Source: Minutocellus sp. GHC0000111
Lineage: Eukaryota
Assembly: GCA_977018835.1 (NCBI GenBank)
Contig: OZ361256.1
Span: forward strand, 1,612,001-1,676,000
Length of the DNA stretch: 64,000 bases
Direction: 5' to 3'
The notes beneath the pieces are model-generated. The model searched no databases. It saw only the letters and a program-made list of their open reading frames with translations, and was not told the DNA's origin. Of the stretch, positions 1 through 64,000 are shown in pieces; positions within the stretch are counted from its first letter, which is position 1, and the number at the start of each line of letters is the position of its first letter. The position numbers and the translations under genes were made by a program.

Positions 1-334
1 CGCTGTAGTTGTGATCGTTGGTGCAGCGCTCGATGACGACGACGAGGCGGCTGGTCCGAAGGCGGATGGCACCCTCGGCCTTGCGGATCATGCGCTGATC
101 GAGCTCGGGCGAGTCGAAGAGCTGGCTGTTGGTGCTGTTCGAGGTGCTACTTTGCTCATTTCGGCTGGCGTCGTTCGAGTTCGAGTATGCTGGGGACGGA
201 GAGGGAGAGGCACCGCGTGCCTGCTGATCCTTTTGGCGCTGGAATTGCTGGTACAGAACTACAGAGATCAGCGCCGATGCTGCCCCTGCAACGAACGACG
301 CCGCTGTTGCCGCCTTGTTGGAGGAGGCGGTCAT
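1..334 (-). CDS. SpoU/TrmH-family RNA 2'-O-methyltransferase, 5' part (runs off window start)
   Basis: Manual translation from ATG 334 (absent from the ORF track because it has no stop in the window): MTASSNKAATAASFVAGAASALISVVLYQQF...LDQRMIRKAEGAIRLRTSRLVVVIERCTNDHNYS. The end matches SpoU motif 1 (hhhhE..x.NhsAh.R). Confidence 0.7.
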   Translation of the reverse strand, partial: MTASSNKAATAASFVAGAASALISVVLYQQFQRQKDQQARGASPSPSPAYSNSNDASRNEQSSTSNSTNSQLFDSPELDQRMIRKAEGAIRLRTSRLVVVIERCTNDHNYS

Positions 335-550
335 GGTGGCGGTATTGAGCGAAAATGACACGCTGATTGAGCGAGAGCTGAATGAATGGTCTGGCCGTCA
401 CTAAAGTGAAAGGACTCCTATGGGGATGATCGGCCTTTTGAGAGGAAAGCCCTGCCTGCCAGCCATTTTTGACCCAAGCGCCAAGCCGCCAAGCAAAGGG
501 CTCTCACGTCGGAAGGCAAAGCAAAGCAGATATCTTCGACTGCACCAGCC

Positions 551-3500
551 ATGGGAAAGCGCAAGTCCAAGGCGACGACGGCTGGTTCCGTCTGGTCCTC
601 TCTCCCCTGGAAGAAGGCCTCGACCAGCACAAATAGCTCTGGCGCCGCTACCGCCGCCGGCGACGACGAGCATGACGAGTCCAACTCCAATCCTCACCAA
701 CCATCCCATCCCGACGACCTCGGCTACAACCACTACGACGACCCCGACACCACCGACGCCCGCTTCGAAGGAGAACTGTACGATGCCGAGGCATCGTCGT
801 CGTCCAAGGGCAAGAAGGGCGGGGGGAAGAAACGCAAGATGCAGCAAACTGCCTCAAGTGGCATGGACGGTGCCGACGATCCTGGCATATTGTTCGGCTT
901 CGAGGTGGTCGATGCAAGTCATTTTATCGTGAAGAAGGAGAAGGTGGGCGGGGGAGAGGTGAGCCGCGTCATTCCCGTCACCAGAAATGATAACGATAAC
1001 GACAACAATGATGACGACGATGACGATGAAGGCCAGGCTGCAGCGCCAGAACAAAAGAAGGCGAAGAAGGCTGTGAAATCTGCCAAGGGGGAACCAAAGA
1101 AGAAAGCTCGTACTGAGGATAACGATGGCAATGATACTTCTGATGATGATGATGATGACAATGCCAAGGGCAATTCCACCGTCGAGGCGGAGGAGGAGGA
1201 AATCAGGCAATTAAAGAAATGTCTGAAACGCAAGGAGGCCAAGCTGCGCAAGAAGAAGCGGAAACAAGAGGAGGCCGAAAAGAAAAAGAAGCAGCAGGAA
1301 GATAACAATTCTAAGGATGATGGCGACGCAGGTCCGACGCAGCAGGAGATGGACGCCGTCCGAACCAACTGGTCGGTATCTGCCCCAGGGGTTTACCTGC
1401 ACGGGACGCTGTGCCGGGGACTGGCCAAGCAGGGATTTGCCACGCCGATGCCCATCCAGTCGTCGACGCTTCCGGCGTCCATCCTGGGACGGAGGGACAT
1501 CGTCGGTGCCGCTCCGACCGGATCCGGCAAGACGCTGGCGTATGCACTGCCCATGCTTCAGGGGATATTGACGGCGCGTGATGAAGCCAAGGGCGGTGAT
1601 GATGACGGTAGTGATAGCGGTGCCAGCGAAGAGCCGGCGAAAAAGAAGGGCGACACTCGCCCGAAGGAACCGCTCACCGGCCTCGTACTGTGTCCAACTC
1701 GCGAATTGGCCGTTCAGGTGTCTTCAGAGATCCAAAAGGTTTGCTGCAATGAAGTGGGAGTTGGTACCATCGTCGGTGGGTTGGCCGAGCAAAAACAAAA
1801 GCGGGTACTCAATGTCAAGCGGCCGCCCATCTTGGTGGCGACTCCCGGTAGGCTGTGGGAGCTGGTAAGTCAAGTTTCCTCCATTTTCCAGCATATGCAT
1901 GTGTATGTGTAGACCAAAGGCAAAGCATGCGGCATTCACGATATTGGTTGGTGATGACAAGACATATCCTAGACATCTGTTTGAATCCTTCTCGGGCTTA
2001 TGAAACTCGAAATTTGTATTTGCACGTCAGTCTGAAATCAATATCGTGCTGGAAATGGTCTTTGCTCTCGAGGCTTGAAGAACTGGCTTTGTTTGCCAAC
2101 TTGGCGAAGAAATCTAGACTCACATCATGTACTTCTCTCGCCTCTTTTATACCACATACGCATACAGATGTCCAGCGAAGAACATCCGCATCTCATGGAC
2201 CTCACAAAGCTGCGCTATCTCGTCGTTGATGAAGCCGACCGCATGATCAAGCAGGGGAGCTTTCCTCAGCTTGCCAAGATATTCTCTCTGATCAACGAGG
2301 CCAATCCACCTCCATCCGAGGATGGCGGAGATGACTTTGACGACGACGATGACGACCCCGATCGACTCCAAAGTCTTCCTGGTATCCGTGGAGAGGCCAA
2401 GGTGACCATGTTGGACGATCGTCTCATGGCTATGATTCGCAGACAAGAGGAAGGTGGCGTCGGCGGCGACGACGGATTTGAACCGAATGATGTCCCGGCG
2501 CATGGCGACAGCGACTCCAATGAAGAGAGTGAGGACGACCAAGATAGCGAGGATGAAAGTGACGACGAGGATGAGGAAGAGCGCGTTCACCGTCAAACAT
2601 TCATCTTCTCAGCAACACTTACGCTTCCGACCTCATCCCATCACCTCATCAAGGCGGCCGAATCTTCCAACAACAACAAAATGAAGAAACGGAAGAGGAA
2701 GGGTCAATCAGTCGACGGCCTCATTGCTGAAATATTGGAAAAGGCTGGAGGTTGTGGCCAAACCAAGGTCGTTGATCTTTCTACATCGGCAAAGGAAGCA
2801 GCAGATGGAGGTGATACCAAGAAGGGCAAAAAGGATTCCGGTGACAAAAATAAGAAGGGCTCGGATTCGTCAAAATCTCCGCAAGGTCTGAAGCTTCCTC
2901 CCGGCCTTTCACTGTACCAGGTCAAATGCACCCAGAAACACAAAGATATGTACCTGTACGCCTACCTCACTACGACACAAATGGGATCATCCGGTCCTTG
3001 TCTAGTATTTTGTAACTCGATCGCTGCTGTCAGAAGGATTGGGGATACTCTCAAGACTCTTGGCCTTCCAGCGCGAATGCTTCACGCTCAAATGGCTCAG
3101 AAGGCACGAATGTCGGCGCTCGAATCTCTTCAAAAGCCCAAATCTCGGGCGATTGTAGTGGCAACAGATGTCGCAGCTCGCGGTCTTGATGTTTCGTCCA
3201 TTACCTCCGTCGTCCACTACGACGTACCAAGAGCCATCGATACGTTTGTTCATCGTGCTGGACGAACGGCGCGTGGCGTCGGAGAAACTGCATTCGGTTC
3301 CAGCATCTCTCTGATTTCCGCGGCCGAAGAGAAAGCTCAGCGAGCAATCTGCCTGGCCGTTGATAGCGAGACCAAAGAGTTCAAGCCTCTACCATTTGAC
3401 GGTCAACTGCTGTCTGCAGCGCAGGAACGAACCAACCTCGCTTCTAGGATTGTGGAGTGCGAAAACATTGAAAGCAAGGCAAGTAAGCAGAATGAATGGT

Positions 3501-3793
3501 TCGCCAAAGCTGCAGAAGAGGCTGGCCTGGACTTGGATGAAGATTTGCTGGACGGTGGCCTCATGGACGGTGACCATCGCGATCGCCAACGTCTGGCAGA
3601 AGCTCGAAAGGGTAGACAACGGCTGAAGCAGCTTCTCGCTGTTCCGATGAGGAAGCAGCAGTTTGGTAAATTCCTGTCTGGCCCTGGTCTGAAGGCTGCA
3701 ATTCAAGCGGAAAGCAGTGTCACACCTTACGTTGTTCGCGAGGGTGGTGGCGGTGGCCCAAAGAGAAAGAAGAGAAGAAAAGGTGGACGATAG
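551..3793 (+). CDS. DDX24: DEAD-box RNA helicase, DDX24/MAK5-like; 2 exons (551-1864, 2168-3793)
   Basis: Q motif (GFATPMPIQ), APTGSGKT, PTRELA, TPGRLWEL, DEAD, SAT, TDVAARGLD and HRAGRTAR are all present. Intron 1865-2167 (GTAAGT...CATACAG) joins the ORFs in frame. The inserts and the QTFIFSATLT context resemble MAK5/DDX24. Confidence 0.88.
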
Positions 3794-3853
3794 ACTTGTA
3801 ACATTAGAAGACATATGGTGATGCTATGTGCATAAGACATTGATATCTAATTG

Positions 3854-6468
3854 TTATCGATACTCTATTCTACCTACACCGACTTTGGTGGCGCTTAAAT
3901 GCCCAAATCGGTAGACCCTAAACTGTTCCTTGACTCCCTCCCAGATGCTGGCGCGCTCGGCGCAAGCCTCTTTCATGCTGCTCGCCAGTACCTTGATGCT
4001 GGCCGACCACTCCACCAGACGGGTGGAGGCGATGCGGCTCACCTCGCTCTGGAGCGTGGCACCGACGATGTCGGCCTCACGGACGGCGCTGACGGCATAC
4101 TCGTCGGCCATGGCAGTTTGAACCTCGTAGCGGCCCAGCTGGTCCGGACGGCCCATATTGACGGCGGCCTGATGCTGCTGCATCATGAGCGTCTGGGCCT
4201 GCTTGTTGGCCCTGCCTCGCATGGCCAAACGGCGCTTCAGCGCTGCCCGGCGGTCGGCAAAGGCCATGCGCTCGTACCGGCACAGACGATACTGTGCGAC
4301 GAACGGAGAATTGGCGGCACAGAGCTCAATCGCCAGACGCTTCGTCCGACGGCCGTTGCGAAGGAGACCGCTGGACAGCATGTCGAACAGTCCCGACATG
4401 GCGGGGTCGGTGGTGGCCAGATCCTTCCCGAGCTTCGACACCTCCATCCCGGTGATGGCGGCCCGCTCTCCCTGCTCGCGCAGCAGGGCGATGGCACCCT
4501 CCATCTTCGGGACGGCCTGGATGCACGACCCCATCCGCACTCCCTCGTTGGCGGCCAGCGCCAAGAGCTCGGCGTTGTCCTCCCCGGCGGCCAAGTTGTC
4601 CTTCTGGATGTCCTCGAGCAGACTGGTCGTCCCCTCGGCAACCTTGGCAGTGGTACTGCCGGCCACGGCCCCCAATCGGGTCAGAGCACTGGACGAAACC
4701 TCCGGCCACGCCGTCCCAATGTCATCCTGCAGCGTCAGAAACAACCTCAACACAGGGGACTGTCCCGCCACGGGATGCTGCACCAGGGCGTTCAGATAAT
4801 TCTCGAGCTCCTGGGCGCGCTGCAGCGCAAACTGCGTCGACTGGCGCGTCGACGCCTCCTCGATGGCCCGGCCGGCGTGCTTCTCCGGCCGCGGGGGGAG
4901 GATGGCCCCGGGACACATCTCGCGGAGGCGCTCCTCGAGGGCGACGAAGTGGCGGAATCGCCGGCGGACGGTGGTGGCCGGGGGGGGCCGCCCGGTCGAG
5001 GAGGGTGGTGTCGCTGTTGGTACCGTTGCCACCACCGCCGTTGTTGGCCGCATCGGCGGGATTGACGTTGCGGACGCCAATGGCATAGGTCCAGTGGGGC
5101 GGTCCGGCGAAGAATCCGGCATCCTGGACGAGGAGGGGGTCCGTACACGAGATGTGCCCATACAGCGGCGGAGGCGGGGGGGCACCGGGCACGTAGGCCG
5201 GTGGGGGGTGGGCGGGAGTGCTGATCGCACCGGGCTGCGCGCCGGGGACGCCGCCGACGGAGGGGTCGGATCCGCAGTGCAGACCGGCCAGGAGGGAGGG
5301 CTGCTGCTGCGTCTGGGGATATTGGTGGCGTGGTGGCCGAGCGGCGTGTACGGCTGCTGCTGCTGTTGGGGCTGCATCATGCCATTGGCGACACCACCAA
5401 CACCAGCAGTACTGGTAGCTACCTGACCATAGGGCGATTGCTGCTGCATCTGAGGCTGCTGCTGCTGCATCTGAGGCTGCTGCTGCTGCATCATCATCTG
5501 AGGCTGACCAGCACCCGGAACACCTCCCTGCTGTTGTGCCACCTGCTGTGGTGTCTGCGGCTGCTGTGACTGGAGGTTGCTGTACTGCATCGCATGGTTC
5601 ATGTTGCTCTGCTGCAACTGCCCCGAGGTCGAGTACATGGTGCTGGCGCCCATGCCGGCCATCATCTGCTGTGGCTGCTGCTGTGGCTGCTGTGGGACGT
5701 TGCCGTACTGCGGTTGTTGCTGCTGCGGCTGTTGCATCGACATCTGCTGGCCGTACTGTGCCATCGGAGGCGGCTCGGAGCGGTAGAATCCGGTGGACGG
5801 GACGGTCCCGACCACGGAGTTCTGCATCTGCATCTGCGCCTGCATTTGAGCCTGTGCAGCAGCGGCAGCAGCGGCCTCCTGCTCCTGCTTCTGCTTCAGT
5901 CGGGCCGCCTCCGCTCGTGCTTGTTCTTGCGCTTGAGCTTCAGCCTCCGCAGCGGCTTTGGCCTTGGCCTCCTCCTCGGCATCTACCTCGTCGAACAAAC
6001 CGCCGGACGAGGCCGAGTGGACCGACGCCGACAACAAAGCGGCAGCGGCAGCGGATGATTTGTTCGTGCCAGCTGCTGCTGGTAATGCGGAAGTCGAAGT
6101 CGTGGCGGCGGGTGCCGATTCCGATTCCGAAGCTGCCGGCTGCTGCTGACCGGTACCGTCGTCGGCAATGTCGGTCACTGCGTCGGCACCGGGGTCTCGG
6201 CGGGCTTTTCCTCTGCCGGAGCCGGAGCGGCCGGATCCGAGAGGGGGTCGGCCGCGGTGCCGGTGCCGAGCAGACCCGACCTCTCGAGGAGGCTCGTACC
6301 GCTCGTACCCGTGCCAGTGGCTGGGGCTGCTGCTGGGGCTTCCTCTGCAGCCGGTGGTGCAGCCGGAGCGGCGGCGGGGGCGACAATCTCCTCCCCACCG
6401 CCGGCAGGAGGAGGGGCCTCCTCGGCGGCGGGAGCGGCAGCGGGGGGATCGCCGTCCGAACTCATCAT
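3854..6468 (-). CDS. Sorting nexin (PX domain plus Vps5/BAR-like C-terminus) with Pro/Ala- and Gln-rich N-terminus; apparent frameshifts near 6190, 5330 and 4985
   Basis: PX motif VRRRFRHFVALEERL...ILPPRPEK...RAQELENYLNALVQHP. The PX beta-strands (ISCTDPLLV...HWTYAI) lie in a different frame (ORF 4722-5192), so stitching ORFs 6175-6555, 3854-6178 and 4722-5192 gives one protein. Confidence 0.8.
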
Positions 6469-6717
6469 CTTGGTTGTTCGGTTGTTCTTCGGTATCTTCT
6501 GCTTTTCAACTGACGCTAAGATGCATGTGTTGGGTTTTCTCTCGAGGCTCTTCATGAAAAAGGCTCTTTGAGGTGAATTAGAAAGTAAGTCCCTTTACCG
6601 CGTGCGTTCGAAGGCATCTCATTTTTGGCCGAACAGCAGCAAGCAAGTGAAGTTGAAGGGTGAAGGACCAGAAGCAACGGCAGACGGCAGTCGCCACAAA
6701 CCAAACCCAAGGAGCAA

Positions 6718-8877
6718 ATGCACCGGTACCTCCTCCCCTCCTCGGGGCGGGCCGCCTGGCGTTTGCGCGTGGCGGCGGCAGGAGGAGGTGCCTTCGACTA
6801 TGAGGGCGGCTTCGTATCTTCCTCCTCGTCGATGCACAGACGCCGGCCTCGTCCCCGGCCTCGGCCTCGGTCGTTCGCAACCAACGCCAGCGCCTGTGGC
6901 ACCGGCGGAACAGGCCCTGGAATAATGGGCACCAATGCCGATGCCGCCGTCGGTACGGTCGTAACTTCCTTCTCCAGCATCGATGCCGCCACCGACGCCA
7001 GGCTGGCATCGCAGCATCCGAAAAGCAATCAGAACAACAACAGCAGCGGCACGGTGGTCCTTGCCGATCTGCTCCTCACGCTCTCGGAGCAGGCCAGGGA
7101 CATAGCGGCGCGGGTGCCGCCCACGAGTACTAGCAGAAATGGCACCACTCGCAATACACGCGGCGGTGGGAGTGCAGAGCTCCAAACCACTCCGCTTCCA
7201 ATGAGGATACCAGCCCCGTCCATGCAATCCACGGACGAGCCAGAAGCATACGTGCCCCAAAAGAAGAGGGAGGATGAGAGTGCCAGTGCGAGGACACCGT
7301 GCAGCACAGGAGAGGCAGAGGCAGAAGAAGCGGCGATGGCAATGTCCAACCTGAACCGGGCGACGGACGCGGCCGAGGCTCTGTTGGTTCTGACGGCCTC
7401 GCCGGCGTTGCGGAGTGCCTTTGCCTCGCGTGATGACGATGACCACGGCAGCAGAGTCAATGATTCCGACGTGAGTGCTGGTAGTAGTAGTAAAAACAAG
7501 AAGAAGAAGAAGAAGAACACGAGGGGCAACCGTAACCAGCCGAACGGTGCTGGCGTCGTGTTGGATCGGGATACCGTCGAATCGCTCCACTTTGCCTTTG
7601 TTATGGTGTCGTCGTGGCTGCAATCGTCCATCCGAAGGGCAGCGGCAGCTACAGCTGCAACAAACAGTCCCACCCAACAACAAGCGGTAGTCGACGAGGC
7701 CATCGTCCACGCCATCGAGCTCACCGTCCGATCGGCCGACCTGGCCCTGCCCCTCACGGCACCGCTGTACCAGAGTCTGGCCTCGGACGTCATTGCCCCC
7801 CACGCCTCGCCCGCCTCCCATCCCTCCCTCCAGATCATGGAGGTGGCCAACCTGCTGCGCGTGTCGCTCTTCCCGGCCTTCAACCCGCCGCCCGTGTCGT
7901 TCTTCCACGGCCCGTGCGTCACATTGGTCCGCCGCGGGATGGTCCGGGAGGCGGTCGAGTTGCTGGACGAGATGGATGCCGAATTTGGCATCGGCGAGGT
8001 CGAGGCCATGACGGGATTGGAGATGCTGAGCGCCGTGGCCGAGGGGATGGGGCTGGTGAATGACGATTCTGGTAATGGTAGTGGTCGTGGTGGTGAAAGT
8101 GGTGGCAGTCAGGCGAGCATTGTGTTTGGTCGAAGCCGGAGTGGTGGTGGTGCCGAACAAGGCGGTGTCAGTAGTCTTGCCATGGAGTTGGATCCGGTAG
8201 ATGCCACGGAGCTGGTGTTTCGGCTCCGTGGACCCTTGCTGCGGCAGCTGGACGATGTGTCGAAGGAGCTTCGAAGGGAGATGGACAGCGCTGCGGAGGG
8301 TGCCGAGGCCAGCGCCGAGCTGGTGGACTTGCTGGAATCGTTGAGCCGGCCCGCCGCCGACATCGACAATGATGGAGACAATTCCACTGGCAACAACGAG
8401 GACGATGGAGACAATGACGACGTTTCGGAGGAGCAACTTCTCGAGGAGTACCTGGAGGCCGCCGATGATCCGTCTGCTGCAGACGACAAGGCCAGTACAC
8501 TGGCCGATATTGAAACGTTGAGCGATGCCGTCAGCTCCCTCGCCGAGGATGGATCTGGCCCTTCCCCCGCGAGTGCCGTCGGCCGGAGTAGGGGTAGCGA
8601 TGCGTCGACGTCGACCATCTACTCCGCCTATCAGATTCCACAAAGCTTGCACAATCAAATGGCATCGGAAATGATTTACGTACGTAAGGGACCGTCGTGG
8701 GACCTACCCGACCTGGTGGAGCAGCTTAAGAGATTCAATGACGGAAAGGATATACTGTACACTAGACAATACGAGGAAGAAATGATCAACGCTATGATGA
8801 GAGACTGGGAAGGAGATGAGGACGATTTCGATGATTTGGATGGGTACGATGATGATGGTGAAGAGAGGGAGCGCTGA
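6718..8877 (+). CDS. Hypothetical protein, possibly organelle-targeted, with one PPR-like motif and an acidic C-terminus
   Basis: 719-aa ORF with an Arg/Ser-rich N-terminus. VTLVRRGMVREAVELLDEMDAEFGI resembles a PPR consensus. AT-rich DNA follows the stop. Confidence 0.65.
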   Translation: MHRYLLPSSGRAAWRLRVAAAGGGAFDYEGGFVSSSSSMHRRRPRPRPRPRSFATNASACGTGGTGPGIMGTNADAAVGTVVTSFSSIDAATDARLASQHPKSNQNNNSSGTVVLADLLLTLSEQARDIAARVPPTSTSRNGTTRNTRGGGSAELQTTPLPMRIPAPSMQSTDEPEAYVPQKKREDESASARTPCSTGEAEAEEAAMAMSNLNRATDAAEALLVLTASPALRSAFASRDDDDHGSRVNDSDVSAGSSSKNKKKKKKNTRGNRNQPNGAGVVLDRDTVESLHFAFVMVSSWLQSSIRRAAAATAATNSPTQQQAVVDEAIVHAIELTVRSADLALPLTAPLYQSLASDVIAPHASPASHPSLQIMEVANLLRVSLFPAFNPPPVSFFHGPCVTLVRRGMVREAVELLDEMDAEFGIGEVEAMTGLEMLSAVAEGMGLVNDDSGNGSGRGGESGGSQASIVFGRSRSGGGAEQGGVSSLAMELDPVDATELVFRLRGPLLRQLDDVSKELRREMDSAAEGAEASAELVDLLESLSRPAADIDNDGDNSTGNNEDDGDNDDVSEEQLLEEYLEAADDPSAADDKASTLADIETLSDAVSSLAEDGSGPSPASAVGRSRGSDASTSTIYSAYQIPQSLHNQMASEMIYVRKGPSWDLPDLVEQLKRFNDGKDILYTRQYEEEMINAMMRDWEGDEDDFDDLDGYDDDGEERER

Positions 8878-9207
8878 TTGGTTGCATGCTGAAAGCTGCT
8901 AGATCTAATGTGTAAATAGTCTACAATAGTGTTTCATCAAAACTTCTATTGCTGTGTATGTTATTTCTTTTTAGCTTTGATACCTTCATTACCAGTACTC
9001 TTCTCTAGCAGAGTACCGGTTGTTTAAGTTGCATTTGCTATTGGTTGAAGCGGATTCAGATTCGATTCGACGGCCGGTTGAAGCGATCCACAATGACTCC
9101 GGGTTATACCCGACCCCAGCCAGCCGACCCGCCCCTCCCTCGCGTAGATCAAAATAATATGTAGAGGGTGCTAATTCAATCCACCCTTGAAATCGCAGAG
9201 CTTCTCC

Positions 9208-10605
9208 ATGAGAAAGGGCATGCTCTGGTTCACCATTGAGGACAGGACATCGTCAGCTGGCCCGCCCAAGGCTCCCGGCTCGAGCGGTGGCGAAACGTCT
9301 TCGACCGGCCCCTCGTCCTCAGCCTCAAAGAATTCTGGTGTCGAAAACTTTGGCGACATGGCCACATCTCCAGCTGAGGCTGCTGCTGCTGCTACTGCCA
9401 CAGCCTCCAATGAAGGCAGCAGCAACGAGGAAGTCCTCGAGATGTATCGAGGGGAGATTGAAGACCTCCGACGTCAGCTGCGAGAGTCGCAGGAGGTCCG
9501 CCATCGGGAGGAGGAGGCCCAGCGGGAAATCATGCAATTGAGGAGACAGCTTGAGCTTACCGAGAAGGCGTCACACACGCCAGTGCCTGCAGAGGGTGTC
9601 ACGACGAATACCATAGATTCGGAGGCCGTTACAAATGCTCTCAAATATTTGGATCAAGTGATTCAGCGGATTTCCTCCAAGTCCAGGGCAAGAACAAAAG
9701 CGAATAGGTCGATGAGACTTTCGGAGGATGCCAGTGCGGGTCCAAGGCTCACTCCGCCAGAAAATAGCCATCGTGATGATGACACCAAAAAAGCGCCCGA
9801 TGGTAAAATCATTGTGGAAGCCACACCGATACGAGCCAACAAGAAGGTGGTGGAGTTGGAATTTTGTCCCACTCTTCACCCGAAAGTTTCCACAGATACC
9901 GAGGACGGTTCTGAAGGTTCCTGGCGTCCTGCCGGGGCAATCAAGCGTTTGGTAGATGAAATGTCATCGGTTGCCACCTCATCTCTCCCGGACATTGAAG
10001 GCAGCGGTACCTCATCCATCCCATTCGGTCAATCCAGCATCATATCGTCCATATATGGGACAGCCAATGGCGATGCATCCAGTGCATCGGCATCGTCGTG
10101 GCAACCAACAGCGGCGATGGCTGCTCTCGTTGCGGGCATGGCGGACGATTCGACGGTCAATACATGGCTGACGGCAGGGGATGATGACTTTGACGATATG
10201 CACCTCACAAGCCCGACTAATGCAAGATCTCGTGGCACTAGTAGCAGTGCCAGCAAGGCATCGACCAACGTTTCCAAGGACGATACGGCTGTAGTGGTTT
10301 CGCAGCTTTACCAGATCCAATCGCTACTTCTAACGATACTCAAGGATAAGGAAGCTGCCGCCAAGGCTGATGTCGTGCGCCAAAATGAGAACAATGTCTC
10401 TCCAAGCATGGAACAGATGTCGTCAAGATCGAAGAGCATTGGAAATGTTTGGGAGAATCAGCTCGATAAAGATGACAAAAGAAATGATCAAGAGAATGAA
10501 AAGCGCAACGACCAACAGAAAAAGAAGTCGGATAATCAAACCAGAAAACAATTGACAAAGGAAGATGCAGAGCAAATCATTTCGAGCCTCGCGGCATTGT
10601 TTTAG
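9208..10605 (+). CDS. Hypothetical low-complexity/coiled-coil protein
   Basis: Long ORF (first ATG 9208) with a coiled-coil segment (YRGEIEDLRRQLRESQ...) and coding-like composition. No family recognised. Confidence 0.6.
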   Translation: MRKGMLWFTIEDRTSSAGPPKAPGSSGGETSSTGPSSSASKNSGVENFGDMATSPAEAAAAATATASNEGSSNEEVLEMYRGEIEDLRRQLRESQEVRHREEEAQREIMQLRRQLELTEKASHTPVPAEGVTTNTIDSEAVTNALKYLDQVIQRISSKSRARTKANRSMRLSEDASAGPRLTPPENSHRDDDTKKAPDGKIIVEATPIRANKKVVELEFCPTLHPKVSTDTEDGSEGSWRPAGAIKRLVDEMSSVATSSLPDIEGSGTSSIPFGQSSIISSIYGTANGDASSASASSWQPTAAMAALVAGMADDSTVNTWLTAGDDDFDDMHLTSPTNARSRGTSSSASKASTNVSKDDTAVVVSQLYQIQSLLLTILKDKEAAAKADVVRQNENNVSPSMEQMSSRSKSIGNVWENQLDKDDKRNDQENEKRNDQQKKKSDNQTRKQLTKEDAEQIISSLAALF

Positions 10606-10893
10606 GGTCTTGAACGAAGACAGACTGTGATATGTGGGTAAAATCAAATTGTCTGGTTGCGGATGCACAAGGGATAAAGCACGCATCCTCAACACTTTAT
10701 ATTGACAACGCAACACCAATACCAGGAAATTGAAGAGAACAAACAGACCTGGACACGATACATACAGCAAGTATCGTTGAAATAATTTAGATTTATGCAG
10801 TTGGATCCGATTGAGCTGATTGATTGATCCATCTTCTTTAAAAATACATATAGGATGATGCGATCGTAGTGAGGAGTTAAAGAACAAATCTTC

Positions 10894-12715
10894 TCAAGCC
10901 TCATTCGTCGGTGGCTTCTCCTCATCTCCCACAAAGGCTTCGTTGATACTCGTATTCTTGTTCTCGTCGTCTGATGTCTCCTCCTTCTCCTTGGAATCAG
11001 TAGTACTCCTGTTCCGCTCACTACTGTTGTTACTGTCACTATCCCTCGACTTCTTCCTGCTTGTGGTGCTAAGCGCACCGTTGGGGAACACCGCCGACAC
11101 CCTCTTGCCCGAAGCACGGAGCATTGAGGTCGTCCTTGAGAGATGCTTAGACATTCTGGTCTTAGTTGAGCTCAAGTCGACGAAATTCTTTCTTGTCCGG
11201 AGGATGTACACGATGAGATTCCAGAAGCCTTGTAGTGGGACGACAGAACCGGCATATAGAACAAAGCCGTAGGACGAGAAGGCTTTGCCAGACGCCCAAA
11301 GAAATTGAAGGGCCAGGTAAGGTGGCCAGGTCATATAGAAGGCAGCGAGGTACCACATGGCCTGACTGAAGACCTTCTTCGTCATGGTCGGGCCATTGCT
11401 GTCACTTCCCCCCATTTTCCACTTATTAATTCGTTTCTCATTTTGATACACGTGCCAGCAGATCGTACTCATAACGACGGTGGCAACGAATATGGCAATG
11501 ACCATTGGTATCTCTGGCCAAATTTCGGCGGCATTGTTGCACCAGAGGACCATATTATCATAGAATGGGATGCCAGCAAAGGCAAAGGCCAAGCCAACAA
11601 CAATAGGGCAGATGAAGAAGAATGGTTTGACCTTCTTGATTTTGCGCTCGCTCCATCCATACTTGAGAACAAGAAGGTAGTAAATTGATAGAGAGACGTT
11701 GATGTAAGCACTCGTCGCGCCAAGCTGAATGAAGAATCCCTGGGCGGTGCAAGTTTCCTGGTTGCCAGCCGCCCCTTGGATGAAATCTTCGGCCGGTGTA
11801 GGAAGGGTGGTGAAGGCATATGCAAGAGATCCGAAGATGTCGGCAGCCGAGAGGGCCACCATGAGCTGATTGACCATCTGCTTGCGCCTCTTTTCATTTC
11901 TAAGTACGTCAACGATGATTGTTGAAGAACCCTGCGTTGGTTTGAAGAATGCGTAATGAGGGAGGAGGTTAGGAGAATCTGATAACTTATGTGCATATAG
12001 CGTCGAGGCGAGTGTGGATATGTGCGATGGGCAAATCATACAAAAGATCCTCACCAGAAAGGAAAGAAGTGCCATGACTCTAGGGAGCCACTCCAGTGCG
12101 GTCCGTTTGGCCTTAGAGCTCGCTCCCACATATCCATTGCCTTCACAGCCGCAAATATAATTGAACATTTGCGCGAGCTCACAGCGTTGGTCATTTTCGT
12201 TGACGTAATTGTCGAGATAATGAGAAACCGTTGAGCAATCAGCATCTGGGCCAAACATGCGCATAACATTTGATCGGTCCGCAATTTTCATGTCACCATT
12301 GGGACATAGATTGCACATCTTGATTTCATCAGCTTCATCGCTAATCTCACGAAAGGACTTGGTGGCATCTGGACAAAACTTACAAGATGATGGGAACTCT
12401 AGGTGAAGGGAGCTTCCACACATCTTGTCGCATTCCTCTGCCCCTTTGAGGGGCAAGCCATCAAAGAAACAGCGTCCGGAGTCTACCCAGTCACATCTCT
12501 CACAAAATCCATGTGTGTTGTCGTAGTCAAAGTTGCAGAAGTGTCCCTCTTGGCATGGCAATCGTTCTGAACAGCCATTCAAGTTTTCACAAAAGACGCC
12601 GCCATCGAATGTTGTCACGGTGACGATCGTCCCAATCTTGTTATCGCGAAGGAATAGTCCATCATCTTTGCCCATTGTAATGGCGGGGATTGTGGAATCA
12701 AACCACATCTCATTG

Positions 12716-12774
<59 letters not shown>

Positions 12775-13535
12775 GAAAGGAAAGGAAAGCGACGAATGAA
12801 TCGAAACAGCTTACACGCGCAGAGAACACATGACATGCTTGTCGTGTAATGTAGATCTACACACTGGAAACTCACATCATCATCTATCCATAAGGCACTG
12901 AACCATTGCTGATCTTCTTCGCCAGGGAATTCTCGTTCCGAAGAAAACACTATGATTCCTTTGCCACCGGAATGTATGCAAGCTTCGACCATTCTTCGGG
13001 AATCACTATAATCAGTGATTTTGACAGGGGCACCACCATACATGAGACAGATACCCCCGTCAGCCCCAGGACACTCGCCATCATCATTGAACGTGCCACA
13101 GTCAACGAGTGGTCCCGATGCGGAAAGGTGAGGCGAAGTAAAAAATCCATGGATATTCCATTTTGGCTCGTACACCTCGCCACCGGATAGTTTGATCTCT
13201 GCCCCAGTGTATGGGAAGCAATCACATTTGTTTTTCGGGCACTTTAGACGTGCAATCGTTGAGGCCGAACTCGGAGAGGCCGGCATCAAAGCACAAGTGA
13301 GGATGCTCAAGGCAAGGCTCGCAGGTGCCGCTGCTCGATCCGAGTTCATGCTTGCAGTATTCGTCTTCGCCTGCACAAGGGAAGTCGGCGGAGCACTCGA
13401 CTGCCTTTGCGGCATCATCGTCGTCCTCCTCTTGATGTTCAAAGATCAAAAACGGAGGTTCTTCTTCGGCAGAAGAAGTCGCCAAGGCGGAGAAGAGCGC
13501 GAAACAGAAAGTGTGTAGGGGAGTGAAAGCCTCAT
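10894..13535 (-). CDS. 7TM GPCR-like receptor (cAMP-receptor/Git3-like diatom family) with Cys-rich and PA-like ectodomain; introns 12718-12875 and 11932-12054; frameshifts near 13503 and 13244
   Basis: Seven hydrophobic segments with GN..TCTAQGFFIQLG, SLSIYYLLVLKYGW and PLQGFWNLIVY motifs. A signal peptide is recovered after one frameshift (MRLSLPYTLSV/ALFSALATSSA). Both introns are GT-AG and keep the frame. Confidence 0.8.
12719..12772. repeat. (TA)27 microsatellite inside a receptor intron
   Basis: Directly visible perfect dinucleotide run. Confidence 0.97.
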
Positions 13536-13804
13536 CTCTTTACGCTGGTTCGGATGGATACTAGCTAGACTAGCTAGCTAATCGTAGCTGATCAGATGGT
13601 AAAGAGAGAGTTCGGAGCGTGAAAGTTGCAGAGGATGAAAGCAGCTATCGGCGTCTATCTTCTATGAAGTCGTTAGAGATGCGACGAATGAACTGTTCTT
13701 TTTCTCAGACAAGTGGTGTGAGAGCAATAGTGAGAGAGTGTGTAATGGAAGCACGACGTCTTGCTTACCGTAATCACCGGATCGGTTCGCTTTTTTCTTG
13801 GTTC

Positions 13805-13871
13805 GGTTTACCCTTTCTGAATCTTACTTTACGAGTAGGTTTACCCTCTCTGAATCTTACTTTACGAGTAG
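13805..13871. repeat. 33-bp tandem duplication
   Basis: GGTTTACCCTYTCTGAATCTTACTTTACGAGTA occurs twice with one mismatch. Confidence 0.9.
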
Positions 13872-14377
13872 CCAATGCAATTTTTTGATATCTCTTGACT
13901 TGGCTGACATTTATTTATTTTGAGGGGCAGTTGTGTTGTGTGCCGAAAGACGTTTCCCGCCTCCTGACTTTCTGATCGACTTTCCGCCGGGACAGTGAAG
14001 AGGCTCTTTTTGTTGTCGGCGGGGGCAGCAGCCAGCCAACTACACACAGACAACACACGTAGAGTATGTGTAAATGCCATGAAGTACAGTCCGACGGACT
14101 GTAGATCTAAGTAGCTAAATTTAGATCTAGCTAGATCTACATTACATGATGAAATTTCAGCAGTCGTAGATCTACCGGTAGTCAGATCCAGTCGTCAAGG
14201 TCTACTAAAGTAGACTCTCTACATGTATCGGTAGCTAGATCTAGTAGAAAACTACATGTACGAGGTCATGTACGAGGTCTAGAGCGAGAGTCAGTCTCTA
14301 GCTACCGGCACATGATGTATCCAGGCGTGTAGCACCGGCAAGGATCCGAAGAAATGTATTCAAGCGGCAGCTCATCA

Positions 14378-15194
14378 TCACTCGACCCGAAACTTCATTC
14401 CAGCCAATTGCTCCGACTTTTCCCAAAGACGTCGGGCTGCATCCTCATCCCTGGCAAAGGCATTCATTCTCTTCTTGATGCGCATACTGTAGTCATAGTA
14501 CTGTCCCTTGACCGGTGAACCCTCCGGCTCTCCCCTAGCAGCCAGCATCACCTGAGTATTTGCTCCCTCCTCCACGGTGAGGATGCTGTCGTAGAACAAA
14601 TCCGAAACAATCGATTGAATTCCGAGGGATTTGACATTATCGCCGTTGCCCTTGCCGTTACCTCCTCGATGATCCGTGCCGAAATAGGTCGTTCGCCATA
14701 TATCGGTTGCAACTCTTCCGGGATGCAACGAGACGGCCGTCAACCAATCCAACCCAGCTGCAGCTGCCCTCCGCTGCAGCTCGTTGGTGAACAGTATGTT
14801 CTCGAGCTTGGAACGGCATACTGAGGGAGGAGGGTGCTGGTTGGTAAATTTTGCTGCTGCTTCTTCTTTGTGGCGATGATGATGATGATGATGGGTCAAG
14901 AACAGCGGCAGAAGCCACGCCGGTTGCAGTGGCGCCGCTACTGCCACCGACCATAAGACCAAAGGATGCGACCGCCATTCCCGTTAGAATATCCCTCCTT
15001 CTGCTGGTATTATTGTTGCCGCTACAATTGTCGTGCTGGAGGTTTCGTTCCGGCGGTGCTTGCTCTTCGTCTTCCCAATGAGGCCCACATGTTATCGTGT
15101 GTTGCGAATTCGTTGGTCGCGCTGGTGGCGACCAAGCGACGACAGATGAAGGCGCCAGGAGAAGCGTCACGAAAAGAGCGACGGTGAGGAGCAT
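14378..15194 (-). pseudogene. Plastid-targeted short-chain dehydrogenase (retinol-DH/POR-like) with the Rossmann core deleted
   Basis: Signal peptide ending VVA-W, an SRRRDIL twin-Arg-like segment and YQPAPSSLS are joined out of frame (~14820) to the SDR C-terminus (RSKLENILFTNELQRR...AVSLHPGRVATDIWR...EEGANTQVMLA...ARRLWEKSEQL). No TGxxxGxG motif is present. Confidence 0.7.
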
Positions 15195-15429
15195 CGTGCC
15201 AATAATGCTGCTGTTTCAGATGTGTTTGTTCGTCATGCTTCTTTGGCTGTGATGCTAAGCAAACATTCGTCAGCAGCCACGGGCCCGCGCTGGCTGGCTG
15301 CTGCGATCTACGTACGTACAGCGTGTACGTTACACTGGACTCGATGAATTGAAGCACTACGTAGCATGGGACGCCGCTGTTCCCCCTCTTTCGTCATTCG
15401 TCATCATCATGAGCATCAACAATGATTGA

Positions 15430-15959
15430 GAGCCATTCTTCCAAACAGGTCCCACAGAGGCCTTTGGAAAACGGGCCTGGCTGGAAAACGAGGTTTCTGA
15501 CCCGATTTGAAAAAGGGCCTGTCAGTGGTCTCTCCAAACAGATTTCGAGGCAAAATGGCAAAACCGAGGGGCCGTCTCGAAAGAGGGGCTGTCAACATCA
15601 GAGGCATCTTCTTTCCCGGAACACAAGAAGATGCGATTGTGGAGCAAACATGCTGCAGCAGGCGTGGAAGTGACTTCACATTAGATGCAATAACAAACGC
15701 TAATGCCATCGCAAAGTCACTTTTGAGAGATCAACATGTGTTCATCATCGTTCCGGTCGAACTTTTTTATCACCACATGATGTGTTCCGCCACCTCGTTC
15801 TCCAGCTGGCGTCAGAAATCGATTTGCGATTCCTGACGCCAGCTGGAGAACGAGGCAACCCGGAAGTTTTTAAAACTCGAAAAAACGAGGCAACCCGGAA
15901 CTCGTTTTCCAGCCAGGCCCGACTTCCGGAGGCCTTGCGGGACCTGTTTGGAACGGCTC
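15430..15959. mobile_element. MITE-like non-autonomous element with ~55-60 bp imperfect terminal inverted repeats and an internal hairpin
   Basis: 15439-15492 (TTCCAAACAGGTCCC...GGGCCTGGCTGGAAAACGAG) is the reverse complement of 15901-15953 with about 6 differences. A perfect 23-bp inverted repeat lies at 15793-15815/15833-15855. No clear target-site duplication (TSD). Confidence 0.7.
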
Positions 15960-16093
15960 GACCGGGGGGGGGGACTCTCCGACATGCGTCCCGCCTGTTC
16001 AATTGTGTTGACGCCACTCATTCAGTCCAAAACTCATCGCATGTTTTCCTTCCTGTTGTGCTTTGCATGCAGCATGCATGTGCAAATCATAAA

Positions 16094-16500
16094 GTGGCCG
16101 TGACAAATCTAGTGAAAGATCAGCCAGAACATGTGTTGCGGATAGCCAATTTCGCCGTTGACACAATCCGGGCTGCGAGCGAGACGCTCATCGACACCTG
16201 TGATCCATCCATGGGATTCATAAAGATCAGAGCCGGATTTCACAGCGGAAGCGTCGTGGCGAATGTCGTGGGAAGGGTCAACCCCAGACATTGTTTGTTT
16301 GGTGACACGGTCAACACTGCCTCGAGGATGGAATCCAATTCCAAGCCTGGACGCATCCATTGCTCAGAAAAGTCTGCCAAATTACTGCTCCGGCAGCATC
16401 CGGAAATGCCAATGATGGCGTGTCTCGCGGCCTCGTGTCAAATAAAGAGGGCAAGGGTGACATGAGAACGTGCTGGGTGAACGAGCAGTCTCGCATGCGA
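16094..16500 (+). pseudogene. Class III adenylate/guanylate cyclase C-terminal fragment, hypermutated and frameshifted
   Basis: AVTNLVKDQ...[16 protein letters not shown]...[28 protein letters not shown], then after indels [12 protein letters not shown]. The N-terminal half of the domain is absent. The upstream sequence looks like an intron 3' end (…ATAAAG|TGGCC). Confidence 0.85.
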
Positions 16501-17322
16501 AGACAGACGTCTTTGACTAATGTCAGTCAGCTCCATTGCATCGTTGCGCAGACTCTCAAACACATCGTCACGAAGACTCTCCGCGACATCATCGTCTTCC
16601 AACACATGCACGGATGTCTCGCCCAAAACTCCTCTGCCAAATGCCCGTCAAGAAGCAAAAGCCAGGGGCTCAACGGCGGTCGAACGAAACGTGTCAAGCG
16701 ACTCAGTGTCAAGGAGACCGATGATGATCTTGTGGACCTTTTGAAGTTGAGAGATCGTCTCCAGTGTCCGTTGGACAAAGCCTGACTGAGATGAGAACGA
16801 ACGGCTACATGTGTGGTGAATTTTGTGCCGGTACCTCTAGATGTGCATGCATGTAGTGCAGATGGTTTTTGTGAACTCTAATTGCACAAATAATGAAGTT
16901 AAGTTCAATTTAGTTTTAACCCCCATGTAGATCTGTTAACATGCTTGCTACACAATGTTTTACCCTGCGGCCGTGAAAGGATGAATAAAAAATATCGGAA
17001 TGACGCGCGATGACACTGACGACACTCTCGAGCTCTCACCAACCACTTTAGCCATCGCCGCATGAGCCTCATTCGATGATGTTCGCTGCCAGTCGTCCTT
17101 TGGCCTTCAGTTCAGTCCTTCGTGTTGGTCCATTCATTCCACGTTTCCAGGCTTTGCTGACTACGAACTCGTAATTTCAGATCAGTTCAGGTCACCAGGT
17201 CAGTTCAGTTCAGTTTTTTCACCCCACTGAGTCGAGTCAGGCAGCATCGAGTGACGAACGCCATCAGCCTCACAATAACACAAGTCAAGTCAAGTCGAGA
17301 AGTCAAATACTTGGTGGTACCA

Positions 17323-20300
17323 ATGAACGGCCCAGAGAGGGCCCGAGCCGCAGCCGCCGCGGACGGGAGGCAGTTCCAGCGCCAGCCATCTCGTAGGCCG
17401 CAACCCCGTGACGTATTTGCTCGGCCTCCCGGAATACGCGACAACAATGGCAACCGCACCCGTCGAGCCTCGAGCGTGGAACGACGAAATGGTGCTTCTT
17501 CCACAAAGAATGCCATCGACAAAGCCAAGGCCAATGGCAAAGGCAAGAGCAGCTCCAAGGACAAGCAGCAGCTTCCAATGGCATCCTTCTCGGAGCTGTT
17601 TTCCTTCTTCGAGACGACGGGGACCAAGCTGCTGTTTGCCACGGGTTGCTTCGCCGGCATCCTCAATGGCCTCGTGTATCCCATCCTGGCCTATCTGTTC
17701 TCAAATTCCTTCTCGGATCTCGGCGGCGCGGCGGACGGGATGGCCAGCATCCGCAACGTGGCGTTTCAGTTTCTTGTTGTCGGTGCATACGCATTTGCCG
17801 TGGCGACGATCCAGACGTCGTGCCTGGAAGTGGCGGCGACCCGAGCGACGTTGGCCTTTCGCAAGCAGTGGTTCTCTGCTCTGCTGCGGCAGGATGCGGC
17901 CTTTTTCGACGTCCACGATGTTTCTGGTCTGGCCAGCACGGTCGGGTCGAGTGCCACGAAAGTCCGCCGTGGATTGGGCCGCAAGTTTGGTGAAGGGGTG
18001 CAGTTCTTTACGACGTTTGTCGGCGGTTTGATATATGCCTTCTATGCCAGTTGGAGGGTGGCGCTCGTAGTCATTGGTGTCTTGCCGTTCGTTTCCATCA
18101 GCGCTCTTGCCGTGATGAAGATCAACCAGTCGCAGACGGCTAGAGCCACCAAGGCATACAGTTCGGCGGGTGGGGTGGCGTACCAGGCCGTTGCCAGTAT
18201 CCGAACGGTATTAAGCTTGAACGCCGTACCAAACTTCATCAAGGAATACAAGGTGGCCACGATGGAGGCATACCGAAACGCAGTATCGCCGCTCTGGAAG
18301 CAGGGATTCGTCAATGGCAGTATGCTGGGATCATTCATCATCTTGTATTGCATCTTGACGTTGTATGGATCGTTCCTGCTCTATGAGGATATTCGGTCGA
18401 CGGGGTGCGATGCCTCCGCCGGCGTACCTGGAGTCGAGGATTGCGGTGAAACCGGACCATCAGTCTTTGGTGCGATGCTGGGTGCATTGTCATTGCATCG
18501 GATGAAGATTTGAGCAAAGAGATTGCCAAGAAGAAGGAGCAGCAGAAGAAGCAGAAGCAAAATCGGCGGAGGAGCAGTGCCAAGGGTGCACGAAAGAGCG
18601 TTCAATTCAACAATGAGGAGATCGATGACGATGAAGAGGATTCGTACGATAGTCTCGAGAGTGGAACCAAGACACATACATTGCCCAAATATTTGATTGA
18701 TTCTTCGTCGCACCACGGACTGAAACCAGCTAAAATCACTGGAGCGATTCGATTCCGAGATGTGTCGTTTGCCTATCCAACTCGGCCGGACAATCCAGTC
18801 TTTCGCAACTTCAATTTAGACATCAAGGCTGGAACAACGGTGGCCTTGGTCGGCCCTAGCGGTGGAGGTAAATCCACTACAGTGGGTTTGGTGGAACGCT
18901 TCTATGATCAACAGCAGGGCACTGTGTCGTTGAATGGCATCGATCTCAAGCTCATCAATGTGCACTACCTGCGGTCTGTCATTGGGTATGTAGGCCAGGA
19001 GCCTACGCTCTTTGCCACAACCATCGCTGGAAATATCAGATATGGCAAGCCAACTGCTACCATGGATGAAATCCGCGAGGCTGCAATAATGGCGAATGCC
19101 GATGACTTCATCATGAGCCTTCCCGATGGCTACGATATGCAAGTAGGAGACAAGGGCTCTCAGCTTTCTGGCGGGCAGAAGCAGCGAATTGCGAGTAAGT
19201 TGGAGTAGAATTGATGATACGCATTCTATTTGCATGGTCCAGTGACCATTACGAATCGTATGGGAGGTCGTTCAGTCGTTCAGTGGTCTCATTTTTTTTG
19301 CTCTTTCTTTATACCATGCGTTCTTTATATCATGCATATTCCAGTTGCCCGGGTCCTGGTTGCGAACCCGAAGGTCTTGATCCTCGACGAGGCGACGAGT
19401 GCGCTTGTAAGTATGGAGTGTAGACAACTAAACCTCGTTCGGTATCCTACAACATATTTCGCCCCGTCGCTCTGCCTGCTCATTGAATTCGTTTCTCCTT
19501 CTTTCTTCCATTTGATCTGCAAACGTCTAGGACTCTGAGTCAGAGGGAGTTGTCCAGGAAGCACTTGACAGACTCCGACAGGAACAAAAACGCACCACAA
19601 TCATCATTGCGCATCGATTGACTACGATCCGCAATGCCGATGTGATCGCGGTCATTGCTGGGGGCAAGGTAGTCGAAAAGGGTACTCATGAAGAGCTGAT
19701 GGACTCTCAAATAGGAATGTACCGTAATTTGGTGGAGAAACAGGAGGCCAACCCGGGATCTGCTCCTCCATCTCGTACCAATAGCTCCCAGAATCTTCGA
19801 GGCAGTATGAGAGAGAGCTTTACTGACATGGAAGTCGCCGATGGTGGCACCAGGGCGAGTCTCCACGTATCCCATCAGCTCAAGTTTCGCAACGTTACCT
19901 TCTCGTACCCTACTCGCCCGGGGAAGCTCATCATGGATGGATTCAATCTATCAATCCGCAAAGGAGAGACCCTGGCGCTTGTCGGGCCTAGCGGGGGAGG
20001 TAAATCCACTACGGTTTCGCTTATTGAGCGATTCTACGACCCCAATTCCGGGACTTTGGACTTTGAAGGTGTGGATGTCAAGGATTTGAATGTGAAATGG
20101 CTTCGCGATCAAATTGGAATGGTGCAGCAAGAACCAGTCCTCTTCAACGGGAGTATTTTCAAGAATATCGGCATGGGTTGGGATCGAGCAAAGCAATCCG
20201 ATATTATCGAGGCTGCCAAGGCTGCGAATTGTCACGACTTTATTTCAGCTTTTCCGGAAGGATACAACACCGAGGTCGGGGAGGGGGGGACGCAGACCAG

Positions 20301-21921
20301 TGGAGGTCAGAAGCAACGCATTGCTATCGCCAGAGCTCTGGTGAAGAAACCAAAGATTCTTTTGCTCGATGAGGCTACCAGCGCGTTGGACACCGATTCT
20401 GAACAGGTAGTGCAAGAAGCTTTGGATGGGCTCATGGCTAGCCATGACAGGACGACGATTGTAATAGCTCACAGGCTTTCGACCATTCGCAATGCTGACC
20501 GTATTGCCTTTGTTGCCGGTGGCAAGGTCCGGGAGATTGGTTCTCATGATGAGCTGATGCAGAAGCCCAATGGACGGTACAAGAGACTTGTCGAGTCGCA
20601 AAAGCGATCGTCGACAGTTGATCTGACCGCGATCAAGGAAGATGCTGTATTGAAATCTGCCAGCAATGATGAAGAAGAGGAAGATAATGAGGCTGGCAAA
20701 GATCTCGAGGAGGATACTGATAAAGCTTTCGATGCCAAAAGAGCTCGGCAGATGGCCTTGCCTGACCTCAAGTTCCTCCTGTTTGGCGCTTTGGGAGCCA
20801 TATTTGCGGGCGGTGTGTTCCCCGCTTGGGGCATTATGTTCGCCTTTATGATTGAATTGCTCTTCCGTCGAACTCTGCCGTGTCCTGCCGAGGATGGGTC
20901 TATTCCTTTTGGCTACGATTCCTGCGATGCCTACCATGACGCTCTTGCCGATGACATGCAGTCCACCTCGTACGAGCTCGGCGTCTACTGGGCCGTCGTC
21001 GCCGTGGGATGCCTCGTTGGTAATGCCCTCGTGTTCTGGGGATTCGGCATGGCATCGGAGCGTCTCAACAAGCGCGTTCGTGACTCTGCATTCTCCGCCC
21101 TCGTTCGACAAGAGGTTGCCTTCTTTGACAAGCAGAGCGTTGGTAGCATCATATCGCAGCTGCAGGACGATGCCGCGCTCATCCATACGTTCAGCGGCGA
21201 ACCGATTCGATCTCAAATAATGAGCCTTTCCAGTGTCATCACCGGTCTCGTCGTCTCGTTTGTGTACATGTGGCCCTTTGCATTGGTGTCCTTGGGAACA
21301 ATCCCATTTATGGGTTTCGCCACCAGTGTGGAGATGAAAGTCATGTTTGGAGAGGACGAAAGTGACGGCGACGGGAAAGAGGGCCTCAGTAATCCCGGCG
21401 GGATCATTGTTGAGACGCTTCTCAACATTCGAACTGTCGCCGCCCTCAACATGGAGCGCCAACGATACAACGACTATGTTCAGGCCCTCCACAAGTCCGA
21501 ACCGCACGCCGTCCTCAACAGTGTCAAGTCTGGTGCTACTTCCGGACTGTCAATGCTGATTCAACAGTGGAGCAACAGTCTACAGTTTTGGTGGGGCGGT
21601 TGGCTTCTCTTCAACTATCCAGAAGTCTTCTCGTTCGAGGATTTTCTTGTCTCCATGTTCGCTCTTCTATTTTCCTTGTTTGCTCTCGGCGCTGCGACAC
21701 AGGGCGCATCAGACAAGGATAAAGCGAAGAAAGCCGCAGGAAGAATCTTCTATCTGCTCGGTCGTAAGAGTGCTATCGATCCCCTTGGCACCGAGGGCGC
21801 CAAACTTGGTAGGAGACCAAGTCGTTCGAGCAGTCGGGGACCGAGTAGTCGCCGATTGACGAATACCGGCAGGAATCCGAGCAGTCGTCAAATGCAGCGC
21901 GGTCCTAGCAATCGGATGTAG
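17323..21921 (+). CDS. ABCB/MDR (P-glycoprotein-like) transporter with domain order TMD-NBD-NBD-TMD; introns 19195-19344 and 19407-19530; frame break at ~18484
   Basis: TMD1 (LLRQDAAFFD), NBD (GPSGGGKST, LSGGQKQRIAIAR, LDEATSALD), a second NBD (GPSGGGKST, TSGGQKQR, LDEATSALD) and TMD2 (LVRQEVAFFD) are present in that order. Both introns are canonical and in frame. Confidence 0.88.
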
Positions 21922-22114
21922 ATAATTTAATTTTAGAATTATTTGTACAAAAGCAACATGTTAGAACAAATCAAAATATCCCCTTATTGCTTACTATTAT
22001 TCGTATTCAATAGACCCCAACTTTCCTTGGGGTCTTACTTAGTAATCCATCGCTGCTTTCAATGTACCATTGTCCTCGTGTCACACAACACAATCACAAT
22101 CATGGGCAATCACT

Positions 22115-25100
22115 TTACCGGTACTCCTCCATCTCCTCGTCACTCTGTTCGCCACTGCTGCCCTCAGATTCTTCATCCACCGAGGACGTGCTGCCCGATC
22201 TCCTGCGCTTGCGGGCAGAAATCTTTGCCTTGGACAATTCGACCTCCTCTCGATGAGAGGCTCGGGTAACTTGCCTCCAAATGGCGTACCGATCGATGCA
22301 TTCTTCGGTTTTCGACCCAACCGAGACGTACTTTTCAATAGAAAAGACCGAGGTGGCCGACGACGCATGGCCCTTGTCGTGGGGACGGCTCTTTTCGGAA
22401 GGATTGTACGCCAGGATCCTCTCGGACTTGAGGGAAAATGCGCTGACCAGATGACTCTTGAGCTTCATTAGCAGAACCAATGCCGATGCCGAGGCACAAA
22501 GATCGGCAAAGACGTCGGCATCGAAGTCACTGGTTGCCATGGCCTCCAATTCCTTGCTGGGATTCTTCGCCTTGGCGGCCTCCTCCATTGCGTCCTCATC
22601 GTCGTCGAGGATATCATACATATCCGACGGAGCAAGCCCATGAGGACGGAGAAAGTCTGCCATCTTCTCTGCGAACATCTCCGCATCCGACAGTCGCGCA
22701 TTGATGTGATACACAATATAGAGCGCATCACTGAGATCTGTGTAGGGAAGGGTAGCGAGGACTTGAGCGGCGAATGCCTGCAGGTGGAGCAGCTTCCGAG
22801 CGCGGCCAGTATTCTTCTTATCTTTGGTATCAATGTCCGTATCGAACTCGAAAAGACTGAGGAGCGAGTTGAACAGACCATGGCGATTGGCCTTGGAGCT
22901 GCGGATGGACTCGATAAACACCTTATCGAAGATACATTCGATCTTGCTGGAACCGGCAGTCTTCTTCTCGGTGACGGCAGTGATGGGTTTGTCGGGGTAA
23001 GCCTTGCGCTGAAAGTTGAAAGCCTCTTTGCATCCAACCTTGACCCGCTGCCGGAGCGAATCAGGACGCTTCTTTCCCTCGGCAACAAGAAGCTTCAATG
23101 CCTTGGCTCGGATATCAGGCGCACCGACATCACCCTGCAAGGCCAGGAGAAATGGGATGGTTTGGATCGGATTGATCAATCCCTGCCGAAGCAGGTCGCC
23201 GATCAGATCCAAACAGCCGGCACGGATTCGGACGTTGGGGCTCATCAGCATCTGGTAGAAGCGCTTGGAGTGTTGCGCCATGACACCGCCGACAAGCGAA
23301 GCGTCCTCATCTTGATCGCCAGAAATTCTCTTGCGCACGGTAATATCCTGCCTGGCCTCCATCTGCTCCTTGGCCTCGCCGGACTCGATGCGCTTCTCCT
23401 CGCAAACGAGGAGTTCTCGCCAACAGGAAAGTGCGGCCAACTGCAGGTCGGTGCCGGAGGAATCATCCATCACATCGGCGATGAGGCCGGTCTGCTCCAC
23501 GGCGAGCATGAGACGTGGTTGAGCCACAAAGATGCCACTCAAGCCCTTGAGAGCCTGACACTTGGTGGGTGCGTGATCCTTCTTGAGATACAGAGCCAGC
23601 ATGGAATAGGCAGCGGGGACAATGTTGGTCCAGTCCAGTTCGATCTCGGAAGGATCAAGCACTGCCGACTCGGGGGAAAGGTCCACATCCTCAGATGTGT
23701 CCTCACTAAACTCGCGGAAACGGCAAATTGAGCCAAGGGCGGAGAGGGCGCGGTGAATCAATCCCCTGTTCGACGCTTTGAGCTTGGCAATGTCGGTACC
23801 ACACGCACGATACAAGAAGGCGTAAAATGTCTTGGCGAGTGCGAGGAGCTTGGTCTCGGGCAGCGTCCCAGCATCCGGATGAGCGGCGAGTTTCGATAGC
23901 GCCTCGATGGCAGCACTCATAGCGTTAGACCCGAGTCGGTTGATCACCTTGGAGAGATCCTCGACGATGACACCACTGAGGCGCTCGACATCGACGGTAT
24001 TGAGATGCTGAGAGCAGCGGCTGATGATCTTGCTGACCGATGCAGCAATAGCGGCCTCGCTATCGCGCGACACACCGTTCTCGCCCTTGAGATACGGCAG
24101 AATAGTGTCGATGTGCTCAGTCAGGAGCGCAGGCGAACTCTCGGCAAAGACCTCTAGCGTAGCCAGCAATGCCACAAGCTTCTTGCCTGCCGTCTCCTTA
24201 TCCAGCTCGGCGCGTTCTTCTTCAAAAGTCAGAATCAATTCGATGAGAGCTGAAACAATTTTGGTGCAGTGAGATTGCGCGGCTTCGTGGCGTTTCTTCC
24301 TGGCCGCAGCCCCTCCCTTGCTCTGGCCTTCCCCGAAGCCAAAGAGCAGCTCTTTCACGAGCTTAGCGAGGGTATCTGACTTTCCGTTGGAGCAGCCAAC
24401 TACTTCCACCATCTGCGAGCTGGCCGTGGTGAGGCGTTGCTCGGATGCCGAAAGGGCCTTCTTGTTGCGACGACAAGTAGGTTTAGGTCCAGCATCGCCT
24501 TCTTCCTCAGGAGCAAGCTCCACCTTGGCGGTATCGAACCAGAGAGCCTGAAAGGTTTCGTGGATCAAATCGCGTACACCGTCATCTTCTTTGGGGTCGG
24601 CAGCGCGCTGCAGCATGACAGAGCATGCAGCGGCACGTCCTGAAAAGGAAGGAGCAGTCAACATCAGATCGCGAAAAATCTTGATGGCTCTCTTGCGGAC
24701 ACTGACGCCCTCGTCATGAAGCTTATCGAGAAGGAGAGGATAGAAGCCGGCCGCTGAGGTTGGACTCTGCAGAACGAAGGTTCCAACTAAGGATACGGAC
24801 GCCTCTCGGACAGAAATGGCCTCGTCTTGGAAACGTTGGGCGACAGCAGCCGATACCATCTTCTGGTGCATCAGCTTGGGATCGACCAGCAAAATTGTTG
24901 AAATGGCCTTGAGAGCAAGCTTACGAAGCGCCGTACTGTTGGGATCGCCCATGAGACCCAGGATGACACCTAACAAGAGAGGAAACGACGTGCTGAGATC
25001 GCTGTTGATGGCAGCGAGGGATTCCATTAACTTGCCATTGCCCTCATCGGTAAGATATTTCTTCTTGGCGACCATGGTGTTCTCACTCCCGTCCTGATTG

Positions 25101-28100
25101 GGCAGGTGCCATAGATCGAGGTAGGTGGCTTCCTTGACCTCGGCGTCAATAACGGCGTCTTGATCGTTGCTACCCCTCGCCTGCTCGCACTCTTCAATCC
25201 ACTGGGCCAGGTGTACTTCCCTCGCGGCCTTGTTCAAAGGCGACTTGGTTGATGCAAGGAAATTGAGTAGAAGCTGGCGCATAACGTAGACGTCATCAAT
25301 ACCGGTGGAGGCTCCCGCCTCATCACCAGTGCCAGCCATTTCAGAGCTGGACCGCTTCCGTCGATTGCTTCGGTTGGCAAAATCCTTGGATTCTTCAATG
25401 ACCATCACTTGCAAAGTGCAATCATCGCAAGTCCAGACACTGGGGGCATTTTCCCTGGTGATGCCAATGCAGCTTCCGTGGAACCATCCGTGGCTGTTAG
25501 CGAAGGAACAGAAATGGGTCGGGTGGGATACAACAATATGTCAGAAGAGATTGATTAGCCCATCAAAACTCAATCCCAAGTAAGTTTAAAAAAAATGATA
25601 AACTCACCATCGATCACAGTCAATCATGAATACGTCGGTGAGGTTGGTTCTGCCGCAGAAGCATTTGACATCCGTCTTTTCGACGACAAGTTCCTCCTCA
25701 TCCTCATCAATGTCCGTCGCCTGCGGAAGGACAAGAGGGCTCTCCTTGTGACAGCGGAGATTGGCCTGAATGGAGGAGCTAATCATACTCAGAATGGAGA
25801 AGGCAGTTGTCAGATAGGTCGATTCGGCGGTCAACCTTGTGCTGCGGTCGGTACCGATGGAGCTGCAACGGAGCAGATCTTGACTCATCTTCTTACAGAA
25901 GGCGTGAAGGAGCATGTCCGCCGCGGGGAATTCCGGATCGAAGCGAACCTGGAGCATATCCTCCACCAGGTGGGTAAGGACGGGCCTGAATTCGGACGCT
26001 CCGCCCTCTTCACCCTTCTTGGCACATCGCTTGGCAAACCCACTAACAAACATGTTGACGATGGCCTCACAGCCAGCAGTGCCGGAAGTCAGCCGAGGCA
26101 TATCCCACGAATCCTTGGCCGCTCCCGATGCACCGTTGGCCACAGCAGCTGCACCATTGCCGCTCTCTTCTTCGTCTTCTTCATCACCGAGCTTGGGGGC
26201 GACTGCTACCGGCATGGAAACGCACGCCTGGACCAGATGCAGGAACAGAGCCGACATCATTTGGATATGGCCCTGCTCATCTGCGGATCCACCACCGCCG
26301 ATGCTGGACCGACCACCAGACGACGAGCGCCTCCTGGACGGGACGGGCGACTTGAGCGCCAAGGCTGCTCCGGAGGCGCCGGACGCACCGCTCCCGATGC
26401 CGGCCGCATCCAACAGCTCCATCGTTCGGAGCTTGGATACATTCTTGGTGGCGTACGTGCGCATGGGCTTCTTTGAGGTTGGCAACTTGAGCATGAGGGG
26501 GAACAGATCTTCGACAATGATGGTCCGATGACGCGGATAGCGACGGAAGATTGCCGTCACGAGGGAGATGGAGGCGATCTGCACGACGTGGGCAAGGGCG
26601 GCGTTGCCCTGGGGTACCGGTGCTGGTTCCAGTGCCATCGTGGACAGGACCGCCGAACAGATGGACATGAGCTGCTGATCCTCGAGCTGGACGGTACGGA
26701 CGAGAAGCTCGACGCGTTCCATGAGGACCGAGAGGAGCCCTACCGTGGTGCAGATGGGTTTGTACACCTTCTTGAGGTCGTTGGCCAGCTTCCCCGCCTT
26801 GTTGGTGCCCTTGAATCCCTTTCTACCCTTCTTGGTGGATGCGGTAGCGCCGGCAGCCTCGTCGTCATCATTATCGTCATCGTTGTTATTCTGCTTGGCC
26901 CGCTTGCCCTTGCGGGGGGTAATGTGCGAATCGGCCGAACCCGAAGCGACCGAAACCGAGCTGGCGGTGACCAAATGTCCCGTGTGGCTGATGGCGGGGA
27001 GGACGTTGCGGATGAGATGCTGCCTTAGGAAGGAGACGCAGGATTCGATGGCATCCTCGGACACGGCCCTTTGGTCGATGCCGCGGGACGTGACGATGGC
27101 AAGGAGGACGGAGGCGGCCTCCAGACCGCGCTTGATGATCTCGAGCCGATGATGGCCGGAACCGGGATAGGCGATGCCGTGGGGAGTGTGGTTGCCCGAG
27201 CTGGATATCCACTGTTGGTTGGGGGTGCCATTGCGGAAGGGGAGAACGATGGTAGAGCAAGAGGGTTGTGAGGATATTATAACAGTGCACATATCGATTC
27301 ATGCACGAGGGTGTACCGAACTTGCTGGGCGATGCTACATGAAATTACATTCATCAGCATAGAACAGCCACCTCCACATGTCATCATACAACAATCACAA
27401 TCACACAATATATCAGCTACAACCACAACCAAAACTAAGCTCACCTCACTGACCGTCGCGGCCTTCCTGCCGGCACCGGTAGCATTGGCAACCTGCCCCA
27501 GCACTCCAACGCCGTCATTGTCCTCATCATCATCGTCGTCCTCTCCACTGCTACTGGTTCCCCCCATCTTCTTCTGCTTCTTGTTGCCACCTCTCTTCCT
27601 TGCAGCACCACCAGCAGCACCTGTACCACCGTGCTCGCTGACCGCCCGCGCCTCCCCGATGAGGTCGACGCTGGCCGCACTCCGCACGTGCCTCTCGAGC
27701 ATGGGGATGAGCTGGGCCAGAACGTCGCCGTCGACTCCCGCCCATCCCACGAGGGTCGGGCAGGCATCGTCGAGGTCGCCGTCGTCGGAGGCCGGGGCAC
27801 CGGGCACGTCGTGGGCTGCCTCGGCGTCGGTTTGGTGTGGGTGCGGGACGTTGGTACCCATTGGCTGCTGCTGCTCGAGGGACGCGCACAGGACCGACAG
27901 GCGGCCAATCTCGGAGGCCGTCAGTGGTCCGCCCGGGGCGCCGGCTCCGGTGATGCGGGCCGGGGGCTGCCCATCGGACTGTTAATGCTGTTGCTGCTGC
28001 CGCCGATGGCCGCCGAGGACAGCTCCCGCCCCTCAGCGCTCTGGACGATCCGCTCCACCTCGTCGGCGAAGGGATTGGGCTTGTTGCCGCCGGCGGCCGC

Positions 28101-28157
28101 TGATGCCGTAGCCGACGCCGTAGCCGACCCGGCCATCTGAGGATTATCAATCTCCAT
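22115..28157 (-). CDS. NIPBL: Cohesin loader Nipped-B/SCC2 with PHD finger; introns 27212-27444 and 25494-25607; frameshift near 27935
   Basis: HEAT-repeat motifs typical of SCC2 are present: IFRRYPRHR, PEFPAA, DEAISVREASVSLVG, DEGVSVRKRAIKI, LRQGLINP...PFLLALQGD. The PHD finger (CFCG...MIDCDR/CHGWFHGSC...WTCDDC) is restored across the intron. Confidence 0.9.
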
Positions 28158-28660
28158 CTCTGCTGCTGCTGCTGCTGCTATCGCCACCCTTCGATATGTG
28201 ATTTTGAATTGAACTGAATCGAATCGAATTGAACTGGGTCAATACCGCTCTATCTATCTGAAAGCTTTGGTCAGGCGTGCCGGTATCCGATCGAAAAAAA
28301 TTTGCTATTTATCGCGTTGGAGGGAGGAAAAGGATGGATCTGCCCCGCACGAGGTACGCACACGCGCCAAGCCAAGGAAAATCACTTGAAACAGAGACGA
28401 ATGAATCAATCACTGTGTCTGCAGTGTCTGCAGTGCTGCTGCTGGGCTGGCCGTGGTACTAGTAACGATGAACACCCGTCGATTTCGGTATTGGAGCGGG
28501 CCGGGCTTGCCGCTCCTTTTATTTCTTAAACGTCATTATGACATGTCAACACTCTCGGCGAGCGAGATCGAGATGAGGCGAGTTGCAGCCTGCGTTGCCG
28601 CCATAGATACAGATACTAGTAGTCGACTACGAGCATAGCAGCCAACGGTGCAAAGCTATC

Positions 28661-30412
28661 ATGCTCAAGAATATCGTGTTACATCGCACTGCATGTCGCT
28701 CATCCCCTGCCATTGCTGTTGGCGTGCTGGACACATCATTGCCGAGAGCGACGCGGAGGAGCCTCAGCAGCAGCAGCAGCTGTCCTCATCATGCCACCGC
28801 CAACACGAGTCCGAGTCCTCGCAGTAGTAGCAACGATGATGCCAACCCCATGGCGTCCACCACGTCCACCACAAGCACCAAACTCCAAATAGTCAAAACA
28901 CTGCCCTACCTGGGATCCATCGTGCCGCCATACTCCAACACCCCGCCCTTCGATCCGCAAAAATTCTACGACTACTACCCGGAAATGAGGCGTCGGCACG
29001 GTGATTTCTATCGGATGGGCTTTCCCGGTCTCGGCAAGGGTCGGGATGGTCTCATGTACATCGTTACCGACCCCAATGAATTCATCAAGGTGATCCGTCA
29101 GGAACGTGGATCGTCGATGCCGTATCCCCGGGGCATTGTGGAGGCCGAGTGGCCGTTGGTGGACTGGCTCCGAAGCAACGAAAGTGTCCTGGCACATGGT
29201 ACCAACGATGAGGAGGACAGGCTGGGATTTGCCGGGAGGGGCGCCACGTGGAAACGACTTCGGACCTTCCTCCAAACCGACCTGCTCAGTCCGCAGGCTG
29301 CGGCGGGGTATGTGCCCATCATGGCCGAGGCGGCCCAGTTGGCAAGTCGTGGCGCACCGGCCTCGTCGGACAATTTGAATGCCTACACCAACCGCTGTTC
29401 GTTCGATTTGTTCAACAGCCTCATGTTTGGACAGCTGACCCAGATGGCCGACCCTGATACCGGCCACGACGAGGACAACATTGCGTTCTGTGAGGCATCC
29501 GTCCGGGGCATGGAGGCCATGCTGGCCCAGCTCACGTCGCCGGTGCAGCTGCCACTGTTCAAGATGGGAATTCGGACGAAGCTGTACAAGGACATGGCCT
29601 CCAACATGGCCGTCGCGTTTGACATTGCCAACAAGAAGGTGGCATCCTTCCGTGCTCGGTATGATGCCGGGAACTTGAACGAGGCCGAGAAGATTTCGTA
29701 CCTTGGCCGCGCCATTGAACGGCAGAGGGACCCCAACAGCAACATTAGCGAACAGGATCTCATTGAGCTCATCAATGTGTCGCTCGTGGCCGCAATCGAT
29801 ACGACGTCTTCCCTGCTGAGCTGGAATATGATGCACCTGGCGCTCAACCCAGATGTTCAAGAGAAGTTGCACGGCGAACTGACGGAGAGTATTCGGAAAG
29901 CTGGTGGCACTATCAATGCAGAGATGCTGAGAAGAGGCGAGAGCTCTTATCTGCATGCCGTCCTGAGAGAAACGCATCGGCTGACGCCACCGGCACCAAT
30001 CACCGTGATGAAGGAAAATTCTCTTGACGATGTAGAGATGCATGGGTCCAAGGTGCCCAAGGATTCACTGATTTGTCTAGATGCCTTTTCGGTCGGTCTT
30101 GATCCCAACCTTGTCGACGAACCGCAGGAGTTTCGACCAGAGAGGTGGCTGCCGTCCGCGATTGACGCTCGCAAGGGCACCCCTGCCGAAGTACTTGACC
30201 ATCCTTATTACCGAGATCCATTTTCGCAGGGATCGAGGAAATGTCCTGGCAGTCGAGTAGCCAACAACGAGGTCCTCATTTTGCTATCTCAATTGGTGCT
30301 AGATTGGCGAATGGAAGCACCCGAGGGTTATTCCAAGGAGAGTGTGGAATATTCGCTCAAGGGTATGATTCATCCCACGATGCCAAATCTCGCATTCATT
30401 TCCAGAGACTAG
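28661..30412 (+). CDS. Cytochrome P450 with mitochondrial-type presequence
   Basis: I-helix AAIDTTS, ExxR (ETHR), PERW and heme motif FSQGSRKCPG. The N-terminus is Arg/Ser-rich with no membrane anchor. Confidence 0.92.
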   Translation: MLKNIVLHRTACRSSPAIAVGVLDTSLPRATRRSLSSSSSCPHHATANTSPSPRSSSNDDANPMASTTSTTSTKLQIVKTLPYLGSIVPPYSNTPPFDPQKFYDYYPEMRRRHGDFYRMGFPGLGKGRDGLMYIVTDPNEFIKVIRQERGSSMPYPRGIVEAEWPLVDWLRSNESVLAHGTNDEEDRLGFAGRGATWKRLRTFLQTDLLSPQAAAGYVPIMAEAAQLASRGAPASSDNLNAYTNRCSFDLFNSLMFGQLTQMADPDTGHDEDNIAFCEASVRGMEAMLAQLTSPVQLPLFKMGIRTKLYKDMASNMAVAFDIANKKVASFRARYDAGNLNEAEKISYLGRAIERQRDPNSNISEQDLIELINVSLVAAIDTTSSLLSWNMMHLALNPDVQEKLHGELTESIRKAGGTINAEMLRRGESSYLHAVLRETHRLTPPAPITVMKENSLDDVEMHGSKVPKDSLICLDAFSVGLDPNLVDEPQEFRPERWLPSAIDARKGTPAEVLDHPYYRDPFSQGSRKCPGSRVANNEVLILLSQLVLDWRMEAPEGYSKESVEYSLKGMIHPTMPNLAFISRD

Positions 30413-30614
30413 CAATGCCATATATATAGAGAGAGAATATGAAATAGGAGGGTAGATCTATCGCATGCGCCGGTAATGTACCGGTAAGCGTGTGTCAAAA
30501 AAGTGGATGGATAAACCGGTGTGAATAAGCACTATTTTTTGTTGTTGTACTACAGTAGTAGAGTATGCCACTAATAGGGTTAGGGTTAGAGTGCTTCTGT
30601 ATCTTTCCACCACC

Positions 30615-31827
30615 ATGACGTCGCCGCCGCAAGTGCTCCTGTTGGACGGCGGGGTCTCAACACATCTCGAAAGCAATCTTTTGGATCCAAATCATCCCCA
30701 GAGACCGCCCTTCTCGCATCGTGAACTTTGGTCGTCGTCTTTACTTTTGACGCTTGCTGGCAGGGACGCCATTCTCAAAGCTCATAGAGATTTCCTCTCG
30801 GCGGGTGCCGATATCATCTCCACGGTGACGTATCAGGCACACTACATGCCTTTGCCCGGGAAGGAGGACGACACAGGTCGCCTAAGATTGTACGATGCCG
30901 AGGTAGATAACATGCTCAAAGATGGGGTTCGGCTGGCGAAGGAAGCAATAAATCAATACCAGGAAGAAAACGGCACAAGCAAACAGGCTGCATATGTTGC
31001 AGCAAGTATTGGTTCGCTTGGTGGGTCTCTTGCGGATGGATCAGAATACACCGGAAACTTTGGATTATCAATAGAAGACATCGAGTCGTTTCATACGCGA
31101 AAACTCAAGCTTCTAGCCGGAGAGCATCCCGATATTGTTGCATTCGAGACCATTCCTTGCATCGAGGGATGTGAAGCTATTCTCAACGTACTAAAGAAAC
31201 AAATGCCCGGCGGATTGAGGACTGAACGCGATGCGCCCAACATGCCACCCGCCTGCTGGCTTTCTTTTGCTTGTTCTGACGAAGAACATCTCAACGACGG
31301 ATCTAATCTCAGAGATGCGTTAGCTTTAGTAGAAAGGTTGGATCCCGAAGCAAAACTCCTCCAAGCACTAGGCGTCAATTGCTGTAGTTTGAAAAATGGT
31401 GCGTAAAAGAAATCAGACGATTGATTGTGGCGAATGTACCTTGCATTACTTTTACATAACTGCTAATTCTCATTTGCCGTTGTTATTCTCATTCGCTCGC
31501 TCTGCCTGTTGATTTATCAATTTTCCACTTTCAGTGAAAGCGCTGACAGGGATTCTTGTTGAGCATATTATGCAGCCAGGGAATCGAAATCGGTCCATAG
31601 TGCTTTATCCCAACTCGGGAGAAGAGTGGGATGCTCACAGCGAGACATGGCTGGAAGGAACTGGTACTACAGTGCCAGAAGACTTTGCTCAGGGTATCAT
31701 GACCACAGTCGGTGACATCCACAAGAGGTTTCAACCGCAAGCGGGACCAAGCATCATAGTGGGAGGATGCTGCCGAACGACACCGGAAACTATCGCGGCG
31801 ATTCGGCACTGTATCGACGCGGAGTAA
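30615..31827 (+). CDS. Homocysteine S-methyltransferase (MmuM/HMT family); intron 31399-31534
   Basis: LLDGG, H..FL.AGADII.T.TYQA, LADGSEYTG, AFETIP, GVNC, YPNSGE and VGGCCRTTP motifs. The GT-AG intron joins the ORFs in frame. Confidence 0.9.
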
Positions 31828-32224
31828 GCGCAGTCTGAGTGATTGGAAAGTATGGAAGCAGAGTAATGACAAATGTCAGATGATGAAACAAGATGGAGAA
31901 TTGGACTGGCGATTGATATCATATGCATGCTTGTGTCCTCAGACAAATGCCTCGTTCTAATAATCGACACCGAGAGCCTCTAATCATAACGATTGAGGAA
32001 GTTCTCTCCGACTCGTCATCAAATAACGTATTAATCACTGGAAACTTTGTACATGCATACTGCGTAGTATTGAGCTGGGGGACGTGGGGGTGGGGGACAC
32101 GAAACAAAATGAACAAACGTACCTGATTATTCCTTCACGAAGGCGGAATTCCCCGCAACAGTGAATGCCCCGCAACAGTGGACATGATATTGTTGCCATG
32201 AAGTGGAAGGACCAACGACTTTCA

Positions 32225-32449
32225 TCACGTCGTGGACAGGCGCATCCCTCCGAAGAATGCCTTGCAAGATTTGCATCGGCCGCCTGTGGCCAGCTTCATC
32301 GCGTGAGCTTTGCAGTAGGTGAAGGAGCAGCCACAGCCATCTGGCTGGTACGTGGCGGTCTCACCGCATATTACGCACTCTCCTTTCTTGCGTGAGGCAC
32401 TGCCGGTGGGCGGCTGCGGCGGCTGGGTGGCCGGAGCGCTGTCGGCCAT
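32225..32449 (-). CDS. 74-aa RING-like zinc-finger microprotein
   Basis: CVIC...CGC...YCKAH...CKSC ligand spacing, GC-rich codon usage and an ATG in a good context. Confidence 0.65.
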   Translation of the reverse strand: MADSAPATQPPQPPTGSASRKKGECVICGETATYQPDGCGCSFTYCKAHAMKLATGGRCKSCKAFFGGMRLSTT

Positions 32450-32980
32450 GCTGGTTTGGTGGCAGCTGCTGCTTGGGTTGTGTGGTTGTGTGGTTGTGGG
32501 TTAGCTGTTGGTTGGCAAAATCCTGACGAAGTAAAGACGGAATTGTCGACTGGCTTGACTGACATGCAGGGAGGAGGGAGGGAGGACAACTAAAAGCATG
32601 CATGCGTTTGTTGCTTCGCATGCTAAAAGTAACTGACAAAAGGGGGCCCAGCGGGACAGAAAGTAGAACGGGACAGGTTGGGAATACATCTGAAACTTGC
32701 TCTCAAATTCCGTGCGTCAGTGGACTGTGTGCATGATGCATGATGCATGACAGCGTCCAGCCACATGCCGTCTGCAATTACTATTAGTGCCGGTTGACCT
32801 GAGGCATCTTTTTTGGCCTGCATGCCTGGCAGCGCGGGTTAGCGCGCGCGCGCGCCACGAGCACTTTCGAATTTCCCGCCCGCCCCAGCTGACGATGTCT
32901 CGCGGTCAAATCATAACTCCAATTGCTTCGCCATCTCTACTCCCTCGCCCGAAGTCCAACATATCCCTACTCTCGAATAG

Positions 32981-33553
32981 ATGACCAGAAGCGGAAACTG
33001 CTACAGCGTCGGCGGAGCAAGGCGAGTGCCAAGTGCGCCAAGCATCGAGACACTCATGGAGATGCTCTCCGTGCAACAATCGACACTGTCATCCCAAAAC
33101 GGCGGTGCCAATTCGACCTTTTCGGAAGAAGATCTGGGAGCTGGCGGTGGCCCGTCGAGATTGTCAATCACCAGTCAGACCGACGTCACAGAGTCTCTTG
33201 GTGGTACAAGTAGCGTCTTGGGCCAACGACGACCATCAGATCGCTCCGCTGTTTCCGCGGGAAGAGCACTTCTCGCCAACAACTCACCACCAGCCAAGGC
33301 GACGAGCGATGGCACGCTGCACTACGAAGTCAAGACCTCATCCGGCGACCCAGAACAAGAAGGCAACAAGGAACGAAGAGCTCCAAGACGACGACGTAGA
33401 AGAAGAGCTGTGCAAGATGCTGATCTCAGCAACGACGGCGACCAGCAGCCACAACCATCGGCAGGACCACCGCGAAAGAATTGCAGCTTCCTGGGCCGTT
33501 CCAGGGATAGCCTTCTCCTCAAGCTGCTGGCCAAAGAATCGACAGGTTGCTGA
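32981..33553 (+). CDS. Hypothetical disordered protein
   Basis: 190-aa Ser/Arg-rich ORF followed by AT-rich DNA. No domain recognised. Confidence 0.4.
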   Translation: MTRSGNCYSVGGARRVPSAPSIETLMEMLSVQQSTLSSQNGGANSTFSEEDLGAGGGPSRLSITSQTDVTESLGGTSSVLGQRRPSDRSAVSAGRALLANNSPPAKATSDGTLHYEVKTSSGDPEQEGNKERRAPRRRRRRRAVQDADLSNDGDQQPQPSAGPPRKNCSFLGRSRDSLLLKLLAKESTGC

Positions 33554-34517
33554 GGCCTATCCCCGATAATTTCAAGCATCAACGAAACGAACTTCTACAG
33601 GAAAGTTCACACAGACCCAAAACTACCGGCACACAAAATCATCTCCTACTTCATATTAGACATGCACCTGCACCTGCACAACGGCTTCTCCTGCCGTACG
33701 GTACTCAATAAAAATGTAAGATGAAATTATGTGATCTTTTGCCTCCTACCGGTAGATCTACATGGCAATTTGCAAATATTTGATAAACGTAGTTTACGTA
33801 GAATTTATTCATGCATGTCTACATGTAAGGTGGAGCCTATTCGGTTACACATGTGTTTACATATAATTTGATCTAGCATGCTTGTTTGAGACCTCAGTTT
33901 TTTGCTCCTGATACAGATACATTAGACTACATGTACCTAGGTACTAGTCTAGATCTACATGTACAGGTACCTAGGTACATGTTGATCCTCATACCGGCTA
34001 GATCTAGATCTGCAGAAATGATGCCAAAATTGGTCAATCAAAACCTGAGACGCCGCAACCGCGGATTGGGGCGAGGGAACAAGGAAGTGAATGTCAGAAT
34101 GCAAATCCACGTGACCTCGTCTCATAGAAATCGATGGCAAGATTGGACACTAGACTCTAGGTTCTGCAGGAGTTTCTGGAAAAAAGAGCCTCCAGTGTTG
34201 CTCTCGTCAGAAGATCTAATCATTGTGTCAGAACTGGTCCCATTCTTCCAATTTCCCATTTTCTCCCGTGCCCGTTCAGAACAGAAACTGGGACCGGGAC
34301 ATGCCCAAGACAGGCGAAAAAAAAATCAGACGCGAAGAGATAATCGAAGGCGTCTCGCATGCATTTGCATTTGGTGCTATGCAATCTTTTTGGATGATCA
34401 CCCCCTCCGTCACTCCCACTTTCAATACAAGAACATTCCCACCACTCATCAACGTTTAACTCCCACTCATCAAACCTATCCGATCTACACACAACGCACC
34501 GTCATTCAACATTCGCA

Positions 34518-35000
34518 ATGTCGTCGTCGACCGTCCGCTTCTCAACCAAAACCAGGATCTTCCTGATCCCAACTGCTGACGAATTGTCCCTGAAGGAATT
34601 TGAGGCTACGTATCGAACTCGCGAAGGTGAAATCAAGACACAACGAGAGATTGTCAAGACAATCATGGCCGCCCGACAAAACAATGGTCAGATCCCAGAC
34701 GAGCTGCAAGATGAGCTCACCACCCGAGGGATCGAGTATATGGCCGGCAACGACGATAGCCGCATGCAGAGGCGCAAGGCCACCAAGAGACAGGTGGTCG
34801 ATGCCGTCCTTGACGAGCAGGATCTACAATTCGACGCCTACGAGGCAGGCCAGACACCGTCCGCCATCTCCGATTCCACAAAGATTGCCGTGATTTCTTC
34901 TCAACACTCACAGGGCTGCCGCGTCGCTGCTGTGAGGTTGGGCAGAGAAGATGCCTCATGCCACAATCATCACAGACAACCACAAGAGCCGACGCAGTAA
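34518..35000 (+). CDS. Diatom-type hypothetical protein (VRF...RGIE...AVLDEQ family)
   Basis: The pattern TVRFS...RGIE...RR...VVDAVLDEQDLQ...IAVIS...A...G.EDA is one I recognise from an expanded family of diatom hypothetical proteins. Confidence 0.7.
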   Translation: MSSSTVRFSTKTRIFLIPTADELSLKEFEATYRTREGEIKTQREIVKTIMAARQNNGQIPDELQDELTTRGIEYMAGNDDSRMQRRKATKRQVVDAVLDEQDLQFDAYEAGQTPSAISDSTKIAVISSQHSQGCRVAAVRLGREDASCHNHHRQPQEPTQ

Positions 35001-35518
35001 CGTGCTTAAGACCAAACGTTTACACGTGTACACATACGAATTCAAGACCATCAATAAAAAAAGAATATTGCCGTGTGCCGTCTCGTTTCCCCCGGCCAAA
35101 GCCCCAAATAAATGGGTTGTGCCAACTCAAATGCATAATTATAATAAATACAGTACAGAAAGTAATGATACTACGTACACATGTACTGGAAACTAACTTA
35201 CGTGTAACTTGTACCATTGGCTTCATTTTTATTTGAACAAAAATGGCTACATGTAGATTTGAGTAGATTGATGCATATCATTAGCAGCTACAGCAGCTAC
35301 CATGTCATGTACACAGCCATGTTTCGATACCCGAATGGCGTTTCTTCGCTTTGTACATGTGATATCGTAAACCAACAAACCCCATAAACTTAGCGCTTAC
35401 TTTTACCGGCACAACATGGATTCAAAACAGAGAACACTTCTTAGAACATCATGTCAAATCTCTAGCTAGGCGACTAGCTAGAATCAAACATATGCAGTGA
35501 GCTTTCCTTGCTTCATTA

Positions 35519-36235
35519 TCAACGGGCACCTCTGTTGTTGTTGCTCCCGCTGGAATTACAGCTTCGCCCCAGCGCAAAGCTCAAAACAGAAAGAGCGATA
35601 CTAATGGAGATCCAAGCGGCTGCTCCAGGAATCAATCCATTCTTCTCCTTGCACTCACTTTCACAATCATTATCTACATTGGTAATCTCCTTGTAACGTT
35701 TCAATTTCCCCGGCGGCGAATCACTGCTTTTCGAGTAACTTTGCTCAACAAGAGATCGATAGGGAGAATAAAACCAGGCACGAAATTCAGAGCTTGACCC
35801 TTGTCTCCCTTCCCACCACTCTGCCATTACTGTGTCAGCGACAAAGTAAAAGATATGGGGGGTGTAGGGCGGTATCTCCACATATTGCTTAGATCCATAT
35901 GTCACCTTCTTCGTTGAGCCATCCTCCAGAAGCGTCCACACCTCGACAAAGCCGGCAAAGACAAAATCGCATTGAAAGTTTGCATGGATGTCGCCGCTTC
36001 GCATCACCCCTTTCCTGGTGTAAAGTATATTGATTCGTTCTGGTAGACCGTGTTTGTGATCATCACCGACCGAAATCTTGGTGTTGCAAATCTCCCCTCG
36101 GCCATCCACGTAAGAACTTGGCGTTGGGATCGGTTCGTTGACTGCGTTGGTAGGATTGACAACATTGGGAGAACCGAGAAGCTCCTTTGAACCAACGAGG
36201 GCACCGTCCGAAGGGAAGAGAAAATTTGCACTCAT
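35519..36235 (-). CDS. Hypothetical cupin-like protein with C-terminal TM helix
   Basis: DGRGEI...RSGDIH...YVEIPPYTPHIFYF has cupin-like His spacing, and WISISIALSVLSFALG is a hydrophobic tail. The start may lie further upstream. Confidence 0.6.
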   Translation of the reverse strand: MSANFLFPSDGALVGSKELLGSPNVVNPTNAVNEPIPTPSSYVDGRGEICNTKISVGDDHKHGLPERINILYTRKGVMRSGDIHANFQCDFVFAGFVEVWTLLEDGSTKKVTYGSKQYVEIPPYTPHIFYFVADTVMAEWWEGRQGSSSEFRAWFYSPYRSLVEQSYSKSSDSPPGKLKRYKEITNVDNDCESECKEKNGLIPGAAAWISISIALSVLSFALGRSCNSSGSNNNRGAR

Positions 36236-36713
36236 TGAAGATCTGTCAACGCCACACGGCACCGGAAAACACGCGGAAAAGAGCACGCTCCTTCCCACAA
36301 TAACGAAAAGAACACCCAGAAGCCCGGATACCCGCGAGGGGGATGCAAGATATACTAGAAACAGTAAAGATACGGGATGATGGTTCGCAAGGAACGTCGT
36401 GATCAGGTGGCTGGCGAGCCGCATGCAGTAGATGACCTTCACAACACCCCGAAATCGACAAGAGGATGCCACGATGGCAACTCCTGACTCGACTCGCTCG
36501 AGAAATATGTCGGCCCCGAACGCCGAGGAAGCACCCACGTCTCGCCACAGTCAGTAGTTGCTCGCGGCGGCAGTCAGGCAAAGAGCGAATTCCAATCGAC
36601 ATAATTTCCAATACCCCTCACTGTTTTAGGCGGTTGAGACAATTGGTTGAGAGGTATCACGAAAAAGCACCAGCATTACAGTCAGGCCTCAACTACGTAG
36701 TAGACAACCAACG

Positions 36714-38486
36714 ATGAAGCAACACCCACGCTCCAGCACAGCGATCCTTTTTATCCTTGTGGCAGCAATTGTCAACAACGCCACTCCTGCCTCGGCATTT
36801 ATCGGCATCCAAAGCAAAACAAATCCTTCTCGCCCTTCCTCCGTTGCATCCCAACATGATCACCGGCTGATTAAAGTTCCACCGACGGCGTCAACAACAA
36901 CCTCCCTTGAAATGACCGGCGGTGGAGGAGGGCTGTTTGCCTCGGCCAGCGAGGCAGTTGCCCCTCTCTTCACCCCCATGGTCCGCCGGATGCTCCTTGT
37001 TTTGGGTGCGGCCTATCTTGTCCTGACCAAACGGCTAAACAAGATTCTTTATCCAGGATCTGGCAGCGACCCAACTTCGGATGCGCCCCTTCCGCCAGGA
37101 TCCTTAGGCTGTCCATTCCTTGGAAAGAACGTCATGGCCGGATCGACCGAGTATGGGCCGACTGTATTCTTCAACAACGCCCGAAAGAAATTGGGAAACC
37201 CATCCATATTCAAATCCTTCGCCTTTGGATTGCCCATGGTGAGCGTATCTGGCAAGGAAAATATCAAGAGTGTCCTCAAGGACGAGTTCAGTCCCACGGG
37301 GGTCAACACGATGATGGTATCAGACAATCTCGGATCCATATTTGGATTTGAGAGTCTGCTGTATGAAAAGGATAAGATGGAGCACGCATCGCTTCGACGA
37401 CTCGTGGGTTCGGCCATGAGCCCAACCTCAATTGCTGCGGCCGTTCCTTCCATCCAGGCCGCTGCCGATGCTCAAATGGAAAAGATCCTTTCGGCTGATA
37501 CCATTGAAATGGAAGATGTTTGCAACGATTTTACTCTAGATGTGGCATGGAGGACGATACTCGGCCTGGATCTTGTTGGAGAAGACGAGGTTCACACATT
37601 CCACACAATGGTCAAGGGGTGGATATCTGGTATGTTCAATCCTTTCTTTCTTTTGCCCTTTCGCTTCCCATTTATGAAACAAACCAAAGCCTACAAGGGT
37701 CACCAGTACCTGGTGTCCAAGGTCGAAGAGAAGCTCGCAGATCTAGAGAAGAATGGACCCGATGGGTCGACGCTCAGTGCGATGTATTTTACCGAGGACA
37801 CAGAGGACAATTCAAAAAGACTTACCCACCAGCAGGTTATAGACAACAGCTTGATACTAATCATTGCCGGATCCGAAACTAGCGCATCAACTCTGACCTG
37901 CGCTTCACTTATATTGGGACTTCATCCTGATGTGTGGGCAAAGGTCAAGGAAGAACAGCAAACTATTCAATCCCAGTATGGGGACGGACTTACAATAGAA
38001 ATTTTTGACGAGTGTACGTACCTCGATTCCGTTCTGAAAGAAATTCTTAGAATCAAACCGATTGAAGGAATGGAATTCCGAAAGACCGAAAAGACCCTTG
38101 TTGTCGACGGGAAGCAAATTCCTAAGGGATGGTTGATATTCAACAACGTGAAAGCGACGCATGTCAACGACCCCGTCCTTCAAACCGATGACGAGTCACA
38201 CATGGATGTCCGAAAGGGATTCAATCCTGACAGGTGGAACGACGAGGCCACCAAACCGTCGGTTTGGCTTCCCTTTGGAGAAGGCGGGAGACGCTGCCTT
38301 GGAGAAAGACTCGCCATGACGGAGATGAAGATCTTTTTTGCCACCCTTGCGCGAAAGGTTGACTACGATCTTGTCAATGTAAAGTCTTCAGACGATGAGA
38401 TCAAATGGAAGAAGATGACCGCAATGGCGAGGCCCCTCGATGGCGCTGAAATCAAGCCAAGAGCTGCTGTGCCTTTGTCCCTTTAG
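36714..38486 (+). CDS. Cytochrome P450 (CYP120/CYP26/CYP85-clan-like), predicted plastid-targeted
   Basis: Signal peptide with an ASA-F cleavage motif, LPPGSLGCP, AGSETSAS, EILR, PDRW and heme motif FGEGGRRCLG. Confidence 0.92.
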   Translation: MKQHPRSSTAILFILVAAIVNNATPASAFIGIQSKTNPSRPSSVASQHDHRLIKVPPTASTTTSLEMTGGGGGLFASASEAVAPLFTPMVRRMLLVLGAAYLVLTKRLNKILYPGSGSDPTSDAPLPPGSLGCPFLGKNVMAGSTEYGPTVFFNNARKKLGNPSIFKSFAFGLPMVSVSGKENIKSVLKDEFSPTGVNTMMVSDNLGSIFGFESLLYEKDKMEHASLRRLVGSAMSPTSIAAAVPSIQAAADAQMEKILSADTIEMEDVCNDFTLDVAWRTILGLDLVGEDEVHTFHTMVKGWISGMFNPFFLLPFRFPFMKQTKAYKGHQYLVSKVEEKLADLEKNGPDGSTLSAMYFTEDTEDNSKRLTHQQVIDNSLILIIAGSETSASTLTCASLILGLHPDVWAKVKEEQQTIQSQYGDGLTIEIFDECTYLDSVLKEILRIKPIEGMEFRKTEKTLVVDGKQIPKGWLIFNNVKATHVNDPVLQTDDESHMDVRKGFNPDRWNDEATKPSVWLPFGEGGRRCLGERLAMTEMKIFFATLARKVDYDLVNVKSSDDEIKWKKMTAMARPLDGAEIKPRAAVPLSL

Positions 38487-38668
38487 ATATTTAGAGAAAA
38501 TCCCCAGCACATACATTCTTCACAGAACGCACGAATTAGATCTATTATTGCATATTTATTTGTTATACAGAAATTAGTCGTGGCGTAATGCACCGCCAAG
38601 CTAAAAAAATTTGGTTATGCGGAGGTTTGGTTCTGTCCCTGAGACCTAAGACTCGCTCCGCCCCTCAG

Positions 38669-41600
38669 TCAAACGGGATCTCCGATTGAAGTGAAATGTG
38701 AATCTGGCGGGAGATTCTTTACCAAAACCTTTGATGGGTTGTACGGTAATCGTTCGGAGGTTTTGCAGTCTCTAGTCTTGAAATTTCTCTCAACTTTGTT
38801 CCGGAAAAAGTTCCTCCAAGCGCACTCGAAGCTGACAAGTCTGTTCTTATTGGCGTCCGAGTCAACTTCTCGTTTGTAGCTATGGATGAAACTATCTGCG
38901 TCCTTTCGTGAAAGGATGAGATAAAAATAGACATAATCTGCGGGTTTGATCCCAAATTCAAACACTTCCCCCTTCTTGTCCTCGTCGCCGCATAATGTTA
39001 CGTAAAAAGTAAACAATTCCGAAACAGTGACGTCGAATCCGTAAGTATATTCACACCTTTCCATTAGCCTTTGTCTCGCAAGAAATTCAATAAAGGGCCT
39101 GATGATCGCATAAATGATATAGATCCCAAGCGCGCCTCGATATTGTTCAAGTTTGATGCTGAACTTGGAGGCTCCATCAACGATAACATCGGTTGACTTT
39201 TCTTTTTTGGCTTTTCCCACTTTGCTCTTCAGTTTCCGTAGGAAGAATGACATTTCATACGTAACTTCTCTCACAAGTATCCAATTGTCACTGCCCTTTT
39301 CCGGGGGATGACTTTCTCTATAGCCCACGGAACGCATGGTTCTTTCTTAACGTCTTTGAAACTTTTGCGCTTTCCCCCACACTGATTGCCTGATTCTGAT
39401 CTTTTGAGCCAGTTCCAGTGTTCTGGCAAAAGGGCCTCTCGTATCACTGCGTGGACATCGTCGCACTGTGACTCTGGCGATTTTGCAAATTCGGTGTCTG
39501 GCTCGACGAGCTCGAACGATCCTTTTCCTCCAGATTGGACAATAGGCCAACTTGAAGTGAAACACCCCGAGTTGCGGTGAGTTATGAGGACCTGGTTCTT
39601 CAAATCCTCGATATTTTGGATTATTGCGCTGAGCGGGTCTGTTGTTGCTGTTACATCAATCCTGAGACCATAGACAAGGTTGAAATCCCGGAAAGAAAGA
39701 AATTCATCAGTGACTCGATCTCGGTCGATTATTGTTTCCACCTCTGTCAACTCGAGTTGGAGCTGTGGGATTGAGGAAAGTGTGAGGCGGAATGAGGGTC
39801 AGTCTCAAGAGGAAAAAACAAATGATGGCATGGAAAAGTAGTAGAATTAAGCGGCTTACCTCTGGCTTGAAATATATGCTGAGGGCGCTGAAAGTAGGAT
39901 CATCAAAAACATTGCCAATCTCCTTGCCCAGGAGGGAAAGTTTTTTCTCCTTTGCTTTCTTTTGGGGGCGGGAGTCAACCCCTTGAGTTTTGCCGAGTCT
40001 GACCCACGCAAAGCTGCCCCCGGTTGAGAACGAAAGAAGAATATCAATGGGAACAAATCTGGTGACGGTTGCATCAATGGGAATCAAAATCGGCGACTTT
40101 ACCGTTTCAACTGGACTGAGTGCTCTCCCACCAGATGACGATACACCGGTGATATTCAAATTTAATTCGTCCGACAATTCACGAAAGAGAGACAAAAGCG
40201 AAGAAGCAATGTCACCGCCAATATCCCGGAAGTCAAGCGATGCATCAAACGAGTATGCGCTGCAAAGATTAATGCTGGAAAGTTCAGGGCAGTCTTCCAG
40301 CCCCATCGCTGCTGCGTACGAATCGAGGAGAGGAATTGGGTAGAGTGTGTACTCGATACAATCACCAATCCCATCTGCAATCTTGCCGAAACTATCAAAA
40401 AAGCTATCGAGCATAGCCTCGCTAGTCTCGAGTACTTTTTGTGCACTGTTCTCGAGTTGAGACAAACTAATGCCGTTGAGATATTCAAAGCCAGCCACAT
40501 TTGGCAAGACACACATAAAATCATCGCAGTCTTCCGGGAGGAGGCTCTCTAGGTCAAATAAGTCGGGCATTCCAAGCTCTGCCATTGGAATCTTACTCAT
40601 CATGTCACCGAGGAAGTCAACTTGGAATAATGATAAGAAGAGATCACCGAACAGATCAAATTCGAGCTGGGTAAATCTATGGAATAACTTTTGTGACATC
40701 TGTTCAATCTTTTCCTGGAAAACATCAACGCCAAAGTCTAGTTTGGGGGGGGGCAACTGGATGTTCAAGGGAAACAGTTTTGCAAGGACGATATCCACTC
40801 CCTTTTCGATTGTTTTGTACAATTCTCCTACGCCCGGGATCCCCAGCAATATGTTGCGCAATCTTTCAAAAAGGTTTCCAATGTCCTCGAGGCCAAAGTC
40901 AAATGTAGAGATCTTGACTGCCGGAAGTTTTATACATATTCTGAAGGGCGTTTTGCCAATGCACTTCTTTTGCCAGGATATTTTTACCGATTTAGGAAGC
41001 TTGATTTTAAAATCCAGAGCGAGCCGAAGTGGGCTGAGAAATCTGAATATCTTTTTTGGTATTTCAAGGGCCTTGCCAAACTTATCGAGAAGCTGTGTAT
41101 GTGCATGTGCGAACAGATCGGACAGATGGAGAGAGATCATGGTAAGTCCTGTTTGGTTTGTCCGCGTTAGAGTTTTCAATAGCGGCCCACATCGATGATA
41201 ATAGAAAATCATTTATGTGCACGCTTAGATACATCCTTTTGGCCTTTTCTTCCAACGAGAGCAACATCATCTACTATGTCTTGAATAGGATCCAGAGCTT
41301 TAGTGGCACCTACAAAAGCATCTTTCATTGCAATTATTGCTGTTGCTGTATCGTCGGCGATAGCGCTGGCAGCAGATTCGCCCTCCATGAAAGAACAGAA
41401 CATGATCTGAATTATTGTATCGCTTGTAGATTTGATCAGAGGCGGTAAGATAGCAAATCCATCCGCCATTGTTTCAAATGTTTCCGCTAGAGTTGTCCCA
41501 TTGTTGTAGATACGATCGAGGGGGTTCTCCAACCGCTCAACTTTCATATTGGCCCTTTAGTCCCTTTTCACTCTTGCTTAGAGTAGGAACAAGTCGCGTT

Positions 41601-44600
41601 GCCTTGATCACTGTAAACGAAGGAAGACAGTTACAGTGAGGAAATAAAAAAAATGGTTACGATGAGCGGTATGCAACCCAGCTTCCTTGCTGGGTGGATT
41701 CAATCATTTCGACCGTCCATTACCAGAGAAGCAAAGAGAGATACTTACCTTGTCCGACATATTGTACTCGTTGAAGAATCTTACAGACAAGGCCCAATGC
41801 TTTTGACGTGCTGGCTCCGTCTTCAAGAACGTCCGAAAGATCGGATACCTAGGTATGGGATCAAGAAAAGCCTTTACAATTTCCAGCACAACACCTGCAT
41901 TTCCTCCAATATCACTCAGGACCCCTTTCAATTGGGAGATGTAGCTCTCTAGGTAGTCGGCGGCTGCAATTAGTTCGCGCGCTCTTGCACCAAAATCACT
42001 CGTAATAAAAATATCAAAGAGAAGGTCCGGATCTGTAATCTCTTCTACGGCAGCTGACGGTTTCACTGCTATCTCGATCGCGTCGCCGCCTCTGCCATAC
42101 ATTTTCCAGCCATTACGAGGGTCCAGACTATTATGATCGCAACCTTCCAAGATAGTGTTGTAGCCACATTGTTCGGGAGAATCCCTTCGTTCAATGCAAG
42201 CTGCACCATTGCTTGATGGAACCCCCAATTCGAACTGTTTCAAGACATTGTTCTCTGGACCAGCGAGCGTCCAGAGTGTGTCTTGGCTTCCTTCATCGCA
42301 TCGCCTGATATCCACAAGATTAGGGAACAACGAATGCCGAGCAAGACACAAGGCGGCATTCGTCGATGGATGGAATCGTTTGGAAATATAGCTGTATTGG
42401 AGCAGTGGAATATTACTGCTGGCGATCGAACAATCTTCGTAGGCGTGATATCCTTGATGCATAACGTTGTCGTCGCACTCTATGTCTGGCGGGTCCAAAT
42501 CGAAACCAGTATTCTTCGCCCAATCCAAGTCTATATCAAAAAATGTTGTAGGAGTAGGACTGCCTTTGCGATACCAGTCAAAGGTGCCGTCTGATCTTCC
42601 TTCCAACAAGCTTTGCTTGGACATGAAACCAAATACATCAATCAATTCCAAATCGTCAGAACCGTCGGGTTTTGCAGCGATGGCAATTGTGAGACCATTG
42701 CTGGTATCAAACTGCTCACCAAGTTGCACATTGATCCGACCATTTTGCCAATCTTGAGGGACAGTGATGGCACTTGTAATGGCAATGAAATATGATTTCA
42801 CCTCGTCCGCATCGCTGTTGCCATACCATATTTGTAGTACTAGATTTTTGTTTGCGTGAATCATCTTGCCGGCCCCATTTGGCGAATATAATTCGACAGA
42901 AGACTCAGACAGCCCTTTCGAAACAGCTGTGATCAGTAAATCATCCTTGGCCGGGTCAAAATGAGCCCAGATCCAAGATCTCGCCGTTGTGCCTACTGAA
43001 TCGGCCCACTCCCCGGCAGAATTGACAGAGGGAGCAATAATGGAGCTAAGCCGGATGACGACGGATCCTCCTTCGGTAGATGACAGTTTGTCAACATCTA
43101 CAAACTCAGAGCTTGTCTCGTCCATGACACCAAGAATTAGATCGTAGCTGCCCGATTGCCGGCTTGCGAGGGCAGATTGACCCTGAGTATCCAGAGTCAC
43201 ATCGCAATTATTATCGGAAGAAGTTGCACAGAGTACAAAGAATCCATCTGGGGGGATCCTTGTGTCCAGGAAGTTGTGTACGGTATCATGCTAGACCCAT
43301 TTCGAAGGTACAAGGCCACGTTGTCCCTGATATATCTGTCGCCGCTTCCACCGAAGAAATACAATTTGATGTAATTTGATGATACTTCTGTGATGACCCC
43401 TTGCCTTCTTGGCGCAGCGAGGCACTTGCCACCATATGCAGAAGATTCCAATTTCATAGGCGAACTATGTTCTCTCGTTGTTAGCTCGCATAATGCGAAT
43501 CGTCGCCAGGCCTGGTTGGTGTCGGATTGGTCGCAGGTCTCAAACGAGAGGGGCGAAGAAAGACTAGAAGTGTCGCTGACCTGCCCCGTCGAAAGACATT
43601 TTCCATTTTGGACGATCCGACCAGATCTCTCGACTTCGAAACGAGAAGAGGAAGTGGTACATGCTGCAGTAGATGCAATTAGCTTGTTGTCGTTGTCTTT
43701 TGCTAGGCACATGATTGAAGGTGCCAACCCTCCGTAGGTCGGAAGTTCGCGCTTGGAGTAGTACTTGAAGTTGGCCGCATCAGCGTTGTCGACCGCACAG
43801 GGAGTGTAGGCTATGAGTCGAAAGTGCATAGTGAACGTTGGGTACATGCTTTAGCACCAAGAAAATATACTTCGCACGTGCTTGGGTAACGGTCCTCGGA
43901 AAAGTCGGGTCCATTTCTCATCAAGTGACATGTTTCCCCTGCAAGATTTCTTTTCGCCGATGACAATGTACTGTCACATGGCTTGAAGATATTATTTCGT
44001 TTCTCATACTGCGCATTGAGAGTGCAACCTTGTCCATCAAAAGTCCCTCCGCAATATTCAAAGCCCACGCATGTGGGATCGTCTTCACAGTGTCGAGCGC
44101 AATCTTCCTCGGTTGTTGACTTCAAAATTCGATAGACAGAATCCTTCCAAATCCGGATTCCTTTGCTTTGAATATTAAAGAAGCCCTGGATTGAAATTAT
44201 TACACGCTCCTTGACCTTTCGCTTGTACAAGGAAGGATCACTCGGGCTCGGAATTTGAACATCAAAGGACCCATATGGCTTGAGAGCTGATTTCCAGGTC
44301 GACCCAGTCTGCATCACGGTGCCCATAGAGTCAATAGTGGAAACAATATCTTCACGCGACATCATAAGGAGGTAGCACCTACTCTGGTTTTCATTCCAGT
44401 TCACTCCGTTGCAAGCCTTGTACAGATCGCATTGGATTTTACAGGATTGATAATCCGAGATCGGCGATCCAGAACTAGAATCTCTTTCAATGAGAGATCG
44501 ATATGCGGAGGGTAACGACCAATTATCGATATAGCTTTCATTGGGTGTTCCCACTTTCTGACGGTAGCCATCATAGAGCCTCTCTGTCTCACTGCCTGAG

Positions 44601-47600
44601 ATCGTCCGAGAAACTCCAACGGTGATCCATTGACGACTACCAAAGAGATACGTCCACGATGTCCGCGCATCGACTTTTTGGCAGTCTTCGAGATTCACAT
44701 CAAAGCCCGATTGCGTAGGAGAGACGGCGGAAAGGCAGGATGAACTAGCCACGTCTTCATCTCTTGTAAGCTTCGTTGGTAGTGATGCAAGTTGCACCCT
44801 TGTGAGTGGGTCATCGCATGATGCAACAAGATCAATATTCGTTGGGGTAGTTCGAATGCATCGACCTTGCTTGGCAAAGAAGAAATTATCACCGTCTCCG
44901 TGTTTCTCCCATTCCTCTCTAGCGTCCCCAACGTTGCAAGGCTGAGTAGAAATATCCGATTCATTCTCTAGAACCAAGCAAAGGTCCCGAAACCAGAAAC
45001 GAAGATGTACAAGGCAGATGCTGTCTTCTTCATCACATCCGCTGATGGTTTCCAATATGAGCTTTTGATCGCTGTAATCGTCGTCCGTCGCATCAATACT
45101 GGGAACAATATTGTCATTTACGTCTAGAGACCAAATCACAGGAACAAGGCTACTGCTCTCGAAGTTTACGGAAATGATCCGTGCTGGTTCGGCCAGCTCA
45201 TCTTCAAAACCGGGGCTCCGTCGTCGGTTGGTATCGTGAAGAAAGGCGTTGCAATCATCCAGAAGAGAACAAGTCGCTGCGCACTCGCGATATGAAATAC
45301 CAGAGATGGCAGTGAAAATACGTTCGGGAATTCCCAGCCAGGTAATCTGATCAATAAAGCTTCTTGTGTTGATGTAGGCTGTAACGTTGGACTGTGGACA
45401 GTTGTCGGCAATGTCGCCTACTTGCGCCAAATATAGTTGACAGACACCACTGCCTCTACCACTTATGTCGGCAATAGAAAAATGGCGGCAAAATGACTGT
45501 GCTTCGCATATCGCCATGCATTCCACATAAGTTTTGTCAACAAAGCTATGCCCTGGCATCGGTTCAGAAAGGCAAGCGCCTGGGGCCTTGACGTAAGGGT
45601 TTGTCGAGTACTTGATGGCCACTACAGCGCCAGCAACATTGCAGGGCTCTATGGAGAGCTGCGATGCTACATTGCTATCGAAGAAGTGACAAGCTTTACC
45701 AGCCTGCAGGGCATAGCCCCTGCAAGAAGGATCGGTAATACACTGAGCCTCGCATGTTTCCTCCGTATCTTGTCCCGCTGCCAGCGAGACAGTAGCAATG
45801 CATTGGCCATAGAGAGGTACGATGGAGTCTGGCGCTTGTTCAAGGAAACGCTCGTAAGAGATATAAAGATCTCTCTGTGTGTCGACACAATCCGACGAGA
45901 ACTAGAAGACAAACAGAAAGAAGGGTAGCGACGAAGAATTGAAAAGAAGTTAGATCACTTCAAACCTATCAGAATAGGAATCCGATACGATGCCAACTTA
46001 GCCTGCTTACCTCCGTTGTGCCATACAACTCGCAGTCGCCGTCTCCTTCATGTTTCATTGAGAAACACCCTTCGAGGGCAAAACATGCTGCCTTGCATGC
46101 TTCAATTGACATATTTTCAAGGGAAATAATGGGACTGTTGGATGCGGGGCAAAACGTATTGTCTAAACGAGTGTAGGGATAGCTGGACTTGTACAGGAAG
46201 AGGGTCAATGGAGAGAGACTGGTACCACCAGTACAATTGGCGACTCTATTCCACGCGGACTCATACAATCGGCAGTCACCGACATCAGTTGAAGACGCCT
46301 GAAAGGCGCGGCAGTCGAACCAGGCATTGCAAAGTGCCGCACACTCTTCCTTCGTCTTTTGTGTGGTGTCAAAACTTAGTGTGTCATAAATGCACCAGTC
46401 TTGATGCGGATCGCCGACGTAGATGTTGTTATCAAAGATAAGATAAGGCTCCACAGTTGCAGCTGGACTACCACCGGAACATTCCGAGTACAATACCAGC
46501 GGATAGTCATTTGAGTTCAAAGATCTTTCGTACATGGCGCACGTACTCAGAGAGCTTTCGTATTCGTATCCACTACAAGCAGGGTCAATTGTGCAGCCTC
46601 GCAACTCAAAGGGGAACTTTCGTTCAGAGTTCTCAGGGGCAACTCATTGCACCAACTCAATGAATTCAGCCCGTCTACCGATCCATCGTTAGTGATAGAG
46701 TTGATGCGCGCAAAGTCAGTCGGCCAAGGTTTGAGGTCGTAAGAAATCCGAAACATTGAATTGGGGGGAAGGTCACATCCACCATCGACAACCGCGAATT
46801 GAGCTGTCGAGTAAAACTTGCAAACAAAGCTTGAAGGCGTCGGTTGGAGATACACAAAACCACAATCGCTGTGGTGATGACAAAATGCCTCGCACTCTTC
46901 CTGTTCGAAAAAGGCAGATGTTTCCATTATGAGGGCCCCTTCGTCGGGGCACCAGCTCTGAACAAGTGCGGTGAAAGGGTAGGAGGGTTTGGCAATGAGA
47001 TCTAGAGTGCCATCCTGTGCAGTTGTTGGAGCATTGTCTTCTTCAAAAAGCATGCACTCGAATGATATCGCTCCACACCCGTGTACAATGTTGCAAATGT
47101 GCTCGCAGAAAACAAGAGAAGGCGGCGCTATTACTGCCAGTTCTCCTTCAATGCCCCGGATGCCCCCGACGTCAATCGAAGATTGAGCATACTTGGAGTA
47201 GGTGCGCTCGGAGTATCTTATCTCGGCCGTGGGATCGGTGTCCGCAAAGTCAACATAACGAAAGCCAGGCTCGAAGTAGTGTATACAAGACGTACTATTG
47301 ACAAAAGCAAATGCACTGCATCGAGATGAGGCGGCGCAGGTTTCTTCGCAACGACTTGGCGAAGTTCGGCCATCAAGAAGGATAGGCGCTCCACGATGAG
47401 CTAATGAGGGGTGCATTAGAGATGCGCCCGGTGCCTCATTGATTGGCAACGGCAGACCAGGATCCCCGAGATACAGTGTACGAGCATCGGGACAGCCAGC
47501 AAATGCAATCTCGATATTCTCAAAAAGGACACATGCACTGTCGTGGACGAACGCAGTACATCTGCAAGGAAGAATGGGTGCAATTTTGGTAACATAGCAG

Positions 47601-50600
47601 AAAAATAGTTGAGATTAAAGAGTGAGTAAACATACAATGTACATGAAACAGATTTTCGGTGCTTCCGAACTCACTTTGGATGCACAGTACAGAAAAGTTC
47701 GCAAATATTGAATGGAAGGTTGCTGCCTTCAGGAACAGCATTCCCAAGATCCAGGCGCCTATCTCGGGCGATGCACACTTCGCCTAACCCAAAGTATGAA
47801 TCTTGAGGCGCAGCAGAAGATTTTGAAGAAGAACGGGCATCGCGTTCATTTTTTGCAACCTCCAAGCCGAAACCAAGCGTACAGGTAGTACCGTTGAAAT
47901 TGATCGAGTCGCATTGACTTCCAAGTATACTGCATAGAGTCTGGCATTGAGAATTCGATGCAACTATCTCTCGAATCTTGTCGAAGTGACCGGAAAATTG
48001 AAAGGCAGGAACGGCGCTGCTTTCGTCTTCAAAGGTGCTGATTCCATGGTTCTCATAGCTACCAAAGTTCAATATGTGAGTTCCTAACCAGGTTGAAACT
48101 CCAGTGTTGCTGCATGTCGTGGAGCTGAAAAGACCGCCAAGTGACTCCTGACCAAATAGGACACATTTGCGCTGACCCATTATATTGTCAAAAGTGAACG
48201 CTCTGCAAAGCTCCTTGATGTCGCATACGGTTCTACATTCAAACCAATCCTTCGTATAAATTTCGACAAGCGCGCCGAAGGGATCAGAGAGTTTGCATGA
48301 TAAATCGATAAGACCATCAGCCTCGCTGTACTCTCCAGTACGATCGGCAGCAAAGACGTTGAGGTCTCCGATGACATCTTGCGATGAAGATTTTTTTCAA
48401 GTTACGCCCAAATTTGGGAAAACGATCGCCAGCAAAGACGTAGAGGTCTCCATTGTCGTCTGGAGAAGTAGTTTCACAGGTCATCACCTGACGATGGCTG
48501 TAAAATTGGCAAAGACCAATAGATTCGTGATAGACGAAGGAGAGGCAATCAACCAAAGCGTTACAGGTGGCTTCGCACTGAGTGACGTAACGAACAGATA
48601 GATCAAAAAGAATTCCACTGTTTTGAGCAACCTGTAAGCAGGCCCCCGTGCTAATGTGAACAAAGTCGCCAATAACAGCTGCCTTTTCTTCTATCGCCTT
48701 GTATTCTATGCCAAAGACATCTGGTCCAAGACCGGGACAAATATCGAAATCTCCTCGAGAAAGTAAGACACAATCTTTGGCATTGTCTCGATTCGATTCA
48801 AAGGTGAAAGCCTCGCATTGCTGCAAGTAATGACAAAGGATCTGACATCGAACGAGGGAATCTGTTTTGACAGCTGTAATTTTGGATTCGATGTCTGCGA
48901 TACATGCCAAGTTCAGACTTTGTGCAACGAATGGGACTTGTTCAATGGCTTCATAGAAGGTAGCTCCAACAGAGCAATTGCGTGAAGAGCAAAGGGCATA
49001 GTTAGAGCTGGAACAAAGAGCGCACCTCTCTTCCAGTGAACTGGCCAATGAGTTAAAGTGGATTCCTGAACATTCGAGGTCGTTTTGTTTTTGTCGTCAA
49101 TCACATCTGTTGCTGCAATCTTCCAATGTTCTAGCATCGGACTCGACAATATACCCTGTGCCATTGCCCCCAAAGTCGTTTGAGCATGCGGGATGGTTTG
49201 TTTCATTGACGGCAAGGTATACACGTGCTGTATCTAGCAGTTCGATCGCATCGGTCCAATTTGACCCTTCAATCACTCCGAGTGACGGCAAAGTTTGCAA
49301 TTCGATAGAAAACGTGCTCAGTGTTCCTTTGGTGGTACTGACTGTAGCATTTTGATCCAACGAAGAACAGGAAGCAACGATGGATCCACCCCCCTCCTCG
49401 CTGATCTGTGCATCATCAATCAGACGAGTCGATGCTACCTCAATATATCCGTTGTTGCTTATTACGTCGCTAAACCCTGATAAGATATTGCGAAGAAGAG
49501 TCAAAGTACCCGAATCGATACGTGCTTTGACTGAAGATAGAATAAGACCATCGAGTCGGATCTCTGCAAAAGGATTGACGATGAATGTAACATTTGAAAG
49601 TGTATTCGATGAATCATCATCACTCAATGCCACCAGACCGATTCGACGGCGAGAAAGTACCGAAATAGACGAATTAGTAAGTAAGCTTGTCGCTGTGCTG
49701 TTGGTTGAGTTCATTGAATCCGAAGACACTACGATCTCCACAGATCTCCACCCGTCGAGGGACAATGTGTCATCGAGATATTCCTGCAAATCGAAGTATC
49801 CCAGACTTTCAACATCCACCAAGCGCGTCTGAGGGGTTGTGCATACCTCTTCCCCAGACGAAATGTTCCGTTGGTTGGCGACATCAATCTCAATCCGGGA
49901 GATTTGATCACAAGAAGGATCGTTTTGAAGAGAATCAGATGCTGGGTCAAAGTCGATCTCCAATGTAGATATAGAGCCCTTCGAAACGACGAGGCATTGG
50001 CTCGACGCAAATTGAGAGCAGACATTTCTGCAGTCGAAGGCATTGGTGCTGCTGAAGGACCACATCGTCTCATTGTAGTGTAGGATGTCTACTTCCAGCA
50101 ATGCAGCCGACCTCGTCTTCCTCCTGGTGTGGCTCGAAACGGAATGAATCTGGCAGTTGAGAGAAAGAGTCTCGAGTCAAAATTGCTCTCCACTTTGTTG
50201 AATCTGCTTCAGACTTGATAAAAGAAAGTGGAATGCTACCTCGACTTGAAAGAGCTGTGACCCGAAGGGGGAATGACGAATGTGTGGTGTTCAAAGCATA
50301 TCCTACAAAGGAAAGATTGATTCACTCACAGAGAAGGAAAACTCGATGGAGACGTAGAGGGCTCGAAACTCGGTGTATTTGATGGGCTAGAAGAGGGTGC
50401 ATCGGCAACATAAACACTTGCCGTGCAAGTAGCCTCGTTGCCATTACTGTCCGTAGCAGTCAATTTCACCGGATTCTCGCCCATCTCAGACAACGAGAAG
50501 CTTTCCACATCCAAGGACAACTCCACGATGCCACAAGCATCCGATGATCCATAATCGATTTGAGCAGCTGTGATACTTGCAAATCCGCTGGCATCAAGCG

Positions 50601-53600
50601 AAATCGTGATATTATCGCAGATTGCATTTGGCGCAATGTTATCTTCGACCATAATGGAAGTCGTGCAACTGGCCTCATTCGAGTGAGAGTCGGTGATGGT
50701 AAGGACGACGGGGTTTGTACCGACATCGGCACAGGTGAAGGAGGTTCTGTCTAGAGCCATGCTCTTGAGGCCACATGGGTCGCTGGAATTCTTGTCAACG
50801 GCCATCGGCGTTGTGGCGCCATTGCCATCAGAATCCAACTGGACGGTCACATTCTGACATACTGCACTGGGAGCAACAGTGTCCCTCACGAGAGGACAGG
50901 GATCCTCAACATCCTCCAGCCCGTCATTATCATCGTCGGAGTCGCAGGCATTGGGCTTGCCATCGCCGTCAGGATCATCCCCGGTGACGGTTACTGTCGC
51001 CGCGCAGGTCGCTTGGTTACCATTCACGTCGACCGCAGTCAATTCGACAGTGTTGGAACCAACATGAGAGCAGCCAAAGGATGTCAAGTTCAATGAGAGG
51101 ATGCGAATGCCACACGAGTCACTGGATCCGTTGTCAATCTACATGTGGTAGAAATGGGAAAAATCGCCGAGCGACAAGACATCATGAAGCAGGCACCGTG
51201 AATGTTGAGAAGAGGATCATAGCTCTGTGCCAAATCACATAGCAACAAAAGCAAAAGGATAGATAAGCAACCAAAAATCAAGAAGAAAAGCCTTCTGTAA
51301 GTCCGCGCCAAGGGCAACAGTGACATCCTTACAGCGAACTTCAGGAACGACGCTATCCAAAATATTTACTCCTGCATGGCAAGCGTCTGTGTTGCCGTTT
51401 ACGTCGGTGGCGGTCAGTTTCACGGCGTTCGAGCCGACGCTGTTGCAGCTGAAGGATGTTTGATTCAAGTCCAAACTTATAATTCCGCCTTTCGACCCAT
51501 TATCAATCTCGGAGGAATCAATAAGAACACTTCCATTGGAATCCAATTGTCGATCAATATTTCGACAGATAGCGGATACATAATCTGTAGGCTCCGACGA
51601 AGGCGAAGCGCTCGGTGTCGAGCTCGGCTCCAACGAAGGCGAAGCGCTGGGCATGGAACTCGGCTCGCTGGAAGGCATAAGTGACGGGGCCCGGCTTGGT
51701 ACTCCACTCGGCTGTTGCAATATTGTAGCGTAAGCAATGAGGGATTGTTGAGAACAAGAATGATAATATAAATATCGATGATGCAGAAAGATACAATAAC
51801 ACAAATACCTTACCTTTGCGCTTTGCTTTGCTGAGGGCAGCGCAGAGGGCATGCCCGAAGGTGTTGCAGACGGCTGTGGTAGCAATGCATGTAGAGGATC
51901 TTATGAGGGTGAGGAAAAGAAGAAAAAAATCAAATCCGCGACACAAAAATCGATAATACAGAAAGGATACACAAGCGCGATCGCCTTACATTTGCGCTTG
52001 GCAAGCTGCTCGGCACGCCCGAAGGTACACCACTCGGCCGCCCAGACGGCATGAAGCTCGGGCCTACTGAGGGCTCTAAAGAGGGATCCTTGCTTGGCAA
52101 GCTGCTCGGCACGCCCGAAGGTACACCACTCGGCCGCCCAGACGGCATGAAGCTCGGGCCTACTGAGGGCTCTAAAGAGGGATCCTTGCTCGGCAAGCTG
52201 CTCGGCACGCATGAATGCTCCGAAGGAATTGGCGAGGGAACGGCAGACGGGTAGTGAAGGCCAACACACGCACCAGACTGACAATTTCCATCACCATGAG
52301 TGAAAATATTGAAATCATCACCACAAGGCAAGATATCCATCGCCAATGCATCAAAGACACACCCCGACCCGGGGCTACAGAAGTCCAACGTGCACGGATT
52401 GCCATCATTACAATCCGAATCGCTCTGGCACTGCGTGGGAGTCAACGACGGGCCGAGAGGACTAGGCGCCGAAGATGGAGCTCCGCTCTCGGCTGACGGG
52501 CTTGCGCTGACCACCGACGATGGAGAATCACTCTCCGTGATGACGGGCGACGAGGATGGTACCGACGACGGCCCCATGGATCTGTCACTTGGAGATGAGG
52601 ATGGATGCGTTGATGGTATTGACGAACTTTTGTCGCTTGGTGAGGAAGACTCATCACTCAGATTTGTCGATGGGAGGCCACATTCTAAATCAGCATCAGT
52701 ACCACTTTTATTGGTGATTGTACATGTAGGTTCATTTGCCTCAAAAGAATCAAGAGCAATGGATGACAGAAGCTCAACTTCGTTTGTTTCCGCAGTCTCC
52801 CGGACCGCGGCGGCAAGATCACCCGAATCAACGGCCTGGCTCAAATCTTTGGTCCCTGTTTCGTACAACTGGTTGGAAATGGTCTCGACATTTGCAGATT
52901 CCTCACCATTATACTCGATAGTGGAAATGACCTCAAACTCAACGCTCACTCCGCCACTGGCCTGAAGCAGGCGAAGACGACCGCCAGAAGCAGTGTCACG
53001 TCGGTTGGTAATGCTGGGGCTATTGACAGCCACTCCACCAATTTTCGTAATTCGTACCCTTGAATTTTCGGGGAGAAAATTTGCGATGCTTGAAGCTAGA
53101 ACCTCAGCCAGCTTGGTCATTTCTGCACTAGACGAGGAAGGAATACTATCAGCGTCGATATTTTCAATCGCAATCGCGGCCCTGTAACCGATCTCAACAA
53201 CAACAAAAGATCTTTCAGAAGGAACCGGACTTGTCGGCGTTGAGTCAACGAAGACAGGCTGGCGACTGGGGGTCAATGATGGCCTTTTCGTTGGCAACGT
53301 GATAGCCGGCGGCTCCGAGGAGGAGGAGGAGGTGAATATTTTCTTCATGTTGTTGTAATATCTCTCTCGGCAGGAGGACTTGCATTTTTTCCGGCACTTT
53401 CGGAACTTTTGTTTCCTTCGACGACGTCGACTACTGCATTTCTTCTTGCACTTTCGTAGGCACTTTTTCTTCTTGCGCTTCAGGGTAGATAACAAAGATG
53501 ACGCGCTTCGATGCTGGAAAACATTGTCGAACGTATCTTCCTTTCTTTTTTCCTCAAAGATCGACGAAAGCCGCCTCTTTGTTGACGCAACACCAGCTTT

Positions 53601-54275
53601 GATGGCTGGATCATTTTCTATTATACCCTCTATCACCTCAGCAAGTTTCGGCAGAGCATCATGGCGTAAAATGGAATGAAGAATATCAAGTTCTTGTCCC
53701 CGCGTCAATGCTCCTTTGAAATCGTGCAGCATTTCGAGTACAAATTCCTCGGGCACTTCGGTAGATTGAGCTATAGCAACAACCACCGTAGGGTCCATGT
53801 TGAGGATCAGAGCCAAATCATTCATCGACTCTTCCACAAGGCGTTGACTCTGGACCAAATCCTGGACCTTTTCTTCATCATTCGACTTTAGGGGCCCAAC
53901 GAGAGCTTCAGCCTACATGTACGAGCAAATTTTCAAAATGGAGAATTGTGGAGTGGAGAGAAACAGTAAGTGAGATATGGCGTACCTAGGTAAACGCACA
54001 GGAAGTGGGAAGTACTCGTAAAGTATTGCAGGCGAATATTATCAATACAGGTGAAAATTTACCTTTGTCGATTTGCTGTCGAAATTACCGTCCGCCTCGC
54101 TCTCTGTATTTGTCACTCCATCATGGGTGTGCAACACCGAGGTGAACTTATATGTCGCTGTATCGGCGACATCCTCGTCTCCAACGCCGGGCAGTACTGA
54201 GTTAGTGCCAACGTCTCCAGCGACAGGGACAGCAGGGGCCATGGAAAATGCAAGAAAGATGGGGAGAGAAAACAC
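38669..54275 (-). CDS. Giant multi-exon extracellular protein (Pro/Ser repeats, HYR-like repeats, TSP3-like Ca-binding motif, many PAN/Apple modules, ricin-B-like repeats); start uncertain, several frameshifts and one in-frame TGA
   Basis: A chain of same-strand ORFs from 54275 to 38669 is linked by GT-AG introns (e.g. 39763-39860 joins KPE to LQLELTEVET in frame) or by single-base shifts. Repeated C..xC...C..F PAN patterns, QxW ricin motifs and PSxxPS repeats are visible. Confidence 0.72.
51997..52210. repeat. 96-bp coding tandem repeat (2.2 copies) encoding PSSLPSKDPSLEPSVGPSFMPSGRPSGVPSGV
   Basis: Identical units start at 51997 and 52093, with a partial third copy at 52189. Confidence 0.93.
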
Positions 54276-57200
54276 AAGATACCTCCTCGAATTGGAATGA
54301 GGCGTTCAATGCCGAGGGCGGAACATTTTTTCTAATATATCTGAATTGTAGTTGAGTTTGCCCCTCGACTTCGAAGCATTGCACACATGGCTGCATACGC
54401 GTACATGTAGTACATGTAGAGAAGAACGGCAGCTGCATTTCGTGACCACCAATAAAAGTTGAAGAGGGAAATATACGCAGAAGCAAACCAGTGCCGCGAA
54501 GATGACTCGGAAGACGGAAGCCAGAGTCCAAAAAGCGACAATATCAGAGACTCCATTCGAATTGACACCGCAAAGGACAAAGGTGGCAGTATTGGCATCG
54601 GCGGTTTTGAAAATGGACACTCCTGTCTTCCGAAACATTTGGGCCTACTTTTGTTCTCATGAAAACATGGATTGAAGTCAGACCCCCCAACACCGGCAAG
54701 TTCCGTATTTGTCGCATAAATATAACTTTATGGAGATGGGACACAGAAGATGGTTAGACCTCGCCAGCTGGCAAAAGAAACTATGGCCGACGAGGCCAGT
54801 CATATCGAATGCGTGTAGATTGCTTCCGAGCTCAACTCCTTCGAGGGACGAAAGGTCGGTGCTTGCAAGATAGCCGACCCAGGGAAGGCCGGAGAGGACA
54901 TCATTGTGGTATTCATGCACATGTGCAAATCCTCCGACATCGAATGAGGAAGCAGGTTTTGTGGCTACGGTCCGGTATGTTTACAAAAAAGAAACAAAAA
55001 TGTGAGTAATAGGAATACCGGCACATACCGGCATGATGGATGGACAAAAGATACGCGAATGCAAGTAACTTACGCGTACCGCTGCCACTACCGCCACCAA
55101 TGAAACGCGAAACACATGCCTTGGAGTCGAGAACAGGGCCATGCCGATAATTCCACGCACTGACGCTTCGGATAGAAGTTCCGCCGTCGCTGGAAAGCTG
55201 GTTTTGGACGGATATCGCAAGACGCTCGGAAGCTTCAGTCCAAATATCATTGAGCGTTGTCTGGAAAGAGGGTGTACAGTGATTCGATGGGCTGGGAGCT
55301 TCAACGGCGCCGGCTGCCGCCGCTTGGAGCCGAGAGCACTGTGCCGAAATGAGGAGGAGGCTCTGCGTGAAATGTGAAATACATGTAAAGGCGAAGCGAA
55401 CTTTATTAGTCAAAAGTCAATCGAATGAATCATCGAAATCCCGGCCAGGCGGCCAGATCAAAAGCAAACTCACACTTGCTGTGGTCTGCACATGTACCTA
55501 GGTACGACATTGTGCGCAAAGATGTCCATGCCTTATACCGGTATATTACATGTGTGTGCGTGTGTGATACATGTAGAGTGAGAGAGGGAAGAACAATAAT
55601 GGATGAGAGACTAGCCTTCTTTTTCATGCGTGTAATTATGCACGCATGTGTGCCCCCAGGGTCAAAAGATAAAATCAGTCATGGAGAGGGCTCTCCACCC
55701 TGTTGCATGAGTCGTCACTTGGTTGATTGTCCAGCCAATCAATCGCACCAAATAGCCACAAATTGACAAGAAAATCAATTCTTACACACACACATGTATT
55801 CCGTACATGTAGTTGTTATGTATTTGCACACACCACACACATGCTTACCGTGCATCTCAGTCTCAATGTAGCCTGTACAATGAACACTGCTTTTGGAGCG
55901 ACATCCAGCTGACGACTTCTTCCTCCGAGTCACGCCACTGCCTTCGTTATCGAGGAGAAAGCCAGGCATGCAGCAGTTACCAGCGGGATTGTTATTCCCC
56001 AGCAAAAAGCTGATATCGCACATGTAGTAGTAAGTAAATGAATCAAAAACATGGCGGCGTCCTGTGGCATCGATGCCCTCAGAGGGCATGAGGAGCTGGA
56101 CTAGGTCAGCGTTGACGTCGGCGTTGCCACCATGTCCCGGCTTCGTCGGCCAAACACTAGGAGCAGCGGCTTCAATCTTGCCACGTACATTGCATGTACG
56201 AGTAACAGTGGGACGGGGAAAAGGAAGACGAGGATGATGGAGGATCTGATGATCGGCGGCAGCACTACATGCGTCGTCGTCGACGCAAGCAGAGGCCAAT
56301 GCGGCGAAACGGGCGGGAGCGCCAGCGACGAAAAAGATCGAGGATGAAAACAGGGAGCAGACGATTGGATAGGCGAGGGGGTCAGGAAGAAACATCTTGT
56401 TTGTAGAGCCACGAGCATCCAACATTTCATTGAAAAGGGGGGTAGCACAGGTCAGCTTTTCGGAGCCGTGGGGAACAAACAACTCTGTTGGAGCCGCCGT
56501 CGCCAGGAGCTGTTGCTTGAGACCACCGGCACCGAGGCCGGTAGAAATGGCAGCCAGAGCGCCAGCCAACAAGACCGCCATGGAGGCAGGCGTACTGGGA
56601 GCAATAATTCGCATGTTGGAATGCATTTATGTGAAGTGGCGCCTCTTCTGCATTTGCGCGCACCATCTCGGCCTCATTCTACTCGGCACGCGTTTGCCAC
56701 GTTCCAACGTGGCAACCACGTTGCCAGCTCCCCCGAGAACACGTTGCATGGCGTACATAAGCCCATAAGCCCGCTCAGCATCTTTTTGACATCATCAGGC
56801 CAGGACGATTTCTGGGGGATTTCGGGATTTCTGATGCAAACAAATAAATACATCCTTTGTGCGGCGCGTGGTCACCATTCACATTTATTTTTCCACTCTC
56901 TGGCTTCAGGGCTACTTTCAGAAAGTGGGAACATAAATCCTTTGTGCGCTTGCTCGTAACCTTTTTCACTATCTGATTATTTAGTAGGGCTACTTTCGGA
57001 AAGTGGGAAGGGCACGAAACGCCTGCTTTTTACTTTTACATGTACAGTCCGTTCTCACCTACTATAAGCAATTGCTTAGGTGAGGGCTGAGATTCTGAGC
57101 ATACTCCTCATTCTAAGAGCTAATTGGTACCTCATTCGCATGTTATTCCTTATTCCAAAATACATGTAAACAATTTGAGACCTCGGGCCCGAGTCTCAAT

Positions 57201-57294
57201 TGCTTACATGTGACGATTGTGCATGTACTACATGTACTTCGCGTAGCTACATGTACACACATAAATTTAGTCTTTCTTCTTAATATATATATTA

Positions 57295-58044
57295 TGTTTG
57301 TCCCAAAATGCGCACTGTCCCAGTTTGCGAACTGGGATCCCAGTTTGCGAACTAGGATTTATTTATCCCAGTTTGGAAACTGGGATCATAGGCACAATCT
57401 CAGTTTGCAAACTGGGATCAATCGAGAAATAATGAATATTTAGCATGGATGATATCGCCTTTGCCTCTCCTCGCTTCATTTTTTCATAGTGAAGCAACAC
57501 AGCCCAAACCTGGTCCAGACGTCCAGACGACATTAGTGCCGGAGCTGATACTCAATAAATTGGCATTAGCTGATACTAAATTCATATAGTGAAAAAATAA
57601 TAATATCTAGCTAGCTGCTTCTGGCAAATATAAGTCATGAACTGTACATGCATCTGTGCTATGCCGGCATCATGTTGCTACTGTACCAGTACATGTAGCT
57701 TGCAAATTCAAGATATGATGCACAGTGCAACTTGTATTGTAGATAGATCTACCAGTACATAATCATTGTGCATGAGCCAACACCGGCAGTTACCATTCTG
57801 ACACTTGCCGAGAATGCCAGTTTCCAAACTGGTATTCATTTTTGTTCCAGTTCGCGAACTCGTCTGGTTCCCAAATTCGGATTGGCGTGTTTATCTCAGT
57901 TTCCATTCTGGTAGTATCAGTGCGCAAACTGAGATCCTAGTTTGGGAACTGGGGCCCAGTGCGCAAACTGGGATAAATGAATCTCAGTTCGCAAACTGGG
58001 ATCCCAGTTCGCGAACTGGGACAGTGCGCATTTTGGGACTAACA
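57295..58044. mobile_element. ~750-bp MITE with ~100-bp terminal inverted repeats built from CCCAGTTYGCGAACTGGG palindromes, inserted in a TA-rich site
   Basis: The left end TGTTTGTCCCAAAATGCGCACTGTCCCAGTTTGCGAACTGGGATCCC matches the reverse complement of the right end ...CTGGGACAGTGCGCATTTTGGGACTAACA. TA flanks both ends and there is no ORF. Confidence 0.88.
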
Positions 58045-58116
58045 TATATATTAAAAAGCACATGTACATACGTAGATGCTAGCTACATGTATTCTACCGG
58101 TACGCAGCTACAAGTA

Positions 58117-58583
58117 CAGTCCGGGACTGTAGTAATGCTCTCTGGTACACTGTAGGTCCTACGTAGGCCCCAACCACCTTGAAAGCGTCCACATGGTTCA
58201 TCGGCCGGATGTCCAATCGGGTTAGAATCGTTGTAGATCTTCAAGAGCTCCTCCAAGTGCTGAGTCTACATGTATCTCTTCCGTTCCGTCGCTCAACCAA
58301 GTCCCTTCTTTGTGCCAATAACTTCAAGAGCAAGTTGAGCACCATGTTGGACGATACTGCCTTGATCTCTACTACGTAGTACCGTTGATAGAGGGGCGGA
58401 AGATGGAACCTGGAGAAACTCCAAGGTAACGACTCGGAGGTTGATCATTCGTTTCTCTCTCCTCTCGTCTCTGATGGCTTACTCTCCTTGATACCGTAGA
58501 TAGTAGAAAGCTCGTGGAGTAGGGATCCCTAGCGAGGAAGTTCATGCGCCCATTACAGTTCCGTTCCAGTTACAGCCGGACTG
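58117..58583. mobile_element. Candidate Tc1/mariner-type relic with CAGTCCGG termini and TA flanks
   Basis: TA-CAGTCCGG at 58115-58124 and CCGGACTG-TA at 58576-58585. The interior is decayed and the terminal repeat is short, so the call is tentative. Confidence 0.4.
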
Positions 58584-58713
58584 TAGTCTACATGTAGTAC
58601 AACTTCTACTAATGGCATTCTTTGCTGATTTGTAATACATCTGTTACATGTTGTACACGGGTTACTACAGACAAACGCCCGTGCAATGGCAGGTAATATA
58701 TCTACACTTATCT

Positions 58714-59808
58714 CTACGATTCATACCGCTCAAAGCGTTCATATCCTCGCTGCTTTGGAGTCGCATTATCACGTTTACGCCACTGACCTTTGGCGGCATT
58801 ATTTCCCCTTCGCTTGGAACTGTTGCCTTTCTTCTTTTTCTTGCCGCTGCCCTGTACCCGCTTGGTCTCACCACTGTTCCGCGCGACATCCTCAACCGCC
58901 GAAGCTAGAAGCAATAGGACACGCTTGTCCGAGGCCCCGGCCACTCCCAACAAATCATCAATCGGCACATCTCGCTCCACTTGAGACGTGACAATGTCCT
59001 CAACGTCACCACCGATTATGTACAAGAGCTTCCCCTCCTCTTTCTTGAGTAGGTCCGATATCCAGAAGCAGAAGCGAGGCATTCCAGTGACGCTTCGACC
59101 GAGGATTGCATCATATCCATGTCGGTGTGTTTTACCTTCGACGGGATTGTCAGCAAGCTCTTCCACCCGTCCGTGATGTGTTCTCACATTTTCAAGACCA
59201 AGCTCATCCGCCATGTCCTTAACAGCCGTCAATTTCTTCCCCACACTATCGACCAAGAGAAAGTCAACACGGGGATAGGCAATCGCCAGGGGCAGACCAG
59301 GAAACCCACCGCCAGTTCCAATATCGGCCGCCCGCCTTTTCTCTGTTTCAGAAGCTTCGTTCGATTCATCTTCTGCCACAACCGGGCCAAGAGGACTGCC
59401 CGGCATGGTACAAAGGGCCACTGATGGCAGCACGTGCCTGCCAAACACAATGGGCTGGGTGCATTCCTTCCGACTTACGAGATTGATCCGGCTGTTCCAA
59501 TCTACGACGAGCGATGCCAGGTCGGACAATTGGTTGTGCTGGTCATCGCTTAGACCCATTGCCGACGTTAGTTTCTTGGCCTCAACCGAGTTGGGATCCA
59601 AAGAGAACGATCCCGAGGCATTGGGATCGGTGATAATGCTGTTGGTGCTGGCAGAGTGTATTTGTGATGTCGATGATACAGAAAAGCTTCGGCGGGAGGC
59701 AATCAGCAGTGTGGGCAGGGGTGAAGCCTGATGCGATACGAATGCCCTTGCCGTTGCAAGGAAGGCAGCAAACGACATGGTGTAGGCGGCAGCTGCAGTG
59801 CGACGCAT
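58714..59808 (-). CDS. rsmG: 16S rRNA m7G527 methyltransferase RsmG/GidB, plastid-targeted
   Basis: WNSRINLVSRK, HVLPS, DIGTGGGFPGLPLAI, LVDSVGKK and GRVEE motifs. The presequence has an ARA-F motif. Confidence 0.92.
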   Translation of the reverse strand: MRRTAAAAYTMSFAAFLATARAFVSHQASPLPTLLIASRRSFSVSSTSQIHSASTNSIITDPNASGSFSLDPNSVEAKKLTSAMGLSDDQHNQLSDLASLVVDWNSRINLVSRKECTQPIVFGRHVLPSVALCTMPGSPLGPVVAEDESNEASETEKRRAADIGTGGGFPGLPLAIAYPRVDFLLVDSVGKKLTAVKDMADELGLENVRTHHGRVEELADNPVEGKTHRHGYDAILGRSVTGMPRFCFWISDLLKKEEGKLLYIIGGDVEDIVTSQVERDVPIDDLLGVAGASDKRVLLLLASAVEDVARNSGETKRVQGSGKKKKKGNSSKRRGNNAAKGQWRKRDNATPKQRGYERFERYES

Positions 59809-59955
59809 GGTTTAGTTGCTTTGCTGTAAGCTTTGCTGGTAGCCGAATGGACGAATGGACGGCCTGGGACGGACGGCGCCGCACTCCGCTGGGCTGGGTG
59901 TGGGCTGATAACCTCTTGCAAATCGCTTCATTTCTGACTCTTTGCATCGATCGCC

Positions 59956-61605
59956 ATGAGCAAAACAGCCCAAGAGGTCGGATCGACGCAGCGGCACAAG
60001 GAAGGATCCTTTCGATATGCCGAAAAGCGCAGAACAGGAACGTGTCGATTCGCTGATAGGGTGGCGAGCACTGCACTGGAGGAGTATCGTCGCGTCGTCC
60101 CTCAATGTCATCGTGACAAGCAGAAGCATGAATGCGTCGCTGCCATATTGGCGCACTTTCCATCGTCGGTAGCGGTGGAGGACGACGATGATGATGATGC
60201 CACAGCACAGGAAAGTGGTGTCTTACAAGTGATTGGTCTGGGCGTTGGAACGAAATTTCTGCCCGAATCCATCTTGAGGAAAGAGATTGAGGAGTCAGAG
60301 CAAGAAGGCGCCTCAACAGCAACACGATATGGCGAGCGTGTGAGGGATTGTCATGCCGAAGTCCTCGCTCGTCGTGCCTTTCGATGGCAGATAGCGAAAG
60401 AGATTCGCGATGATTTGATGCAGAGGAATCGGTCATGCGAAAACGAAAGTGAAAAGCAGCAGCCTGATTCGCACTACATTCCTGTTTTGCAGAGACTTTC
60501 AGATCAGAGTGATGGTTCTACACCCAATTGTTCATATGGTCTAAAGCCCTGCGTGACTCTACACTTTTATTCTTCGTCAGCTCCTTGCGGAAATGCCTCG
60601 TTGAAGAAATTTGCCAAGATGCAAAAGGAAAAGTTCGATGCCTCCCTTGGACCCGACGAATGGCCGCGCAATAAGACACACGAAATGATCAATGGACATG
60701 CCATTCGCGAGGGTCAATTCTCGTTACTTCTGAAGAAGGACAATAGCACGAGCTTTTGTGAAGTTATGCCGATTGATGACGGCCCAACAAAGCCAAAGGG
60801 AAAGAGATGGCCAGCGAATGAATCAGATGACTGGTGTCCACCCGGCTGTACCATTTCCGAATCCAAGCGTGGCAGCATCCATACTTGTTCCGATAAATTG
60901 GCCAGATGGAACTGCCTCGGTCTACAGGGATCATTGTTGTCATCGATGGTAGATTCTCCACTTCATATGTCGACTTTGACTGTCGGGAGGAAGATGACAA
61001 ATGTCATTTGCCGGAGAGCGGTTTGCTGCAGAGCATGGGGTTATGGGGATGCTGCAGAGCCAAAGGCAAAAGAGAAGAAGAGGGCCAAAATCGAGGATGA
61101 TAGCATAGAGGAAAATTCCTCAAAACAATCGTTTCCAACAGAGAAAAACAAATACAAATTGAACCATCCGGTAATAATGGGCACGTCGGTTTACATCGAT
61201 GAGGATGGCGTCCTGGATATGTCAGGCGAAAGGACCATCGGGCAAGACTTTCGCTTTGAATCCAATCTATGCTGGGCCATGGCCGGTAGTTGGGATGCCG
61301 CCGAATGCATAGATGGAATGACGGGTTATACATGTGCTTTTGATACGGCTTGCGAGGACACTACTATCGAGACAAGCAAACAGAGTATCTCACAGCTAAG
61401 CACAGCCGCACTAGCCGAGCAATTCAACGCTATTGCCAGACTATCGGGTCACAAGGTGGAACTAGATGTCCCTGCAATAACATTGACTTCGCTACACAGT
61501 GTAAAGTTGGCAGTTTCGCCAGAGTATGAGACCGCAAAGGAAAATCTCACATCAAAACACCGCGTCTTTCGGCAGTGGGTCCGAAGAACGACCGTTAACA
61601 AATAG
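59956..61605 (+). CDS. Adenosine deaminase, editase domain (ADAT1/ADAR-like, no dsRBD)
   Basis: LGVGTK, DCHAEVLARRAF, SSAPCGNAS and TCSDKLARWNCLGLQGSLLS motifs of the ADAR/ADAT1 catalytic domain. Confidence 0.88.
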   Translation: MSKTAQEVGSTQRHKEGSFRYAEKRRTGTCRFADRVASTALEEYRRVVPQCHRDKQKHECVAAILAHFPSSVAVEDDDDDDATAQESGVLQVIGLGVGTKFLPESILRKEIEESEQEGASTATRYGERVRDCHAEVLARRAFRWQIAKEIRDDLMQRNRSCENESEKQQPDSHYIPVLQRLSDQSDGSTPNCSYGLKPCVTLHFYSSSAPCGNASLKKFAKMQKEKFDASLGPDEWPRNKTHEMINGHAIREGQFSLLLKKDNSTSFCEVMPIDDGPTKPKGKRWPANESDDWCPPGCTISESKRGSIHTCSDKLARWNCLGLQGSLLSSMVDSPLHMSTLTVGRKMTNVICRRAVCCRAWGYGDAAEPKAKEKKRAKIEDDSIEENSSKQSFPTEKNKYKLNHPVIMGTSVYIDEDGVLDMSGERTIGQDFRFESNLCWAMAGSWDAAECIDGMTGYTCAFDTACEDTTIETSKQSISQLSTAALAEQFNAIARLSGHKVELDVPAITLTSLHSVKLAVSPEYETAKENLTSKHRVFRQWVRRTTVNK

Positions 61606-61675
61606 CAACATTGACAATTTTTTAGTTTCACTCAGGGGCTCTGTACTACTTTTATGTAGATCTATAGACACAACT

Positions 61676-64000
61676 TTACACCCAAAGCATATCTTCTTCT
61701 GACGCTTCCGCATTTGGAGGTGATGCTCTTGTGTCGAATACCTTGCTGCCACCTCCTAATGGGCTGCTCGATGCCGAACCAGGATGCTGCTCTCCCTTCC
61801 GGGTACCAGTCGAATTACGAGATTGAGGAGAGGCCGAACCACACCTGAGCATGGTCTCGATGGATTCTTGTCTTTGGTCTTGATGCAAGGCGGTGGGTCT
61901 AGCTATGCTTGTGCGTTCGGTGTGTTTTGCCTTCGTCATCATCTTTTCTTCGAACCTGCTCAATGCGAGCAAGACGGCACTTCGATTAGGGTGCCGGAGT
62001 CTCTTGACGATGTCCGAGGGAGCACTGCCTTGGCTATTGCGGACCAGTACTCCCCTTGGATAAGCTTCTAGGAGAGCATTGATAGCATCCGGGCTTGTTC
62101 CCGAAAAGCACGCACAATGCAAAGGTAGATTGCTCAAATCATCTCTCTGCTGGGCAGCCGAGGGATACGCTTTCAAGAGCCGTTCAATGACATCGGCGGA
62201 TGCCAACCACGTACAGGCGGCATGCAATGGCAGTTGTCCTCCCGGCATTTTCCTGGTTTCGCATCCATCTTGAAATTTTGCAATAAGCAAGTCTACAACA
62301 TCGACAGGAGGGCTGTTCTCACACAAGAGATAGAGCGGGGTGACCTTGGCTGGATATCCACCCCTGACCGTACAGTGGAAGACATTCGATGACTCTTCAG
62401 GATGCAAACGAATTCGGTGAGGGATCGATGAAAATGAATGGGTCCGTATCAGCGTGACAAGATCTGTCCTTGCAGCGAATGCCTTGGCGGCATCAAGATG
62501 TGCATCCGTAGCCGATCTAACCATCGCCGCCGGCTTGCCCTTTGGCGTACGCGGTGATAGGCGAGACATGAAGCCACTCGATGCAGGCGCGTTTTGACCG
62601 GTCGCGTAATCTTCTGAATCGTCGTCAAAGCTAGCGTCCACATCGACTAGTGTACTGGACGGCTTCATCGCCCCTTGACCGCGACCGTTGCCACCAGATC
62701 CTGGGCTCAGCAATCCTTGCAGGTCTGACATGCCGCCTCCGCTTGTGGGGTGCCCGCCGCCAAGGTTCAATGTGCCCAAGCTGGAATTCAACTCAGCTGT
62801 TGCCCCGGCAGTGGCCCAGTAATTTGGATTCTTCCGCAATGCCCGTACAAGCCCAGCCTGGTTCGCCCGACCGTTTTCACCAGCCATGACCAATGCCTCT
62901 TCCAACGGCGTACGTTCCCATCGGTTTCGGCCAACCACAGCATCCGGGTACGCCTTCATCAGAGCACTGACAACATCCAGGGAACTGACGCCCCAGTGCG
63001 CCGCAAGATGAAGGGGAAGGTATCCGTCCTTGGTCCTTTGTCTTGCCGCGTCGGGATACGCCCGCACAAGTGTTCGGATGACCTTGGCGCTGGCCTGACC
63101 GGATATGGCAATGTGCAGTGGCATCCTGCCACCCTCGGAATCGGTCTTGATGGCACGGGGGTAGGCATCCAGCAAGGCGTTGCACACCAGGAGCGAGTAA
63201 TGATCTCTTCGTGTCGAAGTCACGGATGTAGAAGTGATTTGTGGCATACTGGGAGATAATTTCGAAACTGGGGCCGATTTTGCTCTGTCTTGAACCGAGA
63301 GCGGTGTCGGTCGACTAATGCTCTGTTGATATTGGCGTCGTTGTTGTCCAACTGGACTGGTACTGGTACTGTTGTTATCAACGCCAGCACTGGATCCATT
63401 TGGTTGTGAAGAGTTCTGCTGAGGTACCATCGTGACCTCGATTCCAGCATTTTGCTCAGCACTAATCATTTGCGACATGCCCATTATGGAATAGTCGCGA
63501 CTGTCATGACTATGCCCTCTTCGATGACGCCCCCTTTGAGGCATTTTGGGCGGCCTACTACTGGAAGCCCTGCTCCCTGCCATGCATGCCGCCAGAGAAT
63601 CCGCCGCCAAAGATAGCGGGTCGGATTTGCAGGTCTTGATCGGTCCGGTCAATTCCTCCTCCTCTTCGCCGTCACCATTGTCATCTTGCTCTTGCTGCGG
63701 TTCATCGCCAATTACACTCTCGAGAACATCGTCCAGTTCACTCGACGGAGCCTCTTCGAAGCTCGCGTCCAGATCCACCGGTACCGACGTTCCTCTCCCC
63801 ACGGCCGTCGGTCGGGCTCCCATGGGTAGCAGACTGCCGCCCGTACTAGTAGTACCGCCAATGCTCGTCGCTGGGGACGGCGAGGAAATGTAACCACTCG
63901 CATTTGCATTGCTACTGCTACTACTGCTGGTAATGGTGGTACTGCTGCCCATGCCAAAGACGGCCAGATGAAGCGGCAAACACCCGTGGCGCGATTCGCG
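61676..64000 (-). CDS. Ankyrin-like LPLH-repeat protein, 3' part (5' end beyond window)
   Basis: Repeated G.LPLH.A....S...V..L..AYP.A units in two clusters. The frame is open to the window end. Confidence 0.8.
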   Translation of the reverse strand, partial: RESRHGCLPLHLAVFGMGSSTTITSSSSSSNANASGYISSPSPATSIGGTTSTGGSLLPMGARPTAVGRGTSVPVDLDASFEEAPSSELDDVLESVIGDEPQQEQDDNGDGEEEEELTGPIKTCKSDPLSLAADSLAACMAGSRASSSRPPKMPQRGRHRRGHSHDSRDYSIMGMSQMISAEQNAGIEVTMVPQQNSSQPNGSSAGVDNNSTSTSPVGQQRRQYQQSISRPTPLSVQDRAKSAPVSKLSPSMPQITSTSVTSTRRDHYSLLVCNALLDAYPRAIKTDSEGGRMPLHIAISGQASAKVIRTLVRAYPDAARQRTKDGYLPLHLAAHWGVSSLDVVSALMKAYPDAVVGRNRWERTPLEEALVMAGENGRANQAGLVRALRKNPNYWATAGATAELNSSLGTLNLGGGHPTSGGGMSDLQGLLSPGSGGNGRGQGAMKPSSTLVDVDASFDDDSEDYATGQNAPASSGFMSRLSPRTPKGKPAAMVRSATDAHLDAAKAFAARTDLVTLIRTHSFSSIPHRIRLHPEESSNVFHCTVRGGYPAKVTPLYLLCENSPPVDVVDLLIAKFQDGCETRKMPGGQLPLHAACTWLASADVIERLLKAYPSAAQQRDDLSNLPLHCACFSGTSPDAINALLEAYPRGVLVRNSQGSAPSDIVKRLRHPNRSAVLLALSRFEEKMMTKAKHTERTSIARPTALHQDQRQESIETMLRCGSASPQSRNSTGTRKGEQHPGSASSSPLGGGSKVFDTRASPPNAEASEEDMLWV

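Follow-up and report, generated by a model that had tools for sequence, protein, structure and literature searches.

Why should some 1.4 kb of a diatom chromosome have lost nearly every TpA (TA) dinucleotide? The question arises in a 64,000-nucleotide stretch of Minutocellus sp. GHC0000111 (contig OZ361256.1, positions 1,612,001 to 1,676,000; hereafter the window), for which the original prediction had proposed a repeat-induced hypermutation that turns TA into CA or TG. The predicted block, said to hold about 12 TA, contains exactly 12 (15365–16800, 1,436 bp; observed/expected ratio 0.14 versus 0.59 outside). When the TA ratio was computed along the 64 kb, the block scored lowest among all intervals of 1,436 bp; the 42 non-overlapping intervals outside it have a minimum of 0.40, a mean of 0.57 and a standard deviation of 0.11, which places the block at a z of −3.9. 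Its cyclase exon, at 0.16, falls below the coding range, since all 20 long open reading frames of the window lie between 0.39 and 0.69. Intergenic DNA elsewhere in the window is TA-rich, reaching 1.3, and thus there is no genome-wide loss of TA.

The deficit depends on the neighboring bases. RTAY is absent from the block, as had been claimed, against 17.6 expected, and TA with neither a 5' T nor a 3' A (VTAB) occurs twice, against 33.6 expected. Most of the surviving TA are found in TTA or TAA (10 observed, 16.0 expected). The claim that none is GTA is correct for the plus strand, but one survivor, TTAC at 16383, reads as GTA on the minus strand. Elsewhere in the window, the next longest runs free of GTA and TAC measure 434 and 451 bp (33992–34426 and 36700–37151). 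The block has a CG ratio of 0.95 and is thus undepleted in CG; CpG decay was rejected as the cause.

The block derives from a receptor kinase-guanylate cyclase gene of which internal deletion has left a remnant, and this remnant holds a MITE of about 530 bp (Table 1). The predicted coincidence of a MITE with an orphan gene fragment was borne out by the inverted-repeat arms, an empty site and the broken cyclase remnant. The closest full-length relative, P0129, is a 1,695-aa protein with kinase and cyclase domains; its residues 160–177 match 15968–16021, and residue 1499 onward matches 16094 onward. A tblastn search of the 64 kb found no other part of P0129, including its upstream cyclase exons. 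In the RNA run X7, a contig splices an upstream cyclase exon to 16095, which indicates that 16022–16094 is an intron remnant and that an intact transcript is present in that population. RNA contig loose ends of X7 and X9 at the N-terminal remnant translate, by eye, like P0129 on both sides. The ATG at 15366 (MGRRC) gave no alignment to the start of P0129 and bears a by-eye likeness only, a weak lead. The 227-aa reading frame at 15782–16465, noted earlier for having no Tyr, has indeed none; however, it is a read-through of MITE, remnant, intron and exon rather than a gene. An intact relative, P0002, has just 2 Tyr in 221 aa, so the absence amounts to two losses. Another protein, P0123, joins its cyclase part to an N-terminus of unrelated sequence whose motif we take to resemble a bacterial pilin, and this fusion is probably a misassembly. 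In the match lists of both the cyclase and the ABCB transporter, the named relatives that rank near the top come from diatoms. A search of Rfam with the MITE interior gave five hairpin matches, every one below the gathering score.

Table 1. Features of the TpA-poor block and its surroundings (positions in the window)
Feature	Position	Strand	Details
Short-chain dehydrogenase-like gene, left neighbor	14378..15215	-	PDB 3rd5, E 3e-6; weak protochlorophyllide reductase matches; TA observed/expected 0.54
TpA-poor block	15365..16800	.	12 TA, observed/expected 0.14
MITE-like inverted-repeat insertion, ~530 bp	15430..15959	.	Arms ~15430-15492 and 15901-15959; multi-copy; absent from second haplotype
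MITE interior	15524..15845	.	Lacking in the common shorter copies; hairpin with 29-bp arms at 15793-15855
N-terminal kinase-cyclase remnant	15968..16021	+	P0129 residues 160-177, 11/18 identical, pairwise E 4e-6
Deletion junction and last-intron remnant	16022..16094	+	3' splice AG at 16093-16094
Last exon: C-terminal half of cyclase domain and tail, frameshifted	16095..16790	+	PF00211, E 2.5e-22
3' flank, partly converted	16791..16990	+	4 TA>TG; 12 TA shared with other haplotype
ABCB transporter gene, right neighbor	17325..21921	+	TA observed/expected ~0.5, normal

Public runs from at least two studies supply a comparison. Runs X1 and X5 hold two haplotypes. The first resembles the window and has a depth of about 70 in X1; the second has a depth of 86–94. 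The second haplotype joins 15430 directly to 15968 without the MITE, and this joint has a depth of 85.8 in X1; the phase of the empty site with the TA-rich exon is read from the depth (86–94) rather than from one contig. Contigs of the MITE arms reach 504–735, versus about 70 per haplotype, and the joint 15523>15846 of the short copies reaches 519; most MITE copies lack the 322-bp interior. Contig depth, although a rough measure, is 145–163 for the exon and 141–188 for its flanks in X1, so no extra copy of the exon is needed. The dehydrogenase gene on the left lacks, in the window, 542 nt that the other haplotype carries at 14818/14821; this length would join the two reading frames of the gene. 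The haplotypes also differ at 50 sites in 14261–14818.

A basecalling artefact at modified bases (listed in the original prediction as a possible refutation) or an assembly artefact can be set aside with near certainty: although no record gives the library types of X1, X2 and X5, X1/X2 contigs are identical to the window over 15186–15870, X5 contigs, from another study, over 15186–15501 and 15472–15767, and X1 at 16025–16192, 16359–16502 and 16475–16624 (0 differences), and the Illumina RNA run X6 reads the window's C at 16289 (depth 3.4). X6 and X9, both Illumina RNA runs, cover small parts of the block. Elsewhere the runs disagree with the window, so that they are not the source of its sequence.

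Between the two haplotypes, 23 substitutions are listed in 16111–16671 (a count that retains 16424, probably an alignment by-product of two small duplications); nine of them turn TA of the second haplotype into CA or TG in the window, and the opposite transition does not occur among them. The other rows related to TA are one TA opposite AA and one TA private to the window that arose by transversion. With the second haplotype as ancestral, A/T>G/C changes in 16095–16700 affect 9 of 30 A/T bases within TA versus 4 of 264 others (Fisher P 1.9e-7). A test without polarity agrees, because 9 of the 13 C/T and G/A differences sit where they make TA (P 0.006). The exon has lost 10 of 16 TA and the 3' flank 4 of 16, the four flank losses being the TA>TG sites 16827, 16845, 16849 and 16943; between 16827 and 16986, four of 12 differences are TA>TG among the 40 listed of 113. 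The conversion at 16732 is taken from a loose end of X5, which also shows three non-TA differences and lies outside the Fisher test. Site 16708, where the window has Val and all eight close relatives have Ile, Met or Asn, is likely another TA>TG; it was left out of all counts, as no DNA shows it. With the flank and the loose end included, 14 conversions stand against 0 reversals, divided evenly between the strands (TpA>TpG 7, TpA>CpA 7). Their context is RTAY in 10 of 14, with a 5' purine in 12 and a 3' pyrimidine in 11; within the exon alone, the difference in loss between VTAB and TTA/TAA is non-significant (P 0.12). CG>CA differences run two one way and three the other, and this lack of CpG-decay asymmetry gives no sign of methylation. 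We are highly confident that the block records a local TpA-specific hypermutation. As proposed, it acts on both strands and is locally confined: all 42 other intervals in the 64 kb score at least 0.40, and the neighboring genes score about 0.5.

The direction of change is fixed by several comparisons. The two altered motifs read as they had been described, PRH and MRTCW; all 8 close relatives, whose proteins are nearly identical, show Tyr at each of the two sites and a Met at 16732. In a wider set of 129 relatives, those matched by the motif patterns have Tyr or Phe at the two sites without exception (118/118 and 115/115). None of the 118 motif-matched diatom cyclases shows a change of Tyr to His or Cys; the remaining 11 were unmatched by the pattern. 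QHPE, suggested earlier as a third lost Tyr, is not one, since His stands there in all eight close relatives. The spliced X7 RNA contig agrees with the second haplotype at each of the 7 sites in 16095–16332, five of which are TA. Relatives' proteins, spliced RNA and the 14-to-0 count therefore all support the proposed direction from TA to CA and TG. Furthermore, the X1/X5 version of the window's own haplotype retains T at 16289 and 16306, both within TA, which suggests that the loss is stepwise, recent and ongoing. Gene conversion could also have introduced these two TAs, and would look alike.

We consider it very unlikely that ordinary pseudogene decay on a TA-poor background, or a gain of TA in the other haplotype, produced this pattern. 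Coding DNA in the window is TA-poor in any case (0.39–0.69), 13 of the 23 exon differences remove no TA, and the numerous small insertions are those of relaxed selection. Decay does not, however, account for the loss of about 60% of TA sites in the exon against changes at about 2% of other sites, other A/T bases having changed about 20-fold less. Intergenic DNA, which is TA-rich, does not show such a loss, and the proteins and spliced RNA argue against a gain of TA as the direction.

As for the small insertions, among the differences listed in 15394–16834 the window haplotype has 12 short insertions (1–10 nt, mostly tandem duplications) versus one deletion relative to the second haplotype, and in 17017–17229, again among the differences listed, X1 has five insertions versus one deletion relative to the window. 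This bias toward small duplications is strong and is perhaps species-wide or the product of staggered nicks.

A comparable process has been reported, whereas the original prediction knew of no named mechanism and had called for a literature check. In two integrated viral inserts of Bigelowiella natans, 230 of 231 mutations are A>G or T>C, all of them at TpA; this hypermutation acts on both strands, is sharply local and runs against the usual AT bias (bioRxiv 10.64898/2026.01.13.699255). According to the same preprint, TpA-poor sequences of B. natans are enriched in transposon domains, the de novo rate is about 1000-fold over background in some lines only, and an ADAT2-like deaminase is proposed, though not shown, to be responsible. 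So far as the preprint text goes, our locus resembles it in the concentration of A:T>G:C changes at TpA, in the presence of both TpA>TpG and TpA>CpA, and in its regional confinement. The two cases differ in host, since ours is a diatom and the preprint text contains neither "diatom" nor "stramenopile", and in target: here it is what remains of a host gene next to a non-autonomous element, there a virus. Unlike the effect described in the preprint, ours is seen between two haplotypes and is hence cis-limited, and it is known from haplotype differences rather than from rates. In addition, the RTAY flanking preference found here has no counterpart in the B. natans main text, in which the word "trinucleotide" does not occur.

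The chemistry that we would propose is adenine deamination by a TadA/ADAT2-like enzyme, giving inosine that would be copied as G; we put this step at about an even chance. Amphioxus ADAT2, which belongs to the eukaryotic tRNA deaminases and acts on adenine in DNA, offers a precedent, although its reported preference is for GAA and TCG rather than TA (PMC10354150). It is improbable, but worth weighing, that the same targeting works through other chemistry, namely mispairing with G by a thymine that is modified at TpA, or the action of an error-prone Y-family polymerase. At TpA, a T>C and an A>G change are the same event and look alike in the sequence, and the preference for a 5' purine and a 3' pyrimidine fits no enzyme tried here. 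Polymerase eta, for example, leaves a WA>WG signature and would strike AA and TT too; the four A/T>G/C differences of the exon that fall outside TA are never in AA or TT, which argues against it. The strict use of TpA also agrees with the B. natans report. ADAR-type or fungal A-to-I hyper-editing of RNA is likewise an A>G change, with a preference for a 5' U. Retroposition of such an edited RNA was rejected, since the changes fall equally on both strands, an intron remnant lies upstream of 16095, and the changes are fixed in DNA.

A diffusible RNA guide alone should strike both near-identical haplotypes, from which we infer a mark in cis, and the MITE is proposed as this mark because it is the most visible cis difference between them. 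We therefore favor, as somewhat probable, a model in which the MITE, acting in cis, flags the chromosome copy it sits in to a host mutator. This mutator would deaminate the adenine of TpA and so convert T:A to C:G on both strands. Insertion of the MITE would be the trigger, a step we hold about as likely as the model itself. Silent chromatin would spread from it over about 1 kb until it meets the flanking promoters, and the mutator activity would be continuing. The limits of the TA-poor zone do coincide with the flanking promoter regions.

Several observations fit this model less well. The MITE is TA-poor like its other copies, and the proven changes sit in the host exon beside it. No substitution between the haplotypes is listed in 15365–15429 or 15968–16054, both TA-free stretches, and where other MITE copies or sister contigs are compared, no TA is restored by any of the eight listed differences. 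The 5' half is thus TA-poor in both haplotypes and in the other MITE copies, and its deficit is not haplotype-specific; perhaps the MITE family lost its TAs at an earlier time, or perhaps it never had many. The designation "repeat-induced" is accordingly half apt: a multi-copy MITE adjoins the exon, but the mutated exon itself is at flank-level depth, and a second inverted-repeat element at 57293–58046 keeps its TA (observed/expected 0.77). The latter is MITE-like, with 92-nt arms that are 91% complementary, internal subterminal repeats and TA-rich ends. The zone of loss is lopsided as well, extending about 980 bp to the right of the MITE, with TA-rich DNA beginning 65 bp to its left. The second haplotype, with a TA ratio of about 0.43, lies at the low end of the normal range; codon sampling, a method that ignores codon-junction avoidance, expects 23.7 TA in the exon, so that the 15 of the second haplotype are low too. 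All of this evidence comes from one locus.

It is also conceivable, though we think it unlikely, that the same TpA mutator strikes any dead or silenced gene unit, recognized by an aberrant transcript, silent chromatin or unpaired DNA. The MITE would then be a passenger, and the second exon would have died later or been refreshed from an intact allele. The extent of the block does follow the gene remnant more closely than it would a zone symmetric about the MITE, both haplotypes lack TA in the 5' remnant, the second haplotype's exon has the letters of the spliced X7 RNA at 7 of 7 sites, and the second MITE is untouched. Against a general attack on dead genes, the internal deletions seem to be present in the second haplotype too (joint 15430>15968), which still keeps its TAs, and the broken dehydrogenase gene that adjoins the block keeps TA at a ratio of 0.54.

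TA-bounded palindromes are abundant in intergenic DNA throughout the window (TACATGTA 21, TAGATCTA 14 and TACCGGTA 6 times; for example at 14100–14300, 33700–34010 and 57000–58600), and three at the edge of the block had been described as half converted. This applies to TGCCGGTA at 16826, where the other haplotype has A at 16827, but not to the other two. TACATGTG at 16806 arises from short insertions relative to the other haplotype and is not a decayed TACATGTA; TAGATCTG at 16928 shows no internal difference among the 40 listed of 113, in which its neighbors 16908 and 16943 appear. A scan of JGI metagenomes gave no match to the cyclase pattern and two to the MITE pattern, in which only the 21–22-nt pattern is shared, amid bacterial-like genes; these were judged to be chance.

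The window also contains an adenosine-deaminase (editase) gene on the plus strand at 59938–61605 (PF02137, E 3.9e-34), with HAE and PCG motifs and PDB matches to ADAR catalytic domains. Judging from its sequence, the product is probably ADAT1-like, as Pfam shows no dsRNA-binding domain in frame. Its position 43 kb from the block is likely a coincidence; the gene is a candidate all the same. On the minus strand, long frames with PAN, HYR and PT repeats at 41700–53900 probably belong to one very large predicted surface protein, and a perfect 96-nt tandem repeat lies at 51996–52187.

Our results also bear on the relation with RIP (repeat-induced point mutation). Among ascomycetes, RIP converts C:G to T:A, mostly CpA to TpA, and so creates TA; it acts on duplicated targets, is premeiotic and depends on the RID methyltransferase. 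RIP makes local, context-specific transitions on both strands near repeats and leaks into adjoining unique DNA, and the changes described here are likewise local, context-specific and on both strands near repeated DNA, from which they reach unique DNA. In contrast to RIP, TA is destroyed here, the direction being opposite according to the proteins and spliced RNA, and the mutated exon has no extra copy (145–163 versus 141–188 in X1), only the MITE arms being multi-copy. In the literature searched, mostly outside subscription journals, no diatom report of TpA hypermutation came up. What is new at this locus is a diatom host gene allele at flank-level, single-copy depth that was changed in cis on one allele beside a MITE, which we infer to be the trigger.

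More tentatively, diatoms may possess an active, transposon-nucleated adenine-editing defence that works in cis: from a non-autonomous element of as little as 0.5 kb it would reach about 1 kb into host genes of single copy, rewriting one allele and leaving the other. Shared with chlorarachniophytes, such a defence would parallel RIP across SAR, with chemistry running the opposite way. If true, this reading would mean that the defence contributes to the divergence of alleles in diatoms. For A-to-G editing of genomic DNA as a natural defence, there is a single preprint to draw on and no enzyme. Our study extends the signature to a second eukaryotic lineage, where two haplotypes of one gene in the same sample, with and without the element, serve as an internal control. 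The trigger (cis or trans, repeat or dead gene), the reach and the chemistry thereby become directly testable. The locus is suggestive of a natural DNA adenine editor specific to TpA, and the divergence of alleles and the stability of transgenes in diatoms may be shaped by such editing.
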